Shown here piece by piece: positions 1 through 64,000 of a DNA stretch of 64,000 nucleotides. Under the pieces are notes generated by a model. It did not search any database. It was not told the origin of the DNA and saw nothing but the letters and a program-made list of their open reading frames with translations. This stretch comes from an uncultured Candidatus Rokubacteria bacterium (GTDB lineage Bacteria; Methylomirabilota; Methylomirabilia; Rokubacteriales; DASRDR01). The position numbers were made by a program, and so were the translations under genes. Each line of letters starts with the position of its first letter. Positions within the stretch are counted from its first letter, which is position 1. Location of the stretch: the NCBI GenBank assembly GCA_963826115.1, contig CAWGVS010000006.1:672001-736000 (forward strand). The letters run 5' to 3'.

Positions 1-64
1 TCACCACGCGCCAGATCAAGAACGCCAAGACCACGAAGACGATGAGAGGGGTCACGGGGTCCAT
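1..64 (-). CDS. Possible small membrane protein, N-terminus only (runs off window)
   Basis: ATG at 64 reads MDPVTPLIVFVVLAFLIWRVV..., one hydrophobic helix; truncated by the window edge. Confidence 0.35.
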   Translation of the reverse strand, partial: MDPVTPLIVFVVLAFLIWRVV

Positions 65-609
65 CAGGCCGAGACGAGGCGTCTCGCCGGCTTCGAGCTC
101 GGGTGGCTCGGGGGACACCGGAAGGTGGCCATCGCGAAGGGCGGGCGCCCGTGTATCGGGGCCCGGCCGAGCGGAGCTCGTTTCCGGGATTTTCGACGTG
201 GACCCATATCCGCCACCTGTCATGGCCCTGAACGAGCGGGCCATCCGTCTGGCGAGTCGCTCGCCCGGCGAGTGGACGTGACCTCAGCGCACGGCGGAGG
301 GGGGACTTCCTTCTCGGCGAGCCTCCGTACCCTCGGGAGCGTGGAGGGTCTGGGCAGGCGTGAGGGACCCGGAAGCCAGGGGCCTCCAGCACCCCTGCGG
401 GCGGTCGGTTAGCTGGCCGGAATGGTCCCCGACTCTACGTCGTCACCGGAGGTGCGTCAATGCGCTCCGCGAAGTGGAGCGTCGACACCGTCGAATGGGA
501 GCCAGCTCTGATGTGCTGCTCCTGTTGGCACGGCGACGGGGCGTCCGAAACAGGCGGAGCCGCGCCGGCGACGCCGGTCAGCGGACTGTGCCCGGCCGGC
601 CCGCGTGGC

Positions 610-2073
610 TTACCGTTCGAGCCCGTACTCGCGCCAGCGCTGGGCGACGCGCTGGCGGACCTCGTCCGACATGCGGATCTCGTCCGGCCACGGCTGCTCG
701 ACGCGGTCGAGGGGCGCCCGCTTCTCGGTCGCGTCGATGCCGAGCTTCCCGCCGTAGCGGTGGCGGAGCGCCGCGTGGTCGAGGTCGTCCGTCGGCCCCT
801 CCACGATCACGAGGTCGCGCGCGGGGTCGATGTTGTTGGTCACGCGCCAGGCGACCTCGGAGAGGTCGTGGACGTTGACGCCCTCGTCGACCACGATCAC
901 GTTCTTCGCCAGCATGAGGAGGCCGAGGCCCCAGAGCCCGTACATCACCTTGCGGACCTGCCCCGGGTAGCGCTTCTTGACCGAGACGATCACGAGGTTG
1001 TGGAAGACGCCCTCGGCCGGCATGTTCATGTCGACGATCTCCGGCACCATCATCCGGATGAGCGGCAGGAACATCCGCTCCGTCGCCTTGCCGAGCCAGT
1101 AGTCCTCCATCGGCGGCCGTCCGACGACGATCGTCGGGTAGATCGCGTCGCGCCGCCGCGTCACCGCGGTCAGGTGGAAGACGGGGTAGGGGTTCGCGAG
1201 CGAGTAGAAGCCCGTGTGGTCGCCGAACGGCCCCTCGACGCGCGACTCCGCCGGGTCGCAGTAGCCCTCCAGCACGATCTCCGCCTGCGCCGGCACCTCG
1301 AGGTCGATCGTCCGGCACTTCACCATCTCGACGCCCTTGCCCCGGATCCAGCCAGACAGCAGCATCTCGTCGAGCCCCGGCGGGAGCGGCGCCGTCCCGC
1401 TGTACATGGTCGCCGGGTCGGCGCCGAGGGCGATCGCCACCGGGATGCGCTCAAGCCCGGTGCGGCGCGCCTCGCGCTCGTGCTCGGCGCCGCCCTTGTG
1501 GGTCTGCCAGTGGAGGCCGAGCGTCCGCTCGTCGTAGACCTGGATCCGGTAGGTGCCGACGTTCCGGAGCCCGGTGACGGGGTCCCGCGTGATGACGAGC
1601 GGGAAGGTGATGTAGTGGCCCGCGTCCTTCGGCCAGCACCAGAGGATCGGGAGCGACGCGACCGACGGGCGGTCGGTCTCCACGACCTCCTGGCAGGGGC
1701 CGCTCTTCACGCTCCGCGGGCCCGCGCGCGCCACGTCGAGGAGCTCGAGCCCCTTCCTCATCTTGTCGAGGAGCGAGCCCGGCATCTTGAGCTCGAGGAG
1801 GCCCTTGATCTTCTCGCCGAGGTCGTCGAGCCGCTCGACGCCGAGGGCCCACGCCATCCGCTCCTCGGTCCCGAACGCGTTGATGAGGACCGGCATCGCC
1901 GCGCCCTCGACGTGCTCGAAGAGGAGCGCGAGGTTCTGCGCCTTCGGGCCCTTCACCGTGCGGTCCGCGATCTCCGTGATCTCGAGCTCGCGGCTGACGG
2001 GCGCGTCGATGCGCCGGAGCTGGCCCCGGTCCTCGAGGAGCTGGATGAACTCCCGGAGATCCAGAAAGCTCAC
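610..2073 (-). CDS. ubiD: UbiD-family prFMN-dependent decarboxylase (menaquinone biosynthesis decarboxylase-like)
   Basis: FLDLREFIQLLE start, EGPFGDHTGFY, GRPPMED and GGKLGIDAT motifs; GTG start at 2073 preferred over the ORF-track start. Confidence 0.92.
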   Translation of the reverse strand: MSFLDLREFIQLLEDRGQLRRIDAPVSRELEITEIADRTVKGPKAQNLALLFEHVEGAAMPVLINAFGTEERMAWALGVERLDDLGEKIKGLLELKMPGSLLDKMRKGLELLDVARAGPRSVKSGPCQEVVETDRPSVASLPILWCWPKDAGHYITFPLVITRDPVTGLRNVGTYRIQVYDERTLGLHWQTHKGGAEHEREARRTGLERIPVAIALGADPATMYSGTAPLPPGLDEMLLSGWIRGKGVEMVKCRTIDLEVPAQAEIVLEGYCDPAESRVEGPFGDHTGFYSLANPYPVFHLTAVTRRRDAIYPTIVVGRPPMEDYWLGKATERMFLPLIRMMVPEIVDMNMPAEGVFHNLVIVSVKKRYPGQVRKVMYGLWGLGLLMLAKNVIVVDEGVNVHDLSEVAWRVTNNIDPARDLVIVEGPTDDLDHAALRHRYGGKLGIDATEKRAPLDRVEQPWPDEIRMSDEVRQRVAQRWREYGLER

Positions 2074-2325
2074 GGTGTCACCGCTCCGCTGGTGGCGCTG
2101 AGTCCGCGCGCGGGGCGGCGCAGCCCAGTAGGTCGCCGCGGATCGAGCGCCGCAGACGCGAGACGCGCCGGCCGAGACGGACACGGCCCCCTTCGCCATC
2201 GGACCGCGACCGAGCAGGTCGCAGCCTGTGGCGAACGGGTGACGGAGCGAAGCCGCGCCGCGGGCCGGCCCGGAGACAGGACCGGCGGCATGGCAAACGT
2301 GGCGGTCGAAGCGGCGGCAGGCACG

Positions 2326-2817
2326 CTAGTCGTCGTAGATGAAGCGGACGAGGTAGCCCGCGATGATCGGGAACGCGAGGGTCGGGAGGACGCGCGCGAT
2401 GAGGAAGCGCGTCCCCATGAACGGCAGCTCCCACGCGAGGACCCGCTGGAACCCGAAGAGCGACCAGCTCGTCATGTACGCGACCAGCGCCGACAGGGAC
2501 GCCCCGCCCTTGTAGAACACCGCCATGATCGGGAAGCTCACGAGCGGCCCGCCCGGCGTCAGGATGCCCGCCACGAAGCCGGCGAAGATCGCGCGGTGCG
2601 TGTTGCCCCGGCCGAGCCAGTGCTGGATCAGGTCGGGCGAGATCATGACCTGGATCATCCCGGTCAGGACCAGCGCGGCGACCAGCCGGGGCATGATGTC
2701 GAGGAGGAGCTGGGCGCCGGCGCGGAGGCCGACCGCCGGCAGGCTCGGGTCGCGGAGGTACGCGGCGACCGTCACGGCGATCGCGAGGCCGTAGATGATG
2801 AAGTCGAACGTGTGCAT
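2326..2817 (-). CDS. Predicted permease (DUF318-like)
   Basis: Multi-TM protein with GILTPGGPLVSFP motif; start MHTFDF. Confidence 0.75.
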   Translation of the reverse strand: MHTFDFIIYGLAIAVTVAAYLRDPSLPAVGLRAGAQLLLDIMPRLVAALVLTGMIQVMISPDLIQHWLGRGNTHRAIFAGFVAGILTPGGPLVSFPIMAVFYKGGASLSALVAYMTSWSLFGFQRVLAWELPFMGTRFLIARVLPTLAFPIIAGYLVRFIYDD

Positions 2818-2916
2818 GCGGAGCCAGCTCCTCCGGGCAGGGGGATCCACGGAGCTCGCGGTGCGGGCGAGGGGGGCGCGCGCCAAAGCGCGGCCAGTAT
2901 AGCCTCGCCGCGACCC

Positions 2917-4104
2917 CTAGATAAAGGAGGAGTCGGGCTCGAGCCCGAGGAGGAAGCGCCCGACCGTCTCGAAGTGCGTCTGGCGGCCCTGGACCTGCTG
3001 GGCCACCGTGTGCGCGTCCCGGAAGCGCCGCTCGAAGGGGTTCGCGTCGAAGATCGCGGTCGCGCCGGCCGTGTGGTAGGCGAAGTCCACGGCCGCCGTC
3101 GCCTCGGTGATCGCGTGGGTCGCCGCCAGCCGGATCCGGACGCGCTGGTCGAGGCCGAGCGTCCCCGCCCCGACGACGTCCCGCCAGACCTCCTCCAGCG
3201 AGCCGAGGAGGAGCGCCCGCGCGGCGCCGACCCGCGCCTCGACCCGGGCGAGCTCCGACTGGACGACGGCGCTCTCGCGGAGCGGGTGGCGGAGGCCACG
3301 CGGCGTCTTCGTCCGGGCGAGCGCGACGAAGGCGTCGAGCGTCGTCCGCGCGTTCCCCAGGGCGACGCCGGCGAAGCCCGAGGCGTAGAGGCTCGTGGTG
3401 GGGAAGCAGTAGAGCGGGCCTCCGTGCCGGCGCTCGGCGGGGTCGTCCCGCGCCGCCGAGCGCTCGCGGGGCACGAAGAGGTCCGCGACCGTGAACGAGT
3501 CGCTGCCGGTCGCCCGGAGGCCGATCACGTGCCAGGTGTCGAGGATCGTCGCGCGGGCCGCCGGGAACAGCATCCAGCGCGTCTCGGCCGCGCCATCCGG
3601 CCGACGGCGCGGCGCCCCGTCGGGCTCGTGGATCGCGCACTGGCCGCCGAGCCAGGTCGCCTGGCGGCAGCCGCTCGCGAAGGTGAACGTGCCCGTCACG
3701 CGGTAGCCGCCGTCGACGGGCACCGCGCGGGCGTCCGGGCTCGGCCCCCAGGCAAGGACGGCCCGCCGGTCGCCGAAGACCTCGCGCGCGACCTCGGGCG
3801 CCACGTAGCCCGAGATCATGGTGCAGCCCGCCGCCTGGCAGAGGCACCAGGCCGTGCTGGCGTCCGCGCGGCTCACCTCCTCGATGACGCGCGCGAAGGC
3901 CGCGGGGTCGAGCTCGGCCCCGTCGAGGGCGCGGGGGAGGAGGAGGCGGTAGAGGCCCGCCTCGTGGAGCGCGGCGACCAGGGGCTCGGGGAGGCGCCGC
4001 TCCCGCTCGCCGTCGGCCGCGGCCGCGGCGATCAGCGGGGCGAGCGCGCGGGCGCGGGCGAGGGGGTCAGCGGGCTCGCCGCGGGCGGGGGCGGCATCGG
4101 CCAT
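2917..4104 (-). CDS. Acyl-CoA dehydrogenase-fold flavin-dependent monooxygenase (HsaA-like)
   Basis: ADASTAWC, FASG, WHVIGLRATGSD and FERRFRDAH motifs. Confidence 0.88.
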   Translation of the reverse strand: MADAAPARGEPADPLARARALAPLIAAAAADGERERRLPEPLVAALHEAGLYRLLLPRALDGAELDPAAFARVIEEVSRADASTAWCLCQAAGCTMISGYVAPEVAREVFGDRRAVLAWGPSPDARAVPVDGGYRVTGTFTFASGCRQATWLGGQCAIHEPDGAPRRRPDGAAETRWMLFPAARATILDTWHVIGLRATGSDSFTVADLFVPRERSAARDDPAERRHGGPLYCFPTTSLYASGFAGVALGNARTTLDAFVALARTKTPRGLRHPLRESAVVQSELARVEARVGAARALLLGSLEEVWRDVVGAGTLGLDQRVRIRLAATHAITEATAAVDFAYHTAGATAIFDANPFERRFRDAHTVAQQVQGRQTHFETVGRFLLGLEPDSSFI

Positions 4105-4203
4105 GGCGGGATGGTACCCCGGCCGGCCGGGGCGCGGGAGGCAGCCGGCCGCGCGCCGGCCGGCCGGCCCGGACCGTGGCCCGCCTCGACGCGCCGCGTT
4201 GCC

Positions 4204-4233
4204 TTGACGCCCGCCGGGGCCGGCCCGTAGAAT
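4204..4233 (+). promoter_or_regulatory. Sigma70-type promoter of the tRNA pair
   Basis: TTGACG (4204-4209), 18-nt spacer, TAGAAT (4228-4233), 10 nt before tRNA-Gln. Confidence 0.75.
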
Positions 4234-4243
4234 GGCCTCGCGC

Positions 4244-4317
4244 TGGGAGATCGTCTAGTGGTAGGACGCGTGGCTCTGGACCACGTAGCGGAGGTTCGAC
4301 TCCTCCTCTCCCAGCCA
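4244..4317 (+). tRNA. tRNA-Gln (anticodon CTG)
   Basis: Cloverleaf with acceptor TGGGAGA/TCTCCCA, anticodon arm CGTGG-CT CTG GA-CCACG, GGTTCGACTCC T-arm, encoded CCA. Confidence 0.96.
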
Positions 4318-4348
4318 TTTTCTTTGTCTGTTGCGGGTGGTGGGAGCC

Positions 4349-4426
4349 GGCTCCATCGTCTAGCCCGGTCTAGGACACGGCCCTCTCAAGGCTGAAACAC
4401 GGGTTCGAATCCCGTTGGAGCCACCA
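4349..4426 (+). tRNA. tRNA-Glu (anticodon CTC); island integration site
   Basis: Acceptor GGCTCCA/TGGAGCC, anticodon arm CGGCC-CT CTC AA-GGCTG, GGTTCGAATCC T-arm, encoded CCA. Confidence 0.96.
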
Positions 4427-4577
4427 CCGTTCTGACGCGGGTTTCCGCAGCATCAGCCCTTCCGCTCAGACTCTTGTTGCCACGGCTTGTTGCCATTCCG
4501 GCAGCTTCAACCACTCCAGCGAGGTTTGGATTCCCGTCCCGAAGCCTGGCGCGATATTAGGAGAGCGTGAGGCAAAG

Positions 4578-4603
4578 GACACCGGACAAACGGACAGTTC
4601 CGG
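4578..4603 (+). repeat. Sub-terminal inverted repeat, left copy (partner at 14538-14563)
   Basis: GACACCGGACAAACGGACAGTTCCGG; its reverse complement matches 14538-14563 at 23/26 positions. Confidence 0.65.
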
Positions 4604-5036
4604 CTGCCAGGCCCCAGGCGGTGGGTCAATGGCGACGCAGCCGAGTGACCGGCGGATGAGGTTGAGGCAGCAGAACTGGCCAATTGCCCGAGCACGTCCG
4701 GCCGCACTCAGAACGCTCCGCTCCTTCACCCGTGCGGCAGTTCGAGCCGATGAAAGACCAGGGTAGAAGTCGCAGGGTGCAATCGGATCCGATGCATCAA
4801 CACAACCGACTTGCAGCCGGACGGCGCCGAGCAGGGTGATTAGAAGGTGGCCCTGGATCATCGCAATAGCAGGAAACAGTCGCCACGGGACTCCCGTATG
4901 TCTTCTGTTGAGGACACAGTCAGTTATGAACCGAGCCGGTACCCCGGGGCGACCGGCTTCGGCTTCTATCCCTACCTCCGCCTCGTACACAGCGTTTCCG
5001 ATGTAGCGTGATCGGGGCCTGACCCTGATCACGACG

Positions 5037-5465
5037 GTGGCGGGGAACGGGATCGGCAGGACGGACCCTAGCTACCAGGATGAAGAAGTCGAGATCGCAC
5101 GTGTGTCGCTCCAGTCCACGACTGGGGACGTCATCAGCATTCGCGCGCGTCGAGAAGGAGGCGTCATTCGATATCGCGTTGTGGACGAGTACGGCACCAA
5201 GATAGTCTGCTCGCCGACGGAGAGCACGGAACCGCTATCACTCAGAGAATTGATCGGCCTGATGGACACAGCCCAGTATGATAACTCCCCGGAGTTCGTT
5301 GGACTCACGAACGCCTTTCGCGACTACGACGCTGGGTCTGATCCGGAGGAACTCCTGGCGTTCGTATCGGTATCGTCGGAGTTCTATTCAGAGCTTGAAT
5401 CCTACTACGATGACGACGGGCAACGTTGGCTCGAGGAGAGGCGGAGGTCCGAGACAAGCGGGTGA
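5037..5465 (+). CDS. Acidic hypothetical protein, possibly 5'-truncated
   Basis: Globular-looking sequence (EVEIARVSLQSTTGDVISIRAR...); stop overlaps the next start (GTGA). Confidence 0.6.
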   Translation: MAGNGIGRTDPSYQDEEVEIARVSLQSTTGDVISIRARREGGVIRYRVVDEYGTKIVCSPTESTEPLSLRELIGLMDTAQYDNSPEFVGLTNAFRDYDAGSDPEELLAFVSVSSEFYSELESYYDDDGQRWLEERRRSETSG

Positions 5466-5995
5466 GTGAGCCGGATCTGGTTCCCGCGCAGGAGCCCACG
5501 AAGCGCCCCCAACGCAAGGCCTTGAGTAAGCGCCTCCAGGTCGAGGTCTACCGACGCGACCGCTCGCTGTGCAGGTGGTGCGGGCGGTCCGTGATATTCG
5601 CTCCGGCCATGAAGTACCTCGAGCGGTACGCGCGGAGCCGCGGCTATACGGGTCCGCTCGCCTGGTTGTCGTTTGCTTGGCGTCGGGATGCATCACCGTT
5701 GCTGGATCACCTCGGGGCGGTCATCGATCATGTGAAGGCGTTTTCGACAGGAGGCGCGCACGAGGCGAGCAACTTCGCGACGGCCTGCGCAAAATGCAGC
5801 ATGCGAAAGAGTGCGGGCGCCGCGAAGGAGCCGCTCAGGAAGGTCAAAGCGAAATATGGAGAGCCTGAGCACTGGGACGGGTTCTCGGTGCTGTTCGTTT
5901 TGATGGTACGAGGCGATAAGAGCGGCGTCACACGGTCAGAAATGGAGTGGTACGAAGCGTTCAGTGGTGAGCGTGATGTACCTAGAACTAAGTGA
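5462..5995 (+). CDS. HNH endonuclease family protein
   Basis: VYRRD..CRWCG, IDHVKAFSTGG..N..TACAKCS; the usual second Asn is Ser. The TGA stop lies inside cassette site 1. Confidence 0.8.
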   Translation: MSEPDLVPAQEPTKRPQRKALSKRLQVEVYRRDRSLCRWCGRSVIFAPAMKYLERYARSRGYTGPLAWLSFAWRRDASPLLDHLGAVIDHVKAFSTGGAHEASNFATACAKCSMRKSAGAAKEPLRKVKAKYGEPEHWDGFSVLFVLMVRGDKSGVTRSEMEWYEAFSGERDVPRTK

Positions 5996-6005
5996 TCCCG
6001 GAAGT
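5977..6005 (+). repeat. Cassette-boundary site 1 (11-7-11 imperfect palindrome)
   Basis: TGTACCTAGAA-CTAAGTG-ATCCCGGAAGT. Confidence 0.85.
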
Positions 6006-6046
6006 AGGCATTCGCCGCCGGTGGGGCGGTAGCTGGAGAGAATGGC

Positions 6047-6856
6047 ATGAGAAACAATCAGACGCTCGACCTTAGCGGCTCACCGGCCGAGATCTATGAA
6101 CGGTACCTTGTCCCGCGCTTCTTCCTGCCGTGGGCACGGGATCTCATTGAGGCGGTTGCCCCGAAACCGGGTGAGCACGCCCTGGATGTCGCCTGCGGCA
6201 CCGGCGCCGTGACCCGGTTGGTTGCAGAGCGTGTCGCGCCTGGAGGCAGCGTTGTCGGCCTCGATGTCAACGCTGGCATGATTGCAGTGGCGCGATTGTC
6301 GGTGGCCAGTCCTAAGGTGGAGTGGCGAGAGGCGAACGTCCTCGAGCTCCCCTTTGGCGACAGCGCCTTCGACATCGTCGTCTGTCAGCAAGGACTCCAA
6401 TTCTTCCCGGATCGACCACTAGCGCTTTGGCAGATGAGACGGGTCCTAGGGCCACGCGGGCGTTTGGGCCTATCTTGTTGGCGTACCTCTGCCGAAAGTC
6501 CGGCCTATGCGGCCATCGAGCGAGCCCTTGCGCGCCGCCTCGGAGAGGAAAAGAGCAGCTTGCCGCCATTTGCGCTAAGCGACCTTCGGCACCTGGAGAA
6601 GCTAGTCGAGGGCGCTGGCTTTCGGGAAATCAAGGTGCAGAGCAAGACGAAGATGGTCGAGTGGCCGTCAGTGAATGTCTTCGTCCGGGCGACTGCGGCC
6701 TCCGCTCCGACGATGCTGGGTTCTCTCGCTGAGCAGGGTGACGCGATGCTGTCCGAGATTGTGGCCGAAGTGGAGGCGGATACTGAACGGTTCCGCAGCG
6801 CAGATGGTGAAATCAGGTTTCCGATGGCCAGTAATCTGCTCACTGCGCGCGCCTAA
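6047..6856 (+). CDS. Class I SAM-dependent methyltransferase (UbiE-like)
   Basis: LDVACGTG motif I, LPFGDSAFDIVVCQQGLQFFPD; GGAG RBS. Confidence 0.92.
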   Translation: MRNNQTLDLSGSPAEIYERYLVPRFFLPWARDLIEAVAPKPGEHALDVACGTGAVTRLVAERVAPGGSVVGLDVNAGMIAVARLSVASPKVEWREANVLELPFGDSAFDIVVCQQGLQFFPDRPLALWQMRRVLGPRGRLGLSCWRTSAESPAYAAIERALARRLGEEKSSLPPFALSDLRHLEKLVEGAGFREIKVQSKTKMVEWPSVNVFVRATAASAPTMLGSLAEQGDAMLSEIVAEVEADTERFRSADGEIRFPMASNLLTARA

Positions 6857-6885
6857 TCTGGCAGTTAGGCAACGTGTGTCGTAAA

Positions 6886-6914
6886 TGTTCCTAGAACCAA
6901 GTGATCTAAGGAGT
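6886..6914 (+). repeat. Cassette-boundary site 2
   Basis: TGTTCCTAGAA-CCAAGTG-ATCTAAGGAGT. Confidence 0.88.
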
Positions 6915-6959
6915 GGAGCCGTGGGCCGCGCGTTGGCGTGGCCCGTAGGGAGGATTCCG

Positions 6960-7385
6960 ATGCTCCGTGGATTGAGTTCGATAGTCTGCCTCGTGGTTTT
7001 GGGCCTCCTCGCTCTGGCTGGTACCCGCGTGCTCGCTCAGTCAAGCACGGCTGGCTCGCCGGTCGGAGCGGACCAGATCGAGGCCATTCTGACCCAGCAA
7101 CCATCTTGGACGGTCTATTGGTCAAGCGCTGGAGCGGCACCGAGACCGCCCGCATCGGCAGCGGCGGATACGATCCAATTCCGTCGAGATGGCAACCAGT
7201 TCATGGGACACCTGAAAACCGTTTTCGGGCAAGAGTGTGACTTCGCGGTGACGGTCAAGGAGAATGGTTTCATCTATCCCGGCTGCGCACGATATGACAA
7301 AGAACTGATCTATGATCCGTCGGATAGCGAATATCCGTTCAAGGGGACGGCCAGATCATATGGGTTCTGGCTTCGGCGACAATGA
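6960..7385 (+). CDS. Secreted hypothetical protein
   Basis: GGAGGA RBS; signal peptide MLRGLSSIVCLVVLGLLALAGTRVLA; small beta-rich mature domain with two Cys. Confidence 0.75.
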   Translation: MLRGLSSIVCLVVLGLLALAGTRVLAQSSTAGSPVGADQIEAILTQQPSWTVYWSSAGAAPRPPASAAADTIQFRRDGNQFMGHLKTVFGQECDFAVTVKENGFIYPGCARYDKELIYDPSDSEYPFKGTARSYGFWLRRQ

Positions 7386-7416
7386 ATGGGGCGACGAGGC
7401 TGTCTTGTTGTCGCAA

Positions 7417-7445
7417 CATTCCTAGAATCAAGTGATCCAAGGATG
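7417..7445 (+). repeat. Cassette-boundary site 3
   Basis: CATTCCTAGAA-TCAAGTG-ATCCAAGGATG. Confidence 0.88.
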
Positions 7446-7447
7446 GC

Positions 7448-7681
7448 ATGGCTGGACAGGTAACTCGGCGCCAGATGGAAACGTGGCTACTGGGCAATGG
7501 GTTCCGCCGTCTCAAGGGAGGAATGAGCGGACATGTTCAGTACGAGAGGCAGGGTGTGAAGATAACCTTGCCCGGGCATGGGCCGCAGGACCTGACAAAG
7601 AAGCATGTGGCGCTCATTATTCGGGCGCTTAATGGGGCAGGATTTGACCGGGAGCAGGTGCGCCGCGAACTCGGTGGATGA
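7448..7681 (+). CDS. HicA-family toxin-like protein (no adjacent hicB)
   Basis: 77 aa; L..NGF.R..G.SGHVQY...KITLPGHG..DL pattern typical of HicA. Confidence 0.75.
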   Translation: MAGQVTRRQMETWLLGNGFRRLKGGMSGHVQYERQGVKITLPGHGPQDLTKKHVALIIRALNGAGFDREQVRRELGG

Positions 7682-7685
7682 GTAA

Positions 7686-7714
7686 TGTTCTTAGAAGCAA
7701 GTGATCCAGGAATC
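7686..7714 (+). repeat. Cassette-boundary site 4
   Basis: TGTTCTTAGAA-GCAAGTG-ATCCAGGAATC. Confidence 0.88.
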
Positions 7715-7732
7715 GTTTTGAAGGAGTAGGCC

Positions 7733-7969
7733 ATGGCACGCGTGCGTTGTGTGGCGTGCGCGCTGGAAACTCGCCGGTACGTTAACCATGTGCTGCCGGT
7801 AGGGTACCCTGACAGCGGGGTAATCTGTGGCGTGCCTTCGTGTCGGCTGCCCGGTCTCATCTGGTTGGAAGCAAAGGAGGCCCGAGCCTATGATCGGGCG
7901 AGCGGATCTTTCTGCTGCGCTCGAAGACGATCCAGGTCAGGGCTCAATGATGCGCTGGCAAAGTTCTGA
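7733..7969 (+). CDS. Small Cys-containing hypothetical protein, probable frameshift near 7897
   Basis: AAGGAG RBS; CVAC...PVGYPDSGVICGVPSC; a more protein-like tail ERIFLLRSKTIQVRAQ* continues in another frame to about 7950. Confidence 0.55.
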   Translation: MARVRCVACALETRRYVNHVLPVGYPDSGVICGVPSCRLPGLIWLEAKEARAYDRASGSFCCARRRSRSGLNDALAKF

Positions 7970-8067
7970 AGGCGTGCTGGCGGTCAGATAGGCTCTCGAC
8001 AGAAGATGCCATAGGCGTCAGAGGCGACGCCTATTTGCTTCGCACACAGGACTGCAGGGAGGCGGAT

Positions 8068-8421
8068 GTGGCCAAGTTCGAGACGGTTCCGATCGGAGAA
8101 CTCAAGCACCGGCTTCCGGCGAAGCTCCTGCCGCTGGTGGAGGAGTATCGGTAGAAGATGGAGAAACTTACGGCGGAGCAAGGCGGGCGCCTCACCCTCG
8201 AGAAAGGCGATGACGCGAAGGAGCTCCGGCGCGCCCTGAAGGCGGCCGCTGCAGCTGTGAACCGGCGCGTGCGGTTCCCCTTCCGGGGCGAGGAGGGGTC
8301 GCTGAGCTTTTATCTGGAGGGCCAGCGAGGACGACGAAGAGGGCGGCGGCCGAAGGGGGCGGGCGGTGCTGGCGAGGCGCCCAAGCGGAAGCGTGGACGG
8401 CCGAAGAAGGCGACCAGCTAG
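8068..8421 (+). pseudogene. Small basic hypothetical protein with an in-frame TAG at 8152-8154
   Basis: GGGAGG RBS, GTG 8068: MAKFETVPIGELKHRLPAKLLPLVEEYR*KMEKL..., in frame with ORF 8158..8421; RGRP-type basic tail. Confidence 0.6.
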
Positions 8422-8547
8422 AGGCTACGAGCTCCATGTATATATGTAAGAGTCCGTCGTGTGGGACGGGACGGGCCCTTGGACACCTCCACCGGCTTGA
8501 GGGTAGGTTCGCGCGACGGCTAACCGGTCAGTTGAGGAGGGCCACCC

Positions 8548-8712
8548 ATGCCCCGCTATGAATTCCTCTGCGAGAAATGCCAGAAGACCTTCGAGCAGAC
8601 CATGACCATCTCGGAACACGAGAAGGGGAAGGTCCGGTGCCCGACGTGCAAGAGCACGAGAGTCGTGCCGCAGCTCAGCGGCTTCATGGGGCAGACGAAG
8701 AAGAAGAGCTGA
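8548..8712 (+). CDS. FmdB-family zinc-ribbon protein (54 aa, missed by the ORF track)
   Basis: GAGGAGG RBS; MPRYEFLCEKCQKTFE...VRCPTCKSTRV...QTKKKS*. Confidence 0.9.
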   Translation: MPRYEFLCEKCQKTFEQTMTISEHEKGKVRCPTCKSTRVVPQLSGFMGQTKKKS

Positions 8713-8726
8713 CAGTTGTGCCAGGA

Positions 8727-8755
8727 AGTCCCTAAAAGCGGGCGATCCAGGAAGT
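8727..8755 (+). repeat. Cassette-boundary site 5
   Basis: AGTCCCTAAAA-GCGGGCG-ATCCAGGAAGT, 14 nt after the FmdB-like stop. Confidence 0.72.
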
Positions 8756-8848
8756 GAAGGAGGCGTCCTGGGTGTGAGCCGAGAACTACCCTTCGGAGAT
8801 TGACGTCACCCCACTCCGGGCGTAGCATCCCGCCACCCGGAGGTGACC

Positions 8849-9838
8849 ATGAAGCGACCGGGCCGCGTGTTCCTCCTTTCGCTGACGCTGGCCGTCGCCC
8901 TCCTCGCCGCGTCGCTCGCCGCCGAGGCACAGCTGGCGGGGGGAATCCCTCGAGTTGGCTTGCTCTCATTCGCCGACGGGTTGCCTCCGCGCATTGAGGC
9001 TGCACTCTTGGACGGGCTCCGCGAGGATGGGTGGGTCGAGGGAAAGAGCATCACGGTCGAGCGCCGATACGCCGGTGGCCGGGCCGACCGGCTTCCCGAG
9101 CTGGCGACGGAACTCGTGGGCTTGAAGGTGGACGTCATCATCGCCTCTGGCGCGTCCGCCGTACGCGCCGCCAAGATCGCCACGAGTACCATTCCAATCG
9201 TCTTCGCCGGGGCCGCTGATCCCGTAGGATTCGGGTTGGTGGTGAGCCTGGCACATCCCGGCGGCAATGTGACGGGCGTGTCCGATTCGACCGGCCGTGA
9301 GATCGAAGGGAAGCGCCTCCAGCTGCTGAAGGAGGCCGTGCCGGCGGCCACTCGCGTGGGGGTCGTGCTGGACTCCACCAGCCGGACCGATCCGGCCCCG
9401 ATGCGCGAGGCCGCGCGGGCGTTAGGATTGGCGTTGCTGGTCTCGCCGGAAGCGTCCACACCCGAGGAGTTCCGGGACGTCTTCGCGTGGTTCTCCCGGG
9501 AGCGGACTGGCGTGTTGTATGCGCCTGAGACACCGGTGAATGCTCGGCATCGCAGTTTGATCGTCAAGCTGGCGGGCCAGCATCGCCTTCCAGCAATGTA
9601 CGCATCCCGGGAATTCGTCGAGGCGGGCGGCCTGATGGCATACGGCCCGAGCCATGCCAAGGTGTTTCGACAGGCCGCCGGCTACGTGACGAGGATCTTA
9701 AGGGGCGCTCGGCCGAGCGACCTGCCGGTCGAGCAGCCGACTGAGTTCGAGCTGGTGGTGAATGCAAGGACGGCGAAGGCCCTGGGGCTGGTCCTGCCCC
9801 CGGCAATCCTCACTCGGGCCGACCACGTGATCCAGTGA
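8849..9838 (+). CDS. ABC transporter substrate-binding protein (ABC_sub_bind family)
   Basis: Signal peptide; DPVGFGLVVSLAHPGGNVTG, GGLMAYGP, LPVEQPTEFELVVN motifs. Confidence 0.92.
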   Translation: MKRPGRVFLLSLTLAVALLAASLAAEAQLAGGIPRVGLLSFADGLPPRIEAALLDGLREDGWVEGKSITVERRYAGGRADRLPELATELVGLKVDVIIASGASAVRAAKIATSTIPIVFAGAADPVGFGLVVSLAHPGGNVTGVSDSTGREIEGKRLQLLKEAVPAATRVGVVLDSTSRTDPAPMREAARALGLALLVSPEASTPEEFRDVFAWFSRERTGVLYAPETPVNARHRSLIVKLAGQHRLPAMYASREFVEAGGLMAYGPSHAKVFRQAAGYVTRILRGARPSDLPVEQPTEFELVVNARTAKALGLVLPPAILTRADHVIQ

Positions 9839-9859
9839 GAGGAAGGGAGGGCGACACGC

Positions 9860-10360
9860 ATGCCATTCGGGAGATTCCTTGTCATCGTCTTCTTCACCGG
9901 CCTCTGCCTCCTCGTCCCACTCGTCAGCATGGCCCAAGAGGCGGTCTTCATCATTCGGCATACGGAGCAGGTGGTCGATGGAGAGGATCCACCGCTCACG
10001 GACATCGGCCATCAGCGCGCTGCACGGCTGCCCAGCGTCCTCAAAGACGCAGGCATCCGCGTCATTTACACCAGCGAGTCTCTGCGGACGATTCAGACCG
10101 CGCAACCACTGGCGAAGGTGTTGGCGATCGACAGCCGGATCGTGCCGCGACGTGAGATCGAGGCACTGGTGAGGCGGCTTGCCGTCGAGCACACCCAGGA
10201 TCGTGTGCTCATCGTCAGCCATTCGCAGACCATCCCGGTGTTGCTCAAAGCGCTGGGACACACCGCAGAGGTTCCGATCGGCCGGGACGAGTATGATAGT
10301 GTGTTTCTGGTCTTTCCGCGACAGGGAATGCCGCCGGTGGTCGTCCGATTTCACTTCTAG
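9860..10360 (+). CDS. Exported histidine phosphatase (SixA/PGM superfamily)
   Basis: Signal peptide; FIIRHTE, LT..G..RA, SESLRTIQTA and VSH motifs. Confidence 0.85.
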   Translation: MPFGRFLVIVFFTGLCLLVPLVSMAQEAVFIIRHTEQVVDGEDPPLTDIGHQRAARLPSVLKDAGIRVIYTSESLRTIQTAQPLAKVLAIDSRIVPRREIEALVRRLAVEHTQDRVLIVSHSQTIPVLLKALGHTAEVPIGRDEYDSVFLVFPRQGMPPVVVRFHF

Positions 10361-10593
10361 CGGGTCCGAAGACAAAACCGGCCGTGACGATTCCGCCCTC
10401 GATGCGGGCGCGAGCGGAATCAATGATCCGGGTAGATCACGTCATCGGCTGGCCGCAGTCACGGGAGCAGACCACGACCCAGGCTTCCCGCAGCATCAAG
10501 ATCAAGCAGGCCACCGCTACGCCGGACAACCAAGAAGGCACTCCTTCACTAAACTCATGACCCCGCTGTCTCATTCTTGTTGACAGGTTCCGC

Positions 10594-10622
10594 GGTGCCT
10601 AGAAGAGAGCGATCCAGGGACA
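10594..10622 (+). repeat. Cassette-boundary site 6
   Basis: GGTGCCTAGAA-GAGAGCG-ATCCAGGGACA. Confidence 0.72.
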
Positions 10623-10776
10623 AAGCTGCTTCCCGGGAAACACGCTGGCGCTGTTCGAGCTGAAGCGGCGGGGGCAATGAGCCCTTCGCCGAGATGTCCG
10701 CAAGAGCTATCTTCGGGCATCGTCATGGTTGGTGTGAGGTCATTTACCGAAGCGGCTGTGGTGGAAGGAGCCGATC

Positions 10777-11607
10777 ATGAGCACCACGACCACGACGTTC
10801 GTCGCGACGGACCCGAGTGCCTACGAGCAGTTCATGGGGCGATGGAGCCAGCGGCTCGCGCCGTCATTCGTTGGGTTCGTCGGCGTTCAAACAGGTGAGG
10901 AGGTTCTTGATGTCGGGTGCGGTACGGGAAACCTGACCCTTGCTTTGGCTCAGGTGCAAGTGAAGTCGGCGGTTGGCATCGACCCATCGAGCCCCTACAT
11001 CGATTTCGCGCGGAGCCGTACCTCCGATCCGATGGTCCGCTTCGACGTAGGTGATGGGACCGCGCTCCCATACGGGAGGGGGGCCTTCGATCGGGGCCTC
11101 TCAATGCTGGTGCTCGACGTCGTCCCAGACCCTGCTCCGATGGTGGCCGAGATGTGCCGGGTCACGCACCCGGGCGGCACTGTAGCCGGGCTTGTCAACG
11201 ACTTCCGGTGCGGGCACCCAGTCTTCACCATGTTGTGGGACACCGCGGCCGTGCTAGAGCCGGGCTTCGCCGACCTCCGTGACCATCTAACGTCGAAGCG
11301 GATCGGGTGGCCCGGGGGCTTAGCCGAGCTGTGGCACGCAGCGGGACTGACTGACATCCACGAGGGACGGCTGACTATGCCGTTCGACTTCGGTTCGTTC
11401 GCCGATTATTGGTCGACGTTCACGACGGGACAGGGCAAGACCGGGGGGCATCTCATGAGCCTGCCGGAGCCGAAGCGGCGAGAGATCGAACAGTGCGTGC
11501 GGGCGGCGTACCTCTGCGGGCAACCCGACGGCCCACGGGCGTTCCTGATGACGTTCTGGGTGGTCCGAGGAGTTGTCCGGGAGAACCCTTCCCAAATGAG
11601 CGGGTAA
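10777..11607 (+). CDS. Class I SAM-dependent methyltransferase
   Basis: AYEQFMGRWS, VLDVGCGTG motif I; AAGGAG RBS. Confidence 0.92.
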   Translation: MSTTTTTFVATDPSAYEQFMGRWSQRLAPSFVGFVGVQTGEEVLDVGCGTGNLTLALAQVQVKSAVGIDPSSPYIDFARSRTSDPMVRFDVGDGTALPYGRGAFDRGLSMLVLDVVPDPAPMVAEMCRVTHPGGTVAGLVNDFRCGHPVFTMLWDTAAVLEPGFADLRDHLTSKRIGWPGGLAELWHAAGLTDIHEGRLTMPFDFGSFADYWSTFTTGQGKTGGHLMSLPEPKRREIEQCVRAAYLCGQPDGPRAFLMTFWVVRGVVRENPSQMSG

Positions 11608-11694
11608 AGGAGCTTGTGACTTCCTCGGGTGTCGAGCAACGCTCATGCGTTGAGGGAGATGAGAACACAACCCTCCAGGGGGTGCCTTCCCAGG

Positions 11695-11723
11695 AGTTCC
11701 TGGATCAGACCGATCCAGAACGT
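11695..11723 (+). repeat. Cassette-boundary site 7 (more symmetric, orientation uncertain)
   Basis: AGTTCCTGGAT-CAGACCG-ATCCAGAACGT. Confidence 0.6.
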
Positions 11724-11907
11724 CGTCGAATCTAACCGCGGTGCCCACACGAAGGCGATTCGGGCAATCCCGGACGCTCTATTCAGCTCGAGTACGGATA
11801 GAAGTGCATCGTAGATATCCACGGGCGAGATTGCAATGAGACACGCCAAGGGCTTAGGGTCCCCAAGGTCGGCTCGACGGAGTGAGTGGCCGTAGGGAAG
11901 GCGACCT

Positions 11908-12862
11908 CTAGGCGTGAAGTCTCACGAGATTGTCCGCACTCGACCGCGACAGGCGGCTGATGGGCGGACGGCCGTGCAGACCGGCATGGTCCCGTTCCAC
12001 ATTGTAGTAGTGCAGCCAGTGGGGCAAGGCCCCGAGGCGCTCGGCCGAGGTCCGGTACGGCCGGATGTAGGCCCACTGGCGCAGCAGGGTCTGGATGAAG
12101 CGCTCGGCCTTGCCGTTCGTCCGGGGCGTGTAGGGGCGTGTCCGGAGATGCCGGATCCGGGCGCTGTGGCAGCACTGGGCGAAGACGTGCGACAGATACC
12201 CCGCGCCGTTATCCGTCAGGAGGCGGCGGACCCGGATGCCCAGGCGGCGGTACCAGGCCAGCGCCCGCCAGAGAAACGCGGTCACGGTCACGCCCTGCTC
12301 ATCGGGCAAGACCTCGACATAGGCGAGCCGCGTCGCGTCATCGACGGCCACGTGGACGTACTCCCAGCCGATGCCGCGGACCCGGGCGCGCCGGTCCCCG
12401 GTGATGCGGTGCCCGATGCGGCCGATCCGCCCGAGTTTCTTGATGTCCAGGTGCACCAGGCCGCCGGGCTCGGTGTACTCGTAGCGCACGACCGGCACGC
12501 GGGGCTCAAGGGCCCGCAGCCGGGCCAGCCGCAGCCGCGTGAGGTACCGGGCGACCGTGGCGGGGCTGAGCTGCAAGGCGCGGGCGATCTGAGCGCCGGT
12601 CCAGCGCTGGCGCCGCAGGCGTTCGATCCACCGCGACGAGCTCGGGGGCGACGGCGGCCGGGGCCCGGCGCGGCCGACAGGAGCGATCCTGCAAGCCGGC
12701 CCGGCCGGCGAGGCGGTATCGCTGGACCCACTTGCGGACGGTGCGGTCGCTGATCCCCAGGGCATCGGCCACGTCGCGAATCGACTCGGCCCCGTGCAGG
12801 ACTCGCTGGACGAGACGCTCTCGACTGCGCGGGGTGGTCCGGGCATGCTGGTGGATGTTCAT
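11908..12862 (-). pseudogene. IS481 transposase, one frameshift near 12630 (real or read error)
   Basis: MNIHQHARTTP N-terminus; HLDIKKLG, TDNG and TNGKAERF DDE motifs; stop codon supplied by the target CTAG. Confidence 0.88.
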
Positions 12863-12950
12863 CCGAGCCTCCTGGCTGTGAAGGGTGGCGGCGTCGCAAC
12901 CACCAGCCTTCCAGACGAGGCTCGGGTGAACAACCTCCTGAGAGTTCACA
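11913..12950 (-). mobile_element. IS481-family insertion sequence (1038 bp)
   Basis: Imperfect terminal IRs CGTGAAGTCTCACGAGATTGTCC / TGTGAACTCTCAGGAGGTTGTTC; 6-bp target duplication TCTAGG at 11907-11912 and 12951-12956. Confidence 0.92.
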
Positions 12951-13075
12951 TCTAGGCGTGTCCAGAAGCCAGTCCACGTGGGCTTGTGCGCCGATAGGCC
13001 AGCGTCGGCGAGATGCCGAACGCTGACCTCCGGGGGAACCTCGATGATCCGATGATTGACCCGCGCCCCTGACTG

Positions 13076-13966
13076 TCAGGGCGGGCGCACGGCAGCCAGG
13101 GCGATCCTCCAGCAGGCGAGCACGAGCGCGCCGGCGGCGAGGGCCAGGAGCCACTGACTCGACCGGCCGAGTGGTTGGCGCTGTGCCAGTGCCGGGCCAA
13201 TGCCCAGGAGGCCTCCAACGAGGAGGCCAAAGACGTGGGCGAGTACATCTGACCCCGGCGCGGTCCCGAGCATACCGAGCAGCGCGAGGCTGGCGGCCAT
13301 TACCACCCAGCCCTTGTGCACCGACGCCCGGTCCCGCCCGCGCGCTACGTACTGGCGAGCGGCCAGAATGCCGAGGGCGCCGAAGATGGCGGTCGAGGCG
13401 CCGACTGAGACGGACGACGGCCCATGCGCGAGCGCCGTCAGCGCGTTTCCCCCCGCCCCGGCCAGTAGCACGAGCCATGTGCCCACGCCTGGCCCGAGCC
13501 ACCAGGCCACCGCGGTGACGAACACCAGGCAGGCGAGGGCGTTGCTGAGCACGTGGGCGAGGTCGGCATGGAGTGTCAGGGCGGTCACTGTGCGCCATAC
13601 CTCACCGGACAGAATCGGCTGGGCAGCAGCACTGCCTCGGTCGAACCAGAGGTTGGATCCACGTGGGCCGGTGACCGCAAAGAACCCAACCAGCAGCACG
13701 GCGATCACCCCCCCGATCCAGGTGGTGCCGTAGGGGGGCGGGGAGGGATCACTCGGCGCCTCGTCGCGGTTCTCCCGGTCATACTCGGCCAGCGCGCTGC
13801 TCGCCCGTTCAGCATCACCCGCCGCGACCATCACCATCCAGCCGGCGTCAGTCGGCTCCAGGCGGTGAGCAATCCCATTCGACGCCAACACGACCGCGCA
13901 CTCCTCCGCCCGCTTCGCACTCGGGGTCACACACACGGCGGCCTCACTCGGTTTATCGGTCGTCAT
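13076..13966 (-). CDS. Rhomboid-family intramembrane serine protease
   Basis: WRTVTALTLHADLAHVLSN, GASTA catalytic Ser, AHVFG catalytic His. Confidence 0.9.
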   Translation of the reverse strand: MTTDKPSEAAVCVTPSAKRAEECAVVLASNGIAHRLEPTDAGWMVMVAAGDAERASSALAEYDRENRDEAPSDPSPPPYGTTWIGGVIAVLLVGFFAVTGPRGSNLWFDRGSAAAQPILSGEVWRTVTALTLHADLAHVLSNALACLVFVTAVAWWLGPGVGTWLVLLAGAGGNALTALAHGPSSVSVGASTAIFGALGILAARQYVARGRDRASVHKGWVVMAASLALLGMLGTAPGSDVLAHVFGLLVGGLLGIGPALAQRQPLGRSSQWLLALAAGALVLACWRIALAAVRPP

Positions 13967-14537
13967 TGATGCAGCCTGAGCTGGACGATGATGGGGTGGT
14001 TCGGCACGATCGGCCATCGCTTAGCCCTGATCCGAAAGTAACTCACGCAGTTAGCACATGGCCACGCGCCCGGAGAGGGTCTGGGTCGCAGAGATCTCGG
14101 TCGGTCTGCCCGGGAGCCACAGCGACACCGCGCCAAAACCATAGCGCGGCGCCGTCTGAGCGGACAAGGGCGTCGGGAGATCGAAGGGATGCCCCGAACC
14201 TGCCCTGCAGGGGCCGGGGAACGGAGGGGGACCGCGGCACCTGGGCGTGCTCGAGTGCCGGTCAGGCGGCCGAGACCGGTCGCCCCGGCGGCGGGTCGGC
14301 GGCAAAATCGAGCGCGTGAGGAGCCGGCGTACGGTGTGACTCGACATTTACGAGCGGTGCTGGCCGGCGGCCCCACCAGCAGCGTTGTGGCCCTATGTCA
14401 GCCGTCCGAGCGACCGGGGGCCTGTGGAGCCAGCGCTGCGCGGCTCGGACGACTGGCCTCTTCGGCAGCCTGAATCTCGTCTGCGGATCCCCGGGCTACC
14501 TCCTCATCGACCCGCCGGCCTGGCGCGGTTCTGGCGC

Positions 14538-14563
14538 CCGAAACTGGCCGTTTGTCCGGCGTC
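14538..14563 (-). repeat. Sub-terminal inverted repeat, right copy
   Basis: CCGAAACTGGCCGTTTGTCCGGCGTC, 23/26 inverted match to 4578-4603. Confidence 0.65.
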
Positions 14564-14637
14564 TGGACAAAGGCTGTCCTCGTTGTTACGCCTGTCGGGT
14601 CACGGCAGAACCCCGCGGAAGTTCAGCGTACAAAGGC

Positions 14638-14664
14638 GTTCGAATCCCGTTGGAGCCACCACCG
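14638..14664 (+). repeat. att-like copy of the tRNA-Glu 3' end
   Basis: Exact 27-bp match to 4403-4429. Confidence 0.92.
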
Positions 14665-14745
14665 GCGTGATGGCGAGAGTCCCGGTCGAAGAGCCGATTC
14701 GAACCCGCGCACCACGTTGACGCGCTAGGGGCGGCGCTGCCCAGG

Positions 14746-14774
14746 CATCCCTAATACCTTGTCTTCCAGGTACA
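14746..14774 (-). repeat. Cassette-boundary site 8 (minus strand)
   Basis: TGTACCTGGAA-GACAAGG-TATTAGGGATG, 7 nt after the helicase stop and in the orientation of that gene. Confidence 0.55.
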
Positions 14775-14781
14775 TCCGCTA

Positions 14782-17700
14782 CTATGGTCCAGCGGCGGCT
14801 CGGGTCGGTACACCCAACACGCTACGCCACCGCTCGGGTACCGGGCTCTTCAACTTCCAGTGGACGGTGATCGGGCGATCGCCGCTCCAACGAAGGAACT
14901 CGCACTCGCCGCAGTAGAAAAACGGGGCCGCGCGCCCGTCGACTTTCGATGCTTTTCGTACGAAGAGGTGAACGGGGATGCCCCGTTCAACGTGGCGGGC
15001 CAGCTTCTGCTCGGTCGCTCCTCCACGGTGCTGCTTGTTCTGACTCTGCCATTGAAAGCGATCGGGAGCTTCGAAACGATCCTCGTAGCGATGCGCTTTC
15101 GCCTTATCGGATTTGTCGAGCGTGACGAGGAGGATGACTCGGTCATTCTTGAAGATGAACCCCTGGTTCCAGACGGGAGCGTTGTAGACGAGGCCGAAGA
15201 GTGGGGGAATCGCCTCACGTGAATACTGTCGCCACGTCTCAGGTCCCTGGTCCGGAGAGGTCTGCCGACGCAGCGGCACAAGTTGGTACACGTTATCGGC
15301 CGTGGGTTCAAAGGAAACCTGAAAGCTGGTGCCCGGAAGCCCGGCGTCGGGCCCGAACCAGGCCCGGAGAAGGCCAGGTAGCTCGTTCCGTGGGGAGCCG
15401 GGGGCCCGAACTACGTTCACCGCAATCTTGGCGAACTCGGCATGATATTGCCGGCCGTCGATCAGTACTGGGATGTTCCCCATTGGGATGTCGGGCCGCC
15501 CGGAGCGATCAGGGAGAAAGAGGATCGGCCGACTCCCGGCATGGCTGACCTTGCAGATTATGCTCGCCTCGGTCCCCGGCTGCCGCTGCAGGTACTCAGC
15601 AAGGCGCCAGTCCACAAGCTCACGCACAAGTTCCTGGAAGGCCTCTCGGTGAGGCGCCGGAACATCGAAACGACTCCCGAAATGGCCCTCCTGGTAGGCG
15701 AAGTATGGGACGCCGTGTGTACCCGCCCCGCCGGACCAGGCGGCGATCGGATTGATCTCGAGGTGACGGGTCAAGGCGGCAGGATCGGTGAGCGCCGGGC
15801 CGAAGTCCTGCTGAAGCCGTGCAGACCGTCGCGCGAGCTGAGTGACCGTCTGGGCCAGATCGCCAATCGGGACTGTTCCCGGGAGACGATCCTCGTTTAG
15901 CATCGCAAGCAGGACGATCATCTTGTAGCTCTTGGTCATTGGAGTCGTTTCGAGCTCGTCAAGGAACGCTTGGATCGAGGGAGCGCCGACGTGGCCCGTG
16001 ATGGCCCCCTTGACCAGAGTGACCTGGGCCTCGGGGAGGTTACCCATCTGATCCACGAACCGAAGCCACGAGCCGTACGAGCGCCGGACCGTCCGGGGTG
16101 CGTAACCCTCGTGGAACGCTTCGACGGCGCGGGGCCGGATCCCATGACGCTCGCGAAAGTCCTCATACCAGGCTCGGAGGACGTCGGGCGTCTGCATCGG
16201 CAGGAGCGCTCGGAGGATTTCTATCGCGCGAAGCTCATAGGTGACCTCGCAGCCGGGTGGCAGCTCGAGCGAGTGGGCCTCGGCACGGGTCAAGGCTTCG
16301 GCCACCGTGGCCGGCGAGGCGTCGAGCCCCAAGAGCACCTGGGGCTTGAGCAGAAAGATGCGATGATTTCCGATGTAGTCGATGACTGTGAGATGGTCCT
16401 TATGCGCGGCCCTGCGAAGACCTCGACCGAACTGCTGCATCCAGACGATCCGTGACTCCGTGGGACGGAGCATCATGATCGTGTCCACATGGGGAAGGTC
16501 CACACCCTCGTTGAACATGTCCACCGCGAAGATCGCGTCGAGTTCACCCGCCTCCAATCGCTCCAGAGAGGCGGTCCGGGGCGCGCTGGTCGCATCCGAA
16601 TGCACCGCGACGGCTCGAATGCCGGCATTCGTGAAGAAGTCCGTCATGAAGTCGGCATGACGCGTAGAGCTGCAGAAGGCCAAGGTGCGCGACCCAGCGC
16701 GCAGCCGATACTGGTCCAAGGCATTCTGGGCCCTTGACTGAGTTGCCACCGCCTGGGTTAACGCCACCTCGTCGAAACGCGCGCTACGCCAAGGGATGTT
16801 CCGGTAGTCGACCTCGTCAGGGATGCCGAAGTAGTGGAAGGGTGCCAGGAGTCCCCGCCTGATGCCATCCCAGAGGTCACACCGATAGACGAGGTTCTCG
16901 CCGCACAGACCCAGTAGGTCGCCCCCATCCGTTCGTTCCGGCGTTGCGGTCAAGCCGAGGAGAAACCTGGGCTGGAAATGATCGATAAGGCGGCGGTATG
17001 TCGCGGCCGCGGCGTGGTGGAACTCGTCGACAATGATGTAGTCGAAGGCGTCCGGGGGAAACTGGCCCAGGTGACGGACCCGGCCGAGCGTCTGGATGGA
17101 TGCGAACAGCACATCGGCTTCCGGAACCCTCTCATCGCCAGTGTAGAGGCCGAGCGAGGCGGTCGGGCGAATGCGCCGAAATGTCGACAGAGCCTGGGCA
17201 AGGATCTCCTCTCGGTGGGCGACGAAGAGCACTCGGTGATACTCGGGGCGATCGGTATCGAAGGCGGCTAGCCAAGTTTTCCCCAGCCCGGTTGCCAGGA
17301 CGACGAGCCCAGCGGCATTGCCATCGACTCGAGTCCGTTCAAGGGCTGTCAGTGCTTCTCGCTGGACCGCATGCGGCTCGGGCGGGGGTGGCAGAGGCTC
17401 CGGGACCACGTCTACGATTCGTCTCAACTCGGGAGACCGTCGGGCGCTGTACTGGGCGATCCACGCTGCGTCTAGAGGCGTCGTCTTGGGATGCTGGAAG
17501 AGCATTCGGAACGCCGCGACGACCGTGCCGAAGCCGGCCCGGTCACGAGCCGGGACGACACGGTAGTTCCACTCGATCCCGCGCCCGAGCGCGAGCTCGG
17601 AGAGATTGGAGCTACCGACGAAAGCGACGGCGTCGCCGTTGGACCCATGAACGATATAGGCCTTTGGATGGAAACTCTGGCCGGCCGTCACGAACACCCG

Positions 17701-18444
17701 AAGCTCCACTGTGCCCGCAGCTTGGCTGGCGAGAACCGTCAAGTCGAGCAAACGCCTGAGCGCGTTCGGCTCTGTGATGTCGAGGTAGTCGCCGGTCAGC
17801 ACCCGGAGGTGTCCTCCCCTTCGCACGACGTCCTTGAGGTGCTCGTCGATCTGTGTCACTCCGCGTTCAAGAATGAAGGCGACCGCGATGTCAACGCGCA
17901 CGGCGGTAGCCAGGGCGGCTCGCAGATGCGGGAGCAGTGGATCGTCTCCGCCGCGCACCAGTGCCTGCCAATGCGGCGGCCGTATGATGGCTGGCTCCGA
18001 CAGTCCGGTGGGGACGGTCGGCGAAATGGCGATGTAGGGTGCCGCCAGCGCTTCCCGAGCCGCAAGGACATAGTCGGCCTTCTCGGGAATGACATGCCTC
18101 ACCCCGCCGCGCGGGGCTCGCACGTCGCCGTGGTATCGCGGAATCACATGGATGTGCAGATGAGAGATCGTCTGCCCGGCAGCGTCGCCGATGTTCACGC
18201 CGAGGTTGTAGCCATCGGGTTGATGGACACGCTCGATCGCGGCTTTGGCGTCGGAGACCGCGGCCATCAGCTCGATGCGTTCCTCGCTCGTGGCTTCGAA
18301 CCACGACGCCACATGCCGCTGCGGGATGACTAGCGCATGGCCAGGGGAAGCTGGGAAGTGATCCCAAAGACCAAGGACCAGGCGCCCACGATGAAAGAGC
18401 CCATCAATATCCGGGCTGCAGAAGGGGCACCCGGGTTCGGTCAT
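14782..18444 (-). CDS. HIT - PLD nuclease - SF2 helicase - DUF3427 fusion (SauUSI-like type IV restriction enzyme, 1220 aa)
   Basis: CPFC...HLHIH (HIT); FHPKAY...GSSNLS...IEWN (PLD); ATGLGKT, DEFH, TAT, QQFGRGLR (SF2); YEDRF..FQWQSQN..HLFVRK..FFYCG (DUF3427). Confidence 0.88.
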   Translation of the reverse strand: MTEPGCPFCSPDIDGLFHRGRLVLGLWDHFPASPGHALVIPQRHVASWFEATSEERIELMAAVSDAKAAIERVHQPDGYNLGVNIGDAAGQTISHLHIHVIPRYHGDVRAPRGGVRHVIPEKADYVLAAREALAAPYIAISPTVPTGLSEPAIIRPPHWQALVRGGDDPLLPHLRAALATAVRVDIAVAFILERGVTQIDEHLKDVVRRGGHLRVLTGDYLDITEPNALRRLLDLTVLASQAAGTVELRVFVTAGQSFHPKAYIVHGSNGDAVAFVGSSNLSELALGRGIEWNYRVVPARDRAGFGTVVAAFRMLFQHPKTTPLDAAWIAQYSARRSPELRRIVDVVPEPLPPPPEPHAVQREALTALERTRVDGNAAGLVVLATGLGKTWLAAFDTDRPEYHRVLFVAHREEILAQALSTFRRIRPTASLGLYTGDERVPEADVLFASIQTLGRVRHLGQFPPDAFDYIIVDEFHHAAAATYRRLIDHFQPRFLLGLTATPERTDGGDLLGLCGENLVYRCDLWDGIRRGLLAPFHYFGIPDEVDYRNIPWRSARFDEVALTQAVATQSRAQNALDQYRLRAGSRTLAFCSSTRHADFMTDFFTNAGIRAVAVHSDATSAPRTASLERLEAGELDAIFAVDMFNEGVDLPHVDTIMMLRPTESRIVWMQQFGRGLRRAAHKDHLTVIDYIGNHRIFLLKPQVLLGLDASPATVAEALTRAEAHSLELPPGCEVTYELRAIEILRALLPMQTPDVLRAWYEDFRERHGIRPRAVEAFHEGYAPRTVRRSYGSWLRFVDQMGNLPEAQVTLVKGAITGHVGAPSIQAFLDELETTPMTKSYKMIVLLAMLNEDRLPGTVPIGDLAQTVTQLARRSARLQQDFGPALTDPAALTRHLEINPIAAWSGGAGTHGVPYFAYQEGHFGSRFDVPAPHREAFQELVRELVDWRLAEYLQRQPGTEASIICKVSHAGSRPILFLPDRSGRPDIPMGNIPVLIDGRQYHAEFAKIAVNVVRAPGSPRNELPGLLRAWFGPDAGLPGTSFQVSFEPTADNVYQLVPLRRQTSPDQGPETWRQYSREAIPPLFGLVYNAPVWNQGFIFKNDRVILLVTLDKSDKAKAHRYEDRFEAPDRFQWQSQNKQHRGGATEQKLARHVERGIPVHLFVRKASKVDGRAAPFFYCGECEFLRWSGDRPITVHWKLKSPVPERWRSVLGVPTRAAAGP

Positions 18445-18971
18445 GTACGCTCGCGCACTGGCTGGGAGTGGATTTCGAACTGCCCAGGGAGCCCGGCTGC
18501 TACGCACGCGGCACAGCGCCACTTCCTGACCGGACGCCAGGCGCTCAATTGGAGTTGGCAAACAGGACAGCGGTGGACGTATCGGCGCCGCCGCGCAGTG
18601 ACCGGTTGCGTCCGTGGCGAGGGCGCCGACCATGGGATTCGGCGCCGCGGCTTAAATCCCGCGGTGCGGACTAATTCGACCCATTCGGGACCATGGGGCT
18701 GGCAACGACGGCCGTAGAGATCGCTGGCGGCGAGATGGGCACTTTCGTGGCAGAGCACCTCGAGGAGCAGGTCGACCGGCGCCGCCGCCAGTTCCGTGGA
18801 CAGCCGGACTACGCGGCGCTCAATATGGACCCGTCCCAGTGACCGGCGAAGGCGGTGGCCCCACTCGACTCGAACACTCTGCTCGAAACCAGCGAGCCCC
18901 CAGCGCTCGCCGCAATGTCGGAGCAGCCTCTGAATACGGTCCTCAATACGACGGGTGTCTAGCGCGGGCAT
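18441..18971 (-). CDS. SprT-like zinc metalloprotease
   Basis: RLRRSLG, LCHESAH (HExxH), HGPEW and C-terminal CPVC...CAAC ribbon; ATGA overlap with the helicase gene. Confidence 0.82.
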   Translation of the reverse strand: MPALDTRRIEDRIQRLLRHCGERWGLAGFEQSVRVEWGHRLRRSLGRVHIERRVVRLSTELAAAPVDLLLEVLCHESAHLAASDLYGRRCQPHGPEWVELVRTAGFKPRRRIPWSAPSPRTQPVTARRRRYVHRCPVCQLQLSAWRPVRKWRCAACVAAGLPGQFEIHSQPVRERT

Positions 18972-19004
18972 ACTGTGGACGCTAGCACACGACGGCCCGT
19001 CAGC

Positions 19005-19153
19005 GTCCTCCATGAGCCTGGGGTGGAGATCCCCTCGGACTACGACGGCGTGGTGTCTGTCCCGCTGGACCCGGCGGCGCGTGGTAGCTCCGCCTGGCCA
19101 AGGAGATGAAGACCGTCGCCTTCAACGACATTGATCTCAACCGCGTGATGTGA
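19005..19153 (+). pseudogene. C-terminal remnant of a TIR-like nucleotide-binding protein
   Basis: VLHEPGVEIPSDYDGVVSVPLDP, frameshift, then GAW*LRLAKEMKTVAFNDIDLNRVM*; resembles the EIPSD..GV...W...LAKE tail of the PF10137-type family (from memory). Confidence 0.6.
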
Positions 19154-19264
19154 AGACGCGGGGCGGAGGGGGCTTGATGGTACGGCTTTAGGCCGCGCCC
19201 AGTCGGCCCTGGACGGGGAGGACCCAGGGGAGGAGAGCGCCCCACCAGCCGCACCTACGTCGCG

Positions 19265-19289
19265 CGAATCCCGTTGGAGCCACCACCGT
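19265..19289 (+). repeat. Second att-like copy of the tRNA-Glu 3' end
   Basis: CGAATCCCGTTGGAGCCACCACCGT, exact 25-bp match to 4406-4430. Confidence 0.92.
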
Positions 19290-19323
19290 CCGTCGCCGCC
19301 CGCCACCCCGACCGCGGCGCGGC

Positions 19324-19707
19324 TCAGAGACTCCGCTTCCGCCCTCGCAACCCCCGGCGGCTGCCCTTGCGCTTCACCGGTCGCCCGCCCGCGGGCGGCC
19401 GATCCCGCCCAAAGCTCGGGACGCGCGGCTCGAACGATCGCGGGCCCGCCGAGCGGGCCGGCCGGTCCTCGGCCGCGTTGACCGTCAGCCGGCGCCCCTC
19501 GACTTCGCGGTCGTTGAAGAGCTGGATCGCCGTGGCGGCCTCGGACTCGGAGGCGAACTGGACGAACGCGAAGCCCCGGGGCCGCCCGGTCTCGCGATCC
19601 GAGGGCAGGTAGACCTCGACGACGCTGCCGGCTTCGGACAGGAGCGCGGTCAGCGAATCGGCGGTGGTGCCGAAGGTCAGATTCCCGACGAAGATGCGGG
19701 TCGCGAT
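19324..19707 (-). CDS. RRM RNA-binding protein with basic tail (127 aa), ATC start; missed by the ORF track
   Basis: RNP2 IFVGNL, RNP1 RGFAFVQF; GGAGGA 7 nt before ATC; in-frame TAA 8 codons upstream; tail KRKGSRRGLRGRKRSL. Confidence 0.9.
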   Translation of the reverse strand: MATRIFVGNLTFGTTADSLTALLSEAGSVVEVYLPSDRETGRPRGFAFVQFASESEAATAIQLFNDREVEGRRLTVNAAEDRPARSAGPRSFEPRVPSFGRDRPPAGGRPVKRKGSRRGLRGRKRSL

Positions 19708-19771
19708 GGCTGGTTCCTCCCGTGTTGGTTAGAGTCGGAGTGTGTCGATCACCGGCGCTGGTCGCTCAGGC

Positions 19772-20011
19772 TCAGTACTCTTCACGGCGGGCTTCGCGGG
19801 CCGCCGCGGCGGCCCGGATCTCCTCGGCGAACATGCCCACGTGGAGCGGACACGGGGGCGCATTCGCCTCGACGTACTGGCACTCGTCCTGGTTGCACTG
19901 GACGAAGTGCTCGCCCGGTCCCATGAGACGGGTCAACCGCGTCAGCCGGATGAGCACGGGCTCCGACACGACGGGACACCAGAACTCGCGGGGGCGGGAA
20001 CGGCCCGACAA
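19772..20011 (-). CDS. Small 4-Cys hypothetical protein (copy 1)
   Basis: REFWCPVV...CNQDECQY...PPCPL; near-identical paralog at 60068-60304; TTG start uncertain. Confidence 0.78.
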   Translation of the reverse strand: MSGRSRPREFWCPVVSEPVLIRLTRLTRLMGPGEHFVQCNQDECQYVEANAPPCPLHVGMFAEEIRAAAAAREARREEY

Positions 20012-20142
20012 TCCTCAGGCCTTCACGGCCGGCGGCCGCGCGCGGCGGTGGCCGGCTCGCCCGGCGCCGCGGATCCGTTCAGCCTCGCGGACTGGGAGTC
20101 CCGGGTCGATCCGAGGATCGGCGCCGCAACCACGGCAGGGCT

Positions 20143-20457
20143 TCAGGATGCCCGGCCGAGCCGCTCGAGATGCTTGGCCAGCTTCGCGGCCTGGATGTAC
20201 TCGTCCTGGCGACCCGACGTGGTCAATCGGTATCCGCGCTCGCCCTCGTGCTTCCACATCGTGATCAGCCCGGCCCGGTACGCGGCGATCAGCGCCTCGC
20301 GGTCCGCCGCCGGCATCTCGGCGGGCGCCACCGGAGGCGCCACGGGCTTCGTCCGCCGTCGTGGCACGGGCTGTCGTGTCGCGGGCTGGGCGGCGCGAGC
20401 TCGCCGGCCGGCCGGGGAGGGAGTCGGGGAGGGCGCAGGAGATGGCCTTGACCGCAT
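20143..20457 (-). CDS. Small hypothetical protein (copy 1); start at 20457 (leaderless) or GTG 20367
   Basis: Core DREALIAAYRAGLITMWKHEGERGYRLT..GRQDEYI conserved in the paralog at 60415-60645. Confidence 0.72.
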   Translation of the reverse strand: MRSRPSPAPSPTPSPAGRRARAAQPATRQPVPRRRTKPVAPPVAPAEMPAADREALIAAYRAGLITMWKHEGERGYRLTTSGRQDEYIQAAKLAKHLERLGRAS

Positions 20458-20491
20458 TGCCCTAGTGTACTACTGTGGTCATACAGTTCAA
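20448..20491. promoter_or_regulatory. Overlapping divergent promoters with a GntR-type operator
   Basis: Plus strand TTGACC-17-TACTGT; minus strand TTGAAC-16-TACACT; operator GTGTACTA-N8-ATACAG at 20465-20486; 25 bp identical to 61000-61024. Confidence 0.75.
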
Positions 20492-20711
20492 ACAGCCTGT
20501 TGTGGTCTACCCTCCGGAGACTCGTCCTTCCCGCGATTCGAGCTCTCACGGGGTCGTCGGCCAGCGACGGGCCGGTCCGTCACCAGATGAGGAGGCCAGG
20601 CGTGATCAGCCCGGATCCGGATACCTCGAGCGCGTCGCGGCCGCCCGTCGGGTGGGCCCGGGTAGCGCTCGTGCCGGTCGATGAACGGCGTCGTGCACCG
20701 CGGGAGCGCCC

Positions 20712-20918
20712 TTGTTGAGGATCCCGGTCTTCGACAATCAGATCGAGCCCGCGCTGAAGTCCCTCAAGCGGGAGATGCTGAAGGACGGGCTGTTCAAGGA
20801 GATGAAGCTGCGGGCCTTCTACGAGAAGCCCTCAGTGAAGCGCAAGCGCAAGCAGGCCGAGGCCCGCAGGAAGCGACGGAAGGCCCTGGCCAGGCGCGCG
20901 CGGACCATGGGTGACTGA
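20712..20918 (+). CDS. rpsU: 30S ribosomal protein bS21
   Basis: IEPALKSLKR...EMKLRAFYEKPSVKRKRK; TTG start. Confidence 0.92.
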   Translation: MLRIPVFDNQIEPALKSLKREMLKDGLFKEMKLRAFYEKPSVKRKRKQAEARRKRRKALARRARTMGD

Positions 20919-21000
20919 GCCAGGACGTGACCTGATGCAGCCGATGCCTCCACGGGATCGGCGCCGGGCGGCCGGAGCGACGGCCCCGGAGGGAGAAGCC

Positions 21001-21222
21001 ATGCCTTCAGTGACCCCGACGTGCCCCCTCTGTTCGTCCCCGGTCCTCGTGGGCGCCTACAACATGTCGAGTCACGGGGAGATGGCGCACCTGAAGTGCC
21101 CGCCGTCGCCCGCCTCCGGCAACCGGTGGCCCGAGGGCGTCCGGCAGATGGTCTGCCTGAACTGCAGCCGGACCTTCCCGAGCGAATCGAAGATGCAGCG
21201 TCTCTGCCGGGCATGCCGGTAG
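21001..21222 (+). CDS. Small double zinc-finger-like protein (73 aa)
   Basis: GGAGGGAG RBS; CPLC...H..C and CLNC...CRAC. Confidence 0.7.
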   Translation: MPSVTPTCPLCSSPVLVGAYNMSSHGEMAHLKCPPSPASGNRWPEGVRQMVCLNCSRTFPSESKMQRLCRACR

Positions 21223-21389
21223 GGAGTGACAGGGAGTCGACCACTGGCGGCACGAGCGCGCGGTGACCTTCACGGTGCGCTGCGGACGCCGCTCCTGATG
21301 TCCGGCTCGCCGGCACCTCGTCGAGCCGTCCCCCCCAACCGGGCCAGCGGTCTGGAGTCTGGGGATTTCCAGCAAAGCCCCTGCGTATC

Positions 21390-21398
21390 TGCTATACT
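21390..21398 (+). promoter_or_regulatory. Extended -10 promoter upstream of the RRM gene
   Basis: TG-C-TATACT; implies a 5' leader of about 175 nt before ATG 21581. Confidence 0.55.
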
Positions 21399-21580
21399 CC
21401 TCGTTGCGCGTTGTCGGAGACCCTCGGGACCGTCAACCACGCAGGGTCTGTTTGCCAGACTTCCCCTCTCTGAGAGACTGGCCTCGCCTCCGTCGGTTCA
21501 TCCGCGTCTACGGAGCGTGTTCGAGATGCGGATGAGTCCGTGAGCGCCCCGACCTCGTCGGGGCCAGAAGGAGGCGCCCC

Positions 21581-21895
21581 ATGGCGTCCAAGCTTTATGT
21601 CGGCGGTCTGTCCTATTCCACCACCTCCGAGAGCCTGCGCGAGTACTTCGGCCAGTGCGGCACGGTCGAGTCGGCCACGGTGATCACCGATCGCATGACC
21701 GGTGATTCCCGCGGATTCGGATTCGTCGAGATGTCGACGGAGGCCGAGGCGCAGGCGGCCATCAGCAAGCTGAACGACCAGTCGTTCGAGGGTCGGAAGC
21801 TGATGGTGAACGTGGCGAAGGCACCCGGGTCGGGCGGCGGTGGCGGCGCGCGGTCCGGTGGCTTCGGCGGTCCCCGCAAGACGGCCCGCTGGTAA
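21581..21895 (+). CDS. RRM RNA-binding protein with Gly-rich tail (Rbp-like)
   Basis: KLYVGGL (RNP2), RGFGFVEM (RNP1); AAGGAGG RBS. Confidence 0.95.
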   Translation: MASKLYVGGLSYSTTSESLREYFGQCGTVESATVITDRMTGDSRGFGFVEMSTEAEAQAAISKLNDQSFEGRKLMVNVAKAPGSGGGGGARSGGFGGPRKTARW

Positions 21896-21917
21896 GCTCG
21901 ACAGACCAGGTCGTGAA

Positions 21918-21949
21918 GACGGCGCAGGGGTTGATGCCCCTGCGCCGTC
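21918..21949 (+). terminator. Strong hairpin after the RRM gene
   Basis: Perfect 13-bp stem GACGGCGCAGGGG/CCCCTGCGCCGTC with 6-nt loop; no U tract. Confidence 0.5.
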
Positions 21950-22042
21950 GCGGTTCCCGGGGTCGACGGCGTCGACGGATGCGCGTCGCCGCCCGTCCCG
22001 CGCTGGACGTCGGCGCGGAGCTCCTCGCGCCCTCCGCGTTCA

Positions 22043-22082
22043 TTGACGCCGATCGTGCCACTGTACTATCATAGCGATACAG
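22043..22082 (+). promoter_or_regulatory. Promoter and auto-operator of the GntR gene
   Basis: TTGACG-18-TATCAT overlapped by CTGTACTA-N8-ATACAG (22061-22082), 2 nt before the ATG. Confidence 0.72.
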
Positions 22083-22084
22083 TC

Positions 22085-23185
22085 ATGGCCGTCCCCATCC
22101 GCCTGCGCGTCGACGCCCGGAGCCCGATCCCGATCCGCTGGCAGCTGGCGGAGCAGCTCAAGCACGTCGTCGAGGCGGGCGGCGTCCCGCGGGACCAGCC
22201 GCTGCCCAGCATCCGGGAGCTCGCCGGCTTTCTCGGCATCAATCCGAACACCGTGGCGCGCGCGATCGAGGATCTCAAACGCAGCGGCCACGTGGAGGCG
22301 CGCCGTGGCCGGGGCGTCTTCGTGGCCGGGGCGTCGCCGCCGCGCCCGTCCCTGACCCACCGCGAGGGCTTCCTGAAGGACACGGTGATCCGCGCGGCCG
22401 CGCTCGGCCTGACGCCCGATGACGTGGCGGTGGGCGTCCTGAGCCTGGCCAGTGTCGGCGTCGCCGCCCTCCGGGCGACCGCCGAGGTGCTCCTCGTCGA
22501 GTGCAGCGCGCCGGAGCTCGAGTTCTTCGCGCGCGAGCTCCAGGCCCAGCTGCCGGTCCGGGTGGCCAAGGTGCTCCTCAAGGACCTGGCGACCACCGTG
22601 GGGCGGCAGGCGCGCCCGGGCCACTGGGCCGCGGCGGTGACCAGCTTCGGGCATCTCCCGGAGGTGGAGCGCCTCCTGGAGGGTCTGGGGGTCCCCGTGC
22701 TCGCGCTCCTGGCGGAGACGCATCTCGAGACGCTGCAGCGCCTGGCTCAGCTGCCGCGCGGCGCGCGGGTGGGGGTGGTCGCCGCGGCCGTGGAGACGAC
22801 GCACACCGTGGAGCACTCGATCGCCGCCGCCGCCCTGCCGAACATCGCGCGGATCGAGACGTGTCCCGCCGAGGGGCCCGCGCTCCAGCGGCTCGTGCGC
22901 CGGGTGAGCGTCATCGTCTGCTCGAGCTCGACCGCCAAGCAGGTCCAGGGCCTCGTGGATCCGGCCGTCCCCGTGATCGTCGACGATCGGGCTCTCAACC
23001 AGCGCGCCATCCAGATGCTGGGGGCCGTGCTGGCGCAACGCGGCGTCGACCACCCGCCCGCGCCGCCGGCGTCGGCCCCGGTCGCCCGGAAGCCGCCCGG
23101 TCGTCGGCCGTCCGGGGCTGTCTCTCTGCCCGCGCCCCGCCTCGCGCCACGGCGAGCCGGCAACCGGACGGCGCGGAGGACCTGA
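22085..23185 (+). CDS. GntR-family regulator, YtrA-type wHTH with PlmA-like C-terminal domain
   Basis: PIPIRWQL...LPSIRELAGFLGINPNTVARA...GRGVFV; long alpha/beta C-terminal region. Confidence 0.88.
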   Translation: MAVPIRLRVDARSPIPIRWQLAEQLKHVVEAGGVPRDQPLPSIRELAGFLGINPNTVARAIEDLKRSGHVEARRGRGVFVAGASPPRPSLTHREGFLKDTVIRAAALGLTPDDVAVGVLSLASVGVAALRATAEVLLVECSAPELEFFARELQAQLPVRVAKVLLKDLATTVGRQARPGHWAAAVTSFGHLPEVERLLEGLGVPVLALLAETHLETLQRLAQLPRGARVGVVAAAVETTHTVEHSIAAAALPNIARIETCPAEGPALQRLVRRVSVIVCSSSTAKQVQGLVDPAVPVIVDDRALNQRAIQMLGAVLAQRGVDHPPAPPASAPVARKPPGRRPSGAVSLPAPRLAPRRAGNRTARRT

Positions 23186-23189
23186 CGGC

Positions 23190-23361
23190 TCGGTGCGGGA
23201 CCTTGTCCACGGCACACGCGGGCGACCGGGACGTCGTCCTGCACCACGACGCGCGGGTGCTGACGGGGCTCCTTCTCTGGCTCGACTGGCGCCTCGGCCG
23301 ACCCCTGGCGCAGATCGCCAGCCTGGGAGTGCGCCCGTGGCAAGCCCGGGGCCTCGCATGA
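23190..23361 (+). pseudogene. Degenerate remnant of the small protein intact at 61494-61772
   Basis: HAGDRDVVLHHDARVLTGLLLWLDWRLGRPLAQIASL versus DAGDRYVAVLRDDVRVLTGLTRLLDWHLGRSLAQIASL; no 5' half. Confidence 0.65.
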
Positions 23362-23541
23362 CCCACGCGACGAGTCGGCGTTCGGACGGACCGCGCGCCC
23401 GCGGCCACGCACGCCATGCCGCTCGTGCCGGCAAACCGTACGGTCCGGGCCCCGCCTCCGCGCCGACCGGCCTCCGCTCGCAGGGCTCGAGCCGTGCGGC
23501 GGTGGTTCGCCGAGACGCCCTCTAGACTCGTCGAGCCAAGG

Positions 23542-24846
23542 ATGCAAAACACAGAGGCGGCGTCCGTCTGGTCCCGGCCCGAGCCCACCCGGGCCGGGTC
23601 CCCGACGCGCGCGCTCACCTTCGGCGGCGATCCGGCCTTCCAGCAGGCACTGCGGGAGCGGGTCGCGGCGCACTTCGCCACGACGGGCCAGCGGCCGCGC
23701 GACGCCTGGCAGATGTACGCGAAGACGGCGATCCTCCTCGCCGCCTTCGCGGGGCTGTACGGGCTGCTCGTGTTCGGGGCCCGGACCTGGGTCGAGGGCG
23801 TGCCCCTGGCCATCCTGCTCGGGCTGTGTGCCGCCGGCATCGGACTCAACGTCCAGCACGACGGCGGACACCGGGCCTATTCGTCCTCGCCGTGGATCAA
23901 CCGGCTGATGGCCATGACGCTCGAGCTGATCGGGGGCAGCTCCTACCTGTGGCGCTGGAAGCACGGCGTCTTCCACCACACGTACGTGAACGTCACGGGC
24001 CATGACACCGACATCGAGCTCGGCTACCTCGCGCGGCTCGCCCCGCAGCAGCGGCGGCTCCCGTTTCATCGCTGGCAGCACCTGTATCTCTGGCCGCTCT
24101 ACGGGTTCCTGACCATCAAGTGGCAGTGCCTGGACGATTTCCAGAAGCTGCTCCGCGGCCGGATCAACGAGCATCGCGTGCCGCGGCCCACGGGATGGGA
24201 GCTGGTGGTCTTCATCGGCGGCAAGGCGGTGTTCTTCGCGCTGGCGCTCGCGATCCCGATGCTCTTCCACTCGCCATGGGTCGTGCTCGGCTACTACGTG
24301 CTGACCGGGATCGTCATGGGCTTCCTGCTGAGCGTGGTGTTCCAGGTGGCCCACTGCGTCGAGGAGGCCGAGTTCCCCGCGCCGCGCCCCAGCACCGGGC
24401 GCCTCGATCACGCGTGGGCGGTCCATCAAGCCGAGACGAGCGTCGATTTCTCTCGCGAGAGCCGGCTCGTGTCGTGGCTCGTCGGGGGTCTCAATTTCCA
24501 GATCGAGCACCACCTGTTCCCCCGGATCAGCCACGTCCACTACCCGGCCATCGCCGGGCTGGTGGAGCAGACGTGCCGGGAGTTCGGGATCCGGTACACG
24601 GCGCACCCGACGTTCTGGGCGGGGATCCGCTCGCACTTTCGCTGGCTGCGCCGCATGGGGATGCCGGACACGGTCGGTCCGCCGTGGGCCGGTGGCTCCC
24701 GATCCGGGCCGGCGCTCGAGGATCGCCCATCGCCTCAGCGCCTGAGATCGGTGGGGGGGCGGGCGGGGGTCCTGAGCCAGAGCACGGAGCTCGGTCCCGT
24801 CAATCTTCCGGGGCGGAACGCCGGCAATTCGGCCGAGCCGGCCTGA
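23542..24846 (+). CDS. Membrane fatty-acid (acyl-CoA) desaturase, copy 1
   Basis: His boxes HDGGH, HGVFHH and QIEHH; TM helices. Confidence 0.92.
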   Translation: MQNTEAASVWSRPEPTRAGSPTRALTFGGDPAFQQALRERVAAHFATTGQRPRDAWQMYAKTAILLAAFAGLYGLLVFGARTWVEGVPLAILLGLCAAGIGLNVQHDGGHRAYSSSPWINRLMAMTLELIGGSSYLWRWKHGVFHHTYVNVTGHDTDIELGYLARLAPQQRRLPFHRWQHLYLWPLYGFLTIKWQCLDDFQKLLRGRINEHRVPRPTGWELVVFIGGKAVFFALALAIPMLFHSPWVVLGYYVLTGIVMGFLLSVVFQVAHCVEEAEFPAPRPSTGRLDHAWAVHQAETSVDFSRESRLVSWLVGGLNFQIEHHLFPRISHVHYPAIAGLVEQTCREFGIRYTAHPTFWAGIRSHFRWLRRMGMPDTVGPPWAGGSRSGPALEDRPSPQRLRSVGGRAGVLSQSTELGPVNLPGRNAGNSAEPA

Positions 24847-25695
24847 CCGTCGCCCGCTCCGCGCTTCCGCCGCCGGAGCGCCTCGGTGTGCGGCTTCAGG
24901 GCCTGGCGAGACCCTGGGCGTCACGGGGGGCAGCCGCTGACGCCGCCGGCGCCGGCCGGGGCGGACTGATCCCGACGGCACGCGGCGCGGAGCCGGCGAC
25001 GATCGAGCCCCTCGCCACGCCGTGGCGGCCCGCCGGGCCATGCCATCTCGAAGCTGGGCATGAGCGGCGCACACGAGGCGATCCAGAGGCCGGGCAGCGG
25101 AGCCGCGATCAGCATCGCCTGCTGACGTTCCACGCGCTCTGCCCCGGCCCTGAGGGAGACGAGGGTCGACCAGGGATCCCGGCGCGTGGAGCCGCCGGAA
25201 CGGGATCGACCTGAGCGCCGCGCCGGAGCCCTTCCTGCCGCCCGGCGCGCTCTCGACGACGAACAATCGCTGGAGCGTCTCGTACGCCTTCGAGTAGACG
25301 CTCGGGCGGAGCGAGAAAGCCACCCGGAAGGCCATCGGCCTCTTCGGCCAGCTCGCAGTCGATCGGGAAGCCGAACCCCGTCCGCTTCCGGGTCCCCGGC
25401 GGCGTGAGCGGCACGAGCCCGATTCCCGGGCGGGAGGCCGATCGGTTCGGCCCGGCCCCGTTCCCGTGGGGCTCGGTGACGCCCTGACGGGGCCCCCGGG
25501 GTCCCTGCGCATCGATGGCCAGTCTGGCGGCGAGGTGTTCTACAATCGCTGTCACCCATGGTTCCTGGTCACCGCCGACATCCGCATGATCTCGCCGGCG
25601 TCCGGCGACAGCCCCGCCGTGCTCTTCGGGCTGCGCGCGGAGCTGAAGCTCCGGACGGCGGGGGAGCCGAACGCACGACAGGAGGAGAAACGCTC

Positions 25696-26715
25696 ATGCG
25701 AGCTCGATCGACGGCGCCGGCACGACCCGGATTCTCCCGGGGATGGCTGAGCCTGAGTGGCGCGGCCCTGGCACTCGTGCTGAGCGCGGGGCTGGCCCGG
25801 GCCCAGACGCTGCCCCCGGGCGCCCTCGAGCAGCTCGACAACCTGGTCGGGAGCCGGGTCGAGACGTTCTCGGTGCTCGACACCCAGAGCGGCGCGGCGG
25901 GCGGCACGTACGTGTCCAAGGTCAACGACACCGATCTCGCGATCACGCGCGTCACGGGCCGGGGGGACGTGGCGGCGAAGCGGCCGCTGGGGGATACCGG
26001 GATCTTCTGGGCCCCGATGATCGAAGGGGGGATCGGGTACGGGACGTTCGAGAACCACTTCGACGGCGGCGCGCTGGCTGGAAACCAGAGCACGGTCACG
26101 AGCCTCGCCGTGTTCCTCGGCGGCGGGGTCCGGTTCACGGTCTGGGACGATTTCAGCCTGGCCCCGACGTTCGGCATCGTCTACGCGCACAACGAGAACG
26201 ACTTCGACGCGAAGAACGACCTTGGGCGGCAGGTGGTGCAGGTCGCCGGCACCGGCTCGGGGAACGACCTCGTCAACTGGACAGCGGACACGTTCACGCT
26301 CGTTCCGGGGCTCGAGGGGCGCTACCGGCACCTGTTCGGCGGCATCATCCAGCTGACGGTGAAGTCGCTGTTCAAGTACTTCCACACCCAGCCGATCTCG
26401 CGGTCCACGACGGCGCTGAGCTTCGAGAGCACGTCCCAGTGGTGGCTCAACGAGATAGACGTCGAGTGGCGGATGCCCGTGTACCTGTGGGGCCGTCAGC
26501 TCCGCACGGGCGCGTACATCAGCCGGTCCGAGCTCTACGGCGGGCTGGAAACCACGCTCCATACGGACCACTTCTACAACGCCGGTGGCCGGCTGGTGAT
26601 GGACATCCAGGGGCTGCTGTGGCACGTCGAGTACATCGGCATCGGGGGAGGGTACTTCTGGGCGGACAAGTTCTCGGGCTGGACCATCGGCGCCGAGATC
26701 AGCTTCGCCTTCTGA
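25696..26715 (+). CDS. Outer-membrane beta-barrel (solitary autotransporter-barrel, Omp_AT-like)
   Basis: AGGAGGAG RBS, signal peptide ending ARA-Q, alternating beta strands, terminal Phe. Confidence 0.72.
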   Translation: MRARSTAPARPGFSRGWLSLSGAALALVLSAGLARAQTLPPGALEQLDNLVGSRVETFSVLDTQSGAAGGTYVSKVNDTDLAITRVTGRGDVAAKRPLGDTGIFWAPMIEGGIGYGTFENHFDGGALAGNQSTVTSLAVFLGGGVRFTVWDDFSLAPTFGIVYAHNENDFDAKNDLGRQVVQVAGTGSGNDLVNWTADTFTLVPGLEGRYRHLFGGIIQLTVKSLFKYFHTQPISRSTTALSFESTSQWWLNEIDVEWRMPVYLWGRQLRTGAYISRSELYGGLETTLHTDHFYNAGGRLVMDIQGLLWHVEYIGIGGGYFWADKFSGWTIGAEISFAF

Positions 26716-26983
26716 TCCAGCGTTCCCGCATCTCCGGGTCGGTGCAGGAGGGAACGGCGTTGCGCGCCAGCATGCCGGCAGGACCGACAACGGGCGGAAG
26801 CCGCTCTTCCCGCCGCTCTCGGAGATGGATACGATGAGGGGCGGGCAGCCCTTCGGTACCGGCGGAGCGGCTCGAGGCGCGGAACCCGGACCAGCGTGGC
26901 TGGAGGATTCCCGTCCGCGGCCGTCGACCGCCCGTGCGCACACGGCGTGGTACAGAAACCCTGACCTGAGGAGGACTACGACG

Positions 26984-27982
26984 ATGCGACAGACCCGGAT
27001 CCGGCCTCTCGGGCGCCTCGCCGCCACGGTGGCGGTCCTCGTGCTGGGGGTAGCGCTCGCCGGGAGTGCCATGGCCCAGGCCAAGTATCCGACGCGGCCG
27101 ATCGAGGTGGTGGTGCCCTACGCGCCCGGCGGCGGCACCGACAACCTCATGCGGATGATCGTCGGGATCATCGACGAGAACAAGTGGTCGCCCGTGTCGC
27201 TCAGCGTCGTCAACAAGGCCGGCGGCAGCGGCGCCGTCGGCTACAGCTACACGATCGGCAAGAAGGGCAACCCCTACGTGGTGTGCGGGGCCACGCCCAC
27301 GATCGTGAGCGGCAAGCTCGAGGGGCGGCTGTCGGGCGACCACCGGGACGCGCTCCCGATCCTCATGATCGTGGCGATCGACGAGTTGATGCTGTCGGTC
27401 CGCGCCGAGTCGCCCTACCAGACGATCGAGGACTTCGTGAAGGGGGCCAAGGACAAGCCCGGCCAGCTGACGGTGGGCGGCACCTCCACGAACTCCGAGG
27501 ACCACATCTTCACCTTCCTCTTCGAGAAGGCGGCGGGGATCAAGGTCAAGTACGTCCCCTTCAACTCCGGGGGCGAGGTGACGGCGGCCCTGATGGGTGG
27601 GCACATCGACGGGGCGGTGGAGAACCCCAACGAGATCGTGGCCCAGATCGAGGCCAAGAAGGCCCGGAACCTGGCGGTGGCCGCAAAGCAGCGGATGAAA
27701 GACGCCCAGGACGTGCCGACCTTCAAGGAGAAGGGCATCGACTTCCTGTGGGAGCAGATGCGCGGGGTATGCGGGCCGGCCGACATGGGCGCCGAGGCCA
27801 TCAAGTGGTGGCAGGACACCCTCCGGAAGGTCACCGAGACCCCCAAGTGGCAGACCCAGTACATCAAGCGGAACCTCCTGACCCCGGTCCAGTGGGTGGG
27901 GGAGGAGGCCAACGAGTACCTGGACGGCCTCCGGGGCAAGTACACGGACGCCCTGACCGGCCTCGGGGCCATCAAGAAGTAG
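26984..27982 (+). CDS. tctC: Tripartite tricarboxylate transporter substrate-binding protein
   Basis: YPTRPIEVVVPYAPGGGTD, VNKAGGSG and VPFNSGG motifs. Confidence 0.93.
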   Translation: MRQTRIRPLGRLAATVAVLVLGVALAGSAMAQAKYPTRPIEVVVPYAPGGGTDNLMRMIVGIIDENKWSPVSLSVVNKAGGSGAVGYSYTIGKKGNPYVVCGATPTIVSGKLEGRLSGDHRDALPILMIVAIDELMLSVRAESPYQTIEDFVKGAKDKPGQLTVGGTSTNSEDHIFTFLFEKAAGIKVKYVPFNSGGEVTAALMGGHIDGAVENPNEIVAQIEAKKARNLAVAAKQRMKDAQDVPTFKEKGIDFLWEQMRGVCGPADMGAEAIKWWQDTLRKVTETPKWQTQYIKRNLLTPVQWVGEEANEYLDGLRGKYTDALTGLGAIKK

Positions 27983-28033
27983 ACGGCGGCGGGGTCGGGT
28001 CCCTCGAGGGCCTGGCCCCGCGCGAGCCTGTCG

Positions 28034-28489
28034 ATGCGCTCCGCTGACCGCGTGGCCGCGGTGGCCCTGATCGTTCTCGCGGCCTGGTTCGTCGCCATCG
28101 GGCGGCGCTTCCCCTACTGGCGCGCCGAGACGGGGCCCGGCTCCGGGTTCCTCCCGGTGTGGCTCGGCATCGCGCTCACGGTGCTGGCCGTCCTCCTGTT
28201 CCTGAACGCGGGCGGCACGGCGTCCGGGGACGGGCGCTGGATCCCCGACCGCGCGGCCCTGCGGCGGCTCGCCCTCATCCTGGGGGCCTGCGTCGTCTTC
28301 GTCGCGGCCATGGACGCCGTGGGCATGATCGCGGGGACCGCCCTGTTCCTGGTCTTCGTGCTCCGGGTCGTCGAGCGCTACCGCTGGAGGACGGTCCTGG
28401 GGGTGGCCGTCGCGGCGGCCGCCATGAACTACGTCGTGTTCACCTACTGGCTCAAGGTCCCGTTCCCCACCGGGTATCTGGGGATCTGA
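28034..28489 (+). CDS. tctB: Tripartite tricarboxylate transporter small subunit
   Basis: GPGSGFLP motif, 4-5 TM helices, C-terminal LKVPFPTG. Confidence 0.9.
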   Translation: MRSADRVAAVALIVLAAWFVAIGRRFPYWRAETGPGSGFLPVWLGIALTVLAVLLFLNAGGTASGDGRWIPDRAALRRLALILGACVVFVAAMDAVGMIAGTALFLVFVLRVVERYRWRTVLGVAVAAAAMNYVVFTYWLKVPFPTGYLGI

Positions 28490-28598
28490 CCGGCATGCGC
28501 CTGTCGCTCGCGCGTCCGGTCGGCCTCGCGCGTGACGCCGGGACGGATACCCGCGCGACGGGCGGGCGCGCGCGCGCCGCGTCCCGAGGCGTGCGCTG

Positions 28599-30116
28599 AT
28601 GGTGGACCACCTCCTCGCCAACCTGACGCTCGGCTTCTCCATCGCGCTGAGCCCCTTCAACCTCCTGATGGCGGCGGTGGGCGTCACGGTGGGCCAGCTC
28701 ATCGGCGCCTTGCCGGGGATCGGCCCGGTCTCGGGCGTGGCGCTCCTCCTGCCGCTGACCTTCGGGATGGATCCGACGTCCGGCATCATCATGCTGGCCG
28801 GCATCTACTACGGCTCCCAGTACGGCGGCACCATCACCTCCGTCCTCATCAACACCCCGGGGGAGTCGGCCTCGGTCGTGACCTGCCTGGACGGCTACCC
28901 CATGGCGCTCAAGGGGCGGGCCGGGCCGGCGCTGGGGATCGCCGCCTTCGGCTCGTTCATCGCCGGGACGTTCGGGGTGGTGATGCTCATGCTGATGTCG
29001 CCCACCCTCGCCCGGTGGGCGCTGTCGTTCGGCCCTCCCGAGACCTTCGCCCTCATGCTGCTGGGCCTGACCACCGTGACGGGGCTCACGGGGGAGAACG
29101 CGATCAAGGGCTACATCAGCATGGTGCTGGGCCTGATGCTCGCGATGGTGGGCTTCGACATCATCTCCGGCGACCCCCGCTACGCCTTCGGCGTCAACGA
29201 GCTCCTCGACGGCTTCGACTTCCTGCCGGTGGCCATCGGTCTCTTCGGGATGGGCGAGGTGCTGGTCGGGGCCGAGCAGGCGCTCGACCTCAAGATCCTC
29301 CAGGGGCGGTACGGGATCCGTGACGTCCTGCCGACCGCCGCGGACTGGGTCCGGAGCCGCCTGGCCATCGTGCGCGGTACGCTCCTCGGCTTCTTCGTGG
29401 GGATCCTGCCCGGGGCCGGCTCGACCATCGCCTCCTTCTTCTCCTACGCGGTCGAGCGGAAGTACTCGAAGCACCCCGAGGAGTTCGGCCACGGGGCGAT
29501 CGAGGGGGTGGCCGGCCCCGAGTCGGCCAACAACGCCGCCTCGGCCGGGGCCATGGTGCCCCTCCTGACGCTGGGCATCCCGGGATCCGGCACCACGGCG
29601 ATCATGATGGGCGGCCTCATGATGTGGGGCCTCCAGCCCGGGCCGCTCCTGTTCGAGAAGAACCCCGCCTTCGTGTGGGGCCTGATCGCCTCCATGTACA
29701 TCGGGAACGTGATGCTGGTCATCCTGAACATCGCCTTCATCCCCGTCTTCGTGCGGGCGCTGCGCGTTCCCTACAGCATCCTGATGGCGCTGATCATCGT
29801 CTTCTGCGTCACGGGCGCGTACGCCGCCAACAACCGCGTGTGGGACGTCGGCGTGATGCTGGCGTTCGGGGTCGTCGGCTACCTCATGCGGAAGCTCGAC
29901 TACTCGGCGGCCGCCCTGACCCTGGCGCTGGTGCTGGGCCCGCTCGCCGAGCGGGCGCTCCGGCAGTCGCTGATCATCTCGGACACCGGCGTGCTGATCT
30001 TCTTCCAGCGCCCCATCGCGGCCGTGCTGACGTGTCTCGCGATCCTGGCCGTCCTGGTCCCCACCGCGCGCGGCATCTGGGCGCTGGCCCGCGGCTTCCG
30101 GCGCGCCGCGGCCTGA
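28599..30116 (+). CDS. tctA: Tripartite tricarboxylate transporter large subunit
   Basis: GALPGIGP, YGGTITSVLINTPGE and PESANNA motifs. Confidence 0.95.
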   Translation: MVDHLLANLTLGFSIALSPFNLLMAAVGVTVGQLIGALPGIGPVSGVALLLPLTFGMDPTSGIIMLAGIYYGSQYGGTITSVLINTPGESASVVTCLDGYPMALKGRAGPALGIAAFGSFIAGTFGVVMLMLMSPTLARWALSFGPPETFALMLLGLTTVTGLTGENAIKGYISMVLGLMLAMVGFDIISGDPRYAFGVNELLDGFDFLPVAIGLFGMGEVLVGAEQALDLKILQGRYGIRDVLPTAADWVRSRLAIVRGTLLGFFVGILPGAGSTIASFFSYAVERKYSKHPEEFGHGAIEGVAGPESANNAASAGAMVPLLTLGIPGSGTTAIMMGGLMMWGLQPGPLLFEKNPAFVWGLIASMYIGNVMLVILNIAFIPVFVRALRVPYSILMALIIVFCVTGAYAANNRVWDVGVMLAFGVVGYLMRKLDYSAAALTLALVLGPLAERALRQSLIISDTGVLIFFQRPIAAVLTCLAILAVLVPTARGIWALARGFRRAAA

Positions 30117-30217
30117 CGGCGTGGTCGGCCGCCCGTCGACCGCCCCGCGGGACGCATTCGCGGTCCTCGACCTCGACGTCACCGGCCACCGTCCGGGCGG
30201 TCGCTCGTGAGCCCACG

Positions 30218-31222
30218 ATGAGCGGCGAGCGCCTGGGCGTGGGGTTCAGCCGCGGGCTCGCGCCGCGGGAGATCGTGGAGTGCGCCCGGCTGGCCGAGGA
30301 GCTCGGCTACGAGTCGGCTTGGGTGGCCGAGGGGCACTCGGGCGACCAGTTCGCGATCCTCGGCGCGTGCGCGGCGGTGACGCGTCGCATCCGGCTGGGG
30401 ACCGCCATCTCCAGCGTCTTCGTCCGGAGCGCGCCCACGATCGCGATGGCGGCCGCCACCGTCGACCATCTGTCCGCCGGCCGCCTGGTCCTCGGGCTCG
30501 GCACGAGCCATCGCGAGCAGGTGGAGCCGGAGCACGGCGTGCCGTTCGTCGCGCCGACCGCCCGCCTCCGCGACGTGGTCGAGGTCGTCCGGGCGCTCCT
30601 CCGCGACGGCACCGTCACGCACCGCGGGCGCGTCGTCACGATCGATCGCTTCGACCTCTGGTTCACGCCGGCCCGGCGTGAAGCCCCGGTCTACCTGGCC
30701 GGCCTGTTCCCGCCGATGCTGGAGCTGGCGGGCGAGATTGCCGACGGGGTGCTCCTCACGTGGCCCACGCTGGACGCGCCCGCGCGGGCAGCGCGCCACG
30801 TCGCCACCGGCGCCCGCCGAGCGGGGCGGCGTCCCGAGGACGTCGACCTCGCCTCCATCGTCCCGTGTGCCGTGGCGCGGGACCGGCGGGAAGCGCTCGA
30901 CCGGATGCGCGGCTCGGTGGCCTTCTACGCCGGCTTCTTTCCCCGCTACAACCGGCTGCTTGCCGAGAGCGGGTTCGCCGACGCCGCCCGTGCCATCAAG
31001 GCGGCGTGGGACGCGGGCGACCGCGGGCGGGCGACCGCGCTGGTCCCCGACGCGCTGGTCGAGGCGGTGGCGCTGGTGGGGCCGGCCGAGGCCTGCCGCG
31101 CCCGGCTTCTGGAGTACCGCGGAGCCGGCCTCACTCTCCCGATCGTCACGCCCCGGGTGGACGGTCCCAACGCCGTCGCCGAGGCCCTCGGCGTCCTGCG
31201 CGCCCTGGCCCCTGGAGGCTAG
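30218..31222 (+). CDS. Luciferase-like monooxygenase (LLM) family oxidoreductase
   Basis: AEELGYESAWVAE, GRLVLGLGTSH, LAGEIADGV motifs. Confidence 0.9.
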   Translation: MSGERLGVGFSRGLAPREIVECARLAEELGYESAWVAEGHSGDQFAILGACAAVTRRIRLGTAISSVFVRSAPTIAMAAATVDHLSAGRLVLGLGTSHREQVEPEHGVPFVAPTARLRDVVEVVRALLRDGTVTHRGRVVTIDRFDLWFTPARREAPVYLAGLFPPMLELAGEIADGVLLTWPTLDAPARAARHVATGARRAGRRPEDVDLASIVPCAVARDRREALDRMRGSVAFYAGFFPRYNRLLAESGFADAARAIKAAWDAGDRGRATALVPDALVEAVALVGPAEACRARLLEYRGAGLTLPIVTPRVDGPNAVAEALGVLRALAPGG

Positions 31223-31561
31223 CGGCGTCGGACCTGCCGCCGTGGCGGAGTCCGGTGGCGTGGCCCAGACCGATCGCACCGGACGATTCTGCGGCGTGTC
31301 AAACGGTCCGGGTCCGCGCGGCGCGCAGCATCGTCAGAGTGACGACGCTGGCCACCGCCGACAGGACGACCGGCCCGGCCACCCCCGTGTCGACTACGCC
31401 TTCAATGACCCATCCGGGCGCTCGGTGACCATGCGCTGGTCGTCGCGGAGCTGGAGCGCTGTGAGGGCGTCGCTCGCACCGCCCTTCCGCGCCCCCCGCT
31501 CCCCGTTCATAATGGCCCCCGGGTCGGGCACTCCACGCAGGCACGGACAAGGAGGCGGGGC

Positions 31562-33479
31562 ATGAGGCGGATGACGAGGTCTGGGCTCACCATGCTGCTG
31601 GCGGCGGCGGGCCTGGTGTCGATACAGCTCACCGCGACGCCGGCGGCGGCGCAGAAGATGACCGAGCAGGGGACGCCGCGGGCGGAGACGCTGGTCATGG
31701 ACCAGCTCAACGGGCGCGTCGCCAACGCGCGGCTCTTCAACCCCTACGTCCCGGGCGTGGAGATCAACAACGGGCTGAAGCCGCTGTTCCCGCCGCTCTG
31801 GGAGATGGACACGATGAAGGGCGAGCAGTTCCCCGCGGTGGCGGCGGAGCCGCTCAAGGCGCTGAACGCCGACTTCACGCGCTTCCAGATCAAGATCCGG
31901 CCGGGGATCTACTGGAGCGACGGCGTCGAGTTCACCGTCGAGGACGTCGCCTTCACGATCCGGATGCTGGTGACCACGAAGGAGCTGCCGACCAGCGCGT
32001 ACTGGGCGCGGATCCTGAAGCCCGACATGAAGGTCGTCGACAAGTACACGCTCGAGGTGCAGACGGGGAGCCCGTACCCGCGGCTCCAGCAGGTGCTGGG
32101 GACGACGATCGCCTCGAACAGCTTCCGTGTCGTGGCGAAGCACATCTGGGAGAAGCAGGACCCGACCAAGTTCGAGAACTACCCGCCGGTCACGATCAGC
32201 CCGTACGTCTTGAAGACGCACGACCCGAACGGCCAGTGGTTCCTGTACGAGCGGCGGGCCGACTGGCAGCGCACCGACACCGCGATGGTCGCGGGCGAAC
32301 CGAAGCCCAAGTACGTCCTCTACCGCTTCTGGGGCCCGGAGGAGAAGCGCATCCTGGCCGCCATCCAGAACGACCTCGACGTCATGATGGACATCACGCC
32401 GGAGAGCTGGGACATCCTGAAGGACAAGAACAAGAGCGCCCAGGCCTGGCTGAAGGACTTCCCGTACGCGGCCTTCGACGACCCGTGCGTGCGCGGGGTG
32501 GCGCTGAACACGTCCAAGCCGCCGTTCGACAAGAAGGAAGTGCGGTGGGCGCTGGCGCTCGCGACCGACATCCAGGGCGTCTCGATGGCGACCTTCAACG
32601 GCATGCTGCGGGTGTCGCCGCTCCCGATCCCGCCGACGACGCGTGCTGCAGAAGACCTACATGTTCCCGATGGAGCCCTGGCTCGCCGAGTTCACGCTGC
32701 CCGACGGCTTCCGGCCGTTCGACGCGGGCTACGCCGAGGCGATGGCCAAGAAGCTGACCGCGAGCGGCGTCGCCGGCGTGCCGACCGACCGGGCGGCGAT
32801 CCGGCAGCTCTTCGGCGTGGGCTGGTGGAAGCACGACCCGGCGGAGGCGGCGAAGCTGCTCCAGTCGCAGGGGTTCAAGAAGGACGGGGCGGGGAAGTGG
32901 CAGCTGCCGGACGGCAAGCCCTGGCAGATGACCATCAACGCGCCGAACAACTTCGAGGTGCAGTCGATGCGGCTCGCCTTCGCCGTCGCCGACTCCTGGA
33001 AGAAGTTCGGCGTCGACGTGACGGTCAAGCAGCTCGAGAGCGCGCCGTTCAACGCCGCCTTCTCGAACGGCGAGTACGAGGCGGACGTCCACTGGCCGGG
33101 GTGCGGCGTGATGCCCGACGTCTACACGAACATGGACCTCAACTGGCACCAGCGCCTGGTCGTCCCGAACGGGACGCCGGCGGCGGGCAACAACAGCCGC
33201 TTCAAGAGCGCCCAGGCGTCCGCGATCCTCGACGAGCTGAGCAAGCTGCCCGACAAGCACGCGAAGGTCGTCCCGCTGACGACCGACTTCTTCAAGCTGA
33301 TGGTCGCCGAGGCGGCGTGGCTCCCGATGTTCGGCACGTCGAAGTTCGTGCCGATCACGACGCAGTACTGGACCGGCCTCCCCACCGCCGAGAACCCGTA
33401 CGAGGGACCCTGGTGGTGGTGGACGGGCATGCGCTACTACCTGACGAAGCTCAAGCCGACGGGCAGCCCGGTAGGGTAG
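31562..33479 (+). CDS. ABC substrate-binding protein, family 5 (oligosaccharide/peptide type); frameshift near 32642
   Basis: Signal peptide; WSDGVEFTVEDVAFT; continues as ORF 32643..33479. Confidence 0.85.
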
Positions 33480-33551
33480 CCCGACCCGAGACGCGCGGGG
33501 AGCGGGGGCGATCGCCGCCCGCTCCCCGCGCCGCGACCGGCCCGGCGGACG

Positions 33552-34555
33552 ATGCGATTCCTGACCTTCCTGTTCTCGCGGCTCGTCACCTACGTCCTGG
33601 TCGTCTGGATCGGCGTGACGATGGTGTTCCTCGTGCCGCGGTTCCTCCCGTCGAGCCCCGTCGAGGCGATGCTGGCCAAGGTGGCCGCCCAGGGCCAGTA
33701 CATGGAGGCGGCCCAGATGGAGGCGCTCCGCTCCTCGCTCCTGGAGACGTTCGGCCTCCGGGGCACGCTCTTCCAGCAGTACACGGGCTTCTTCAAGCGC
33801 GTGCTCCTGACCGGCGACTTCGGGCCGTCGTTCTCCGCCTTCCCGACGCCGGTGAGCCGGCTGGTCGGCCAGGCGCTGCCCGTGGTCCCTCGGGCTCCTC
33901 CTGACGTCCAGCGTGATCGGCTGGATCCTCGGCAACGCCATCGGGCTCTTCGCCGGCTACCGGAAGCAGACGGTCGCCTCGAAGACGCTCGAGATCGTGG
34001 CGATGCTGATCTACCCGATCCCGTACTACATCTTCGCCCTCGTGCTCATCATCCTGTTCACCTACGTGTGGAAGATCTTCCCGTTCTCCTTCTACATCGA
34101 CGCGAGCAAGCCGTTCGGGCTCGAGCCTGATCTGGGACATCGTCTACCAGTCGACGCTGCCGGCGCTCTCCATCATCGCGGTCAACCTCGGCTGGTGGGT
34201 CATCAGCATGAAGGCGCTCTCGGCGAGCGTGGCCGAGGAGGACTTCGTCACCTTCGCGCGGCTCAAGGGCGTCAGCGAGCCGCGCATCATGACCCACTAC
34301 GTGGCCCGGAACGCGCTCCTCCCCCAGGTCACGATCCTGGCGCTCCGCCTCGGCACGATCTTCAACGGGGCGCTCATCACGGAGATCCTGTTCGGGTTCC
34401 CGGGCGTGGGGACGCTGATCTACTCGTCGGCGGTCCAGTCCGACTACAACCTCATGCTGGGGACGATCAGCTTCTCGGTGATCGCGGTGTCGACGGCGAC
34501 GCTCGTCGTCGACCTGGTGTACCCGCTCCTCGACCCGAGGATCCGCTACCGATGA
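33552..34555 (+). CDS. ABC permease (DppB-like); frameshifts near 33882 and 34128
   Basis: GDFGPSF, EEDFVTFARLKG (EAA loop), ITEILFGFPGVG across three frames. Confidence 0.85.
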
Positions 34556-35394
34556 TGGGCGCGCGCCGGCCGCCGCGCCTGATCGTCGGCCTCGGCCTGG
34601 CCGTCGTGTTCCTCCTGCTCGGGTTCGTGCTGCCGCTCCTCGCCGGGCACGACCCGCGGGACTGGAACGCGTTCCCGAAGAACCTCCGGCCGAGCCGCGC
34701 GCACTGGCTCGGCACCACGGGGCTCGGCCAGGACACCTTCTGGCTCCTGACCTACTCGCTCCGGAACTCGCTGATCCTCGGCGTCCTGGTCGGCTTCTTC
34801 GCGACGGTGATCGGGGTCGTGGTGGGCGTGTTCGCGGGCCTCAAGGGCGGCTGGACGGACCGGGCGCTCAGCCTCCTCATGGACACGTTCATCGTCGTGC
34901 CGTCGCTGCCGATCCTGATCCTGCTGGCGTCGCTCCTCCAGGGCCGGGCGTCGATCCTGATCATCAGCGGCGTCCTGATCGTGTTCAACTGGCCGTGGCC
35001 GGCGCGGCAGATCCGCTCCGTCGCGCTCACCATGCGCGAGCGGGAGTTCATCCACACCGCCTGGTTCTCGGGCGAGAGCACGCTGACCGTGATCCGGACC
35101 GAGATCTTCCCGTACGTGTCGTCGTGGTCCGTCGGCAACTTCATCAACACCGTGCTCGTGGCCATCGCCGTCGAGTCCGGCCTGGCGGTGATCGGGCTCT
35201 CGAGCCTCCAGGAGTCGACGCTCGGCACGATGATCTACTGGGCGCTCCAGTACCAGGCGCTCCTCGCCGGGCGGTGGTGGTGGATCCTCACTCCGGTGAT
35301 CGCGATCATGACGCTGTTCATCACGCTGTTCCTCCTGGCCTCGGGCCACGCCCAGCACACCGCGGCCCGGCGCGGACGGATCGTCGCCGCGTGA
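34552..35394 (+). CDS. ABC permease (DppC-like)
   Basis: HWLGTTGLGQD, REREFIHTA, LGTMIYWA...WWW motifs. Confidence 0.9.
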   Translation: MMGARRPPRLIVGLGLAVVFLLLGFVLPLLAGHDPRDWNAFPKNLRPSRAHWLGTTGLGQDTFWLLTYSLRNSLILGVLVGFFATVIGVVVGVFAGLKGGWTDRALSLLMDTFIVVPSLPILILLASLLQGRASILIISGVLIVFNWPWPARQIRSVALTMREREFIHTAWFSGESTLTVIRTEIFPYVSSWSVGNFINTVLVAIAVESGLAVIGLSSLQESTLGTMIYWALQYQALLAGRWWWILTPVIAIMTLFITLFLLASGHAQHTAARRGRIVAA

Positions 35395-36403
35395 TCCGGG
35401 TCCAGGACGTCAGCGCGTCCTACTTCACCCCGGCGGGCCCGGTCGCAGGCGCTGGATCACGTGTCGCTGACGATCCGCGACGACGAGGTGCTCGGCATCG
35501 CGGGCGAGTCGGGGTGCGGCAAGTCGACCCTGATCAAGGTCGTCTACCAGTTCGTCGAGCCGCCCCTCCGGCTCCTGTCCGGGCGCGTCGAGGCGACCGC
35601 GCGCGGCGCGAGCGGCCAGCCCGTCGTGCTGGACGGCCCGGCGCTCCGCCGCGCCTGGTGGCGGTACATCTCCTACATCCCGCAGGGCTCGATGAGCGTG
35701 CTGAACCCGGTGGCGCGGGTGGGCCGCCAGTTCCTGGACGCCGCGGGGGCCTCGTCCGCGTTCGGGAGCCGGGCGGAGCTGGACTCCCGCATCGCCGGCT
35801 ACCTCGCGGAGCTCAACCTCCCGGTCGACGTGCTGCGCGCGTACCCGCACCAGCTGAGCGGCGGGATGCGCCAGCGGGTGATCGTGGCGCTCGCGACGTT
35901 CCTCCACCCGCAGGTGATCCTCGCCGACGAGCCGACGACGGCGCTGGACGTCGTGGTCCAGCGCGGCATCATCACCATGCTGGCCGAGCTCCAGGCGCGC
36001 GAGCGGAACACGCTGGTCATCGTGTCCCACGACATGGGCGTCCACTACCAGCTCGCCGTCGCGCCTCGCCATCATGTACGCGGGGAAGCTGGTGGAGCTG
36101 GCCGACATGAGCGCGCTGGTCGACCGGCCGCTCCATCCCTACACGGCGCTCCTGATCGGGTCGCTGCCGCGGGTCGGCGACCGGGCGCGGCGCGAGGGCA
36201 TCGGCGGCCGGCCGCCGCGGCTCCTCGACCCGCCGCCCGGCTGCCGGTTCGCGGCGCGGTGCCCTCAGACGATGGCCGTGTGCGAGCGCGTCGACCCGCC
36301 GGTCCAGGAGCTGACGCCGGGGCACTGGGTCGCCTGCCACCTCCACGGAGAGCCGGCGCCCGTCACGACGGCGGCCGGCGCGCCCGGGACGGACGCCGCA
36401 TGA
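35391..36403 (+). CDS. ABC ATP-binding protein (DppD-like); frameshifts near 35446 and 36060
   Basis: GESGCGKS, LSGGMRQR, ADEPTTALD, HPYT and GCRF..RC motifs. Confidence 0.85.
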
Positions 36404-37386
36404 CGGCCCCGCTCCTGTCCGTCGACCGCGTGTCCCGCGCGTTCACCGTCGGCAGCATCATCGGCGGCACGCGGCTGCAGGCCCTCGACGACGTCACGCT
36501 GTCGCTCGACGGCCATCAGCCGACGATCCTGAGCGTGGTCGGCGAGTCGGGGTCCGGGAAGACCACGCTCGCCCGCATCATCCTCCGGATGCTGGAGCCG
36601 TCGGCGGGCACGGTCGCGCATCGACGGCAAGCCCATCCATGACGGGCGGCGCGGCCTGACGGACGCGGAGTTCCGGCGGACCGTCCAGCCCATCTTCCAG
36701 AACCCGTTCGACACCTTCAGCGGCCGGAAGCCCGTCGACACGTACCTCTACGAGACCGCCCGGAACGTCCGCGGGATCGAGAGCCGGGATGAGGCGACGC
36801 CGGTCGTCGCGGCCGCCCTCCAGGCGGTGGGCCTCGACCTCGGCGTCGTCGCCGGGAAGTACGCCTACCAGTTCTCGGGCGGGGAGCTCCAGCGGGTGTC
36901 GGTGGCGCGCGCCCTCATCCCGCAGGCCGCGGCTCATCGTCGCCGACGAGCCGGTCAGCATGATCGACGCGTCGCTCCGGATCAACATCGTCAACCTGTT
37001 CCTCCGGCTCAAGGAGGAGCACGGGATCAGCTTCGTCTACATCACCCACGACCTGGCGACGGCGTACTACGTGAGCGACCAGATCGCCATCATGTATCGC
37101 GGGAGCGTCGTCGAGCACGGCCCGCTGGACCGGGTGCTCGGCGCCCCGCTCCACCCGTACACGGAGCTCCTGCTCCAGTCGGTGCCCGTGTTCGGCGAGA
37201 AGTGGGCGGGCCCGATCGGGCTGCCCGACCTCGAGACGCGCGAGTACGCGCGCGCCGCCTGCAAGTTCGCCCCGCGCTGCCCCGCCCGGCGGGACGTCTG
37301 CGCCCGGCGGACGCCGCCCCGGTTCGACGGGCGAGGGCGGCCGCGCGGCGCTCTGCTTCCGACCGACGGACTACCGGGAGGACTAG
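36400..37386 (+). CDS. ABC ATP-binding protein (DppF-like); several frameshifts
   Basis: [27 protein letters not shown] and HPYT found across frames. Confidence 0.8.
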
Positions 37387-37520
37387 CGGCTGACGCGGGC
37401 GCCACCGGCCGCCGGGCAACCTCACGGGTGCCGTGAGGGCAGCCCCGATGACGCCTGCCGAGGAACCCGAGGCTCGTGGCGCGTCACGCAGTCCGTTCGG
37501 CAACGCCAGGGAGCAAGCAC

Positions 37521-38804
37521 GTGGATCCAGATCGCAGATCCCGGTTGAGGGTCATTCTGGACATTTCGTGGCTCGGCTACGACGAAAACAGAGTGGGCCT
37601 CTGGCGGGCCATCGAGAGTCTGGCCGTTCGCCTGGCGCGGCATCCGGGCTGCGAAGTCCGCTTCTCCGCATGTCGATCGCGCAGCGTGGCGAACAAAGCG
37701 CAGCGCTATCTGAAAGATCATCCCTCCCTTGAACGAGCGTCGCTGATCGGCCGTGACAGGATCCAGGGCGTGCATCAGATGATGGAAAAGCGACTGGCGG
37801 CCATGAACGCCTCCACGTCACAGGACGTCGCGTTCCGCGCGTTGCGGAAAGCCGTGCGCTGGGGCGTGAGATCACTCGAGAAGGCGGAACTGTTGAAACG
37901 GGAGGATTTGAAAGGCACGGATATCTTCCATTCTCCGCATGACCCGCTGCCTGAAGTGACGCGCCGGGTGCCGGGCATGAAACGTGTCTTGACGGTCTAT
38001 GACCTGATCCCGATCCGTTATCCCCAGTACTGCGGCCCCAATGCGCCGGCGCGGATGCGCGCCATCCTGGACAGTCTGGACCCGGCGGACGGGATCATCT
38101 GTCATTCGGTTGCCACCCAGAAAGATGTGATGGCGTACCGTGAGGATATCCCGGCCGAGCGGATCTCGGTCATCCCGCTGGCCGCGGACCCCGTGTTCAA
38201 GCCGGCTTCGACCGAAGCGGCGCGGGCGGTCCGAAAGAAGTACCGCCTTCCGGAGGGGCCCTACGTCTTGACCGTGAGCCGCATCGAGCCGCGCAAGAAC
38301 CTCGATCTCGTGGTGCGTGCCTACAAGCGCCTCGTGGAGCAGCAGAAGTCCGGGGACCTGTCGCTGATCTTGTGTGGTTCTTCGCAGGACGACCGCTCGA
38401 AGCTGGACCGGGCCATTCAGGATTGCGGCGCCCTGGCCAAGCGCATCATTTCTCTCGGGCGTGTCCCGGATGAAGATCTGTCACCGCTCTACAGCGGTGC
38501 GCTGGTTTTCGTGTACCCGTCGTTTTGCGAAGGCTTCGGTCTGCCGCCGCTGGAAGCCATGCAGTGCGGGACCCCGGTGATCGTGTCCAACGCCACGTCG
38601 CTGCCCGAAGTGGTGGGAGACGCGGGCATTCTCGTGGATCCGACGGATGAAGATGGACTCTGCCGGGCCATGATGGGCCCTTGCCGGAATGAAGACGTGC
38701 GGCAGGAGATGTCGCGAAAATCTCTCGCCCGGGCCGGCCGGTTTCACTGGGACCGGATCGTGCACGACACCGTGGCGGTGTACGAGAAAGCCATGCGCTC
38801 TTGA
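37521..38804 (+). CDS. GT4 glycosyltransferase (mannosyltransferase-like)
   Basis: TVYDLIP, EPRKN, YPSFCEGFGLPPLEAM; lower GC than flanks. Confidence 0.92.
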   Translation: MDPDRRSRLRVILDISWLGYDENRVGLWRAIESLAVRLARHPGCEVRFSACRSRSVANKAQRYLKDHPSLERASLIGRDRIQGVHQMMEKRLAAMNASTSQDVAFRALRKAVRWGVRSLEKAELLKREDLKGTDIFHSPHDPLPEVTRRVPGMKRVLTVYDLIPIRYPQYCGPNAPARMRAILDSLDPADGIICHSVATQKDVMAYREDIPAERISVIPLAADPVFKPASTEAARAVRKKYRLPEGPYVLTVSRIEPRKNLDLVVRAYKRLVEQQKSGDLSLILCGSSQDDRSKLDRAIQDCGALAKRIISLGRVPDEDLSPLYSGALVFVYPSFCEGFGLPPLEAMQCGTPVIVSNATSLPEVVGDAGILVDPTDEDGLCRAMMGPCRNEDVRQEMSRKSLARAGRFHWDRIVHDTVAVYEKAMRS

Positions 38805-38885
38805 TGCGAGGGTAGTCGACACACGGCCCCGGGGCCGGCTGTCACCACTCGACCTGAGGGCGCTGCGCGGACCGCGAAATCCTAC

Positions 38886-39866
38886 ATGGCAGCCAGCTCA
38901 CCACCGGCGCGCGATCTATCCATCGTCATCGTCACCTACAACTCGCGTGCGGTGATCGAGCCGTGCCTGGCGTCCATCGCCGCCGCGGCCGGTCGGCTCG
39001 CGGTCGCGGTGACCGTGGTGGACAATGCCTCCACCGACGGAACGCCGGATCTGCTGGCCGACCGTGCCGAGCTGACGCTCGTGCGCAATCAGAAGAACCT
39101 AGGCTTTGCCGCCGCCTGCAACATTGGCATTCGGCTCGGTCGGGAGCGCGCCGTGCTCCTGCTGAATCCCGATACGATTGCCACGCCCACCGCCTTCGAG
39201 CGGCTCGTTGCCGGGCTCGACCGCTCTCCCGCCGTCGGCCTCGCGGGTCCGACCATCGTCAATCAGATGAACGGCACGCCGCGACCTCCCGTGTCCGCGG
39301 CGCCCACCCTGGGCTGGCTGTTCCGGCGCTTCACGGCGGCGAGGTATCTGCCGCATCGGCGATCGACGCCGGCCTGGCGAGCGGCTGCCGAGACGCCCCT
39401 CGGTGCGGGGTACCTCAATGGGGCGTGCCTCCTCGTGCGCCGCGAGATGTTCGAGCAGATCGGAGGACTCGACGAAGGCTATTTCATGTACTGGGAGGAC
39501 ATGGAGTACTCCCGACGCGCTCTCGCTCGGGGATGGAAGCTTCTCTGGACGTCTCCGGCAACCGTCTACCACGCCCGCGCGCGAGGCAGCGCGGACGTGG
39601 ACCCATGGTTCAGACACTGGCTCGGCCTCGTCGGGGCACGGCGCTACTTCACCCAGCCCGAGGCGACCATGACATTCCCGGTTGTGTGGCAGCTCTTCAA
39701 GCTCCTGCACCTGGCGACCGTCGTCATGACCTGCGTCGAGAGTGGAGCGAAGGCGTGCGTTCACACGATCGCGGGCAACCGGGAGCGGAGCGAGCGACAT
39801 CGCCGGCGATGGCGCGACGCATCGGCGTTCTTGAGGACGTACGCGGGCAAGCTGCTACGGCTCTGA
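38886..39866 (+). CDS. GT2 glycosyltransferase (WbbL-like)
   Basis: IVIVTYNS, VVDNASTDG, LLNPD, LDEGYFMYWED. Confidence 0.9.
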   Translation: MAASSPPARDLSIVIVTYNSRAVIEPCLASIAAAAGRLAVAVTVVDNASTDGTPDLLADRAELTLVRNQKNLGFAAACNIGIRLGRERAVLLLNPDTIATPTAFERLVAGLDRSPAVGLAGPTIVNQMNGTPRPPVSAAPTLGWLFRRFTAARYLPHRRSTPAWRAAAETPLGAGYLNGACLLVRREMFEQIGGLDEGYFMYWEDMEYSRRALARGWKLLWTSPATVYHARARGSADVDPWFRHWLGLVGARRYFTQPEATMTFPVVWQLFKLLHLATVVMTCVESGAKACVHTIAGNRERSERHRRRWRDASAFLRTYAGKLLRL

Positions 39867-39922
39867 GCCTCCGTCTTGGCACTGCGGGCCCGGAGGCGAG
39901 CGGGCCGTATACTGCCGGGAAC

Positions 39923-41682
39923 ATGATCGTCCTCGGGATCACCGAGACCCACTGCGCCACCGTGGCCGTCCTGATGGACGGGCGCGTCATCGGCTGCGCC
40001 TCCGAGGAGCGCTGGAGCCGGCTCAAGAACGACGCGGGCTATCCCCGGCGCGCGATCGATGGCCTCCTCCAGGAGCTCGGGATCGCGCCGGGCCAGATCG
40101 ACCTGGTGGCCCTCGCGGGTGCCGGCGCGCCGTCGCGCGAGTGGCAGAACCGCGTGCTCCACGACGAGGCCTACGCGAGGGAGTACTACGGCGTGTCCTG
40201 GCCGTCGCGTCGCCGAGCCCTCGAGAGGACGCTGCGCAAGTGGGGCGCCCGGTACGGGCTCGTGCGCGCCTCGCGGGGCAAGTTCGGCCTCTCCGAGCGC
40301 GAGCGGCTCGACGCGGTCACCGAGCACCTGGGCGTCGCGCCCGAGCGCATCGTGTGCCTCGACCACCACAGCTGTCACGCCGCGGCCGCCTACTGGGGGT
40401 CGGGCTTCGAGGGCCGGGAGGCGCTGGTCCTCACCAACGACAACTCCGGCGACGGGCTCTGCGCGACCGCCTCGACGGGCCGGGGGCTCGCGCTCGAGCG
40501 CCACGAGGGGAGCCCGAGCGCGCCCGGATCGCTGGGGTCCTTCTACTCGTGGGCGACGCTCGCGCTCGGGATGAAGTTCGGCGAGGACGAGCACAAGGTG
40601 ATGGGCCTGGCCCCGTACGCGCCGGACCGGTACGCGGCGCGGGCGGAGGCTGCGCTCCGCGCAGCTCTTCGATCTGGACGAAGGGCGGCCGGCGCGCTTC
40701 CGGTGGCGCACGCCGGGGGCGCGCTACCCGGCCTTCCTGCGAGCCCTGGTGGGGCTGCGCTTCGACGGCGTCGCGGCCGGCGCGCAGCGCCTCCTCGAGG
40801 ACGTCCTCCTGCGGTGGAGCCGGCTGATGCACCGGCGCTACGGCGGCGGACGCCTCGCCCTGGGCGGCGGTGTCTTCATGAACGTCAAGGCCAACATGCG
40901 GATCGGCCAGGAGGACTGGGTGGACGAGCTCTTCGTCTTCCCGTCCTGCGGCGACGAGTCGAACGCGGTGGGCGCCGCGTACCTCGGCTACGTGCGGGAG
41001 TGCGCGCGCCGGGGCGTGCCGGCCGTCCCGCAGCCCTTCGGGCCCGCCTACCTCGGGTCCTCGGTGACGGACGAGGAGGCGGAGGGCGTGGTCCGCGAGC
41101 GGCGGCTCGAGGGCCGGTACGAGGTGGCCTTCCACGAGCGCATCGAGGAGCGCATCGCGGAGCTGCTGATCTCGGACGGGGTGGTGGCCCGCTGCGCGGG
41201 ACGGATGGAGTTCGGGGCCCGCGCGCTGGGCAACCGGTCGATCCTGGCCAACCCATCCGACCATCGCGTGGTGGGGCTGATCAACCGGATGATCAAGAAC
41301 CGCGACTTCTGGATGCCCTTCGCCCCGACGGTGCTCGCGGAGCGGGCGCGGCGACTACCTGGTCAATCCGAAGGGCTTCGCCTCGCCCTACATGATGCTG
41401 GCCATGCCGACGCGCCCCGAGGCCCGGGACGCCATCATCGCGGCGCTCCACCCCCAGGACGCCACCGCGCGCCCGCAGATCCTCGAGCGCGACTGGAATC
41501 CGGAGTACCACGCGGTGATCCGGGAGTTCGAGCGGCGCACCGGGGTGGGGGCGGTGCTGAACACGTCGTTCAACCTCCATGGCGAGCCCATCGTCCGCTC
41601 GGCCGCGGACGCGGTGGACACGTTCGAGCGCTCGGGCCTGCCCCACCTGGCCGTCGGCCGCTGGCTCATCTCCAAGAAGTGA
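39923..41682 (+). CDS. NodU/CmcH-family carbamoyltransferase; frameshifts near 40662 and 41350
   Basis: EERWSRLKN, HHSCHAAAA, EHKVMGLAPY, EFGARALGNRSIL, LNTSFNLHGEP. Confidence 0.9.
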
Positions 41683-41686
41683 CCCG

Positions 41687-42508
41687 TCACGGCCCCCGGC
41701 GCTGACGCTCCCGCGCGGCGAACCACGGCCGCATGCGCGGGAGGTCCGGCGCCTCGAGCGGCTTGGTCCCGGCGTAGTGCAGGAGCCGCACGTCGGTCTC
41801 GTCGCCGCGCCAGAAGAACTCCGCGTGGTAGTTGAAGCGGTGGTCCAGGCAGTACACCGGGCGCCCGCGGAGAAAGCGGTTCACGACGTCCTGGTCGGCG
41901 AACTGACCGCTGGGGTAGCGGGCGAGCCGCCGCTGCGTCGCATCGTTCAGGTACCGCGGCCCGATCGCGAGGACGCCGGTGTTGATGCTGAGGCTCCGGC
42001 CGAAAATTCCCGCGCGGGCCTCCTTCGCGGCGCGATCCGACCCCGTGGGGCACCCGGCCAGATCCACGTCGAGCGTGAAGAGATCCGTCAGGTCGCCCAG
42101 GCAGACCATGTCGGCGTCGAGGAAGACGACCCGATCGGCGTCGCGAATGCCGAAGGCCTCCAGCGTCAGCAGCGCGGGCATCAGGCGCGGCGGCGTCTCC
42201 GGGCGATACCGCTCGTAGGCGGCGCCGTCGACGCTCACGAGCGTCGTGCCCGGATGCGCCTGCCGCACGCGCTCCTGGTTCTCGAGCGAGAGCGGCGCGA
42301 GCTGCGGGCTCCAGAACACCCGAAGCGGGAGGCCGGCGAACCAGGGGTTGTGTCGGTGGATCGAGTCCAGCAGGACGACGACGTAGTCCGTGAACGCGTC
42401 GCTGGCCACGGTCGCGACCACGCAGCGGTCGCTCCCGAGGGCGCGGCGCCCGGGACGTCTCGGCCGCCGGACGGCCCGCTGCCAGAGGCCTCCGAGGCCC
42501 TCGACCAT
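41687..42508 (-). CDS. GT8 glycosyltransferase
   Basis: VVFLDADM, INTGVL, ADQDVVN, LLHYAGTKP. Confidence 0.85.
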   Translation of the reverse strand: MVEGLGGLWQRAVRRPRRPGRRALGSDRCVVATVASDAFTDYVVVLLDSIHRHNPWFAGLPLRVFWSPQLAPLSLENQERVRQAHPGTTLVSVDGAAYERYRPETPPRLMPALLTLEAFGIRDADRVVFLDADMVCLGDLTDLFTLDVDLAGCPTGSDRAAKEARAGIFGRSLSINTGVLAIGPRYLNDATQRRLARYPSGQFADQDVVNRFLRGRPVYCLDHRFNYHAEFFWRGDETDVRLLHYAGTKPLEAPDLPRMRPWFAARERQRRGP

Positions 42509-42537
42509 CCGGCCTAGAACCGAGGGGAGAGCCGACC

Positions 42538-42828
42538 TCACGGGGTGGGCGAGGGGCACGTGACGAGTTGGTGCGGCTGCAGACCGGCGACTATCCCGAC
42601 GGCGAGCAGGTGTGCGCCCGCCGGCGTGTGATGGATATCGTCGGGCCAGAAGAGAGGCGTGCCGCGTTCGGCGTGTTCGCCGAAGAGGTGGAGCACGTCG
42701 ACGACCGGGAAGCCTACGCGACGGCCGAGAGCCTCCAGGACGTGCAAGGGACGCTCCGAATCGTAGCGCAGCCCTAGGCCGCTGCCGATTCCGCCAGGCC
42801 GAACCACGGACTCCTTGACAAACTCCAT
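42538..42828 (-). pseudogene. C-terminal fragment of an SGNH/GDSL hydrolase
   Basis: VVDVLHLF...LFWPDDIHHTPAGAHLLA (block V DxxH); no N-terminal GDS motif. Confidence 0.5.
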
Positions 42829-42930
42829 TGGCCGCCGCCAGTGTAGGACAGCTTGCTCCAGCGCGCCGCACGAGGGCTCGCCATCGGGGCGCGGAGCTCA
42901 CGACCGGCCACACGGGAGCGACCCTCCGGC

Positions 42931-44088
42931 GTGGCGATCGACGATGGGCTCCGCCGCTTCGGCGCCGTGCCATCGGTCGCCGAGCTTCGGCCGACCCGCA
43001 TCCTCCTCCACCTCCCCAACCCGCTCGGCGACGCGGTCATGGCCGAGCCCGCGGCGCGCGCCATCGCCGCCCGCTTCCCGGAGGCCCAGGTTGGGGTCCT
43101 CGTCTCGGCGCCCATCGCCGCGCTCGCGGAGACCTGGTCGTTCGTGGACGAGATCTGGACGGTCGCCACCGGCGGGCGAGCTCGCGAGCGCCTCGACGCG
43201 CTCCGGCTCGGCTGGCGGCTCCGGGGCCGGCGCTACGACCTGGCCGTCCTGTTCCCGAACTCCCTGCGCGCGGCGCGGCTTGCGATCGGGAGTCGCGCGG
43301 CCCGCGTTCTCGGCTATTCCGGCCACGATCGCGAACACCTGCTCACCGACCGGATCCCGGCCCCGGTCGCTCCGTTCGAGACCCACATGGTGGTGTTCTA
43401 CTGGGGTCTCGCGGCGGCGCTCGGCTGTGGCCCAGTCCCCCGGAAGACCGAGCTCGACGCGGCCGGCCCGGGGGAGACGCGGACGATCCTGGCCGGGGAT
43501 CCCCGGTCGGCGCCCCGAATCCGTCCGACGCCGGCGATGCATGCCGCCGCCCGCGACCTGCTCGGCCGCAGGGGGATCCGCGACGCGCCGTTCATCGCGA
43601 TCGCGCCGGGTGCGGCCTTCGTGGGCGCCCGGTGCTGGCCGGCCGAGCGCTACGGCGAGCTCTGTCGCCGGCTCGCGGGAGAGCTCGGCTGGCCGTGCGT
43701 GCTGCTCGGACGGCGTGACGAGCGAGTCCTGGGCGCCGCGGTTCACGCGGCGGCCGGCACCGCCAGCACGGTCGACCTGACGGGACACGCCGACGTGGGG
43801 ATGCTGCTCGGGATCCTGGCCCGCGCGAGCCTGTTCGTGGGGAACGATTCCGGGGCGGCCCACGTGGCCGCGGCGCTGGGGCTCCCCGGGGTGGCCATCT
43901 TCGGATCGACGAGCGACCGGCGCACCGGCCCCGTCGGCTGCGGGATTCGTGTCGTCCAGCGGCAGGTCCCGTGTGCGCCGTGCTTCCAGGCGTCGTGCCC
44001 GCTGGGGCATCTGGACTGCCTGCGAGGACTGCCCGTCGACCCGGTGGCCGAGGCGGCCCACCGGGCGCTCCGGGACCGGCTCGCATGA
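42931..44088 (+). CDS. waaF: LPS heptosyltransferase II (GT9)
   Basis: PNPLGDAVM, LFPNSLRAA, APGAAF...WP, GNDSGAAHVAAA, CAPCFQASCPLGHLDCL; start uncertain. Confidence 0.82.
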   Translation: MAIDDGLRRFGAVPSVAELRPTRILLHLPNPLGDAVMAEPAARAIAARFPEAQVGVLVSAPIAALAETWSFVDEIWTVATGGRARERLDALRLGWRLRGRRYDLAVLFPNSLRAARLAIGSRAARVLGYSGHDREHLLTDRIPAPVAPFETHMVVFYWGLAAALGCGPVPRKTELDAAGPGETRTILAGDPRSAPRIRPTPAMHAAARDLLGRRGIRDAPFIAIAPGAAFVGARCWPAERYGELCRRLAGELGWPCVLLGRRDERVLGAAVHAAAGTASTVDLTGHADVGMLLGILARASLFVGNDSGAAHVAAALGLPGVAIFGSTSDRRTGPVGCGIRVVQRQVPCAPCFQASCPLGHLDCLRGLPVDPVAEAAHRALRDRLA

Positions 44089-45398
44089 TGAGCACGGAGA
44101 AGACGCCGCACATCTGGGCGCATGGCGAGACTATCGCGGAGTTCACGCGGGCGTGGCCGCTCCTGACGGCGCTGTGCGAGCGGTACACGCGGTACCGGCT
44201 GCTCCTGACGGCGCGGGACGCCGACACACGCCGCCGCCTCCGGGCAGAGTTCCCCGACGCGACGGTTGAGCCGCCCCCACCCGCCGTCGACCGGCAGGTA
44301 CGGCAGGCGGTGGCGCGGCTCCGACCGCATGCGCTGCTGCTCCTCGAGCATCCCCACGATCTCGGACGCGCGGTCTTCGACCGGGCACGCTGGTGGCGGT
44401 TCCCGATCGTCCTGCTCGAGCCGGGGGACGCCGCGCTGTCCATGGCCAAGGCGGACGTGCTCGCCGTGATCGACCATTTCATCGTCCAGGACGACCGCGC
44501 GGGGGAGGCCCTCCACGCTCGTGGTATCGCGCCGGATCGCATCACCATGACGGGCACGGTCGCGCAGCCTCGCTCGTGGCCGCGCGGCGACGTCGGTGCC
44601 GATCCGGGGACGCCGCCCACGCTGGCCGCACTGGTCTCGGCCCTCGGCCGCGACTGGGCGGCGCTCGGAACGCCGGGGCCGCGCGGCCCGGCCGGCTGGG
44701 GATCGCGTCTCGCCGAGAGCTGGCCCGGCCGGCTCGCGCTCGGTTTCGGGGCGCACCGGATCGACTCGCTCGCGGCGCTCCGCCGCACGCTCGGAACGTG
44801 CGACACGATCCTGTGTCTCGGGAACGGGCCCTCCTCCGAGGAGCCTCAGGTCCGTGACGTCCGGTTCGACGTGCTCTTCCGTGTGAACTGTCGGTGGAGG
44901 GATCGCGGGGGCCCGGACCGGCCGCAGGTCGTCTTCACCGGGGATTCGAGCTGCCTGCGGGCGGTCCCGGATGCGATTTTGGCGTTCCGCACCGTCGAGG
45001 AGGAGCGACGACTGCTCGCGCGCCGTCTTCTCGGCGGTGCGTGGCGGCCGCTCTCCTACGTGACCGTGGAGCGTCTTCCCGTCTCCATGGTCGAGCGACG
45101 TTGGCCCGCACGCCCGACGAACGGGGCCGCCATGGTGGCGACGGCGGCCGCGCTGACGCCCCGGCGCCTCGTCATCGCCGGCATCGACCTCTTTCAGCAT
45201 CCGGACGGGGCGTACCCCGGGGACGTCCTGACTCCGAACGACTACCTGTTGATGCACGACCGCGCCACGGAGCTGGCGATCATCGATCTCGCACTGCGGC
45301 GGTTCACTGGGGAGGTGGTCCTTCTGTCAGAACCGCTACGCCACGCGCTCGAGGCCCGACGCGCCGCATCGCCGGTCGGAGCGGGGGCCCCGTCGTGA
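44085..45398 (+). CDS. Chimeric protein: WaaA(KdtA)-like N-terminal domain plus GT42/Cst-like domain
   Basis: IWAHGETIAE...LLLT...RLRP..LLLLE, then LGNGPSS..FRVN..PTNG..AAAL...LVIAGIDLF. Confidence 0.7.
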   Translation: MMSTEKTPHIWAHGETIAEFTRAWPLLTALCERYTRYRLLLTARDADTRRRLRAEFPDATVEPPPPAVDRQVRQAVARLRPHALLLLEHPHDLGRAVFDRARWWRFPIVLLEPGDAALSMAKADVLAVIDHFIVQDDRAGEALHARGIAPDRITMTGTVAQPRSWPRGDVGADPGTPPTLAALVSALGRDWAALGTPGPRGPAGWGSRLAESWPGRLALGFGAHRIDSLAALRRTLGTCDTILCLGNGPSSEEPQVRDVRFDVLFRVNCRWRDRGGPDRPQVVFTGDSSCLRAVPDAILAFRTVEEERRLLARRLLGGAWRPLSYVTVERLPVSMVERRWPARPTNGAAMVATAAALTPRRLVIAGIDLFQHPDGAYPGDVLTPNDYLLMHDRATELAIIDLALRRFTGEVVLLSEPLRHALEARRAASPVGAGAPS

Positions 45399-46456
45399 TG
45401 TCCCTCTCCGCGGCGAGTGTCCGGCGGGTCCTCGTCGTCAAGCTGTCGTCGATGGGCGACATCGTCCACGTCACGCCGTGTCTTCGGGCCCTGCGCCGCG
45501 CCTACCCGGCGGCGAGCATCGCGATGGCGGTCGAGCGGCGCTTCGCTCCGCTCGTGCGGCACAGCCCACACCTCGACGAGATCATCGAGGTCGACGGCGG
45601 CAGGGGGAGGTTGGCCGCGTGGCTGGAGCCGTGGCGGTATCTTGCCGGGCGTCGTCGACCCCGGTTCGATCTCGCGATCGACTTCCAGGGGACGCACCGG
45701 AGCGCCGCCTGGATCTACGCGAGCGGGGCCCGGGTGCGCGCCGGCCGGCGCCGAGGCGCCGGACGAGAATGGCGACCGGGCTGGCACCGGGTCGTCTCGC
45801 CGGCGTCGGGCCGCCACGCCGTGCGCGTCTGCGCCGACGTGGCCGCGAGCGTCGGGGTCTCCGTCGTGGATTTGGATCCCGAGCTCCGCGTGCCGCGCGA
45901 TGCGGAGGCGCGGCTCGACGCGAGGCTCGCGGCGGCGGGCCTGCCGGCCTCCGGATTCGTTCTGGTCAACCCGTTCACGCGCTGGCCGTCGAAGTCCTGG
46001 CCGATGGACCTCTACCGAGTGCTGCTGGCCCGGCTGGCCGAGGTCGTTCGCGCGCCGATCGTCCTCCACGCCGGTCCTGGTGAGGAAGCGGGGCTCGAGG
46101 CCCTGGCGGACGGCGTCGGTCCGCGCGGTCGTGCCGCGGCGATCGTCCCCGCGCCCCCGCTCGACGAGGCGCTCGCGCTCTTCCGCCGGGCCCGGCTCAT
46201 GGTGACCGGGGACACGGGGCCGATGCACTGCGCGGCCGCCCTGGGCACTCCCGTCGTGGCGCTGTTCGGGCCGACCTGGCCGGAGTGTACGGGGCCATGG
46301 GGGGGCGGCCATCGCATCGTCCAGGCGTCACGGCCCGCGACACCCGACACCTACCGCACCGACGCCGCTCGCGCCCACATCCGCGCCATCGACGTCCCGA
46401 CCGTCTACCGCCAGATCGTCGAAGCCCTGCAGGAGCCGGGGGGGCGGCCGCGCTGA
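45398..46456 (+). CDS. GT9 heptosyltransferase (WaaC-like)
   Basis: LVVKLSSMGDIVH, IDFQG, SKSWP, GDTGPMHCAAALG. Confidence 0.88.
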   Translation: MSLSAASVRRVLVVKLSSMGDIVHVTPCLRALRRAYPAASIAMAVERRFAPLVRHSPHLDEIIEVDGGRGRLAAWLEPWRYLAGRRRPRFDLAIDFQGTHRSAAWIYASGARVRAGRRRGAGREWRPGWHRVVSPASGRHAVRVCADVAASVGVSVVDLDPELRVPRDAEARLDARLAAAGLPASGFVLVNPFTRWPSKSWPMDLYRVLLARLAEVVRAPIVLHAGPGEEAGLEALADGVGPRGRAAAIVPAPPLDEALALFRRARLMVTGDTGPMHCAAALGTPVVALFGPTWPECTGPWGGGHRIVQASRPATPDTYRTDAARAHIRAIDVPTVYRQIVEALQEPGGRPR

Positions 46457-46458
46457 CG

Positions 46459-47655
46459 ATGGAAGCGACCGGAAAGATGCACGACCGCATGGACCAGCTC
46501 GCGTCTGCTCACGGCCCTGCCGCGCCGGCTCGCCGGGAGGGGCCAGCGGGAGGTCCGCTGGGCGTCCTCCATGTCATCACCACCCTGGACGTGGGGGGCG
46601 CCGAGCGGATGCTGGTGTCGCTGGTCACGCGGAGTCCGCGGACGCGGTTCGACCACCACGTCGTGAGCCTCGTCCCGGGCGGCTACTACGTCCCGACGCT
46701 GCGCGCCGCCGGCATCCGGGTGACGGAGATTCCGTTGGGCCCTCGTCCGCCTCGGCCGCTCGCCATTCTCACGCTGGCCAGGCTCATCCGGCGCACGCGC
46801 CCCCGCATCGTCCAGGGCTGGCTCTACCACGGCGACCTGGCTGCGACCCTCGGCCTCGCCCTGTCGGGGCGCCGGGGAACGACGCGGCTCGCCTGGGGCA
46901 TCCAGTGCTCGAACCTGAACATCCGCCTGTATCGCCCCCAGCTCGCCCTGGCCATCCGGGCCTGCGCCGCGCTGTCGAAGCTGCCCGACGTGGTGGTGAG
47001 CAACTCGGATGCGGGGCTCGCAAGGCACCGCGCGCTCGGGTACCGTCCGGCGCGCACCTGCGTCATCCATCCCGGGATCGACACCGAGCGGTTTCGGCCG
47101 CGCCCCGCGGCAGGTCGCACGGTGCGCCAGGAGCTCGGCATCTCGCCCAACGCGCCGATCCTGGCGCACGTCGCTCGCCGCGATCCGATGAAGGACCACG
47201 CGTGCCTGCTCGCCACGCTGGACTGCCTGCCGGCCGTCCACGCGCTCGCCATCGGCGCGGGGACCGAGACGTTGCCCGACCGGCCCGGGCTCCACCGGCT
47301 CGGACGACGAGCCGACGTCGAGCGGCTCCTCGTTGCGTGCGACGTGTCGGTCTCGAGCTCGGCCTTCGGCGAGGGCTTCTCGAACAGCATCGCCGAGAGC
47401 ATGGCGACCGGCGTGCCCGTCGTGACGACCGACGTCGGCGACGCCCGGGTCGTCGTCGGCGACGCGGGCCATGTCGTCCCGGTCCGGGCGCCCGACCACC
47501 TCGCCGCCGCCGTCCAGCAGCTTCTCGACGAGCCCCCACCGGCGCACCGGGCCCGTGGCGATCGCGCCCGCGCCCGCATCGTCGCCCAGTTCGACCTTCG
47601 CCGGATGGTCGATCGGTACACGGACCTCTACACCACGCTGGCCGGGGGCGATTGA
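46459..47655 (+). CDS. GT4 glycosyltransferase
   Basis: HVITTLDVGGAE, PMKDH, EGFSNSIAESMA..VTTDVGD. Confidence 0.9.
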   Translation: MEATGKMHDRMDQLASAHGPAAPARREGPAGGPLGVLHVITTLDVGGAERMLVSLVTRSPRTRFDHHVVSLVPGGYYVPTLRAAGIRVTEIPLGPRPPRPLAILTLARLIRRTRPRIVQGWLYHGDLAATLGLALSGRRGTTRLAWGIQCSNLNIRLYRPQLALAIRACAALSKLPDVVVSNSDAGLARHRALGYRPARTCVIHPGIDTERFRPRPAAGRTVRQELGISPNAPILAHVARRDPMKDHACLLATLDCLPAVHALAIGAGTETLPDRPGLHRLGRRADVERLLVACDVSVSSSAFGEGFSNSIAESMATGVPVVTTDVGDARVVVGDAGHVVPVRAPDHLAAAVQQLLDEPPPAHRARGDRARARIVAQFDLRRMVDRYTDLYTTLAGGD

Positions 47656-47754
47656 TCGGCGGTGCGGGTCAGCGTCGGCACGCGTGTCGAGCGACTTGCG
47701 TCTGCCGCCCGGGCGACGCTCGAGCGCGTCCTGCGCGCCGCGGCCGATCAGGTG

Positions 47755-48606
47755 TCAGACTCGCCAGCGTCTCCACGACCGGACCAGCGGCGTCCGGGTC
47801 AGAAGCGGGCGCAGGCGGTCGGCCAGGCGCTCGCGCGCGCCCCGGGCGTCCGCCGGCAGGGCGTGCCCCCACTTCCGCTCGAAATGGGCCAGGGCCTCGC
47901 GCCTCTGCGCGAGATCCGTCGCGGTGCTGACCGGCGCCCCCGGGCCCGTGCGCGTCCCGCCGCCCCGGTGCACGAAGCGGCTTCGAACCACGGCGCAGCG
48001 CCGCCCGGTCGCGCGAACGGCGAGCGAGAGGTCGCGGTCGTAGCCGTGGAGGAATCCGTAGCTTTCGTCGAAGCCGCCGATCTCGGCGAGCACCGCCCGC
48101 GGGACGAAGAGGCACACGCCATCGACGACCGCCACCTCCACGACCGGCGCACGCATCGCCGGCCCCTCCGCGAGGCAATGGACGATGCTGCGGCCCAGAT
48201 ACGTGCCGTCGCGGCGCACGTAGCGGGCGCCGTACAGGCCGGCCAGCCCGATCTTCCGTCCGGGGCCCACGGCTGCCGCGAGCTTCCCGAGCCAGTGCGG
48301 ATCCAGCATCTCGGTGTCGTTGTGCAGGAAGCAGAGGTGATCGCCCCGCGCCAGCGCGGCGCCCTGGTTGAGACCGCGGATCAGCCCGACGTTCTCGGGG
48401 TTCCGCTGGTAGCGGAGCGTTGGCACTCCGGACCACTGTCGGAAGTACGACGGGGTCTCGTCGGAGGACCCGTTGTCCACGACGCAGAGCTCGAAGGGGC
48501 GCACGGTCTGGCGCAGGCTCTCCAGGCACGCGCGCGTGAGGTCGAGCCGGTTGTGGACGATCATCACGACGCTGATGAGTGCGTCCGACGTCGCCGCGGG
48601 CGTCAC
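47755..48606 (-). CDS. GT2 glycosyltransferase
   Basis: VVDNGSSD, FLHNDT, GGFDE...YDRDLS. Confidence 0.85.
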   Translation of the reverse strand: MTPAATSDALISVVMIVHNRLDLTRACLESLRQTVRPFELCVVDNGSSDETPSYFRQWSGVPTLRYQRNPENVGLIRGLNQGAALARGDHLCFLHNDTEMLDPHWLGKLAAAVGPGRKIGLAGLYGARYVRRDGTYLGRSIVHCLAEGPAMRAPVVEVAVVDGVCLFVPRAVLAEIGGFDESYGFLHGYDRDLSLAVRATGRRCAVVRSRFVHRGGGTRTGPGAPVSTATDLAQRREALAHFERKWGHALPADARGARERLADRLRPLLTRTPLVRSWRRWRV

Positions 48607-48734
48607 GGGCGGGCCTGGGTCAGGGGAAAGCAGAAGCGAAGCGCGGACATGACAGACGGGACTCCCGGGCCACGAGGATGACCGGGATTGCGGCGTCTTG
48701 GCTGCCGAGGCTCCGCTGGGCACAGCGGACGGGG

Positions 48735-49562
48735 ATGAACCGTCACGCCGACGATCTCCTCCGCGTCGAGTTCGACGAGGCTCTCGGGCCCTCGATCGCC
48801 CGGCTTCTGGACCTCCTCGGCGACTTGCGCTCTGCCGCGCGGACCTCGGGGAGCTCGGACGCAGGGATGCAAGCCACATTCGCCGCGAGAGGCTTTCGCC
48901 TGCACCCGACGTGGCCGCAGACCACCGTCTTCTACGACTCCGCGTCGGACTGCTTCTTCAAGACGCTGAATCGCCGTCCCCGAACGCTCCGGGGGCGGGC
49001 CCACGCGCTGATCACCGATCGAGCCCGGCAGATTCATGCCCTTTCGAGATGGCTGGCCGACCGGGGCGTCCCGATCCCGAGGGTGCGCGCCTTCGGCACC
49101 ATCCGAGAGGGTCGCCGGCCCGTGTATGCCATCGCGCGGGCCGACGGTCGGTCCCTCTACGATCTGCTGGTCCGCGAACGGGGGGCCATCCCTCCGCCGC
49201 TGGCCCGGAAGGTCGTCGATGCCGTGGCCGGACTGCACGGCCTCGGGTACTGGCTGGGCGACGCCCACCTCTCCCACGTGTTCGTCCATCAGGGGGAAGT
49301 CAGCGGCTTCATCGACATCGACAGTATCAGACCGAACCGGCCTCCTTCTCTGGCCAACCTGGCCCGGGATCTCGGGCGGCTGCATCATCCCGCGCTTCCC
49401 CTCCAGCGTGGCGACGGGGACTCGTTGCTTCAGCACTATGCGGCACGGACGAGCCTGCAAGACGTGAAGGCTTTCGAGCGGCTGGTCGAAGGCTACTCGT
49501 CGAGGCGATGGAGGTCGGTCGAGCCCGATCCCGATCCCGATGCCGACGCGTCCGGCCGCTGA
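48735..49562 (+). CDS. LPS kinase (Kdo/WaaP/InaA family)
   Basis: LADRGVPIPR, LHGLGYWLGDAHLSHV (degenerate HxDxxxxN), FIDID, RDLGRL. Confidence 0.72.
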   Translation: MNRHADDLLRVEFDEALGPSIARLLDLLGDLRSAARTSGSSDAGMQATFAARGFRLHPTWPQTTVFYDSASDCFFKTLNRRPRTLRGRAHALITDRARQIHALSRWLADRGVPIPRVRAFGTIREGRRPVYAIARADGRSLYDLLVRERGAIPPPLARKVVDAVAGLHGLGYWLGDAHLSHVFVHQGEVSGFIDIDSIRPNRPPSLANLARDLGRLHHPALPLQRGDGDSLLQHYAARTSLQDVKAFERLVEGYSSRRWRSVEPDPDPDADASGR

Positions 49563-49709
49563 GCGGTCACGGCTCCGTGAGTCTATCGCGGCGGAGTCGC
49601 GAACCTTGACACCGTCCCGGACGCTCGCGCACGATCGGACACGCCGGACTCGCGATGGGTCGAGCCCCACCGATGCGCTCCAGGGCCGAGGTGTCCGGAA
49701 GGAGGATGG

Positions 49710-50495
49710 GTGCCCCGGGTATCGGCCATCGTCATCTGCCTGAACGAAGAGCGGAAGATCGCTCGATGTCTCGTCTCCCTGGCGTGGGTGGACGAGCTCG
49801 TCGTCGTCGACGGCGGCAGCATGGACCGGACGGTGCCCATCGCGCGGACCCACGGCGCCACCGTGCACACGAACCCGTGGCCCGGCTTCGCGGCCCAGAA
49901 GACCTTCGCGCTCGCCCAGGCCACCGGCGACTGGGTCGTCAGCCTCGATGCCGACGAGGAGCTCGAGCCGCGCCTCGTCCAGGAGATCCGGACGGCGCTC
50001 GCCAGCTGCCCGCCGGACGTCGACGGGCTCGTGATGCCCCGCAAGACTCGCTACCTCGGCCGATGGATCACGCACGGCGAGTGGTATCCGGACGACAAGC
50101 TTCGCGTGTTCCGACGGGACCGGGGAGCGTGCACGAGCGACGAGGTGCACGAGCGCTTCACGGTGCCCGGACGGACCATCCGGCTGTCGGGGCACATCCT
50201 GCACTACTCGCACGACGACATCGCGCACCACGTCCGGAAGCTCGACCAGTACGCGGGGCTCGTGGCGGCCACACGGCGTCGAGCGGGCGCCCGGTCCTCG
50301 GTGGGCCGGCTTCTCTCGGATCCGATTCGGCGCGCCGTCCGAGGGTACGTCTGGCGGCGCGGGTTCCTGGACGGCACGCCGGGGCTGATCATCAGCGTGC
50401 TGACCGCCCTCTACGTCTTCCTCATCCACGCGAAGCTGTACGAGCTCGAGCTCTCGCGGGACGGGTGCATCCAGCCGGCGCCGCTCGAGTCGTGA
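49710..50495 (+). CDS. GT2 LPS core glucosyltransferase (WaaE/KdtX-like)
   Basis: NEE..I..CL, WPGFAAQK, SLDADE, VHE, GFLDG motifs. Confidence 0.9.
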   Translation: MPRVSAIVICLNEERKIARCLVSLAWVDELVVVDGGSMDRTVPIARTHGATVHTNPWPGFAAQKTFALAQATGDWVVSLDADEELEPRLVQEIRTALASCPPDVDGLVMPRKTRYLGRWITHGEWYPDDKLRVFRRDRGACTSDEVHERFTVPGRTIRLSGHILHYSHDDIAHHVRKLDQYAGLVAATRRRAGARSSVGRLLSDPIRRAVRGYVWRRGFLDGTPGLIISVLTALYVFLIHAKLYELELSRDGCIQPAPLES

Positions 50496-51670
50496 GTAGC
50501 GGGCGCGCGACGCCGATCGCCGGGAGGCGCGGGCCCCTGAAGCTCGCGCTCGTGCGCCGTCGCTGGGTGCCCGACGGCGGAGGTGAGCGCTTCACCGCGC
50601 TCCTGGCGGGAGGTCTGGCCGGGGCCGGATGCGCGGTCACGATCGTGTCCGCGCGCTGGGAGGAGCCCACCGGCCCGGTCACGCATCGACGCGTGCCCAC
50701 GGTGGAGGGGAGCGAGCTCCTCTCGCTTCTGTCCTTCACCGTGAACGCGGCCCGGCATCTTCGGCGGGGCGCGTACGACCTCGTACAGAGCCACGCCAAG
50801 CTGCTCTGGCAGGACGTCTATCGGGCCGGCGACGGCTGTCACCGGGAGTGGCTGCGCGTCCGCGCCGCGCACCGGGCGACGCCCGGCGCGCGGCGCGGCG
50901 GCCTGTCGAGCGTCGATCGGCTGCTGCTCTTCCTCGAGCGCGCGTTGCTGACTCGCCGACGCTATCGCCTGATCGTCGCCATCTCGGCGCGCGTTCGCGC
51001 GGATCTCATCCGGCACTACGCCGTGCCGCCCGAGCACATCCGGGTCATCTACAACGGCGTCGACACGCGGCGGTTCCATCCCGCGGACCCTCGGACGCGG
51101 GAAGAGGCCCGCCGTCGGCTCGAGGTGCCGGCCGGGGCGCTCCTCGCGCTGTTCATGGGCACCGGCTTCGAGCGCAAGGGGCTCATCTACCTGTTGCGGG
51201 CGTTGCCGGCCGCCGGCGAGGAGATCTGGCTGGTCGTCGCCGGGCGCGACGCCGAGGCTGACAGCTACCGCGCGCTCGCCCACTCGCTGGGAGTCGAGGG
51301 ACGGGTGAGGTTTCTGGGCGCCGTGACGCAGCCCGAGCCGATCTATGCCGCCGCCGATGTTCTCGTGCTGCCGACGATCTACGAGCCGTTCTCCAACGCC
51401 TGCCTGGAAGCCCTGGCAAGCGGGCTTCCGGTCATCACGACGCGGGCCGCCGGCGTGTCGGAGCTTCTGGCTGACCGGCTGGACTCGCTCACGCTGGCGG
51501 CCGCCGACGATCATGCGAGCCTCGCGGAGCGCCTCCGCCGCCTCCGGGACCCGGCCGAGCGGCGGGTTCTGGGTGCGGACGCGCGGGCCGTGGCCGAGCG
51601 GCGATCCCTCGAGGTCATGACCGACGAGTTCCTCGAGGCCTACCGCTGCCTCGGCCTCGGCCGGGGCTAG
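50492..51670 (+). CDS. GT4 LPS core glycosyltransferase (WaaG-like)
   Basis: DGGGERF, DVYRAGDGCH, GFERKGL, LPTIYEPFSNACLEALASG. Confidence 0.88.
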   Translation: MSSGRATPIAGRRGPLKLALVRRRWVPDGGGERFTALLAGGLAGAGCAVTIVSARWEEPTGPVTHRRVPTVEGSELLSLLSFTVNAARHLRRGAYDLVQSHAKLLWQDVYRAGDGCHREWLRVRAAHRATPGARRGGLSSVDRLLLFLERALLTRRRYRLIVAISARVRADLIRHYAVPPEHIRVIYNGVDTRRFHPADPRTREEARRRLEVPAGALLALFMGTGFERKGLIYLLRALPAAGEEIWLVVAGRDAEADSYRALAHSLGVEGRVRFLGAVTQPEPIYAAADVLVLPTIYEPFSNACLEALASGLPVITTRAAGVSELLADRLDSLTLAAADDHASLAERLRRLRDPAERRVLGADARAVAERRSLEVMTDEFLEAYRCLGLGRG

Positions 51671-51674
51671 GCCG

Positions 51675-52827
51675 ATGCGGATCGGCACGGTGGTGGTGGA
51701 CCTGCTCGACGTCAAGCGGGTGGGCAGCGAGCGCCGGTACGGCGAGCTCCTGCGGCGCCTGGAGCGACGAGGCCACGAGCTCCACCTCTTCGCGCGCCGC
51801 TGGGACGAGGCCGCGGCCCGGAAGATCGCATGCCACCGGGTCCCGGCTCGCGGGCCGGCACCGATCACTCCACTCGTCTTCGCTCTTTCGGCCTTTCTCG
51901 TCACGCGCCGCTGGCGATCCCGCCTGGACCTCGTGCACAGCCACACGCAGAGCCTGGGCGACGACGTCGTGTCGCCGGGTGGCGGGGCCTACCTCGCGTA
52001 CCTTCGCGCGATCGGCCGCGACCCGTGGGGGCGCGCGGGACGGCCGGGCTGGCGTCCGCCGGATCGCGCGCGAGTCTTCATCGAGCGGCGTCAGTTCCGC
52101 TCGGCCCGCCGGGTCGTGACCAACTCCGTGTGGAGCGGCCGGGTGCTCGCCGAAACCTACCCGTTCGCGGCCGGCCGGACACGCTGCGTCTACAACGGCG
52201 TGGACACGGAATACTTCTCGCCTCGCATCCGCGAAGAGCTCCGGGACGGGACCCGCGCCCGCCTGGGCCTCGCGCCCCGGGGAGGTCGCGTTCCTCCTCG
52301 TGGGCACCGGGATTCACCGGAAGGGCGTGCTGGAGCTTCTCGAAGCGTTCGGTGCGCTGGGATCCGTCGCGGCGCGCGTCGTCCTCGTGGGTCGTCGGTC
52401 GGGCGCCGAGGACGCCGCGATCAACGAGACGATCCGCCGGCTTCGGCTGGAGGGCCGGGCGACCTGCCAGGATTTCGCCGCCGACCCGCGGCCCTACTAC
52501 GCGGCCGCCGACGCGTTCGTGCTCCCCACCAAGTGGGATCCGTTCTCCAATGCCACGGCCGAGGCCCTGGCCTGCGGGCTGCCGGTCATCACGACCGCGG
52601 CGAACGGCGTGAGCGAGCTCCTCACCCACGGCCGAGAAGGCTTCGTCGACCCGGACCCGCGCGACATCGGTGCCCTCGGACGCACGCTGGCGCGCATGCT
52701 GGACGCCGATCGCGCGCGGATGGGCCAGGCCGCGCGGGCCCTCGCCGAGACGTTGACGTGGGAGCGACACGTCGACGCCATGCTGACCCTCTACGCCGAG
52801 GTGGTCGAGGAGCGCCGAAGGCGGTGA
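51675..52827 (+). CDS. Second WaaG-like GT4; frameshift near 52280
   Basis: GSERR, YNGVD, then GIHRKG and LPTKWDPFSNATAEALACG in ORF 52300..52827; shift falls at a C/G homopolymer. Confidence 0.82.
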
Positions 52828-53025
52828 GCCGCCGGCGCCGGGGATGTGATGCCACCCGGTATCGTCCTTGACACCGCCCGTGCCCGCCGCGCACCATCCA
52901 GGTCGGGTGGGTCAGTCCGCCTTCGTCCGCTTCGTCGCGCGCATGCCGCGATGGAAATGGGGCTCTGACCGAACGGTGAGACGCGTGGACGCGGGTCCGA
53001 CCCCGATCACCCCGGCGGAGATCCG

Positions 53026-54021
53026 GTGACGAGGGCTCTCAGCTTCGTCGTGGCTGCGCCGACCAAGGTCGGTCGAAGCAGGATCGGCAAGAACCTAGGT
53101 GACGCGCTGAGACGCCTGGGCCAGCGCGTGACGTTCTTCGACTACGACCAAGAGCCTGCCCGGTATCGCCTGTGGCCTCGCGCGTTGAGGCCTCGGGATT
53201 GGCGGCAACGCCAGCTCGATCATGTCAATGCTCACGTCCTGGAGACGGCGCGGACGGTTCGCCCGGACATCTTCCTGTGCGTCAAGGGTGTGCAGTTCCG
53301 GCCGGAGACCATCCGCGCCATCGGGCGGCTCGGCGTGACGACGGTGGGCTACTGGATCGATGACCCGCTGGACCACGGCCGGTCGTTGATCAACGCACCC
53401 AGCTACGACCGGTACTTCACCATTGACGCGAGCTCGGTCGAGCGCTACCGCCGTGAGGGCATCGCGCGGATCGCGCATCTGCGGCTCGCGGCGGATCCCG
53501 AGATGTTTTTCCCGTTGCCGGCCGCCGGATGCACCATGGACGTGGCGTTCGTGGGCACGCATTCTTCCCGACGGGAGAGCATCGTGGTCGGTTTGCAGCA
53601 CGTCAATACCCACGTCTACGGAAGCGCAGCGTGGCGGACGGCGCCGATCGACGCGTCCCGCGTCCACCCGGGCGCTTTCGGATCCCGGACGAACGAGGTT
53701 CTGAACCGTGCTTGCATCAATCTGAATGTCCACACGTGGTTCGGACAGGGGTCGGGCATGAACCTCAGGGAGTTCGAGGTCCCGGCGTCCCGGGGATTCC
53801 TTCTGACAGACTGGGTGGCGGAGATCGACGGCGCCTATCGCGACGGTGAGCACGTGGTCTGCTGGCGGACGCCGGAGGATCTGCGCGCGAAGGTCGCATA
53901 TTACCTCGCGCACGAGGACGAGCGGCGCGCGATCGCGGCCCGCGGCTACGAGCACTTCTTGCGGCATCACACGTATGCGGCTCGGGCGAGCGAGCTGTTG
54001 GACCGGCTGGGTGAGACGTGA
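53026..54021 (+). CDS. CgeB/DUF3880-type glycosyltransferase
   Basis: WIDDP, DVAFVG, INLN...NLREFE...GFLLTD, IAARG..HTY..R. Confidence 0.85.
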   Translation: MTRALSFVVAAPTKVGRSRIGKNLGDALRRLGQRVTFFDYDQEPARYRLWPRALRPRDWRQRQLDHVNAHVLETARTVRPDIFLCVKGVQFRPETIRAIGRLGVTTVGYWIDDPLDHGRSLINAPSYDRYFTIDASSVERYRREGIARIAHLRLAADPEMFFPLPAAGCTMDVAFVGTHSSRRESIVVGLQHVNTHVYGSAAWRTAPIDASRVHPGAFGSRTNEVLNRACINLNVHTWFGQGSGMNLREFEVPASRGFLLTDWVAEIDGAYRDGEHVVCWRTPEDLRAKVAYYLAHEDERRAIAARGYEHFLRHHTYAARASELLDRLGET

Positions 54022-54205
54022 TCACTGGCCGGGTTGCTCGGATCACGAGGCCGGTTCCTCCGGATGCGGTGAATGTCGATGGGGGCTCTGACCGTCTCCT
54101 CGTGAACGATGACGGGGGAGAGACGGGCGCACTCGATTCGAGCGCGCCGACCCCGGGTGGCGCCGTCGAGCCGCCGGCCAGGGCGCCGCGTCCCCTGGTG
54201 GCGGT

Positions 54206-55288
54206 GTGCCATCGCCCGTCGTCGGCTCGTTCGTGAACGGATCGGCCCGCGAGTCGTCCTCGGTGCTCGCCGGCTGGGCTTTACCTGGGAAGCACGTGCG
54301 GAGGCTCCTGGCCCGCTTCCCGGTTGTCAGGTGGTACGCACGGTGGCTCATCCGGCTCGGGCGCGCCCTGGCCTACCGGGTTCGACGACGTCTGGGCTGG
54401 CTACCCGTAGTCCGCGGCTCGTCGCGGGCCCGGCTCGGAATCTACGTCGGCTACTTCGACGCCGCCGAGATCTTCGGGCTTCACCTGGATGCGTTTCGCA
54501 ACAACACGACCGGCCCCTTCAACTACTACGTGATGAAGAACTGCACGACGTTCGAGGAAGCGCGTCGATTCGATGCCATCGTGGCGGAGTACGACTTCCC
54601 GACGGTCTTCAGCACGTGGCCCGCGCACGAGCCGTTCGCGCACGACGAGTCCCTGCAGAGGATGGTGGACCAGACGAGCGACGAGATCATCGTGGTGTGC
54701 GACGTCGACGCGTTCCCGATCGTGCGAGGCTGGGACGACTTCATCCTGCGCGAGCTGCAGACGAAGGATGCGGTCGGCGCGATCGTGCACATTCCCGAGC
54801 GCAGCAAGATCCAAACGTTCCTGCATCCATGCTTTCTGGCTTTTCGGAGGTCCTTCCTCGAGACCAACGCGCTCAGCCTCCGTCGTCGCCGCGGCGCGGA
54901 GCCCTGCTGCCGGATCACCGAGTACCTGCTAGAGAGGGGGCGATTCCACGAGGGTCACGTGACACCCCTGTTGCCGACCGCGCACGAGGTGGAGCTGTGG
55001 CCGGGATTCCGGCACGATCCCGTGTTCGGATCCGAGAACGTCCGACATGGGTTCGGCACCACCTATGGCAGCCTGGTGCTGCACCTCTGGTTCTGGCGGA
55101 TCGTCGCGAGGCGGCGGCCGGTGAGGAATGCCGCCGGATCGATCCTGATCGAGGTCGAACAGATGGAGAAGGTGCTCGAGTCGATCCGGTCCAAGTTCGG
55201 CAGCCCGGAGCGCCTGTCGTCGTCGCGAGGTCCGGGCGACGCGTCGCGGGCCGCGCGCGCGGCGCACCAGCCCGGGGGCGACGCGTGA
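54206..55288 (+). CDS. Hypothetical GT-A-like protein
   Basis: H..SL...IVVCDVDAFPI (DxD), HPCF, late LHLW; lies inside the GT cluster. Confidence 0.6.
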   Translation: MPSPVVGSFVNGSARESSSVLAGWALPGKHVRRLLARFPVVRWYARWLIRLGRALAYRVRRRLGWLPVVRGSSRARLGIYVGYFDAAEIFGLHLDAFRNNTTGPFNYYVMKNCTTFEEARRFDAIVAEYDFPTVFSTWPAHEPFAHDESLQRMVDQTSDEIIVVCDVDAFPIVRGWDDFILRELQTKDAVGAIVHIPERSKIQTFLHPCFLAFRRSFLETNALSLRRRRGAEPCCRITEYLLERGRFHEGHVTPLLPTAHEVELWPGFRHDPVFGSENVRHGFGTTYGSLVLHLWFWRIVARRRPVRNAAGSILIEVEQMEKVLESIRSKFGSPERLSSSRGPGDASRAARAAHQPGGDA

Positions 55289-55475
55289 CGTCGTCGCACG
55301 AGACGTCCGGCGGCTGACCTGGTCGGCGTTCACCGGTTCTGCGTCGTGCCTCAACGCCTCCGGCGTCACCTGCTCGCAGGCTGGGCGCCAAGATAGGCGT
55401 GGCCGTTCACTGGAGTCTGCTCGCCTGCGGGCCCGATCGCCCTGCGCTCGATGGGGCGGGGCCGCGACGCGCCGG

Positions 55476-56348
55476 CTACGGCCGGGCGCGGCGCCACTGC
55501 CAGCGCCGCCAGAGCCGGGTCAGGAGGGAAGGAGGCGGGGTCCCGGCCGGCGGCCGGGGCCGGCGAAGGTCCGCGACGACCTCGAACGGGGATCGGAGGA
55601 AGATCCTCGAATAGGCTGCGTGCGGACCGCGCTCTTCCCAGAGCCGGCGCTTGTGCGCGAACAGCTCGGCGTTGTGTCCGCGGTCTCGCGGCAGGGAGTG
55701 GTAGCCCCGCTCGTGGTCGATGGCGCGCCGCTTCACGGGCCCTCCGGGAAACATGCGGATGCGCGTCCCGTGGTGGCGGTGCCATCGCCGGAAGAGGTCG
55801 TCCTCCAGGCCGTAGTGGCCGCAGAACTCCTCGTCGTAGCCGAACAGCTCGAGGTAGCGGCCTCGCGACAGCAGGAAGGTGTTCAGGTGACGTCGCGTGT
55901 GGGCCCCGCCCTCGTCGAGCCGGAAGAACATGTACATGGTGCGCCGCAGCTCGCCCAGGTCGACGATGCGCCGAAGCGTGTCCTCCGGGAACTCGTGGTC
56001 CACGTCCGTCAGCAGGAGCTTGTCCGAGCGCGCGTAGACGGCGCCGAGGTTCCTGGCCGCCGCGTGATTCCAGGGCACGTCCTCGGGTATCCGCAGGAGC
56101 AGGACATTGAGGTCGAGATCGGCGGGGAGCGTGACCGGGACGGGAGAGCCGTCGTCGATGAGCAGGAACTGGATCCGGTCGAGGACATACCCCGAATATG
56201 ACGCGTAGCGGCGGAGAAGCTCTGGCACCGACGAGGAGTCCGTCTGGTTGAAGTAGAACGTCGTGACGTAGGAGAGCCCGATGTGGGCGAAGCCCGCGGG
56301 CGCGGCGGGCTCGCCGCGGCTGTCAGCCGAGCAGGGATTCGATGTCAT
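55476..56348 (-). CDS. GT2/GT7-like glycosyltransferase
   Basis: LIDDGS, WNHAAARNLG, TDVDH, GYDEEFCGHYGLEDD. Confidence 0.85.
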   Translation of the reverse strand: MTSNPCSADSRGEPAAPAGFAHIGLSYVTTFYFNQTDSSSVPELLRRYASYSGYVLDRIQFLLIDDGSPVPVTLPADLDLNVLLLRIPEDVPWNHAAARNLGAVYARSDKLLLTDVDHEFPEDTLRRIVDLGELRRTMYMFFRLDEGGAHTRRHLNTFLLSRGRYLELFGYDEEFCGHYGLEDDLFRRWHRHHGTRIRMFPGGPVKRRAIDHERGYHSLPRDRGHNAELFAHKRRLWEERGPHAAYSRIFLRSPFEVVADLRRPRPPAGTPPPSLLTRLWRRWQWRRARP

Positions 56349-57270
56349 CGAATGCGTGCTCGACGAGATGGTTGGCGAGGACCCGCTCGTGCGCCCGGGC
56401 GACCTGGACCGGGTCGGGCGTGAAGGACGCGAGGAGACGCACCAGATCCTCGTAGGTGGCATACACCGTCCCGCAGTCCCTCAGGTCATGCGCGCCGGCG
56501 ATGTCGCGCGCGGCCCAGGGCGTGCGGTTGAGCATCGCCTCGAGGAGCACCAGCCCGAAGCCTTCGGAGCGACTGTTCATGACGTAGAGATCGGCCTCGC
56601 ACATCGCATCGAGGACGTCCTGGTGCTCGGGCGACACGACCACGCGCACTCCGGGAGCGTCATCCGGCACGCCGCGCCGCAGGTCGTAGCCCATCAGGAC
56701 CAGGGTGGTGTCCGGAGGGTGGCTTTCGAGGAACGCCCGCGTGAGCTCCTCCATGCCCTTGCGGGGCCAGAACCCGCCCGCGGAGAGGTACATCCTGGAG
56801 GTCCGGATCCCGCGCGCGGCCTTGAATCCCGGCCGCCCCGTCGTCGAGGCGGGCACTCCATACCGGCAACGCATCGCCTTGGTCGCGTGCCCGAAGCGCC
56901 GGATGTGCTCGAGGTCGAACGAGGTGCCCCATCCCAGGAAACTGGCGCGGGCCATGCCCTGGAGGACGTGGTCGCGGGTCTTGGGCTCGACGAGCAGAAA
57001 GAGGACGGGACTCGGCAGCCGATGCGCCTTGGCCAGTACCTCTCTCTGAGGGGAGAGGTCGCCGTGCACGACGATCAGATCGAACGGCTCGCGCACGATG
57101 CGGCGGTCGCTGGTGACACGCACGCCCCTGTAGTCGCCACGGTGCGTATCGGCGAGGACCACCACGTTGTGACCTCGGCGCAGCGCCTCCTCGGCGAGAC
57201 GCTGGACGTTGTGCTCGCTGCCGCCCGGGTAGGGGGCGTACCGATGCACGACGAACAGCAGCCTGCTCAT
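56323..57270 (-). CDS. GT4 glycosyltransferase
   Basis: YAPYPGGSE, WPRKG, SEGFGLVLLEAM. Confidence 0.88.
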   Translation of the reverse strand: MSRLLFVVHRYAPYPGGSEHNVQRLAEEALRRGHNVVVLADTHRGDYRGVRVTSDRRIVREPFDLIVVHGDLSPQREVLAKAHRLPSPVLFLLVEPKTRDHVLQGMARASFLGWGTSFDLEHIRRFGHATKAMRCRYGVPASTTGRPGFKAARGIRTSRMYLSAGGFWPRKGMEELTRAFLESHPPDTTLVLMGYDLRRGVPDDAPGVRVVVSPEHQDVLDAMCEADLYVMNSRSEGFGLVLLEAMLNRTPWAARDIAGAHDLRDCGTVYATYEDLVRLLASFTPDPVQVARAHERVLANHLVEHAFDDIESLLG

Positions 57271-57522
57271 CGGGTGGGCATCGCCCGGGCGGGATTGTAT
57301 CATTGGCCGGCCAACGTCGAATCGTCGTGCCTCGAGGCGGTGGAAGAAGACGGCGGAAGACCGAGTGACGGCTTCGCCCTGGCGCGCCCGTGTCACGAAG
57401 GCGTGATCCACGACCGAACCAGTCGTCGGTCGCGGACGTGACCTGCGTTTCCGAGTGACGGGAGCTCGTGCTCCGGAGACTTTCACGACTGAATGGTGCT
57501 TCTGAACCGGGAGGAGTAGGCA

Positions 57523-58680
57523 ATGACGCAGCCGTTCAACGGCCTCGGCCTCGGCATGGGCAACCTGGCGCGCCTGTCCCGCGCGAAGTCGCGCTCGATC
57601 AGCGCGGAGAACTTCACCGGCGCCAAGGGTGCGGGCGGCATGGCGACCGAGGGGACCGGCGCCGTGGCGGCGAAGGACCTCGGCCGGGGCTGGAAGGTGT
57701 CGCCCTCCGTCCGGATCGAGCCCCACCAGACGTTCACGGTCGCGGAGATCCAGGGGCCGGGCGCGATCCAGCAGATCTGGATGACGGCCTTCCCGGGATT
57801 CTGGCGGAGCGCGGTGCTCCGGATGTACTGGGACGGCGAGGCGACACCCTCGGTCGAGACGCCGCTCGGCGATTTCTTCGGGGCGGGGTGGACCGAGCGC
57901 TGCCGGATGAGCTCGCTGGCGGTCTGCGTCAATCCGGCCGGTGGCTTCAACTGCTACTGGGAGATGCCGTTCCGGCGGAGCGCGCGGATCACCATCGAGA
58001 ACCGCGGCGAGGACCCGATGACCCTCTACTACCAGGTCAACTACACGCTGACCGACGTCCCCGAGGACATGGCGTACTTCCACGCCCAGTGGCGGCGGAG
58101 CAATCCCTTGCCCTACAAGGAGGTCCACACGCTCCTCGAGGGCGTGCGGGGCCACGGCCACTACGTGGGGACCTACCTCGCGTGGGGCGTCCACAGCAAC
58201 GGCTGGTGGGGCGAGGGCGAGATCAAGTTCTTCATGGACGGGGACGGGGAGTTCCCGACGATCTGCGGCACCGGCACCGAGGACTACTTCGGCGGGGCGT
58301 GGGACTTCGAGGAGCCGGGCGCGGTGTACGGGGTCTTCTCGACTCCCTATTCGGGGCTCCACGAGGTGCAGACGCCGTCGTCCATGTTCCGCACGCAGCA
58401 GCGCTTCGGGATGTACCGCTGGCACGTCATGGACCCCGTCCGCTTCGAGCAGGACCTCCGGGTCACCATCCAGGCGCTCGGCTGGCGCCCCGACCGCGCC
58501 AACCTGCCCGCCCAGGCCCTGAGCAAGGTGATGCTCGATCGTCTCCAGGGCGGCTGGCGCCCCGCCAAGCACTACCTCCCGCTCCAGGACGACATCGCCT
58601 CGACCGCGTTCTGGTACCAGACGGAGCCCCACGCGCCGTTCCCGGCGCTCCCGGCGCACGAGAAGCTCGAGGTGATCTGA
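57523..58680 (+). CDS. DUF2961 / glycoside hydrolase family 172 protein
   Basis: SISAENFTGAKG, WWGEGEIKFF.DG, GTGTEDYFGGAW, DDIASTAFWYQ; GGAGGAG RBS. Confidence 0.92.
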   Translation: MTQPFNGLGLGMGNLARLSRAKSRSISAENFTGAKGAGGMATEGTGAVAAKDLGRGWKVSPSVRIEPHQTFTVAEIQGPGAIQQIWMTAFPGFWRSAVLRMYWDGEATPSVETPLGDFFGAGWTERCRMSSLAVCVNPAGGFNCYWEMPFRRSARITIENRGEDPMTLYYQVNYTLTDVPEDMAYFHAQWRRSNPLPYKEVHTLLEGVRGHGHYVGTYLAWGVHSNGWWGEGEIKFFMDGDGEFPTICGTGTEDYFGGAWDFEEPGAVYGVFSTPYSGLHEVQTPSSMFRTQQRFGMYRWHVMDPVRFEQDLRVTIQALGWRPDRANLPAQALSKVMLDRLQGGWRPAKHYLPLQDDIASTAFWYQTEPHAPFPALPAHEKLEVI

Positions 58681-58746
58681 CGGTGCCGACGCGGCCCATC
58701 ACGGAGGGCGGACGCTGACGTCGCCCGCCAGAAGGAGACGATCCTG

Positions 58747-59571
58747 ATGCCGATGGCTCGCGGACCGGATCCGGCCTCGATCGGGCAGTACTGGGGGCGC
58801 GACGGTCTCGGCCAGCGAATCCTGGACGCGCTCCGCGCGGCGGGGAAGGACCTGGGTGCGCTCACCGTCGACGACGTCGCGCCCGCCGACCACTTCCACG
58901 GCGGCGGGAAGGCGGCGACCGACCGGCTAGCGCGCCTCGCCTCCCCGCCGCCGGGGACCCGGGTGCTGGACGTCGGCGGCGGGCTGGGCGGCCCGGCCCG
59001 CACGCTCGCGGTGAGCTACGGCTGTCGGGTCACGGTGCTCGACCTCACCGAGTCCTACGTGCGGGCGGGGGAGCGCCTCACCGAGCTGCTCCGCCTGGGC
59101 GACCGGGTGAGCCACCAGGTCGGCAACGCGCTCGAGCTGCCGTTTCCCGACGGCGCGTTCGACATGGTGTGGACCCAGAACAGCGGGATGAACATCGCCG
59201 ACAAGGAGCGGCTCTACGGGGGCGTCCGTCGCGTGCTGCGCCCGGGCGGCGTGCTCGCGTTCCAGGAGCCGATGGCGGGCCCGGGCGGCCCGCCGATCTT
59301 CCCGATGATGTGGGCGCGCGACGCCTCGCAGAGCTTCCTGCGCGCGCCCGGCGAGATGCGGGCGCTCCTCGAGGCCACCGGCTTCCGCGTACGTGAGTGG
59401 CACGACGTGACCACCGACACCTCGGTCGCCACGCCGCCGGCCGCCCTTCCGGCCTACGCCATCTCGAAGCTGGTCATGGGCGACGCGCTCGAAGAAATCA
59501 TGGCGGCCGGGCAGCGGAGCCGCGACGAGCGGCGCGTGCTGATGATCCACGCGGTCTGCGACCGGCCCTGA
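58747..59571 (+). CDS. Class I SAM methyltransferase (sarcosine/dimethylglycine N-methyltransferase-like)
   Basis: DHFHGGG, VLDVGGGLGGPARTLA, MNIADK motifs. Confidence 0.88.
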   Translation: MPMARGPDPASIGQYWGRDGLGQRILDALRAAGKDLGALTVDDVAPADHFHGGGKAATDRLARLASPPPGTRVLDVGGGLGGPARTLAVSYGCRVTVLDLTESYVRAGERLTELLRLGDRVSHQVGNALELPFPDGAFDMVWTQNSGMNIADKERLYGGVRRVLRPGGVLAFQEPMAGPGGPPIFPMMWARDASQSFLRAPGEMRALLEATGFRVREWHDVTTDTSVATPPAALPAYAISKLVMGDALEEIMAAGQRSRDERRVLMIHAVCDRP

Positions 59572-59580
59572 CGGCGCCGG

Positions 59581-59602
59581 CGCCACGGCGAGCGCCGTGG
59601 CG
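59581..59602. terminator. Hairpin between convergent genes
   Basis: CGCCACGGC-GAGC-GCCGTGGCG perfect stem. Confidence 0.45.
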
Positions 59603-59625
59603 GGGATCCGCGACCGCGCGCTGGC

Positions 59626-60009
59626 TCAGAGGCTGCGCTTCCGACCTCGCAAGCCGCGGCGGCTGCCCTTGCGCTTGACCGGTCGCCCGCCCGCAGGCGG
59701 CCGATCCCGCCCGAAGCTCGGGACGCGCGGCTCGAACGACCGCGGGCCCGCCGAGCGGGGCGGCCGGTCCTCGGCCGCGTTGACCGTCAGCCGGCGCCCC
59801 TCGACCTCGCGGTCGTTGAAGAGCTGGATCGCCGTGGCGGCCTCGGACTCGGAGGCGAACTGGACGAACGCGAAGCCCCGGGGCCGCCCGGTCTCGCGAT
59901 CGGAGGGCAGGTAGACCTCGACGACGTTGCCCGCCTCGGACAGGAGCGCGGTCAGCGAATCAGCGGTGGTGCCGAAGGTGAGATTCCCGACGAAGATGCG
60001 GGTCGCGAT
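59626..60009 (-). CDS. RRM RNA-binding protein, copy 2 (127 aa), ATC start; missed by the ORF track
   Basis: Near-identical to 19324-19707, differences mostly synonymous; GGAGGA-7 nt-ATC; in-frame TAA 8 codons upstream. Confidence 0.9.
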   Translation of the reverse strand: MATRIFVGNLTFGTTADSLTALLSEAGNVVEVYLPSDRETGRPRGFAFVQFASESEAATAIQLFNDREVEGRRLTVNAAEDRPPRSAGPRSFEPRVPSFGRDRPPAGGRPVKRKGSRRGLRGRKRSL

Positions 60010-60067
60010 GGCTCGTTCCTCCCGTGTCGTTTAGAGTCCGGTCGTGTCGGTCACTGGCGAGGGTCCC

Positions 60068-60304
60068 TCAGGCGCCCTCGCGGCGGGCTTCGCGGGCCGC
60101 CGCGGCGGCCCGGATCTCCTCGGCGAACATGCCCACGTGGAGCGGACAGGGGGGCGCATTCGCCTCGACGTACTGGCACTCGTCCTGGTCGCACTGGACG
60201 AAGTGCTCGCCCGGCCCCATGAGACGGGTCAGCCGCGTCAGCCGGATGTGCACGGGCTCCGACACGACGGGACACCAGAACTCGCGGGCACGGCCTGCGC
60301 GCAG
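60068..60304 (-). CDS. Small 4-Cys hypothetical protein (copy 2), probable CTG start
   Basis: REFWCPVV...CDQDECQY...PPCPL; CTG 60304 aligns with TTG 20011. Confidence 0.7.
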   Translation of the reverse strand: MRAGRAREFWCPVVSEPVHIRLTRLTRLMGPGEHFVQCDQDECQYVEANAPPCPLHVGMFAEEIRAAAAAREARREGA

Positions 60305-60414
60305 CTCTCAGGCCCTCATGGCCGGCGGACGCGCGCGGCGGTCGCCGGTGCGATCAAACACCCCGGGCGCCCCCGCCTCGCGTACGAGCATCAGCGCGGC
60401 AATCACGCGGGGCT

Positions 60415-60645
60415 TCAGGATGCGCGGCCGAGCCGCTCGAGATGCTTGGCCAGCTTCGCGGGCTCGATGTACTCGTCCTGGCGGCCGGACATGGTCAATC
60501 GGTATCCGCGCTCGCCCTCGTGCTTCCACATCGTGATCAGCCCGGCCTGGTATGCGGCGATCAGCGCCGCGCGATCCGTCGGGGGCGTATCGACGGGTGC
60601 CGGAGCTGGTGAAACCACGGCCTTTGTTCGCTTTCGTGTCGCCAT
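60415..60645 (-). CDS. Small hypothetical protein (copy 2)
   Basis: GAGGGAG RBS; MATRKRTK...DRAALIAAYQAGLITMWKHEGERGY. Confidence 0.78.
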   Translation of the reverse strand: MATRKRTKAVVSPAPAPVDTPPTDRAALIAAYQAGLITMWKHEGERGYRLTMSGRQDEYIEPAKLAKHLERLGRAS

Positions 60646-60985
60646 GATCGGCACTCCCTCGCCAGGTTGCCATCCGGTGGCGGATCGAACGCGTGTCCGC
60701 CAGGCAGCTCAACCGGCACGTGACAGGCTCGGTCCCGCGTGGTCGCTGAGGATGACAGAGGCCCGGTCGTCCTGCGCGTGAACGGCATCGGCCGCCACGG
60801 AAGACCGGATCAGTCTCCCGAGACGGCAGCTCATGCGGGACACGACCGTGACCGAACGCGGTGTTCCGCGCGCGCCGGCGTGGCCATCCCGTGGCCGGTG
60901 TCATCTCGGTGGTGACGTGAATGCTCCACACGCGGCCGCCTCATCGGCGGGGAGATCTCGAGAGCGTGCGGACGCGGGTAGGACC

Positions 60986-61029
60986 TTGACCCCACTGCTC
61001 TAGTGTACTACTGTGGTCATACAGCGCAA
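60986..61029. promoter_or_regulatory. Second copy of the divergent promoter/operator
   Basis: Plus strand TTGACC-17-TACTGT; minus strand TTGCGC-16-TACACT; operator at 61003-61024. Confidence 0.75.
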
Positions 61030-61493
61030 CGTGCCCATTCGGGGCGGTTTCGCCATGCGTGCCGCGTGGGTTCTCGTGAGGCTCTAACCGGGTGGCTTGC
61101 CGGGCCCGTCGGCGATGCGAATGCCACGGGTTGAAGTGGACCTCATCCTCGACCTCGCCGGGAGCGTTGCCAGCGCCGCAAGCGGCGGGGCCCTCGGGGA
61201 GACGGCGGGAGCGGAATGCTCGTGTTGACGCTCGTCACATTCCTCGGCGTCGCCCGCGCGGCGGAAGATGTGGTGAGACTCGCGGGGAGCTGAGTAGGGC
61301 GGGGCAGGTGGAGCTTCTGGCCAGCCCGAGTCCGAGTGGCGATCGCGGACCTCTGCGAGCGCGCCCTCCAAGGATCCCGGGGCGGTATCCACGAATCTGT
61401 CATCGCGGCATGTCCCGCATCGGACTCCGGGCCGAGCTCCTCGCGGTCGCCGCGTCGCGACCGGGAGTGACGCGGGTCTCGCCCCCGGGAAGA

Positions 61494-61772
61494 ATGCGGA
61501 TGACGGTCCGAGAGTTGCCGTGCTGGCCGCCGAACTGGCGCGCGGTGGCCACGGGGGCGAGCCACGGGGCCAGGGGCGAGCGCGGTGTCCTCATGGCGGC
61601 GCGGGGGGATCCCACGGCTGAGTCCCTGACCCTGACGATGGAAGACGCCGGCGACCGGTACGTCGCGGTCCTGCGCGACGACGTGCGGGTCCTGACGGGC
61701 CTCACCCGCTTGCTCGACTGGCACCTCGGCCGGTCCTTGGCGCAGATCGCCAGCCTGGAGGTGCGCCTGTAG
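61494..61772 (+). CDS. Small hypothetical protein (92 aa)
   Basis: MRMTVRELPCWPPNW...GERGVL...LGRSLAQIASLEV; homologous remnant at 23190-23361. Confidence 0.68.
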   Translation: MRMTVRELPCWPPNWRAVATGASHGARGERGVLMAARGDPTAESLTLTMEDAGDRYVAVLRDDVRVLTGLTRLLDWHLGRSLAQIASLEVRL

Positions 61773-61943
61773 TGAGTCCGGGAGCAACGGGAAGGGCCGG
61801 AGGCTCATCCGGCGGCACGGCAGGGCAGCGGCGAATGCCGTGCCGATCGTCTCGGCGGGTCCGACGGTCTCCGAGCGATGCTGGCCACGCCTGAGTGCTG
61901 ACCGGTTCCCGTCGCCCGCGCGTCCGAGCCGTGTCATATTCGC

Positions 61944-61972
61944 TTGCCGATACGCCCTCCAGGCTCTAGACT
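61944..61972 (+). promoter_or_regulatory. Promoter of desaturase copy 2
   Basis: TTGCCG-17-TAGACT; TCTAGACTCG is also retained upstream of copy 1 (23521-23530). Confidence 0.55.
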
Positions 61973-61984
61973 CGCGGGCGGCCG

Positions 61985-63181
61985 ATGAGAGACGCACGAC
62001 AGGTGCACGTCCGCCCCCCGCGCCAGCGTGCGCAGGCCGAGTCCCCGCCGAGAGCTCTCAGCTTTGGACGCGATACGGCCTTCCAGGTCGCGCTCCGGCA
62101 GCGGGTCGCGGAGTACTTCGACACCACGGGCCAGCGGCCGCGCGACTGCTGGCAGATGTACGCGAAGACGGCGATCCTCCTGGCCGGATTCGCGCTGTCG
62201 TACGTGCTGCTCGTGTTCGTGGCCCAGACCTGGGTGCAGGGCGTGGTCCTCGCCACCCTGCTCGGTCTGTGCGCCGCCGGAATCGGGCTCAACGTCCAGC
62301 ACGACGGCGGGCATCGGGCCTATTCGTCGTATCCATGGGTCAACCGGCTCATGGCCATGACGCTCGATCTGATCGGGGGCAGCTCCTACCTGTGGCGGTG
62401 GAAGCACGGCGTCTTCCACCACACGTACGTGAACATCACCGGCCACGACACCGATATCGAGTTCGGCAGCCTCGCGCGGCTCGCCCCGCAGCAGCGGCGG
62501 CGTTGGTTTCATCGGTGGCAGCACCTGTATCTCTGGCCGCTCTACGGGCTCTTGGCCATCAAGTGGCACTGCGTGGACGATTTCAAGAAATTGCTCCGGG
62601 GCCGGATCAAGCAGCATCGGGTGCCTTGGCCGAGAGGGCGGGAGCTGCTGATCCTCATCGCCGGCAAGGCGGTCTTCTTTTCGCTGGCCTTCGGGATCCC
62701 GATGCAATTCCATGCGCCGGCCGTCGTGCTCGGCTACTACGCGCTGAGCGGGATCGTCATGGGCTTCCTGCTGAGCCTGGTGTTCCAGGTCGCGCACTGC
62801 GTCGAGGAGGCCGCGTTTCCCGAGCCCCGTGCCGACACCGGGCGCCTCGATCACGCATGGGCCGTTCATCAGGCCGAGACGAGCGTCGACTTTTCTCGCG
62901 GGAGCCGGATCGTGTCGTGGCTCCTCGGGGGCCTGAATTTCCAGATCGAGCACCACCTGCTGCCCCGGATCAGCCACGTCCACTACCCGGCGATCTCGGG
63001 GCTGGTGGAGCAGACGTGCCGGGAGTTCGGGGTCCGGTACACGGCGCACCGCTCGTTGTGGGCCGGGATGGGCTCGCACTTTCGCTGGCTGCGCCGCATG
63101 GGCATGCCGGATGCGATGCGTCAGCCATGGGCCGGATCCGGCCTTCCGACGACCGAGGGAGGCCTCCGGGCCGAGCCTTGA
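61985..63181 (+). CDS. Membrane fatty-acid desaturase, copy 2
   Basis: HDGGH, HGVFHH and QIEHH boxes; close paralog of 23542-24846. Confidence 0.92.
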   Translation: MRDARQVHVRPPRQRAQAESPPRALSFGRDTAFQVALRQRVAEYFDTTGQRPRDCWQMYAKTAILLAGFALSYVLLVFVAQTWVQGVVLATLLGLCAAGIGLNVQHDGGHRAYSSYPWVNRLMAMTLDLIGGSSYLWRWKHGVFHHTYVNITGHDTDIEFGSLARLAPQQRRRWFHRWQHLYLWPLYGLLAIKWHCVDDFKKLLRGRIKQHRVPWPRGRELLILIAGKAVFFSLAFGIPMQFHAPAVVLGYYALSGIVMGFLLSLVFQVAHCVEEAAFPEPRADTGRLDHAWAVHQAETSVDFSRGSRIVSWLLGGLNFQIEHHLLPRISHVHYPAISGLVEQTCREFGVRYTAHRSLWAGMGSHFRWLRRMGMPDAMRQPWAGSGLPTTEGGLRAEP

Positions 63182-63553
63182 CGGTCTCCGCGACGGCGCC
63201 GGAGTGGATGAACGTCGGCCGGCGCAGGAGGCCAAGACGCCCGCCCACTCGAGGGTGTGGTGGCAACCATCGGTCGGAGCCGCGCTGGACGTCTGCGTCA
63301 TCGCAGTGCTCGACGGGCCCCTCTCAAGACTGAGTTCCGGAGTCGAATCCCGTGGGCGTCCCCCTCCCCGGAGGACGATTCCGCGCGGAAGGCTGCCGCG
63401 CGCTGAGACCTCCCTGCTGAGCCCGGCGCAGCGCCCGCTCTCGTCCGTCCGGCCATGAATGCGATGCGCCCCCTGGGCATGGGTGACGGCCCTGCTCGCG
63501 GCGCGAACCTCGGGGCCGGGTCCCCGTGTCCAAAGGGCTCGGGAGAGGTGCCC

Positions 63554-64000
63554 ATGAGACAGGGTCGCCGGGAGTTCCTGGGTCTCGCCGCCGCCGCCGC
63601 CAGTCTTGTCGCCGGACGCCATGCCCCGGTGGGCCTGGCGGACGCGTCCACGGGAGCGCCGATCAGGGCGGTGGCCCTGGACGCGCTGACCGTGTTCGAT
63701 CCCGGCTCCGTCGTCGCCGTCGCGGACACCCTGTTCCCCGGTCGGGGCGCCGCGCTCGCCGCGGCCTGGCGCACGCGGCAATTCGAGTACACGTGGCTCC
63801 GGACGGCCGCCGGGCGCTACGCGGATTTCTGGACCGTCACGGGCGACGCGCTGGTCTTCGCCGCCCGTCAGCTGGGGCTCGAGCTCGCCACCGCGGGCCG
63901 CGACCGCCTCATGCAGGCGTTCCTCGAGATCAAGGCGTATCCCGACGCGCGGCCGGCGCTGGCCGCGCTGCGGCAGTCGGGCCTCCGCCTCGCGTTCCTG
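63554..64000 (+). CDS. Haloacid dehalogenase type II with Tat signal (partial, runs off window)
   Basis: MRQGRREFLG twin-arginine leader; AVALDALTVFD, WRTRQFEYTWL..GRYADFW, AYPD. Confidence 0.85.
   Translation, partial: MRQGRREFLGLAAAAASLVAGRHAPVGLADASTGAPIRAVALDALTVFDPGSVVAVADTLFPGRGAALAAAWRTRQFEYTWLRTAAGRYADFWTVTGDALVFAARQLGLELATAGRDRLMQAFLEIKAYPDARPALAALRQSGLRLAFL

Follow-up and report, generated by a model that had tools for sequence, protein, structure and literature searches.

The question raised by this locus is what the repeated palindromes are that separate functionally unrelated genes in a low-GC island of an uncultured Candidatus Rokubacteria soil bacterium (assembly GCA_963826115.1, contig CAWGVS010000006.1; GTDB lineage Bacteria; Methylomirabilota; Methylomirabilia; Rokubacteriales; DASRDR01). 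The whole stretch of DNA analyzed, hereafter the window, comprised 64,000 nt (contig positions 672,001 to 736,000, forward strand), and the initial annotation had proposed that it carries an integron-like or pdif-module-like gene-capture array using a different recombination site. Comparison with related genomes supported this proposal, and on the strength of the sequence data we consider it probable that mobile gene cassettes, bounded by Xer-like tyrosine-recombinase core sites, are arrayed in this region and form a system other than an integron.

The array (5977 to 11723) holds seven co-oriented copies of a 29-bp imperfect palindrome of 11-7-11 layout in a genome of 6.24 Mb (Table 1). All seven were located on the plus strand where the initial annotation had placed them, although it had in one place counted eight. 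Inverted arms of ∼11 bp, GTTCCTAGAA / ATCCAGGAAC, flank a 7-bp asymmetric spacer, and column counts over 50 sites placed the conservation in arm columns 2-11 and 19-27 around the 7-bp centre, positions 8 and 22 being consistently asymmetric and the flanks outside the 29 bp showing no conservation. Such an arrangement has the dimensions of simple tyrosine-recombinase core sites of the dif, lox or FRT type (arms of 10 to 13 bp, asymmetric centre of 6 to 8 bp). The earlier consensus, searched with up to 3 mismatches, matched 4/7 sites (0.00 expected, 100 shuffles). A weight matrix built from the seven sites revealed 10 places of at least 18 bits over both strands of the whole genome, namely the array sites at 31.5 to 44.6 bits and three weak others at 18.9 to 19.5 bits, and a matrix from 50 sites scored the array sites at 28.8 to 45.9 bits, with the next best genomic place at 16.3 bits. 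By both matrices the seven are the only such sites of the genome, in line with the initial annotation, which had not noticed the motif outside the islands.

Table 1. Features of the island and the cassette array (window positions).
Feature	Position	Strand	Details	Basis
tRNA-Gln	4244-4317	+	left island border together with tRNA-Glu	ARAGORN, Rfam
tRNA-Glu	4349-4426	+	left island border together with tRNA-Gln	ARAGORN, Rfam
24-nt direct repeat, copy 1	4406-4429	+	3' end of tRNA-Glu	
24-nt direct repeat, further copies	14641-14664 and 19265-19288			
Low-GC stretch ahead of array	4466-5995		three frames	
Frame without family	4466-5032	-		
Frame without family	5037-5465	+		
HNH endonuclease-like frame	5426-5995	+	TGA stop inside site 1	
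Site 1	5977-6005	+	spacer CTAAGTG	motif search, weight matrices
Cassette 1	6047-6856	+	class I SAM methyltransferase	Pfam
Cassette 2	6885-7385	+	no known family, hydrophobic N-terminus; likely start 6961	
Site 2	6886-6914	+	spacer CCAAGTG	motif search, weight matrices
Site 3	7417-7445	+	spacer TCAAGTG	weight matrices
Cassette 3	7448-7681	+	HicA-like toxin	under Pfam cut-off
Site 4	7686-7714	+	spacer GCAAGTG	motif search, weight matrices
Cassette 4	7733-8712	+	frames without family 7733-7969, 8158-8421; FmdB-family zinc ribbon 8548-8712	
Site 5	8727-8755	+	spacer GCGGGCG	motif search, weight matrices
Cassette 5	8843-10360	+	ABC substrate-binding protein 8843-9838; histidine phosphatase 9860-10360	Pfam
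Site 6	10594-10622	+	spacer GAGAGCG	weight matrices
Cassette 6	10777-11607	+	second SAM methyltransferase	Pfam
Site 7	11695-11723	+	spacer CAGACCG	weight matrices, folding
IS transposase (rve integrase core)	11908-12846	-	host-like GC; directly past site 7	

The 24-nt repeats delimit two tandem integrated islands, the first of which adjoins tRNA-Glu and contains the array. None of the three frames ahead of site 1 recurs in other arrays, and the IS transposase may have cut off the array at its far end. The sites divide the array into units of 909, 531, 269, 1041, 1867 and 1101 bp, exactly as first measured, and Pfam backs the gene labels methyltransferase, HicA-like, FmdB zinc ribbon, ABC substrate-binding protein, histidine phosphatase and methyltransferase; the label "secreted protein" for the second unit derived solely from a hydrophobic N-terminus read from the sequence. 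All Pfam-supported cassette genes of the window (6/6) are co-oriented with the sites. The cargo is functionally unrelated, including methyltransferases, HicA, FmdB, ABC binding proteins, a phosphatase, DUF169, a cupin and an MGS-like protein. A GC3-based orientation test of 43 intervals, crude enough to misjudge known genes, assigned 25 to the same strand as the sites and 11 to the opposite strand, with 7 undecided.

Folding analysis set these sites apart from those of integrons. Six of the seven were predicted to fold as single-stranded DNA no better than shuffled sequences (dG 0 to -2.1 kcal/mol, z at least -0.01), and only site 7, the most palindromic, folded (-7.2 kcal/mol); together with their length of 29 bp, this agrees with the earlier statement that the long attC hairpin is lacking. 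The integron integrase model TIGR02249 yielded 10 matches in the genome, none above the 265-bit cut-off (best, 77.6 bits), and PF00589 had no match on the window's contig. Lacking both an IntI-type integrase and folded attC-like sites, the locus was not assigned to integrons. A selfish REP/miniature-type repeat, or an RNA-level processing or terminator hairpin, spread between genes could likewise present as a short imperfect palindrome in intergenic DNA. We regard this origin as highly improbable, considering that there are only seven copies and that all of them occur in one island, that the Y1 (REP-associated) transposase PF01797 has 0 matches in the genome, which also led us to reject a REP/RAYT identity, that six sites do not fold, and that no Rfam match and no terminator, T-run or promoter pattern coincides with the sites. 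Moreover, the arm asymmetry TAGA versus TCCA is conserved over the 50 sites and not compensated.

To describe the distribution of the sites, covariance model searches were extended to related genomes. Sites were present in 14 of the 21 genomes of this Rokubacteria family (E≤0.05), and in a phylum sample at E≤0.001 they were detected in 6/10 genomes of family f1, 5/94 of f2 and 0/46 of nine other families; the site family is thus rare or undetected in the rest of the phylum. As anticipated, the sites of relatives cluster in co-oriented arrays, with successive sites of a locus mostly sharing orientation (G019 is a clear exception), and G014 carries sites on five contigs and clusters on four. The commonest array gene encodes the FmdB-family "putative regulatory" zinc ribbon, and the arrangement of this gene followed by a site recurs, beyond the window, at 13 further non-redundant loci. 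The start of the conserved FmdB unit coincides with the start codon of the gene rather than with a site, which counts against the cassette reading.

The prevalence of this gene also bears on the possibility that the sites are operators of a dimeric regulator of island genes or bind an architectural protein, the mosaicism then reflecting homologous recombination that tends to end in the sole conserved stretch between otherwise unrelated genes. An inverted repeat on double-stranded DNA near gene starts would suit such a role, and the right arm sometimes overlaps a ribosome-binding site: at site 3 it (AAGGA) occupies the position expected for that of hicA, with the ATG at 7448 lying 3 nt past the site. 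Nevertheless, the operator reading seems quite improbable to us. Each of the seven sites falls between open reading frames or meets a frame end, as had been described, but their distance to the start codon varies from 3 to ∼95 nt, they frequently adjoin the stop codon upstream, the arrays have no regulator in common, and the sites occur only in low-GC arrays that were acquired horizontally. In addition, sites of 29 bp are too short and diverged for efficient RecA-dependent exchange, and blocks of 97 to 99.6% identity end within a few bases of them.

These blocks provide the main evidence that genes move as units. The window segment 6884 to 7708, which includes cassette 2, is 99.6% identical to a two-cassette block at a different chromosomal locus of the congener G013, where the flanks are unrelated, while flanking DNA that is conserved between these genomes shows 81 to 83% identity; the block stops at 7708, inside the right arm of site 4. 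In G013 the shared cassettes sit by a tRNA-Pro locus, which in the genome studied here lies on another contig than the array and has no sites. Cassette 1 matches a cassette in L011 of G014 at 77% identity from a point inside the site, and cassette 3 recurs in G019 with a site on either side (86% nucleotide identity) and in G010 directly behind a site (83%). Further sharing was found between G014 and G019, which belong to different genera (565 bp at 97.3%, the match ending 6 to 8 bp from site centres on both sides), and between two loci of G008 (95% over 906 bp). Among 240 inter-locus BLAST matches, 90 of 942 match ends fell within 30 bp of a site centre, whereas 500 randomisations gave 10.7 on average and at most 22. 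From 6887 on, the window is also matched by a Logan contig of run X4, in which 390 letters foreign to the window precede the match. The same cassettes thus turn up in different orders and surroundings, the breakpoints falling inside the site, and relatives do not keep the gene order across the sites; conserved order, like a genome-wide motif, was an outcome that the initial annotation had named as fatal to its proposal.

Cassette-exact matches of this kind, in which co-oriented, site-bounded units recur in other arrays, suggest that genes move by cutting and joining at the site. We infer that this recombination is site-specific, and homologous recombination within the short conserved sites could in principle still be a source of the breakpoints. 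At the G014/G019 junction the left arm goes with the upstream cassette, and the spacer and right arm go with the downstream one. Since the junction evidence is mixed, with spacers identical in 8/11 pairs sharing only the upstream cassette and in 2/4 pairs sharing only the downstream cassette (the other 2 differ by one base), the putative crossover point rests mainly on this one pair. Clean one-cassette indels between arrays were searched for and none was found, and excised circles, empty sites or single-cassette gain or loss were not seen in read data consisting of short contigs.

A candidate enzyme emerged from the arrays of relatives. An Xer-like recombinase (L014:7470-8687) aligns with XerD with its catalytic motifs intact, and its family was found in 3 of 251 genomes of the phylum; metagenomic relatives of the recombinase number more than 120. 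A site of at least 19.8 bits, the chance best in the present genome being 16.3, lies within 1.3 kb at 5/6 loci of the recombinase or its fragments in these three genomes, in line with the predicted linkage to one tyrosine recombinase; around the remaining fragment (G008:C99) no site occurs in 7.8 kb on one side, and the contig ends ∼100 bp away on the other. From its sequence and position, this family is the best candidate for the enzyme acting on the sites. Most arrays have no recombinase nearby, and nothing encoded in the genome studied here is closely related to the candidate (37% identity at best), consistent with the suggestion that the recombinase is encoded elsewhere. Because this genome is without the Xer-like family, the array in it is probably an orphan.

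Alternatively, the sites may be true recombination sites used by the host chromosome-dimer resolvases XerC/XerD, in the manner of Acinetobacter dif modules and Xer-exploiting integrative elements; a dedicated recombinase would then be dispensable, and the array in the present genome might still be active. The genome encodes XerC-like and XerD-like proteins (L054 and L056, NCBIfam), an ortholog of the XerC-like gene is present in 18/21 family genomes, the scarcity of recombinases in the arrays fits this model, and dif, cer and phage attP sites have the same layout of 11 bp, short centre and 11 bp, the phage sites integrating despite heterologous centres via one strand-exchange pair (PMC5357621). 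However, both arms are alike rather than XerC-type plus XerD-type, no further site of this kind exists in the genome as a possible chromosomal dif, and cumulative GC skew climbs monotonically across contig C6, which places the array away from any skew switch. Furthermore, G002 and G020 (97% complete) have both Xer genes and no sites, and a dedicated Xer-like paralog lies beside the sites at 5/6 of its loci. We therefore consider use by the host resolvases unlikely, if less so than the operator and repeat readings.

Under the preferred reading of dedicated cassette recombination, each unit would comprise one to three co-oriented genes bounded by the 29-bp site. The sites would act as double-stranded core sites, with two recombinase monomers binding the arms, presumptive cuts at the spacer edges and subsequent strand exchange between two sites. 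A cassette would leave as a circle with one site and enter any other site, so that arrays may grow by accretion; the present array would most likely be an orphan left by past captures, much like an attC cluster that has no integrase. Neighbouring sites within one array differ in spacer, which counts against this reading, as a classical two-step exchange would not tolerate differing spacers.

Whether Rokubacteria own a gene-capture system distinct from integrons is a wider claim to which we give about an even chance. Such a system would use circular cassettes, double-stranded 29-bp Xer-type sites and a dedicated Xer-derived recombinase travelling as a cassette, with autonomous and non-autonomous cassettes accreting at several chromosomal loci and single genes passing between genera. 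To our knowledge, the stockpiling of single promoterless genes in arrays through site-specific recombination is well described for integrons only, and we know of no other shuffling of single-gene modules at short recombinase sites than that of Acinetobacter dif modules. If true, the Rokubacteria arrays would represent a third solution, with simple double-stranded sites in direct orientation, arrays on the chromosome and a cassette-like recombinase in a large-genome uncultured soil phylum, and cassette capture would have evolved more than once from Xer-type recombinases. They would also offer a handle on gene flow in Rokubacteria and a compact pair of 29-bp site and recombinase as a possible genetic tool.

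With integrons and CALIN, the arrays share co-oriented cassettes of 0.3 to 3 kb with unrelated, partly toxin-antitoxin-type cargo, a recombination site bounding each cassette, the same cassettes across arrays and hosts, and many arrays without integrase; one informative junction also suggests a crossover at one edge of the centre, as for single strand exchange. However, attC sites are longer imperfect palindromes recombined as folded single strands, whereas those of Rokubacteria measure 29 bp and do not form hairpins. Neither IntI nor a fixed integrase/attI platform was found, the candidate recombinase is placed within the arrays as a cassette would be, one genome can contain several arrays, and the range is one family.

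Acinetobacter dif modules are similar in having short dif-like sites with 11-bp arms, small accessory-gene modules shuffling between replicons, common toxin-antitoxin modules and implied Xer-type recombinases. In pdif sites, a 6-bp spacer separates a XerC arm from a different XerD arm; each site points opposite to its neighbours, which makes C and D modules alternate, and the modules reside mainly on Rep_3 plasmids (PMC13141974). By contrast, the Rokubacteria spacer is 7 bp, the arms are inverted copies of one sequence, the seven sites of the window are direct repeats, most arrays of relatives are co-oriented, and no dif-like partner of the sites was found in the genome. Finally, Xer-exploiting integrative elements (IMEX, such as VGJ phage) and the XerS/difSL, XerH/difH and XerA modules resemble the arrays in their dif-like sites of 28 to 31 bp and tandem accretion, IMEX also in integrating despite central-region heterology, and the XerS gene adjoins its own site difSL (PMC5357621). 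A placement of the IMEX type at a single terminal dif was rejected, there being no skew switch at the array and, in G014, sites on five contigs. IMEX use a single chromosomal dif at the terminus and single-recombinase Xer modules serve chromosome-dimer resolution, whereas the Rokubacteria sites lie off the skew switch, occupy several loci in a genome, and stand between cargo genes.

The seven sites and the genes between them are best explained as an integron-like cassette system that would use simple double-stranded Xer-type core sites. All seven copies of the 29-bp palindrome claimed in the initial annotation were recovered, and the weight-matrix scan of the genome that it proposed set them apart: in this 6.24-Mb genome of 72% GC, a matrix built from the seven sites scored them at 31.5 to 44.6 bits, with the next best place at 19.5 bits, and a matrix built from 50 sites scored them at 28.8 to 45.9 bits versus 16.3 bits for the next best. 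The consensus given in the initial annotation matched four of the seven at up to three mismatches (0.00 expected). Column counts over the 50 sites gave (A)-GT(T/C)CCT(A/G)GA(A/T), a 7-nt centre and GATC(C/T)AGG(G/A)A, that is, a 7-bp centre flanked by two inverted arms of ~11 bp, with an arm asymmetry kept across sites (left TAGA versus right TCCA) and conservation stopping outside 29 to 33 bp. Centres were of a few types: xxAAGTG, GCGGGCG, GAGAGCG, CAGACCG, CACGGTG, and CTTACTG. The site 1 centre (AAGTGA) forms the TGA stop of an HNH frame, and thus a site can give its upstream gene a stop codon.

Coordinates of the array, its surroundings, and related features in other genomes
Feature	Location	Strand	Remark
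Sites 1 to 7 (starts)	5977, 6886, 7417, 7686, 8727, 10594, 11695	+	
TGA stop of HNH frame	5993-5995		within site 1
24-nt repeat of tRNA-Glu 3' end	4406-4429, 14641-14664, 19265-19288		window
Fourth identical repeat copy	C1:76010	-	contig C1 of the genome under study, which starts with a sporadic Xer-like integrase gene
1256-aa open frame	460-4230		just upstream of the tRNA genes; no Pfam match; up to 81% GC
FmdB + site unit	8548-8755		also at 13 other non-redundant loci (e.g., L017, L021, L043)
rve transposase	11908-12846		
Rhomboid gene	13076-14017	-	
1283-aa protein, second island	14782-19013	-	HIT, PLD-like, ResIII/helicase, and DUF3427 domains; SprT-like protease adjoins
Inverted cassette	L035 (G019:C13) 13062-13641		shared with G014
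Candidate recombinase	L014:7470-8687		Xer-like, in G008
Recombinase copies, G008			three (one intact)
Recombinase copies, G149			one
Recombinase copies, G134			one, plus 25-residue trace on second contig

Third among the rival explanations comes a reading of the motif as a selfish or RNA-level repeat. Six of the seven sites folded as single strands no better than shuffles, site 7 alone folding (-7.2 kcal/mol), so the sites are neither RNA stem-loops nor attC-like hairpins, the lack of which had been claimed from the sequence alone. No Rfam match was found at the sites, and a Y1 transposase was absent from the genome. Separately, the CAGACC-type site was considered as an attI-like array end and rejected, as cassettes go on past it in two loci (L011 and L006).

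The sites lie within a stretch of 55 to 67% GC (~4200 to 12000) that begins directly after the genes for tRNA-Gln and tRNA-Glu. The three repeat copies in the window indicate two islands in tandem, with the array in the first, and no integrase is left in either of them. Cassette genes with family support comprised two methyltransferases, a HicA-like protein, an FmdB zinc ribbon, an ABC binding protein, and a histidine phosphatase, all on the same strand as the sites; GC3-based strand calls were set aside as unreliable for low-GC cassettes. Downstream of site 7, an IS transposase of host-like GC is followed by the rhomboid gene, and no tyrosine recombinase was found on the window's contig. The window array is most likely an orphan record of captures.

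Several further features of the islands were observed. The rhomboid gene, which is bordered by no sites, shares 94% identity with an array-adjacent gene in G014 and 77% with a rhomboid gene in G003, two other genomes of the phylum in which its flanks are unrelated. In the second island, the 1283-aa protein and the SprT-like protease look like a defence gene pair. The FmdB zinc ribbon followed after ~14 bp by a site, mostly of the GCGGGCG type, was by far the commonest array unit; its conservation begins at the start codon rather than at a site, and the window copy is the sole close copy in its genome. In several genomes an IS256-like transposase recurs beside FmdB cassettes or near arrays (L039 at ~9.1 to 10.4 kb, L017, L013, and L040), which, together with the rve transposase of the window, suggests that insertion sequences accumulate in arrays.

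As judged from sequence comparisons, cassettes appear to move between arrays. The expectation that the same cassettes would be found in other neighbourhoods was confirmed, with breakpoints at sites in several pairs of loci. Cassettes 2 and 3 (6884 to 7708) were 99.6% identical to G013, where the DNA on both sides was unrelated, whereas the two genomes are only 81 to 83% identical over conserved flanking DNA; in G013 the shared block lies by a tRNA-Pro locus, which in the genome under study is on contig C12 and site-free. The hicA cassette (cassette 3) has sites on both sides in G019 and one site just upstream in G010, while the first methyltransferase cassette also occurs in G014, the match beginning within the site. 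Similarly, a 565-bp cassette was 97.3% identical between G014 and G019, the latter of another genus, a 906-bp DUF169 cassette was 95% identical between two G008 loci, and a public metagenome contig matched the window from 6887 on, preceded by 390 letters off the stretch. Of 942 BLAST match ends from all non-redundant loci, 90 lay no more than 30 bp from a site centre; in 500 randomised trials this count averaged 10.7 and never exceeded 22. In the two cleanest cases, the 565-bp and 906-bp cassettes, all four ends were 6 to 13 bp from site centres. The second-ranked rival holds that the motif is an operator and that the mosaicism arose through homologous exchange. Promoter-like and terminator-like patterns showed neither enrichment nor coincidence with the sites. 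On the other side, no array pairs differing by exactly one cassette, i.e., clean one-cassette insertions between arrays, were found, and short Logan contigs from four soil/plant metagenome runs, too short to show circles or empty sites, gave 0 joints at sites. In L035, one cassette is inverted within an otherwise plus-oriented array; near-palindromic site types may permit cassette entry in either direction.

Under the cassette reading, the point of crossover could be approached from the G014/G019 pair, in which neighbours were unlike on both sides and centres were also unlike. At the cassette 3' end, identity ran through the left arm and two centre bases and then ended, while at the 5' end the left arm was unlike and the centre and right arm were common. 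These junctions offer thin evidence for exchange at the edge of the left arm and centre and point to recombination between sites of unlike centres. Such a course would fit one pair of strand exchanges, after which replication or repair would finish the joining, and this is the integron mode. Among pairs sharing only the upstream cassette, centres were identical in 8 of 11; of the four sharing only the downstream cassette, two had identical centres and two differed by one base. Same-centre pairs are uninformative on crossover and could equally fit a preference for like centres. One pair of strand exchanges is also described for phages whose integration at dif involves heterologous central regions (PMC5357621).

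An exact-pattern search of 185,579 species genomes returned 11 matches, seven of them in genomes named as Candidatus Rokubacteria/Methylomirabilota and four in genomes labelled Myxococcaceae, Myxococcales, Chthoniobacterales, and uncultured bacterium. Good sites are present in three of these four, through either transfer or mis-binning. With up to three mismatches allowed, the pattern occurred in 16 of 61 relatives (reversed-pattern control, 0). A covariance model of the 50 sites detected sites in 14 of 21 genomes of f1, the family of the genome under study (E ≤ 0.05), and, in a phylum sample at E ≤ 0.001, in 6/10 genomes of f1, 5/94 of a second family, f2 (a single site each), and 0/46 of nine further families; the training set of the model came in part from the searched genomes, with no contribution from G005, G012, G016, and G018. 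The suggested clustering in arrays held in relatives, where successive sites within a locus were mostly co-oriented and spaced by 0.17 to 3.1 kb (43 intervals); G014 carried sites on five contigs, four of them with clusters. Lone sites were often close to contig ends, as expected if arrays break assemblies. In viral contigs a single weak site match (23 bits) turned up, the CAGACC-type pattern was absent, and relatives of the recombinase were distant (≤33% identity). Metagenome contigs bearing sites numbered 26, all short, and none encoded a recombinase.

Most arrays have no adjacent recombinase, and the genome contains no integron integrase. Two other genes were rejected: a 461-aa integrase by the G014:C12 array, which abuts tRNA-Arg beyond tRNA-Pro and is part of a neighbouring tRNA-Arg island, and the third Xer-like gene of the genome under study (on C1), which is sporadic (3/121 phylum genomes and 0/8 other family genomes). 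An Xer-derived recombinase travelling with the cassettes is the likely candidate enzyme. The candidate in G008 had XerA and XerC as top models, both below cut-off, and XerD as closest solved relative, with the XerD motifs that carry the catalytic Arg, Lys, His, Arg, His, and Tyr all aligned. Its family was found in three of 251 phylum genomes (G008, G149, and G134), the latter two from f2, where sites are rare. The predicted linkage of sites to one recombinase family was seen at five of six places, each with a site of at least 19.8 bits within 1.3 kb; the sixth place, a 66-residue fragment, lies ~100 bp from where its contig stops. Immediately before the gene, G149 and G134 carry sites identical in centre (CTTACTG) and right arm, and at two G008 copies nothing but a remnant of that right arm survives, so that the recombinase gene itself looks like a cassette. 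Metagenomic relatives formed more than 120 clusters (56 to 91% identity, 281 to 332 aa), mostly on short contigs.

First among the rivals is action of the host XerC-like (L054) and XerD-like (L056) proteins on the sites, and in the genome under study the closest protein to the candidate is the XerC-like ortholog (37% identity). The array is not at the terminus, since contig C6, which holds the window, has no GC-skew switch. No place in the genome matched a dif consensus at ≤8 mismatches, and a loose AT-rich palindrome pattern hit a single unconvincing place (C12:615681). On contig C5, cumulative GC skew peaks at ~935 to 940 kb, a region that may be the replication terminus, with the XerC-like gene at 943 kb; a palindrome scan around this maximum recognised no dif-like site. 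The 7-base Bacillus subtilis dif arm motif is in none of the Bacillus Xer papers covered.

In titles and abstracts, no earlier description of such arrays or like mobile elements in Rokubacteria was found, and the integron-like cassette system proposed here is of high interest, subject to experimental proof of recombination. It differs from integrons in lacking both the defining integrase and attC, and from dif modules in that their arm types, 6-bp spacer, and alternating orientation are not matched (PMC13141974), while the working logic of integrons and dif modules alike is common to the present system.

Follow-up and report, generated by a model that had tools for sequence, protein, structure and literature searches.

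Predicted AUU and AUC start codons behind a strong Shine-Dalgarno site predominate in a family of bacterial RRM genes from several soil and sediment phyla

To our knowledge, few non-canonical start codons are deeply conserved, and the textbook case is that of infC. In the available part of PMC5472188, infC is reported to begin with AUU in E. coli and with AUC in Streptomyces and to be autoregulated through the discrimination exercised by IF3, which destabilises 30S complexes on non-canonical codons. The same source describes Streptomyces sigR, which has a GTC start behind an extended RBS and is repressed by IF3. According to the accessible portion of PMC6868393, assembly-defective 30S subunits bind IF3 poorly, escape its scrutiny and accept non-cognate starts, and the corresponding portion of PMC5499595 presents AUU mRNAs as poor competitors at low temperature and non-AUG mRNAs as those hardest hit by nutrient limitation or ppGpp.

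Here we describe two copies of a gene for an RNA-binding protein with an RRM domain in DNA of an uncultured Candidatus Rokubacteria bacterium; the whole stretch that was analysed, 64,000 nucleotides long, is called the window. Each copy appears to start with ATC. The explanation that we favour as a whole is that of an AUC-started RRM gene which has inherited a design of strong Shine-Dalgarno (SD) site and AUU/AUC codon, and whose translation IF3 would gate. Such a mechanism would belong to a class already known from infC and sigR. The literature that we searched, with subscription journals and supplements outside its scope, held no description of an AUU or AUC start in bacterial RRM genes and, as far as these searches reach, the conservation of ATT/ATC throughout a family of RNA-binding proteins and across several phyla is new. 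A second family that keeps AUU/AUC over several phyla behind a strong SD site provides a natural test bed, which bears on whether bacteria regulate genes besides infC through IF3 proofreading.

The two RRM genes of the window

Both copies lie on the minus strand (Table 1) and open alike, copy 1 reading ATC GCG ACC CGC ATC TTC GTC GGG AAT from the ATC. A sequence-only reading of the window had described the same start region in both, namely GGAGGA, seven nucleotides and ATC, an in-frame TAA eight codons upstream, and an RRM domain devoid of in-frame ATG, GTG or TTG; inspection of the two minus-strand copies bore out each of these points. Read in frame from the ATC, copy 1 has no canonical start codon before GTG at codon 111, and copy 2 none before TTG at codon 120; each of these falls in the C-terminal tail, past the RRM domain, and a listing of ORFs of at least 40 aa with ATG, GTG or TTG starts contains none in the RRM frame at either copy. 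The copies differ in 17 of 128 codons, where 15 differences are synonymous and two non-synonymous, and at 16 positions in the 70 nt 5' of them, one of which falls inside the SD spacer. The predominance of synonymous change, together with the divergent upstream region, indicates a coding sequence under purifying selection rather than a read error, in agreement with the earlier reading, which had thought such an error unlikely in view of the differences elsewhere and in the SD spacer. The in-frame 'residues' 5' of the ATC differ between the copies (P/T and P/R), as expected for non-coding sequence.

Table 1. Positions of the two RRM gene copies, their start regions and neighbouring genes, counted from the first letter of the window.
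Feature	Position	Strand	Remarks
RRM gene, copy 1	19324..19707	-	ATC 19707-19705; 127 codons; TGA stop 19326-19324
Shine-Dalgarno of copy 1, GGAGGA	19715..19720	-	7 nt (ACCAGCC) 5' of ATC
In-frame TAA of copy 1	19729..19731	-	8 codons 5' of ATC, without intervening canonical start codon
RRM gene, copy 2	59626..60009	-	ATC 60009-60007; 127 codons; stop 59628-59626; protein 98% identical to copy 1
Shine-Dalgarno of copy 2, GGAGGA	60017..60022	-	7 nt (ACGAGCC) 5' of ATC
In-frame TAA of copy 2	60031..60033	-	8 codons 5' of copy 2 ATC
Small Cys-containing ORF B (…GEHFVQCNQDECQYVEANAPPCPLHVGMFAEEIRAA…)	19772..20011	-	directly 5' of copy 1; own start uncertain; second copy 60068-60265
Small ORF A	20143..20457	-	first gene of duplicated unit; second copy 60415-60654
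rpsU (bS21)	20712..20918	+	TIGR00030, 63.4 bits; divergent from copy 1 cassette
Glycine-rich RRM paralog, ATG start	21581..21895	+	downstream of rpsU; control for aligned start

The product of copy 1 has its RRM domain at residues ~3-80; a disordered linker comes next, and then a basic tail, KRKGSRRGLRGRKRSL. It matches Pfam RRM_1 (PF00076) over residues 5-74 with 73.6 bits, against a cut-off of 20.7, and the residues of RNP2 (F6, V7, G8, N9) and RNP1 (R44, G45, F46, A47, F48, V49) are invariant in 22 sequences. An AlphaFold2 model based on 22 orthologs has the canonical RRM fold, with strands at residues 4-8, 29-33, 47-51 and 75-78 and helices at 16-23 and 54-64; pLDDT is 81-86 across the domain, and the model shows disorder beyond it, in linker and tail. 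The last ~14 residues, a KGSRRGLRGRKRSL-type tail, are invariant or nearly so in the 22 orthologs, and within the window's genome the tail motif occurs in the two copies and nowhere else. NCBIfam family NF058537 (Rbp_regulator) matches with 75.9 bits, below its curated cut-off of 100 bits, just under which the ATG paralog at 21581-21895 also falls (99.7 bits). Each copy is probably an intact, translated gene, to judge from its sequence, and would encode an RNA-binding protein of ~127 residues made up of the RRM, the disordered linker and the invariant basic tail.

The proposal that ATC is the start codon is backed by aligned genes, and the codon is kept far beyond the two paralogs. The position aligned to the ATC sits five codons before the RNP2 aromatic residue; it is occupied by ATG (five) or GTG (two) in seven other RRM genes of the window's genome, and orthologs with a canonical start place their ATG or GTG exactly there. 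In the AlphaFold2 model, strand beta1 of the RRM begins three residues after the ATC, at residue 4. Together with the SD site, the TAA eight codons upstream and the lack of a canonical codon before the tail, this makes ATC almost certainly the initiation codon in both copies.

Contigs from RNA libraries show the presence of a sequence in the libraries, rather than its transcription or translation. One soil contig (X1, record 8), from a library that may contain DNA, spans 19652-19785 and retains the ATC, its one difference being at 19678, while other contigs of 88-95% likeness cover the start without a change at the start codon. Ten soil or rhizosphere RNA runs account for small shares of the stretch (0.04-0.12). 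Most contigs match no more than the RNP1 region, which many RRM genes share, and are therefore uninformative on expression level or habitat.

Start codons across the family

The tabulation of start codons in tail-bearing orthologs, which the sequence-only reading had suggested, yielded ATT or ATC, and not ATG, as the rule. Among the window's own genome and 60 relatives, an ortholog was found at E <= 1e-25 in 21 of 61 genomes; the 23 loci with the 5' end present, which leave out locus L029 where a contig end cuts it, have ATC (8), ATT (14) or ATG (1) at the aligned codon. A scan with one genome per species gave at least 595 candidate stretches. A relative is encoded by at least 549 of them, from which the best 80 were retained. 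From 104 loci, 102 were parsed (L029 and L079 lay outside the pattern) and reduced to 88 distinct genes, with ATT in 59, ATC in 24, a further ATC shifted by a codon in one (L110) and ATG in four. An even draw of Acidobacteriota, comprising 151 genomes, supplied 21 loci from the 20 genomes that matched at E <= 1e-22; the 16 tail-bearing genes among them have ATT (6), ATC (2), ATG (7) and GTG (1), that is, canonical starts in 8 of 16, and the five loci without the tail have ATG (4) and ATT (1).

When merged, with six rows without the tail excluded and L117 removed as a duplicate, these sets contain 102 distinct tail-bearing genes from MAGs of Rokubacteria, Acidobacteriota, Binatia, Myxococcota and Zixibacteria. 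The aligned codon is ATT in 63, ATC in 27, ATG in 11 and GTG in one, and ATA is absent from the 102. ATT or ATC (ATY) is thus found in 90 of the 102 and a canonical codon in 12, a share of 88% that is biased upward because the set is mostly drawn from the best 80 of at least 549 scan matches, which are the loci most like the query. The occurrence of ATT/ATC in 90 of 102 orthologous genes is more than chance. A strong SD site with AUU/AUC is, in the sequences compared, the predominant state of a family that spans several soil and sediment phyla, and it is probably the ancestral state of the tail-bearing RRM family.

A quick maximum-likelihood tree of the 102 genes has six changes between ATY and canonical starts and one clade of six members that is entirely ATG, and in a tree of the first 88 genes the ATT, ATC and ATG states changed 15 times; since these trees have few columns and many unresolved forks, the counts are minima. 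In the same lineage, the starts of rpsU are TTG (6), ATG (4) and GTG (2) in 12 distinct contexts, a mixture which indicates that start codons are free to drift in these genomes, while the RRM start remains ATY. An Acidobacteriota subclade (L120, L123, L124, L131, L095 and L128) combines ATG starts with KGSRRN-type tails and a weak or displaced SD, and the proteins of L120, L123, L124, L131 and L128 are longer, at 132-156 aa.

The genomes in the scan are MAG bins labelled as Rokubacteria/Methylomirabilota, Acidobacteriota, Binatia, Myxococcota or 'delta', Zixibacteria and a few others. Some of the labels conflict with the genes. An 'Ilumatobacteraceae' row is 85% identical to Rokubacteria rows and evidently represents a mis-binned MAG; the RRM rows of L035 (Ilumatobacteraceae) and L037 (Vicinamibacterales) have 76-85% identity to Rokubacteria rows; and the RRM gene of L011 (G030) is identical to that of L010/L034 (G005), though G030 is assigned to another family of the order. 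The conflicts at L011, L035 and L037 are likely, from this sequence identity, to be binning errors in public MAGs.

A strict scan of the window's genome for other ATY starts (GGAGG or AGGAG 4-16 nt 5' of the start, a length of 100 codons or more, GC3 >= 0.80 and no nearby canonical codon, a combination that misses infC) produced 15 candidates, among which only the two RRM copies resembled genuine proteins by eye. The one other protein-like, SD-led ATC candidate is on contig C10 of this genome (G000), on the minus strand at script coordinate 507921 (IVTILHDQTQAIEREQLYEQLKLASAQLEL…); it may be internal to a longer gene.

Possible roles of the start codon and competing readings

By analogy with infC, we lean slightly towards the view that translation of the RRM mRNA is gated by IF3 proofreading. 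Initiator tRNA would read the AUC, which has a strong SD site at optimal spacing before it, and IF3 would reject 30S complexes on AUU/AUC, such that the mRNA would load ribosomes well and commitment would occur only under relaxed proofreading. Such relaxation might follow from a shortage of IF3 relative to 30S subunits, or from immaturity of the 30S. Output would fall in starvation (ppGpp) or in the cold, where non-AUG starts compete poorly, and the RRM protein would be co-regulated with infC, itself apparently AUC-started in the window's genome. There, as read from the sequence, infC has an apparent ATC start that follows the thrS stop by 5 nt and has no canonical codon close to it; in other genomes, the apparent infC start is ATC in G007 and G061, ATT in G064 and TTG in G063, which is flagged as unpublished, and in G062 infC was not found. 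The infC of G000 lies outside the window, at about 22224-22260 on the minus strand of contig C7, where the thrS stop is TAA. Its frame is open for hundreds of codons upstream, and gene callers are therefore likely to extend infC.

The strength of the SD site varies with the start codon. Predicted pairing with the anti-SD averages -9.8 kcal/mol in ATY members against -6.5 kcal/mol in canonical ones (n = 90 and 12; Mann-Whitney p = 0.003, with kinship ignored and the 12 canonical rows deriving from about six events), and in 74 of 90 ATY members 5-8 nt separate the SD core from the start. Across the family, start-codon quality and SD strength are inversely related in the sequences at hand. In 87 anchored sequences, RNAalifold returned no consensus pair around the start (-45 to +60 and two sub-windows), and the mean unpaired probability around the start is flat. 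Positions -3 to -1 are G, C and C in 72%, 73% and 91% of 88 genes; a special role for the conserved C at -1 was considered and dropped, because ordinary ATG genes of the window's genome show the same preference (185 of 341).

The main rival to IF3 gating accepts ATY as the start and regards it solely as an expression set-point, which would keep synthesis of an RNA-binding protein that may be harmful both modest and constant, any dependence on IF3 being a by-product without physiological use. We regard this as possible, if on the doubtful side. It treats 'strong SD + weak codon' and 'weak SD + ATG' as interchangeable solutions, and the weaker or badly placed SD sites of canonical-start members are as a simple constraint on total output would predict. 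It also accommodates the replacement of ATY by ATG or GTG on at least six occasions, the stability of the six-member ATG clade and the canonical half of the even Acidobacteriota sample. The ATY start is not universal, and these repeated replacements, with 8 of 16 genes ATY in the even sample, imply that IF3 sensitivity is dispensable. A mere set-point fits less readily with the narrowness of the choice: low output is reachable in many ways, including GTG or TTG and a weak SD, yet 90 of 102 genes have exactly ATT or ATC, with no ATA and one GTG, while the neighbouring rpsU drifts across all three canonical codons. Moreover, the same architecture is regulatory in infC and sigR, according to the available text of PMC5472188.

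A second alternative holds that the ATY codon is an internal isoleucine and that translation begins elsewhere: it might start from a near-cognate codon farther 5', be coupled to the preceding gene, or start farther downstream and yield a truncated protein. This is very improbable. In 37 of the 90 ATY members some canonical codon does lie between the upstream in-frame stop and the ATY, and numerous database models are N-extended, but in 52 members the interval back to the closest in-frame stop holds none, and the stretch 5' of the ATY is not conserved as protein, as the P/T and P/R differences of the window copies illustrate. The upstream gene changes (rpsU, ORF B or unrelated), yet SD, spacing and ATY stay constant. 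The first downstream canonical codon comes after residue 5 in 84 of 90, where a start would cost part of strand beta1 and RNP2, and orthologs and paralogs have ATG or GTG at exactly the ATY codon. Finally, that the copies are pseudogenes in decay or result from an error of assembly or sequencing, to which the missing canonical start and the metagenomic source with an estimated contamination of 5.3% might point, is scarcely credible and already contradicted by the comparative data, in view of the 15 to 2 ratio of synonymous to non-synonymous differences, intact RRM frames in about 100 genomes and the same ATC in an RNA-library contig independent of the assembly.

An ATY start has consequences for annotation. 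Among the best 120 database relatives, 117 have the tail; 7 of these begin at the aligned codon, 55 are N-extended, with Ile at the true start in 54, and 55 are truncated, with RNP2 lost in 43. Over 90% of the public models in this set therefore have a misplaced N-terminus: some are wrongly extended so that they overlap their neighbours, and others have lost the front of the RRM. The earlier prediction that standard gene callers miss the gene holds in so far as the start is misplaced in most models (7 of 117 are right); it fails for the NCBI protein P0088, which is L046 translated from ATT, so that at least one NCBI annotation already places the start at ATT; this match rests on a genome flagged as unpublished. 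In the window, antisense ORFs with canonical starts lie inside both RRM genes, at 19274-19612 (+, 112 aa) and 59597-59914 (+, 105 aa), and a caller restricted to ATG, GTG and TTG might report these Arg/Pro/Ser-rich artefacts instead of the RRM gene.

Gene neighbourhood and likeness to described systems

Each RRM copy is the last gene of a duplicated unit of ~1.03 kb on the minus strand, consisting of ORF A, ORF B and the RRM gene, at 19324-20460 and 59626-60660, 40.3 kb apart. Identity between the units begins inside ORF A, the copies of which have only their C-terminal ~60 residues in common, and ends just past the RRM stop. The ORF B stop is 64 nt before the ATC of copy 1, and the ORF B frame also precedes the RRM gene in the genus relatives L010 and L018; neither ORF has a Pfam or NCBIfam match.

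RRM genes flank rpsU on both sides in the window, the ATC-start gene divergent upstream and the ATG-start glycine-rich RRM gene downstream. Between rpsU and the latter is an ORF of 103 aa (20911-21222, +), Cys-rich and zinc-ribbon-like; it overlaps the stop of rpsU and matches no family. The rpsU gene itself opens with two consecutive TTG codons (20712-20717), and as relatives have ATG, GTG or TTG at the second, it probably starts there, at 20715, giving MRIPVF….

A linkage of the RRM gene to bS21, also put forward from the sequence, is present in the window and in some Rokubacteria, but it does not extend to the family at large and makes a weak argument for tuning by initiation-factor status. 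Copy 1 has rpsU 1005 nt away on the opposite strand, and copy 2 has none within 1.5 kb. At nine of the 104 loci, a count that includes duplicates, rpsU immediately precedes the RRM gene in the same orientation, and the bS21 match ends 65-179 nt before the RRM match begins; at eight it is divergent at about 1 kb, and at 87 there is none within 1.5 kb, four of these having less than 400 nt of upstream sequence. All tandem and divergent loci belong to relatives in the window's order, the tandem arrangement only to some Rokubacteria families. The linkage is, in the loci compared, real but specific to the Rokubacteria lineage. A cyanobacterial rbp-rpsU cluster was reportedly described by Sato in 1994, a reference cited in PMC12232666, and the placement of the RRM gene right after rpsU in some Rokubacteria recalls it; in the window, the two genes are neither adjacent nor co-oriented. 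Outside Rokubacteria, a Pfam search of 111 flanking ORFs at 28 loci revealed no recurring neighbour, the RNA-related DEAD helicase, RNase E/G and pseudouridine synthase occurring once each.

It is conceivable, though we think it unlikely, that the RRM protein with the basic tail is a factor associated with the ribosome or with initiation, that its synthesis is coupled to initiation fidelity, and that with infC it forms a small, ancient 'IF3 regulon' in Rokubacteria, Acidobacteriota, Binatia and Myxococcota. If so, weak proofreading, through little IF3 per 30S or through immature 30S subunits without late proteins such as bS21, would raise initiation at AUU/AUC, and the extra RNA-binding protein would act on rRNA or mRNA to bring the system back into balance. 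Such a ribosomal connection would have left its traces in the rpsU-RRM tandem of some Rokubacteria and in the invariant basic tail.

Of the systems described, infC is the closest in design: in the accessible text of PMC5472188 it has, like the RRM family, AUU or AUC behind an SD site, is conserved across distant lineages and is routinely mis-annotated. The RRM product, however, is not IF3, so that any control by IF3 would be open-loop control of a target and not autoregulation; the conservation is incomplete, with 12 of 102 genes canonical, and dependence on IF3 is here proposed by analogy. The same partial source (Feeney et al. 2017) presents sigR as likewise a regulatory gene with a very strong RBS and a non-canonical start, lineage-conserved and mis-annotated; it differs in its GTC codon, in its class of protein and in its restriction to one genus, and its control by IF3 was shown experimentally. 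As proteins, cyanobacterial Rbp1/2/3 and Bacteroides RbpB/RRM-1 (the latter in PMC11697453 and PMC13370968) resemble the present family in having one RRM_1 domain of ~80 residues and a short C-terminal extension. The tail of the present family is the invariant basic KGSRRG-x-R-x-RKRSL, in contrast to a Gly-rich or PDPRWA-type tail, and the text consulted on those proteins makes no mention of a non-canonical start. Rare ATT starts are described for E. coli pcnB and Enterococcus faecalis ebpA in the part of PMC4447247 available, where they attenuate expression; there they belong to single species or narrow groups, whereas the trait of the RRM family spans phyla.
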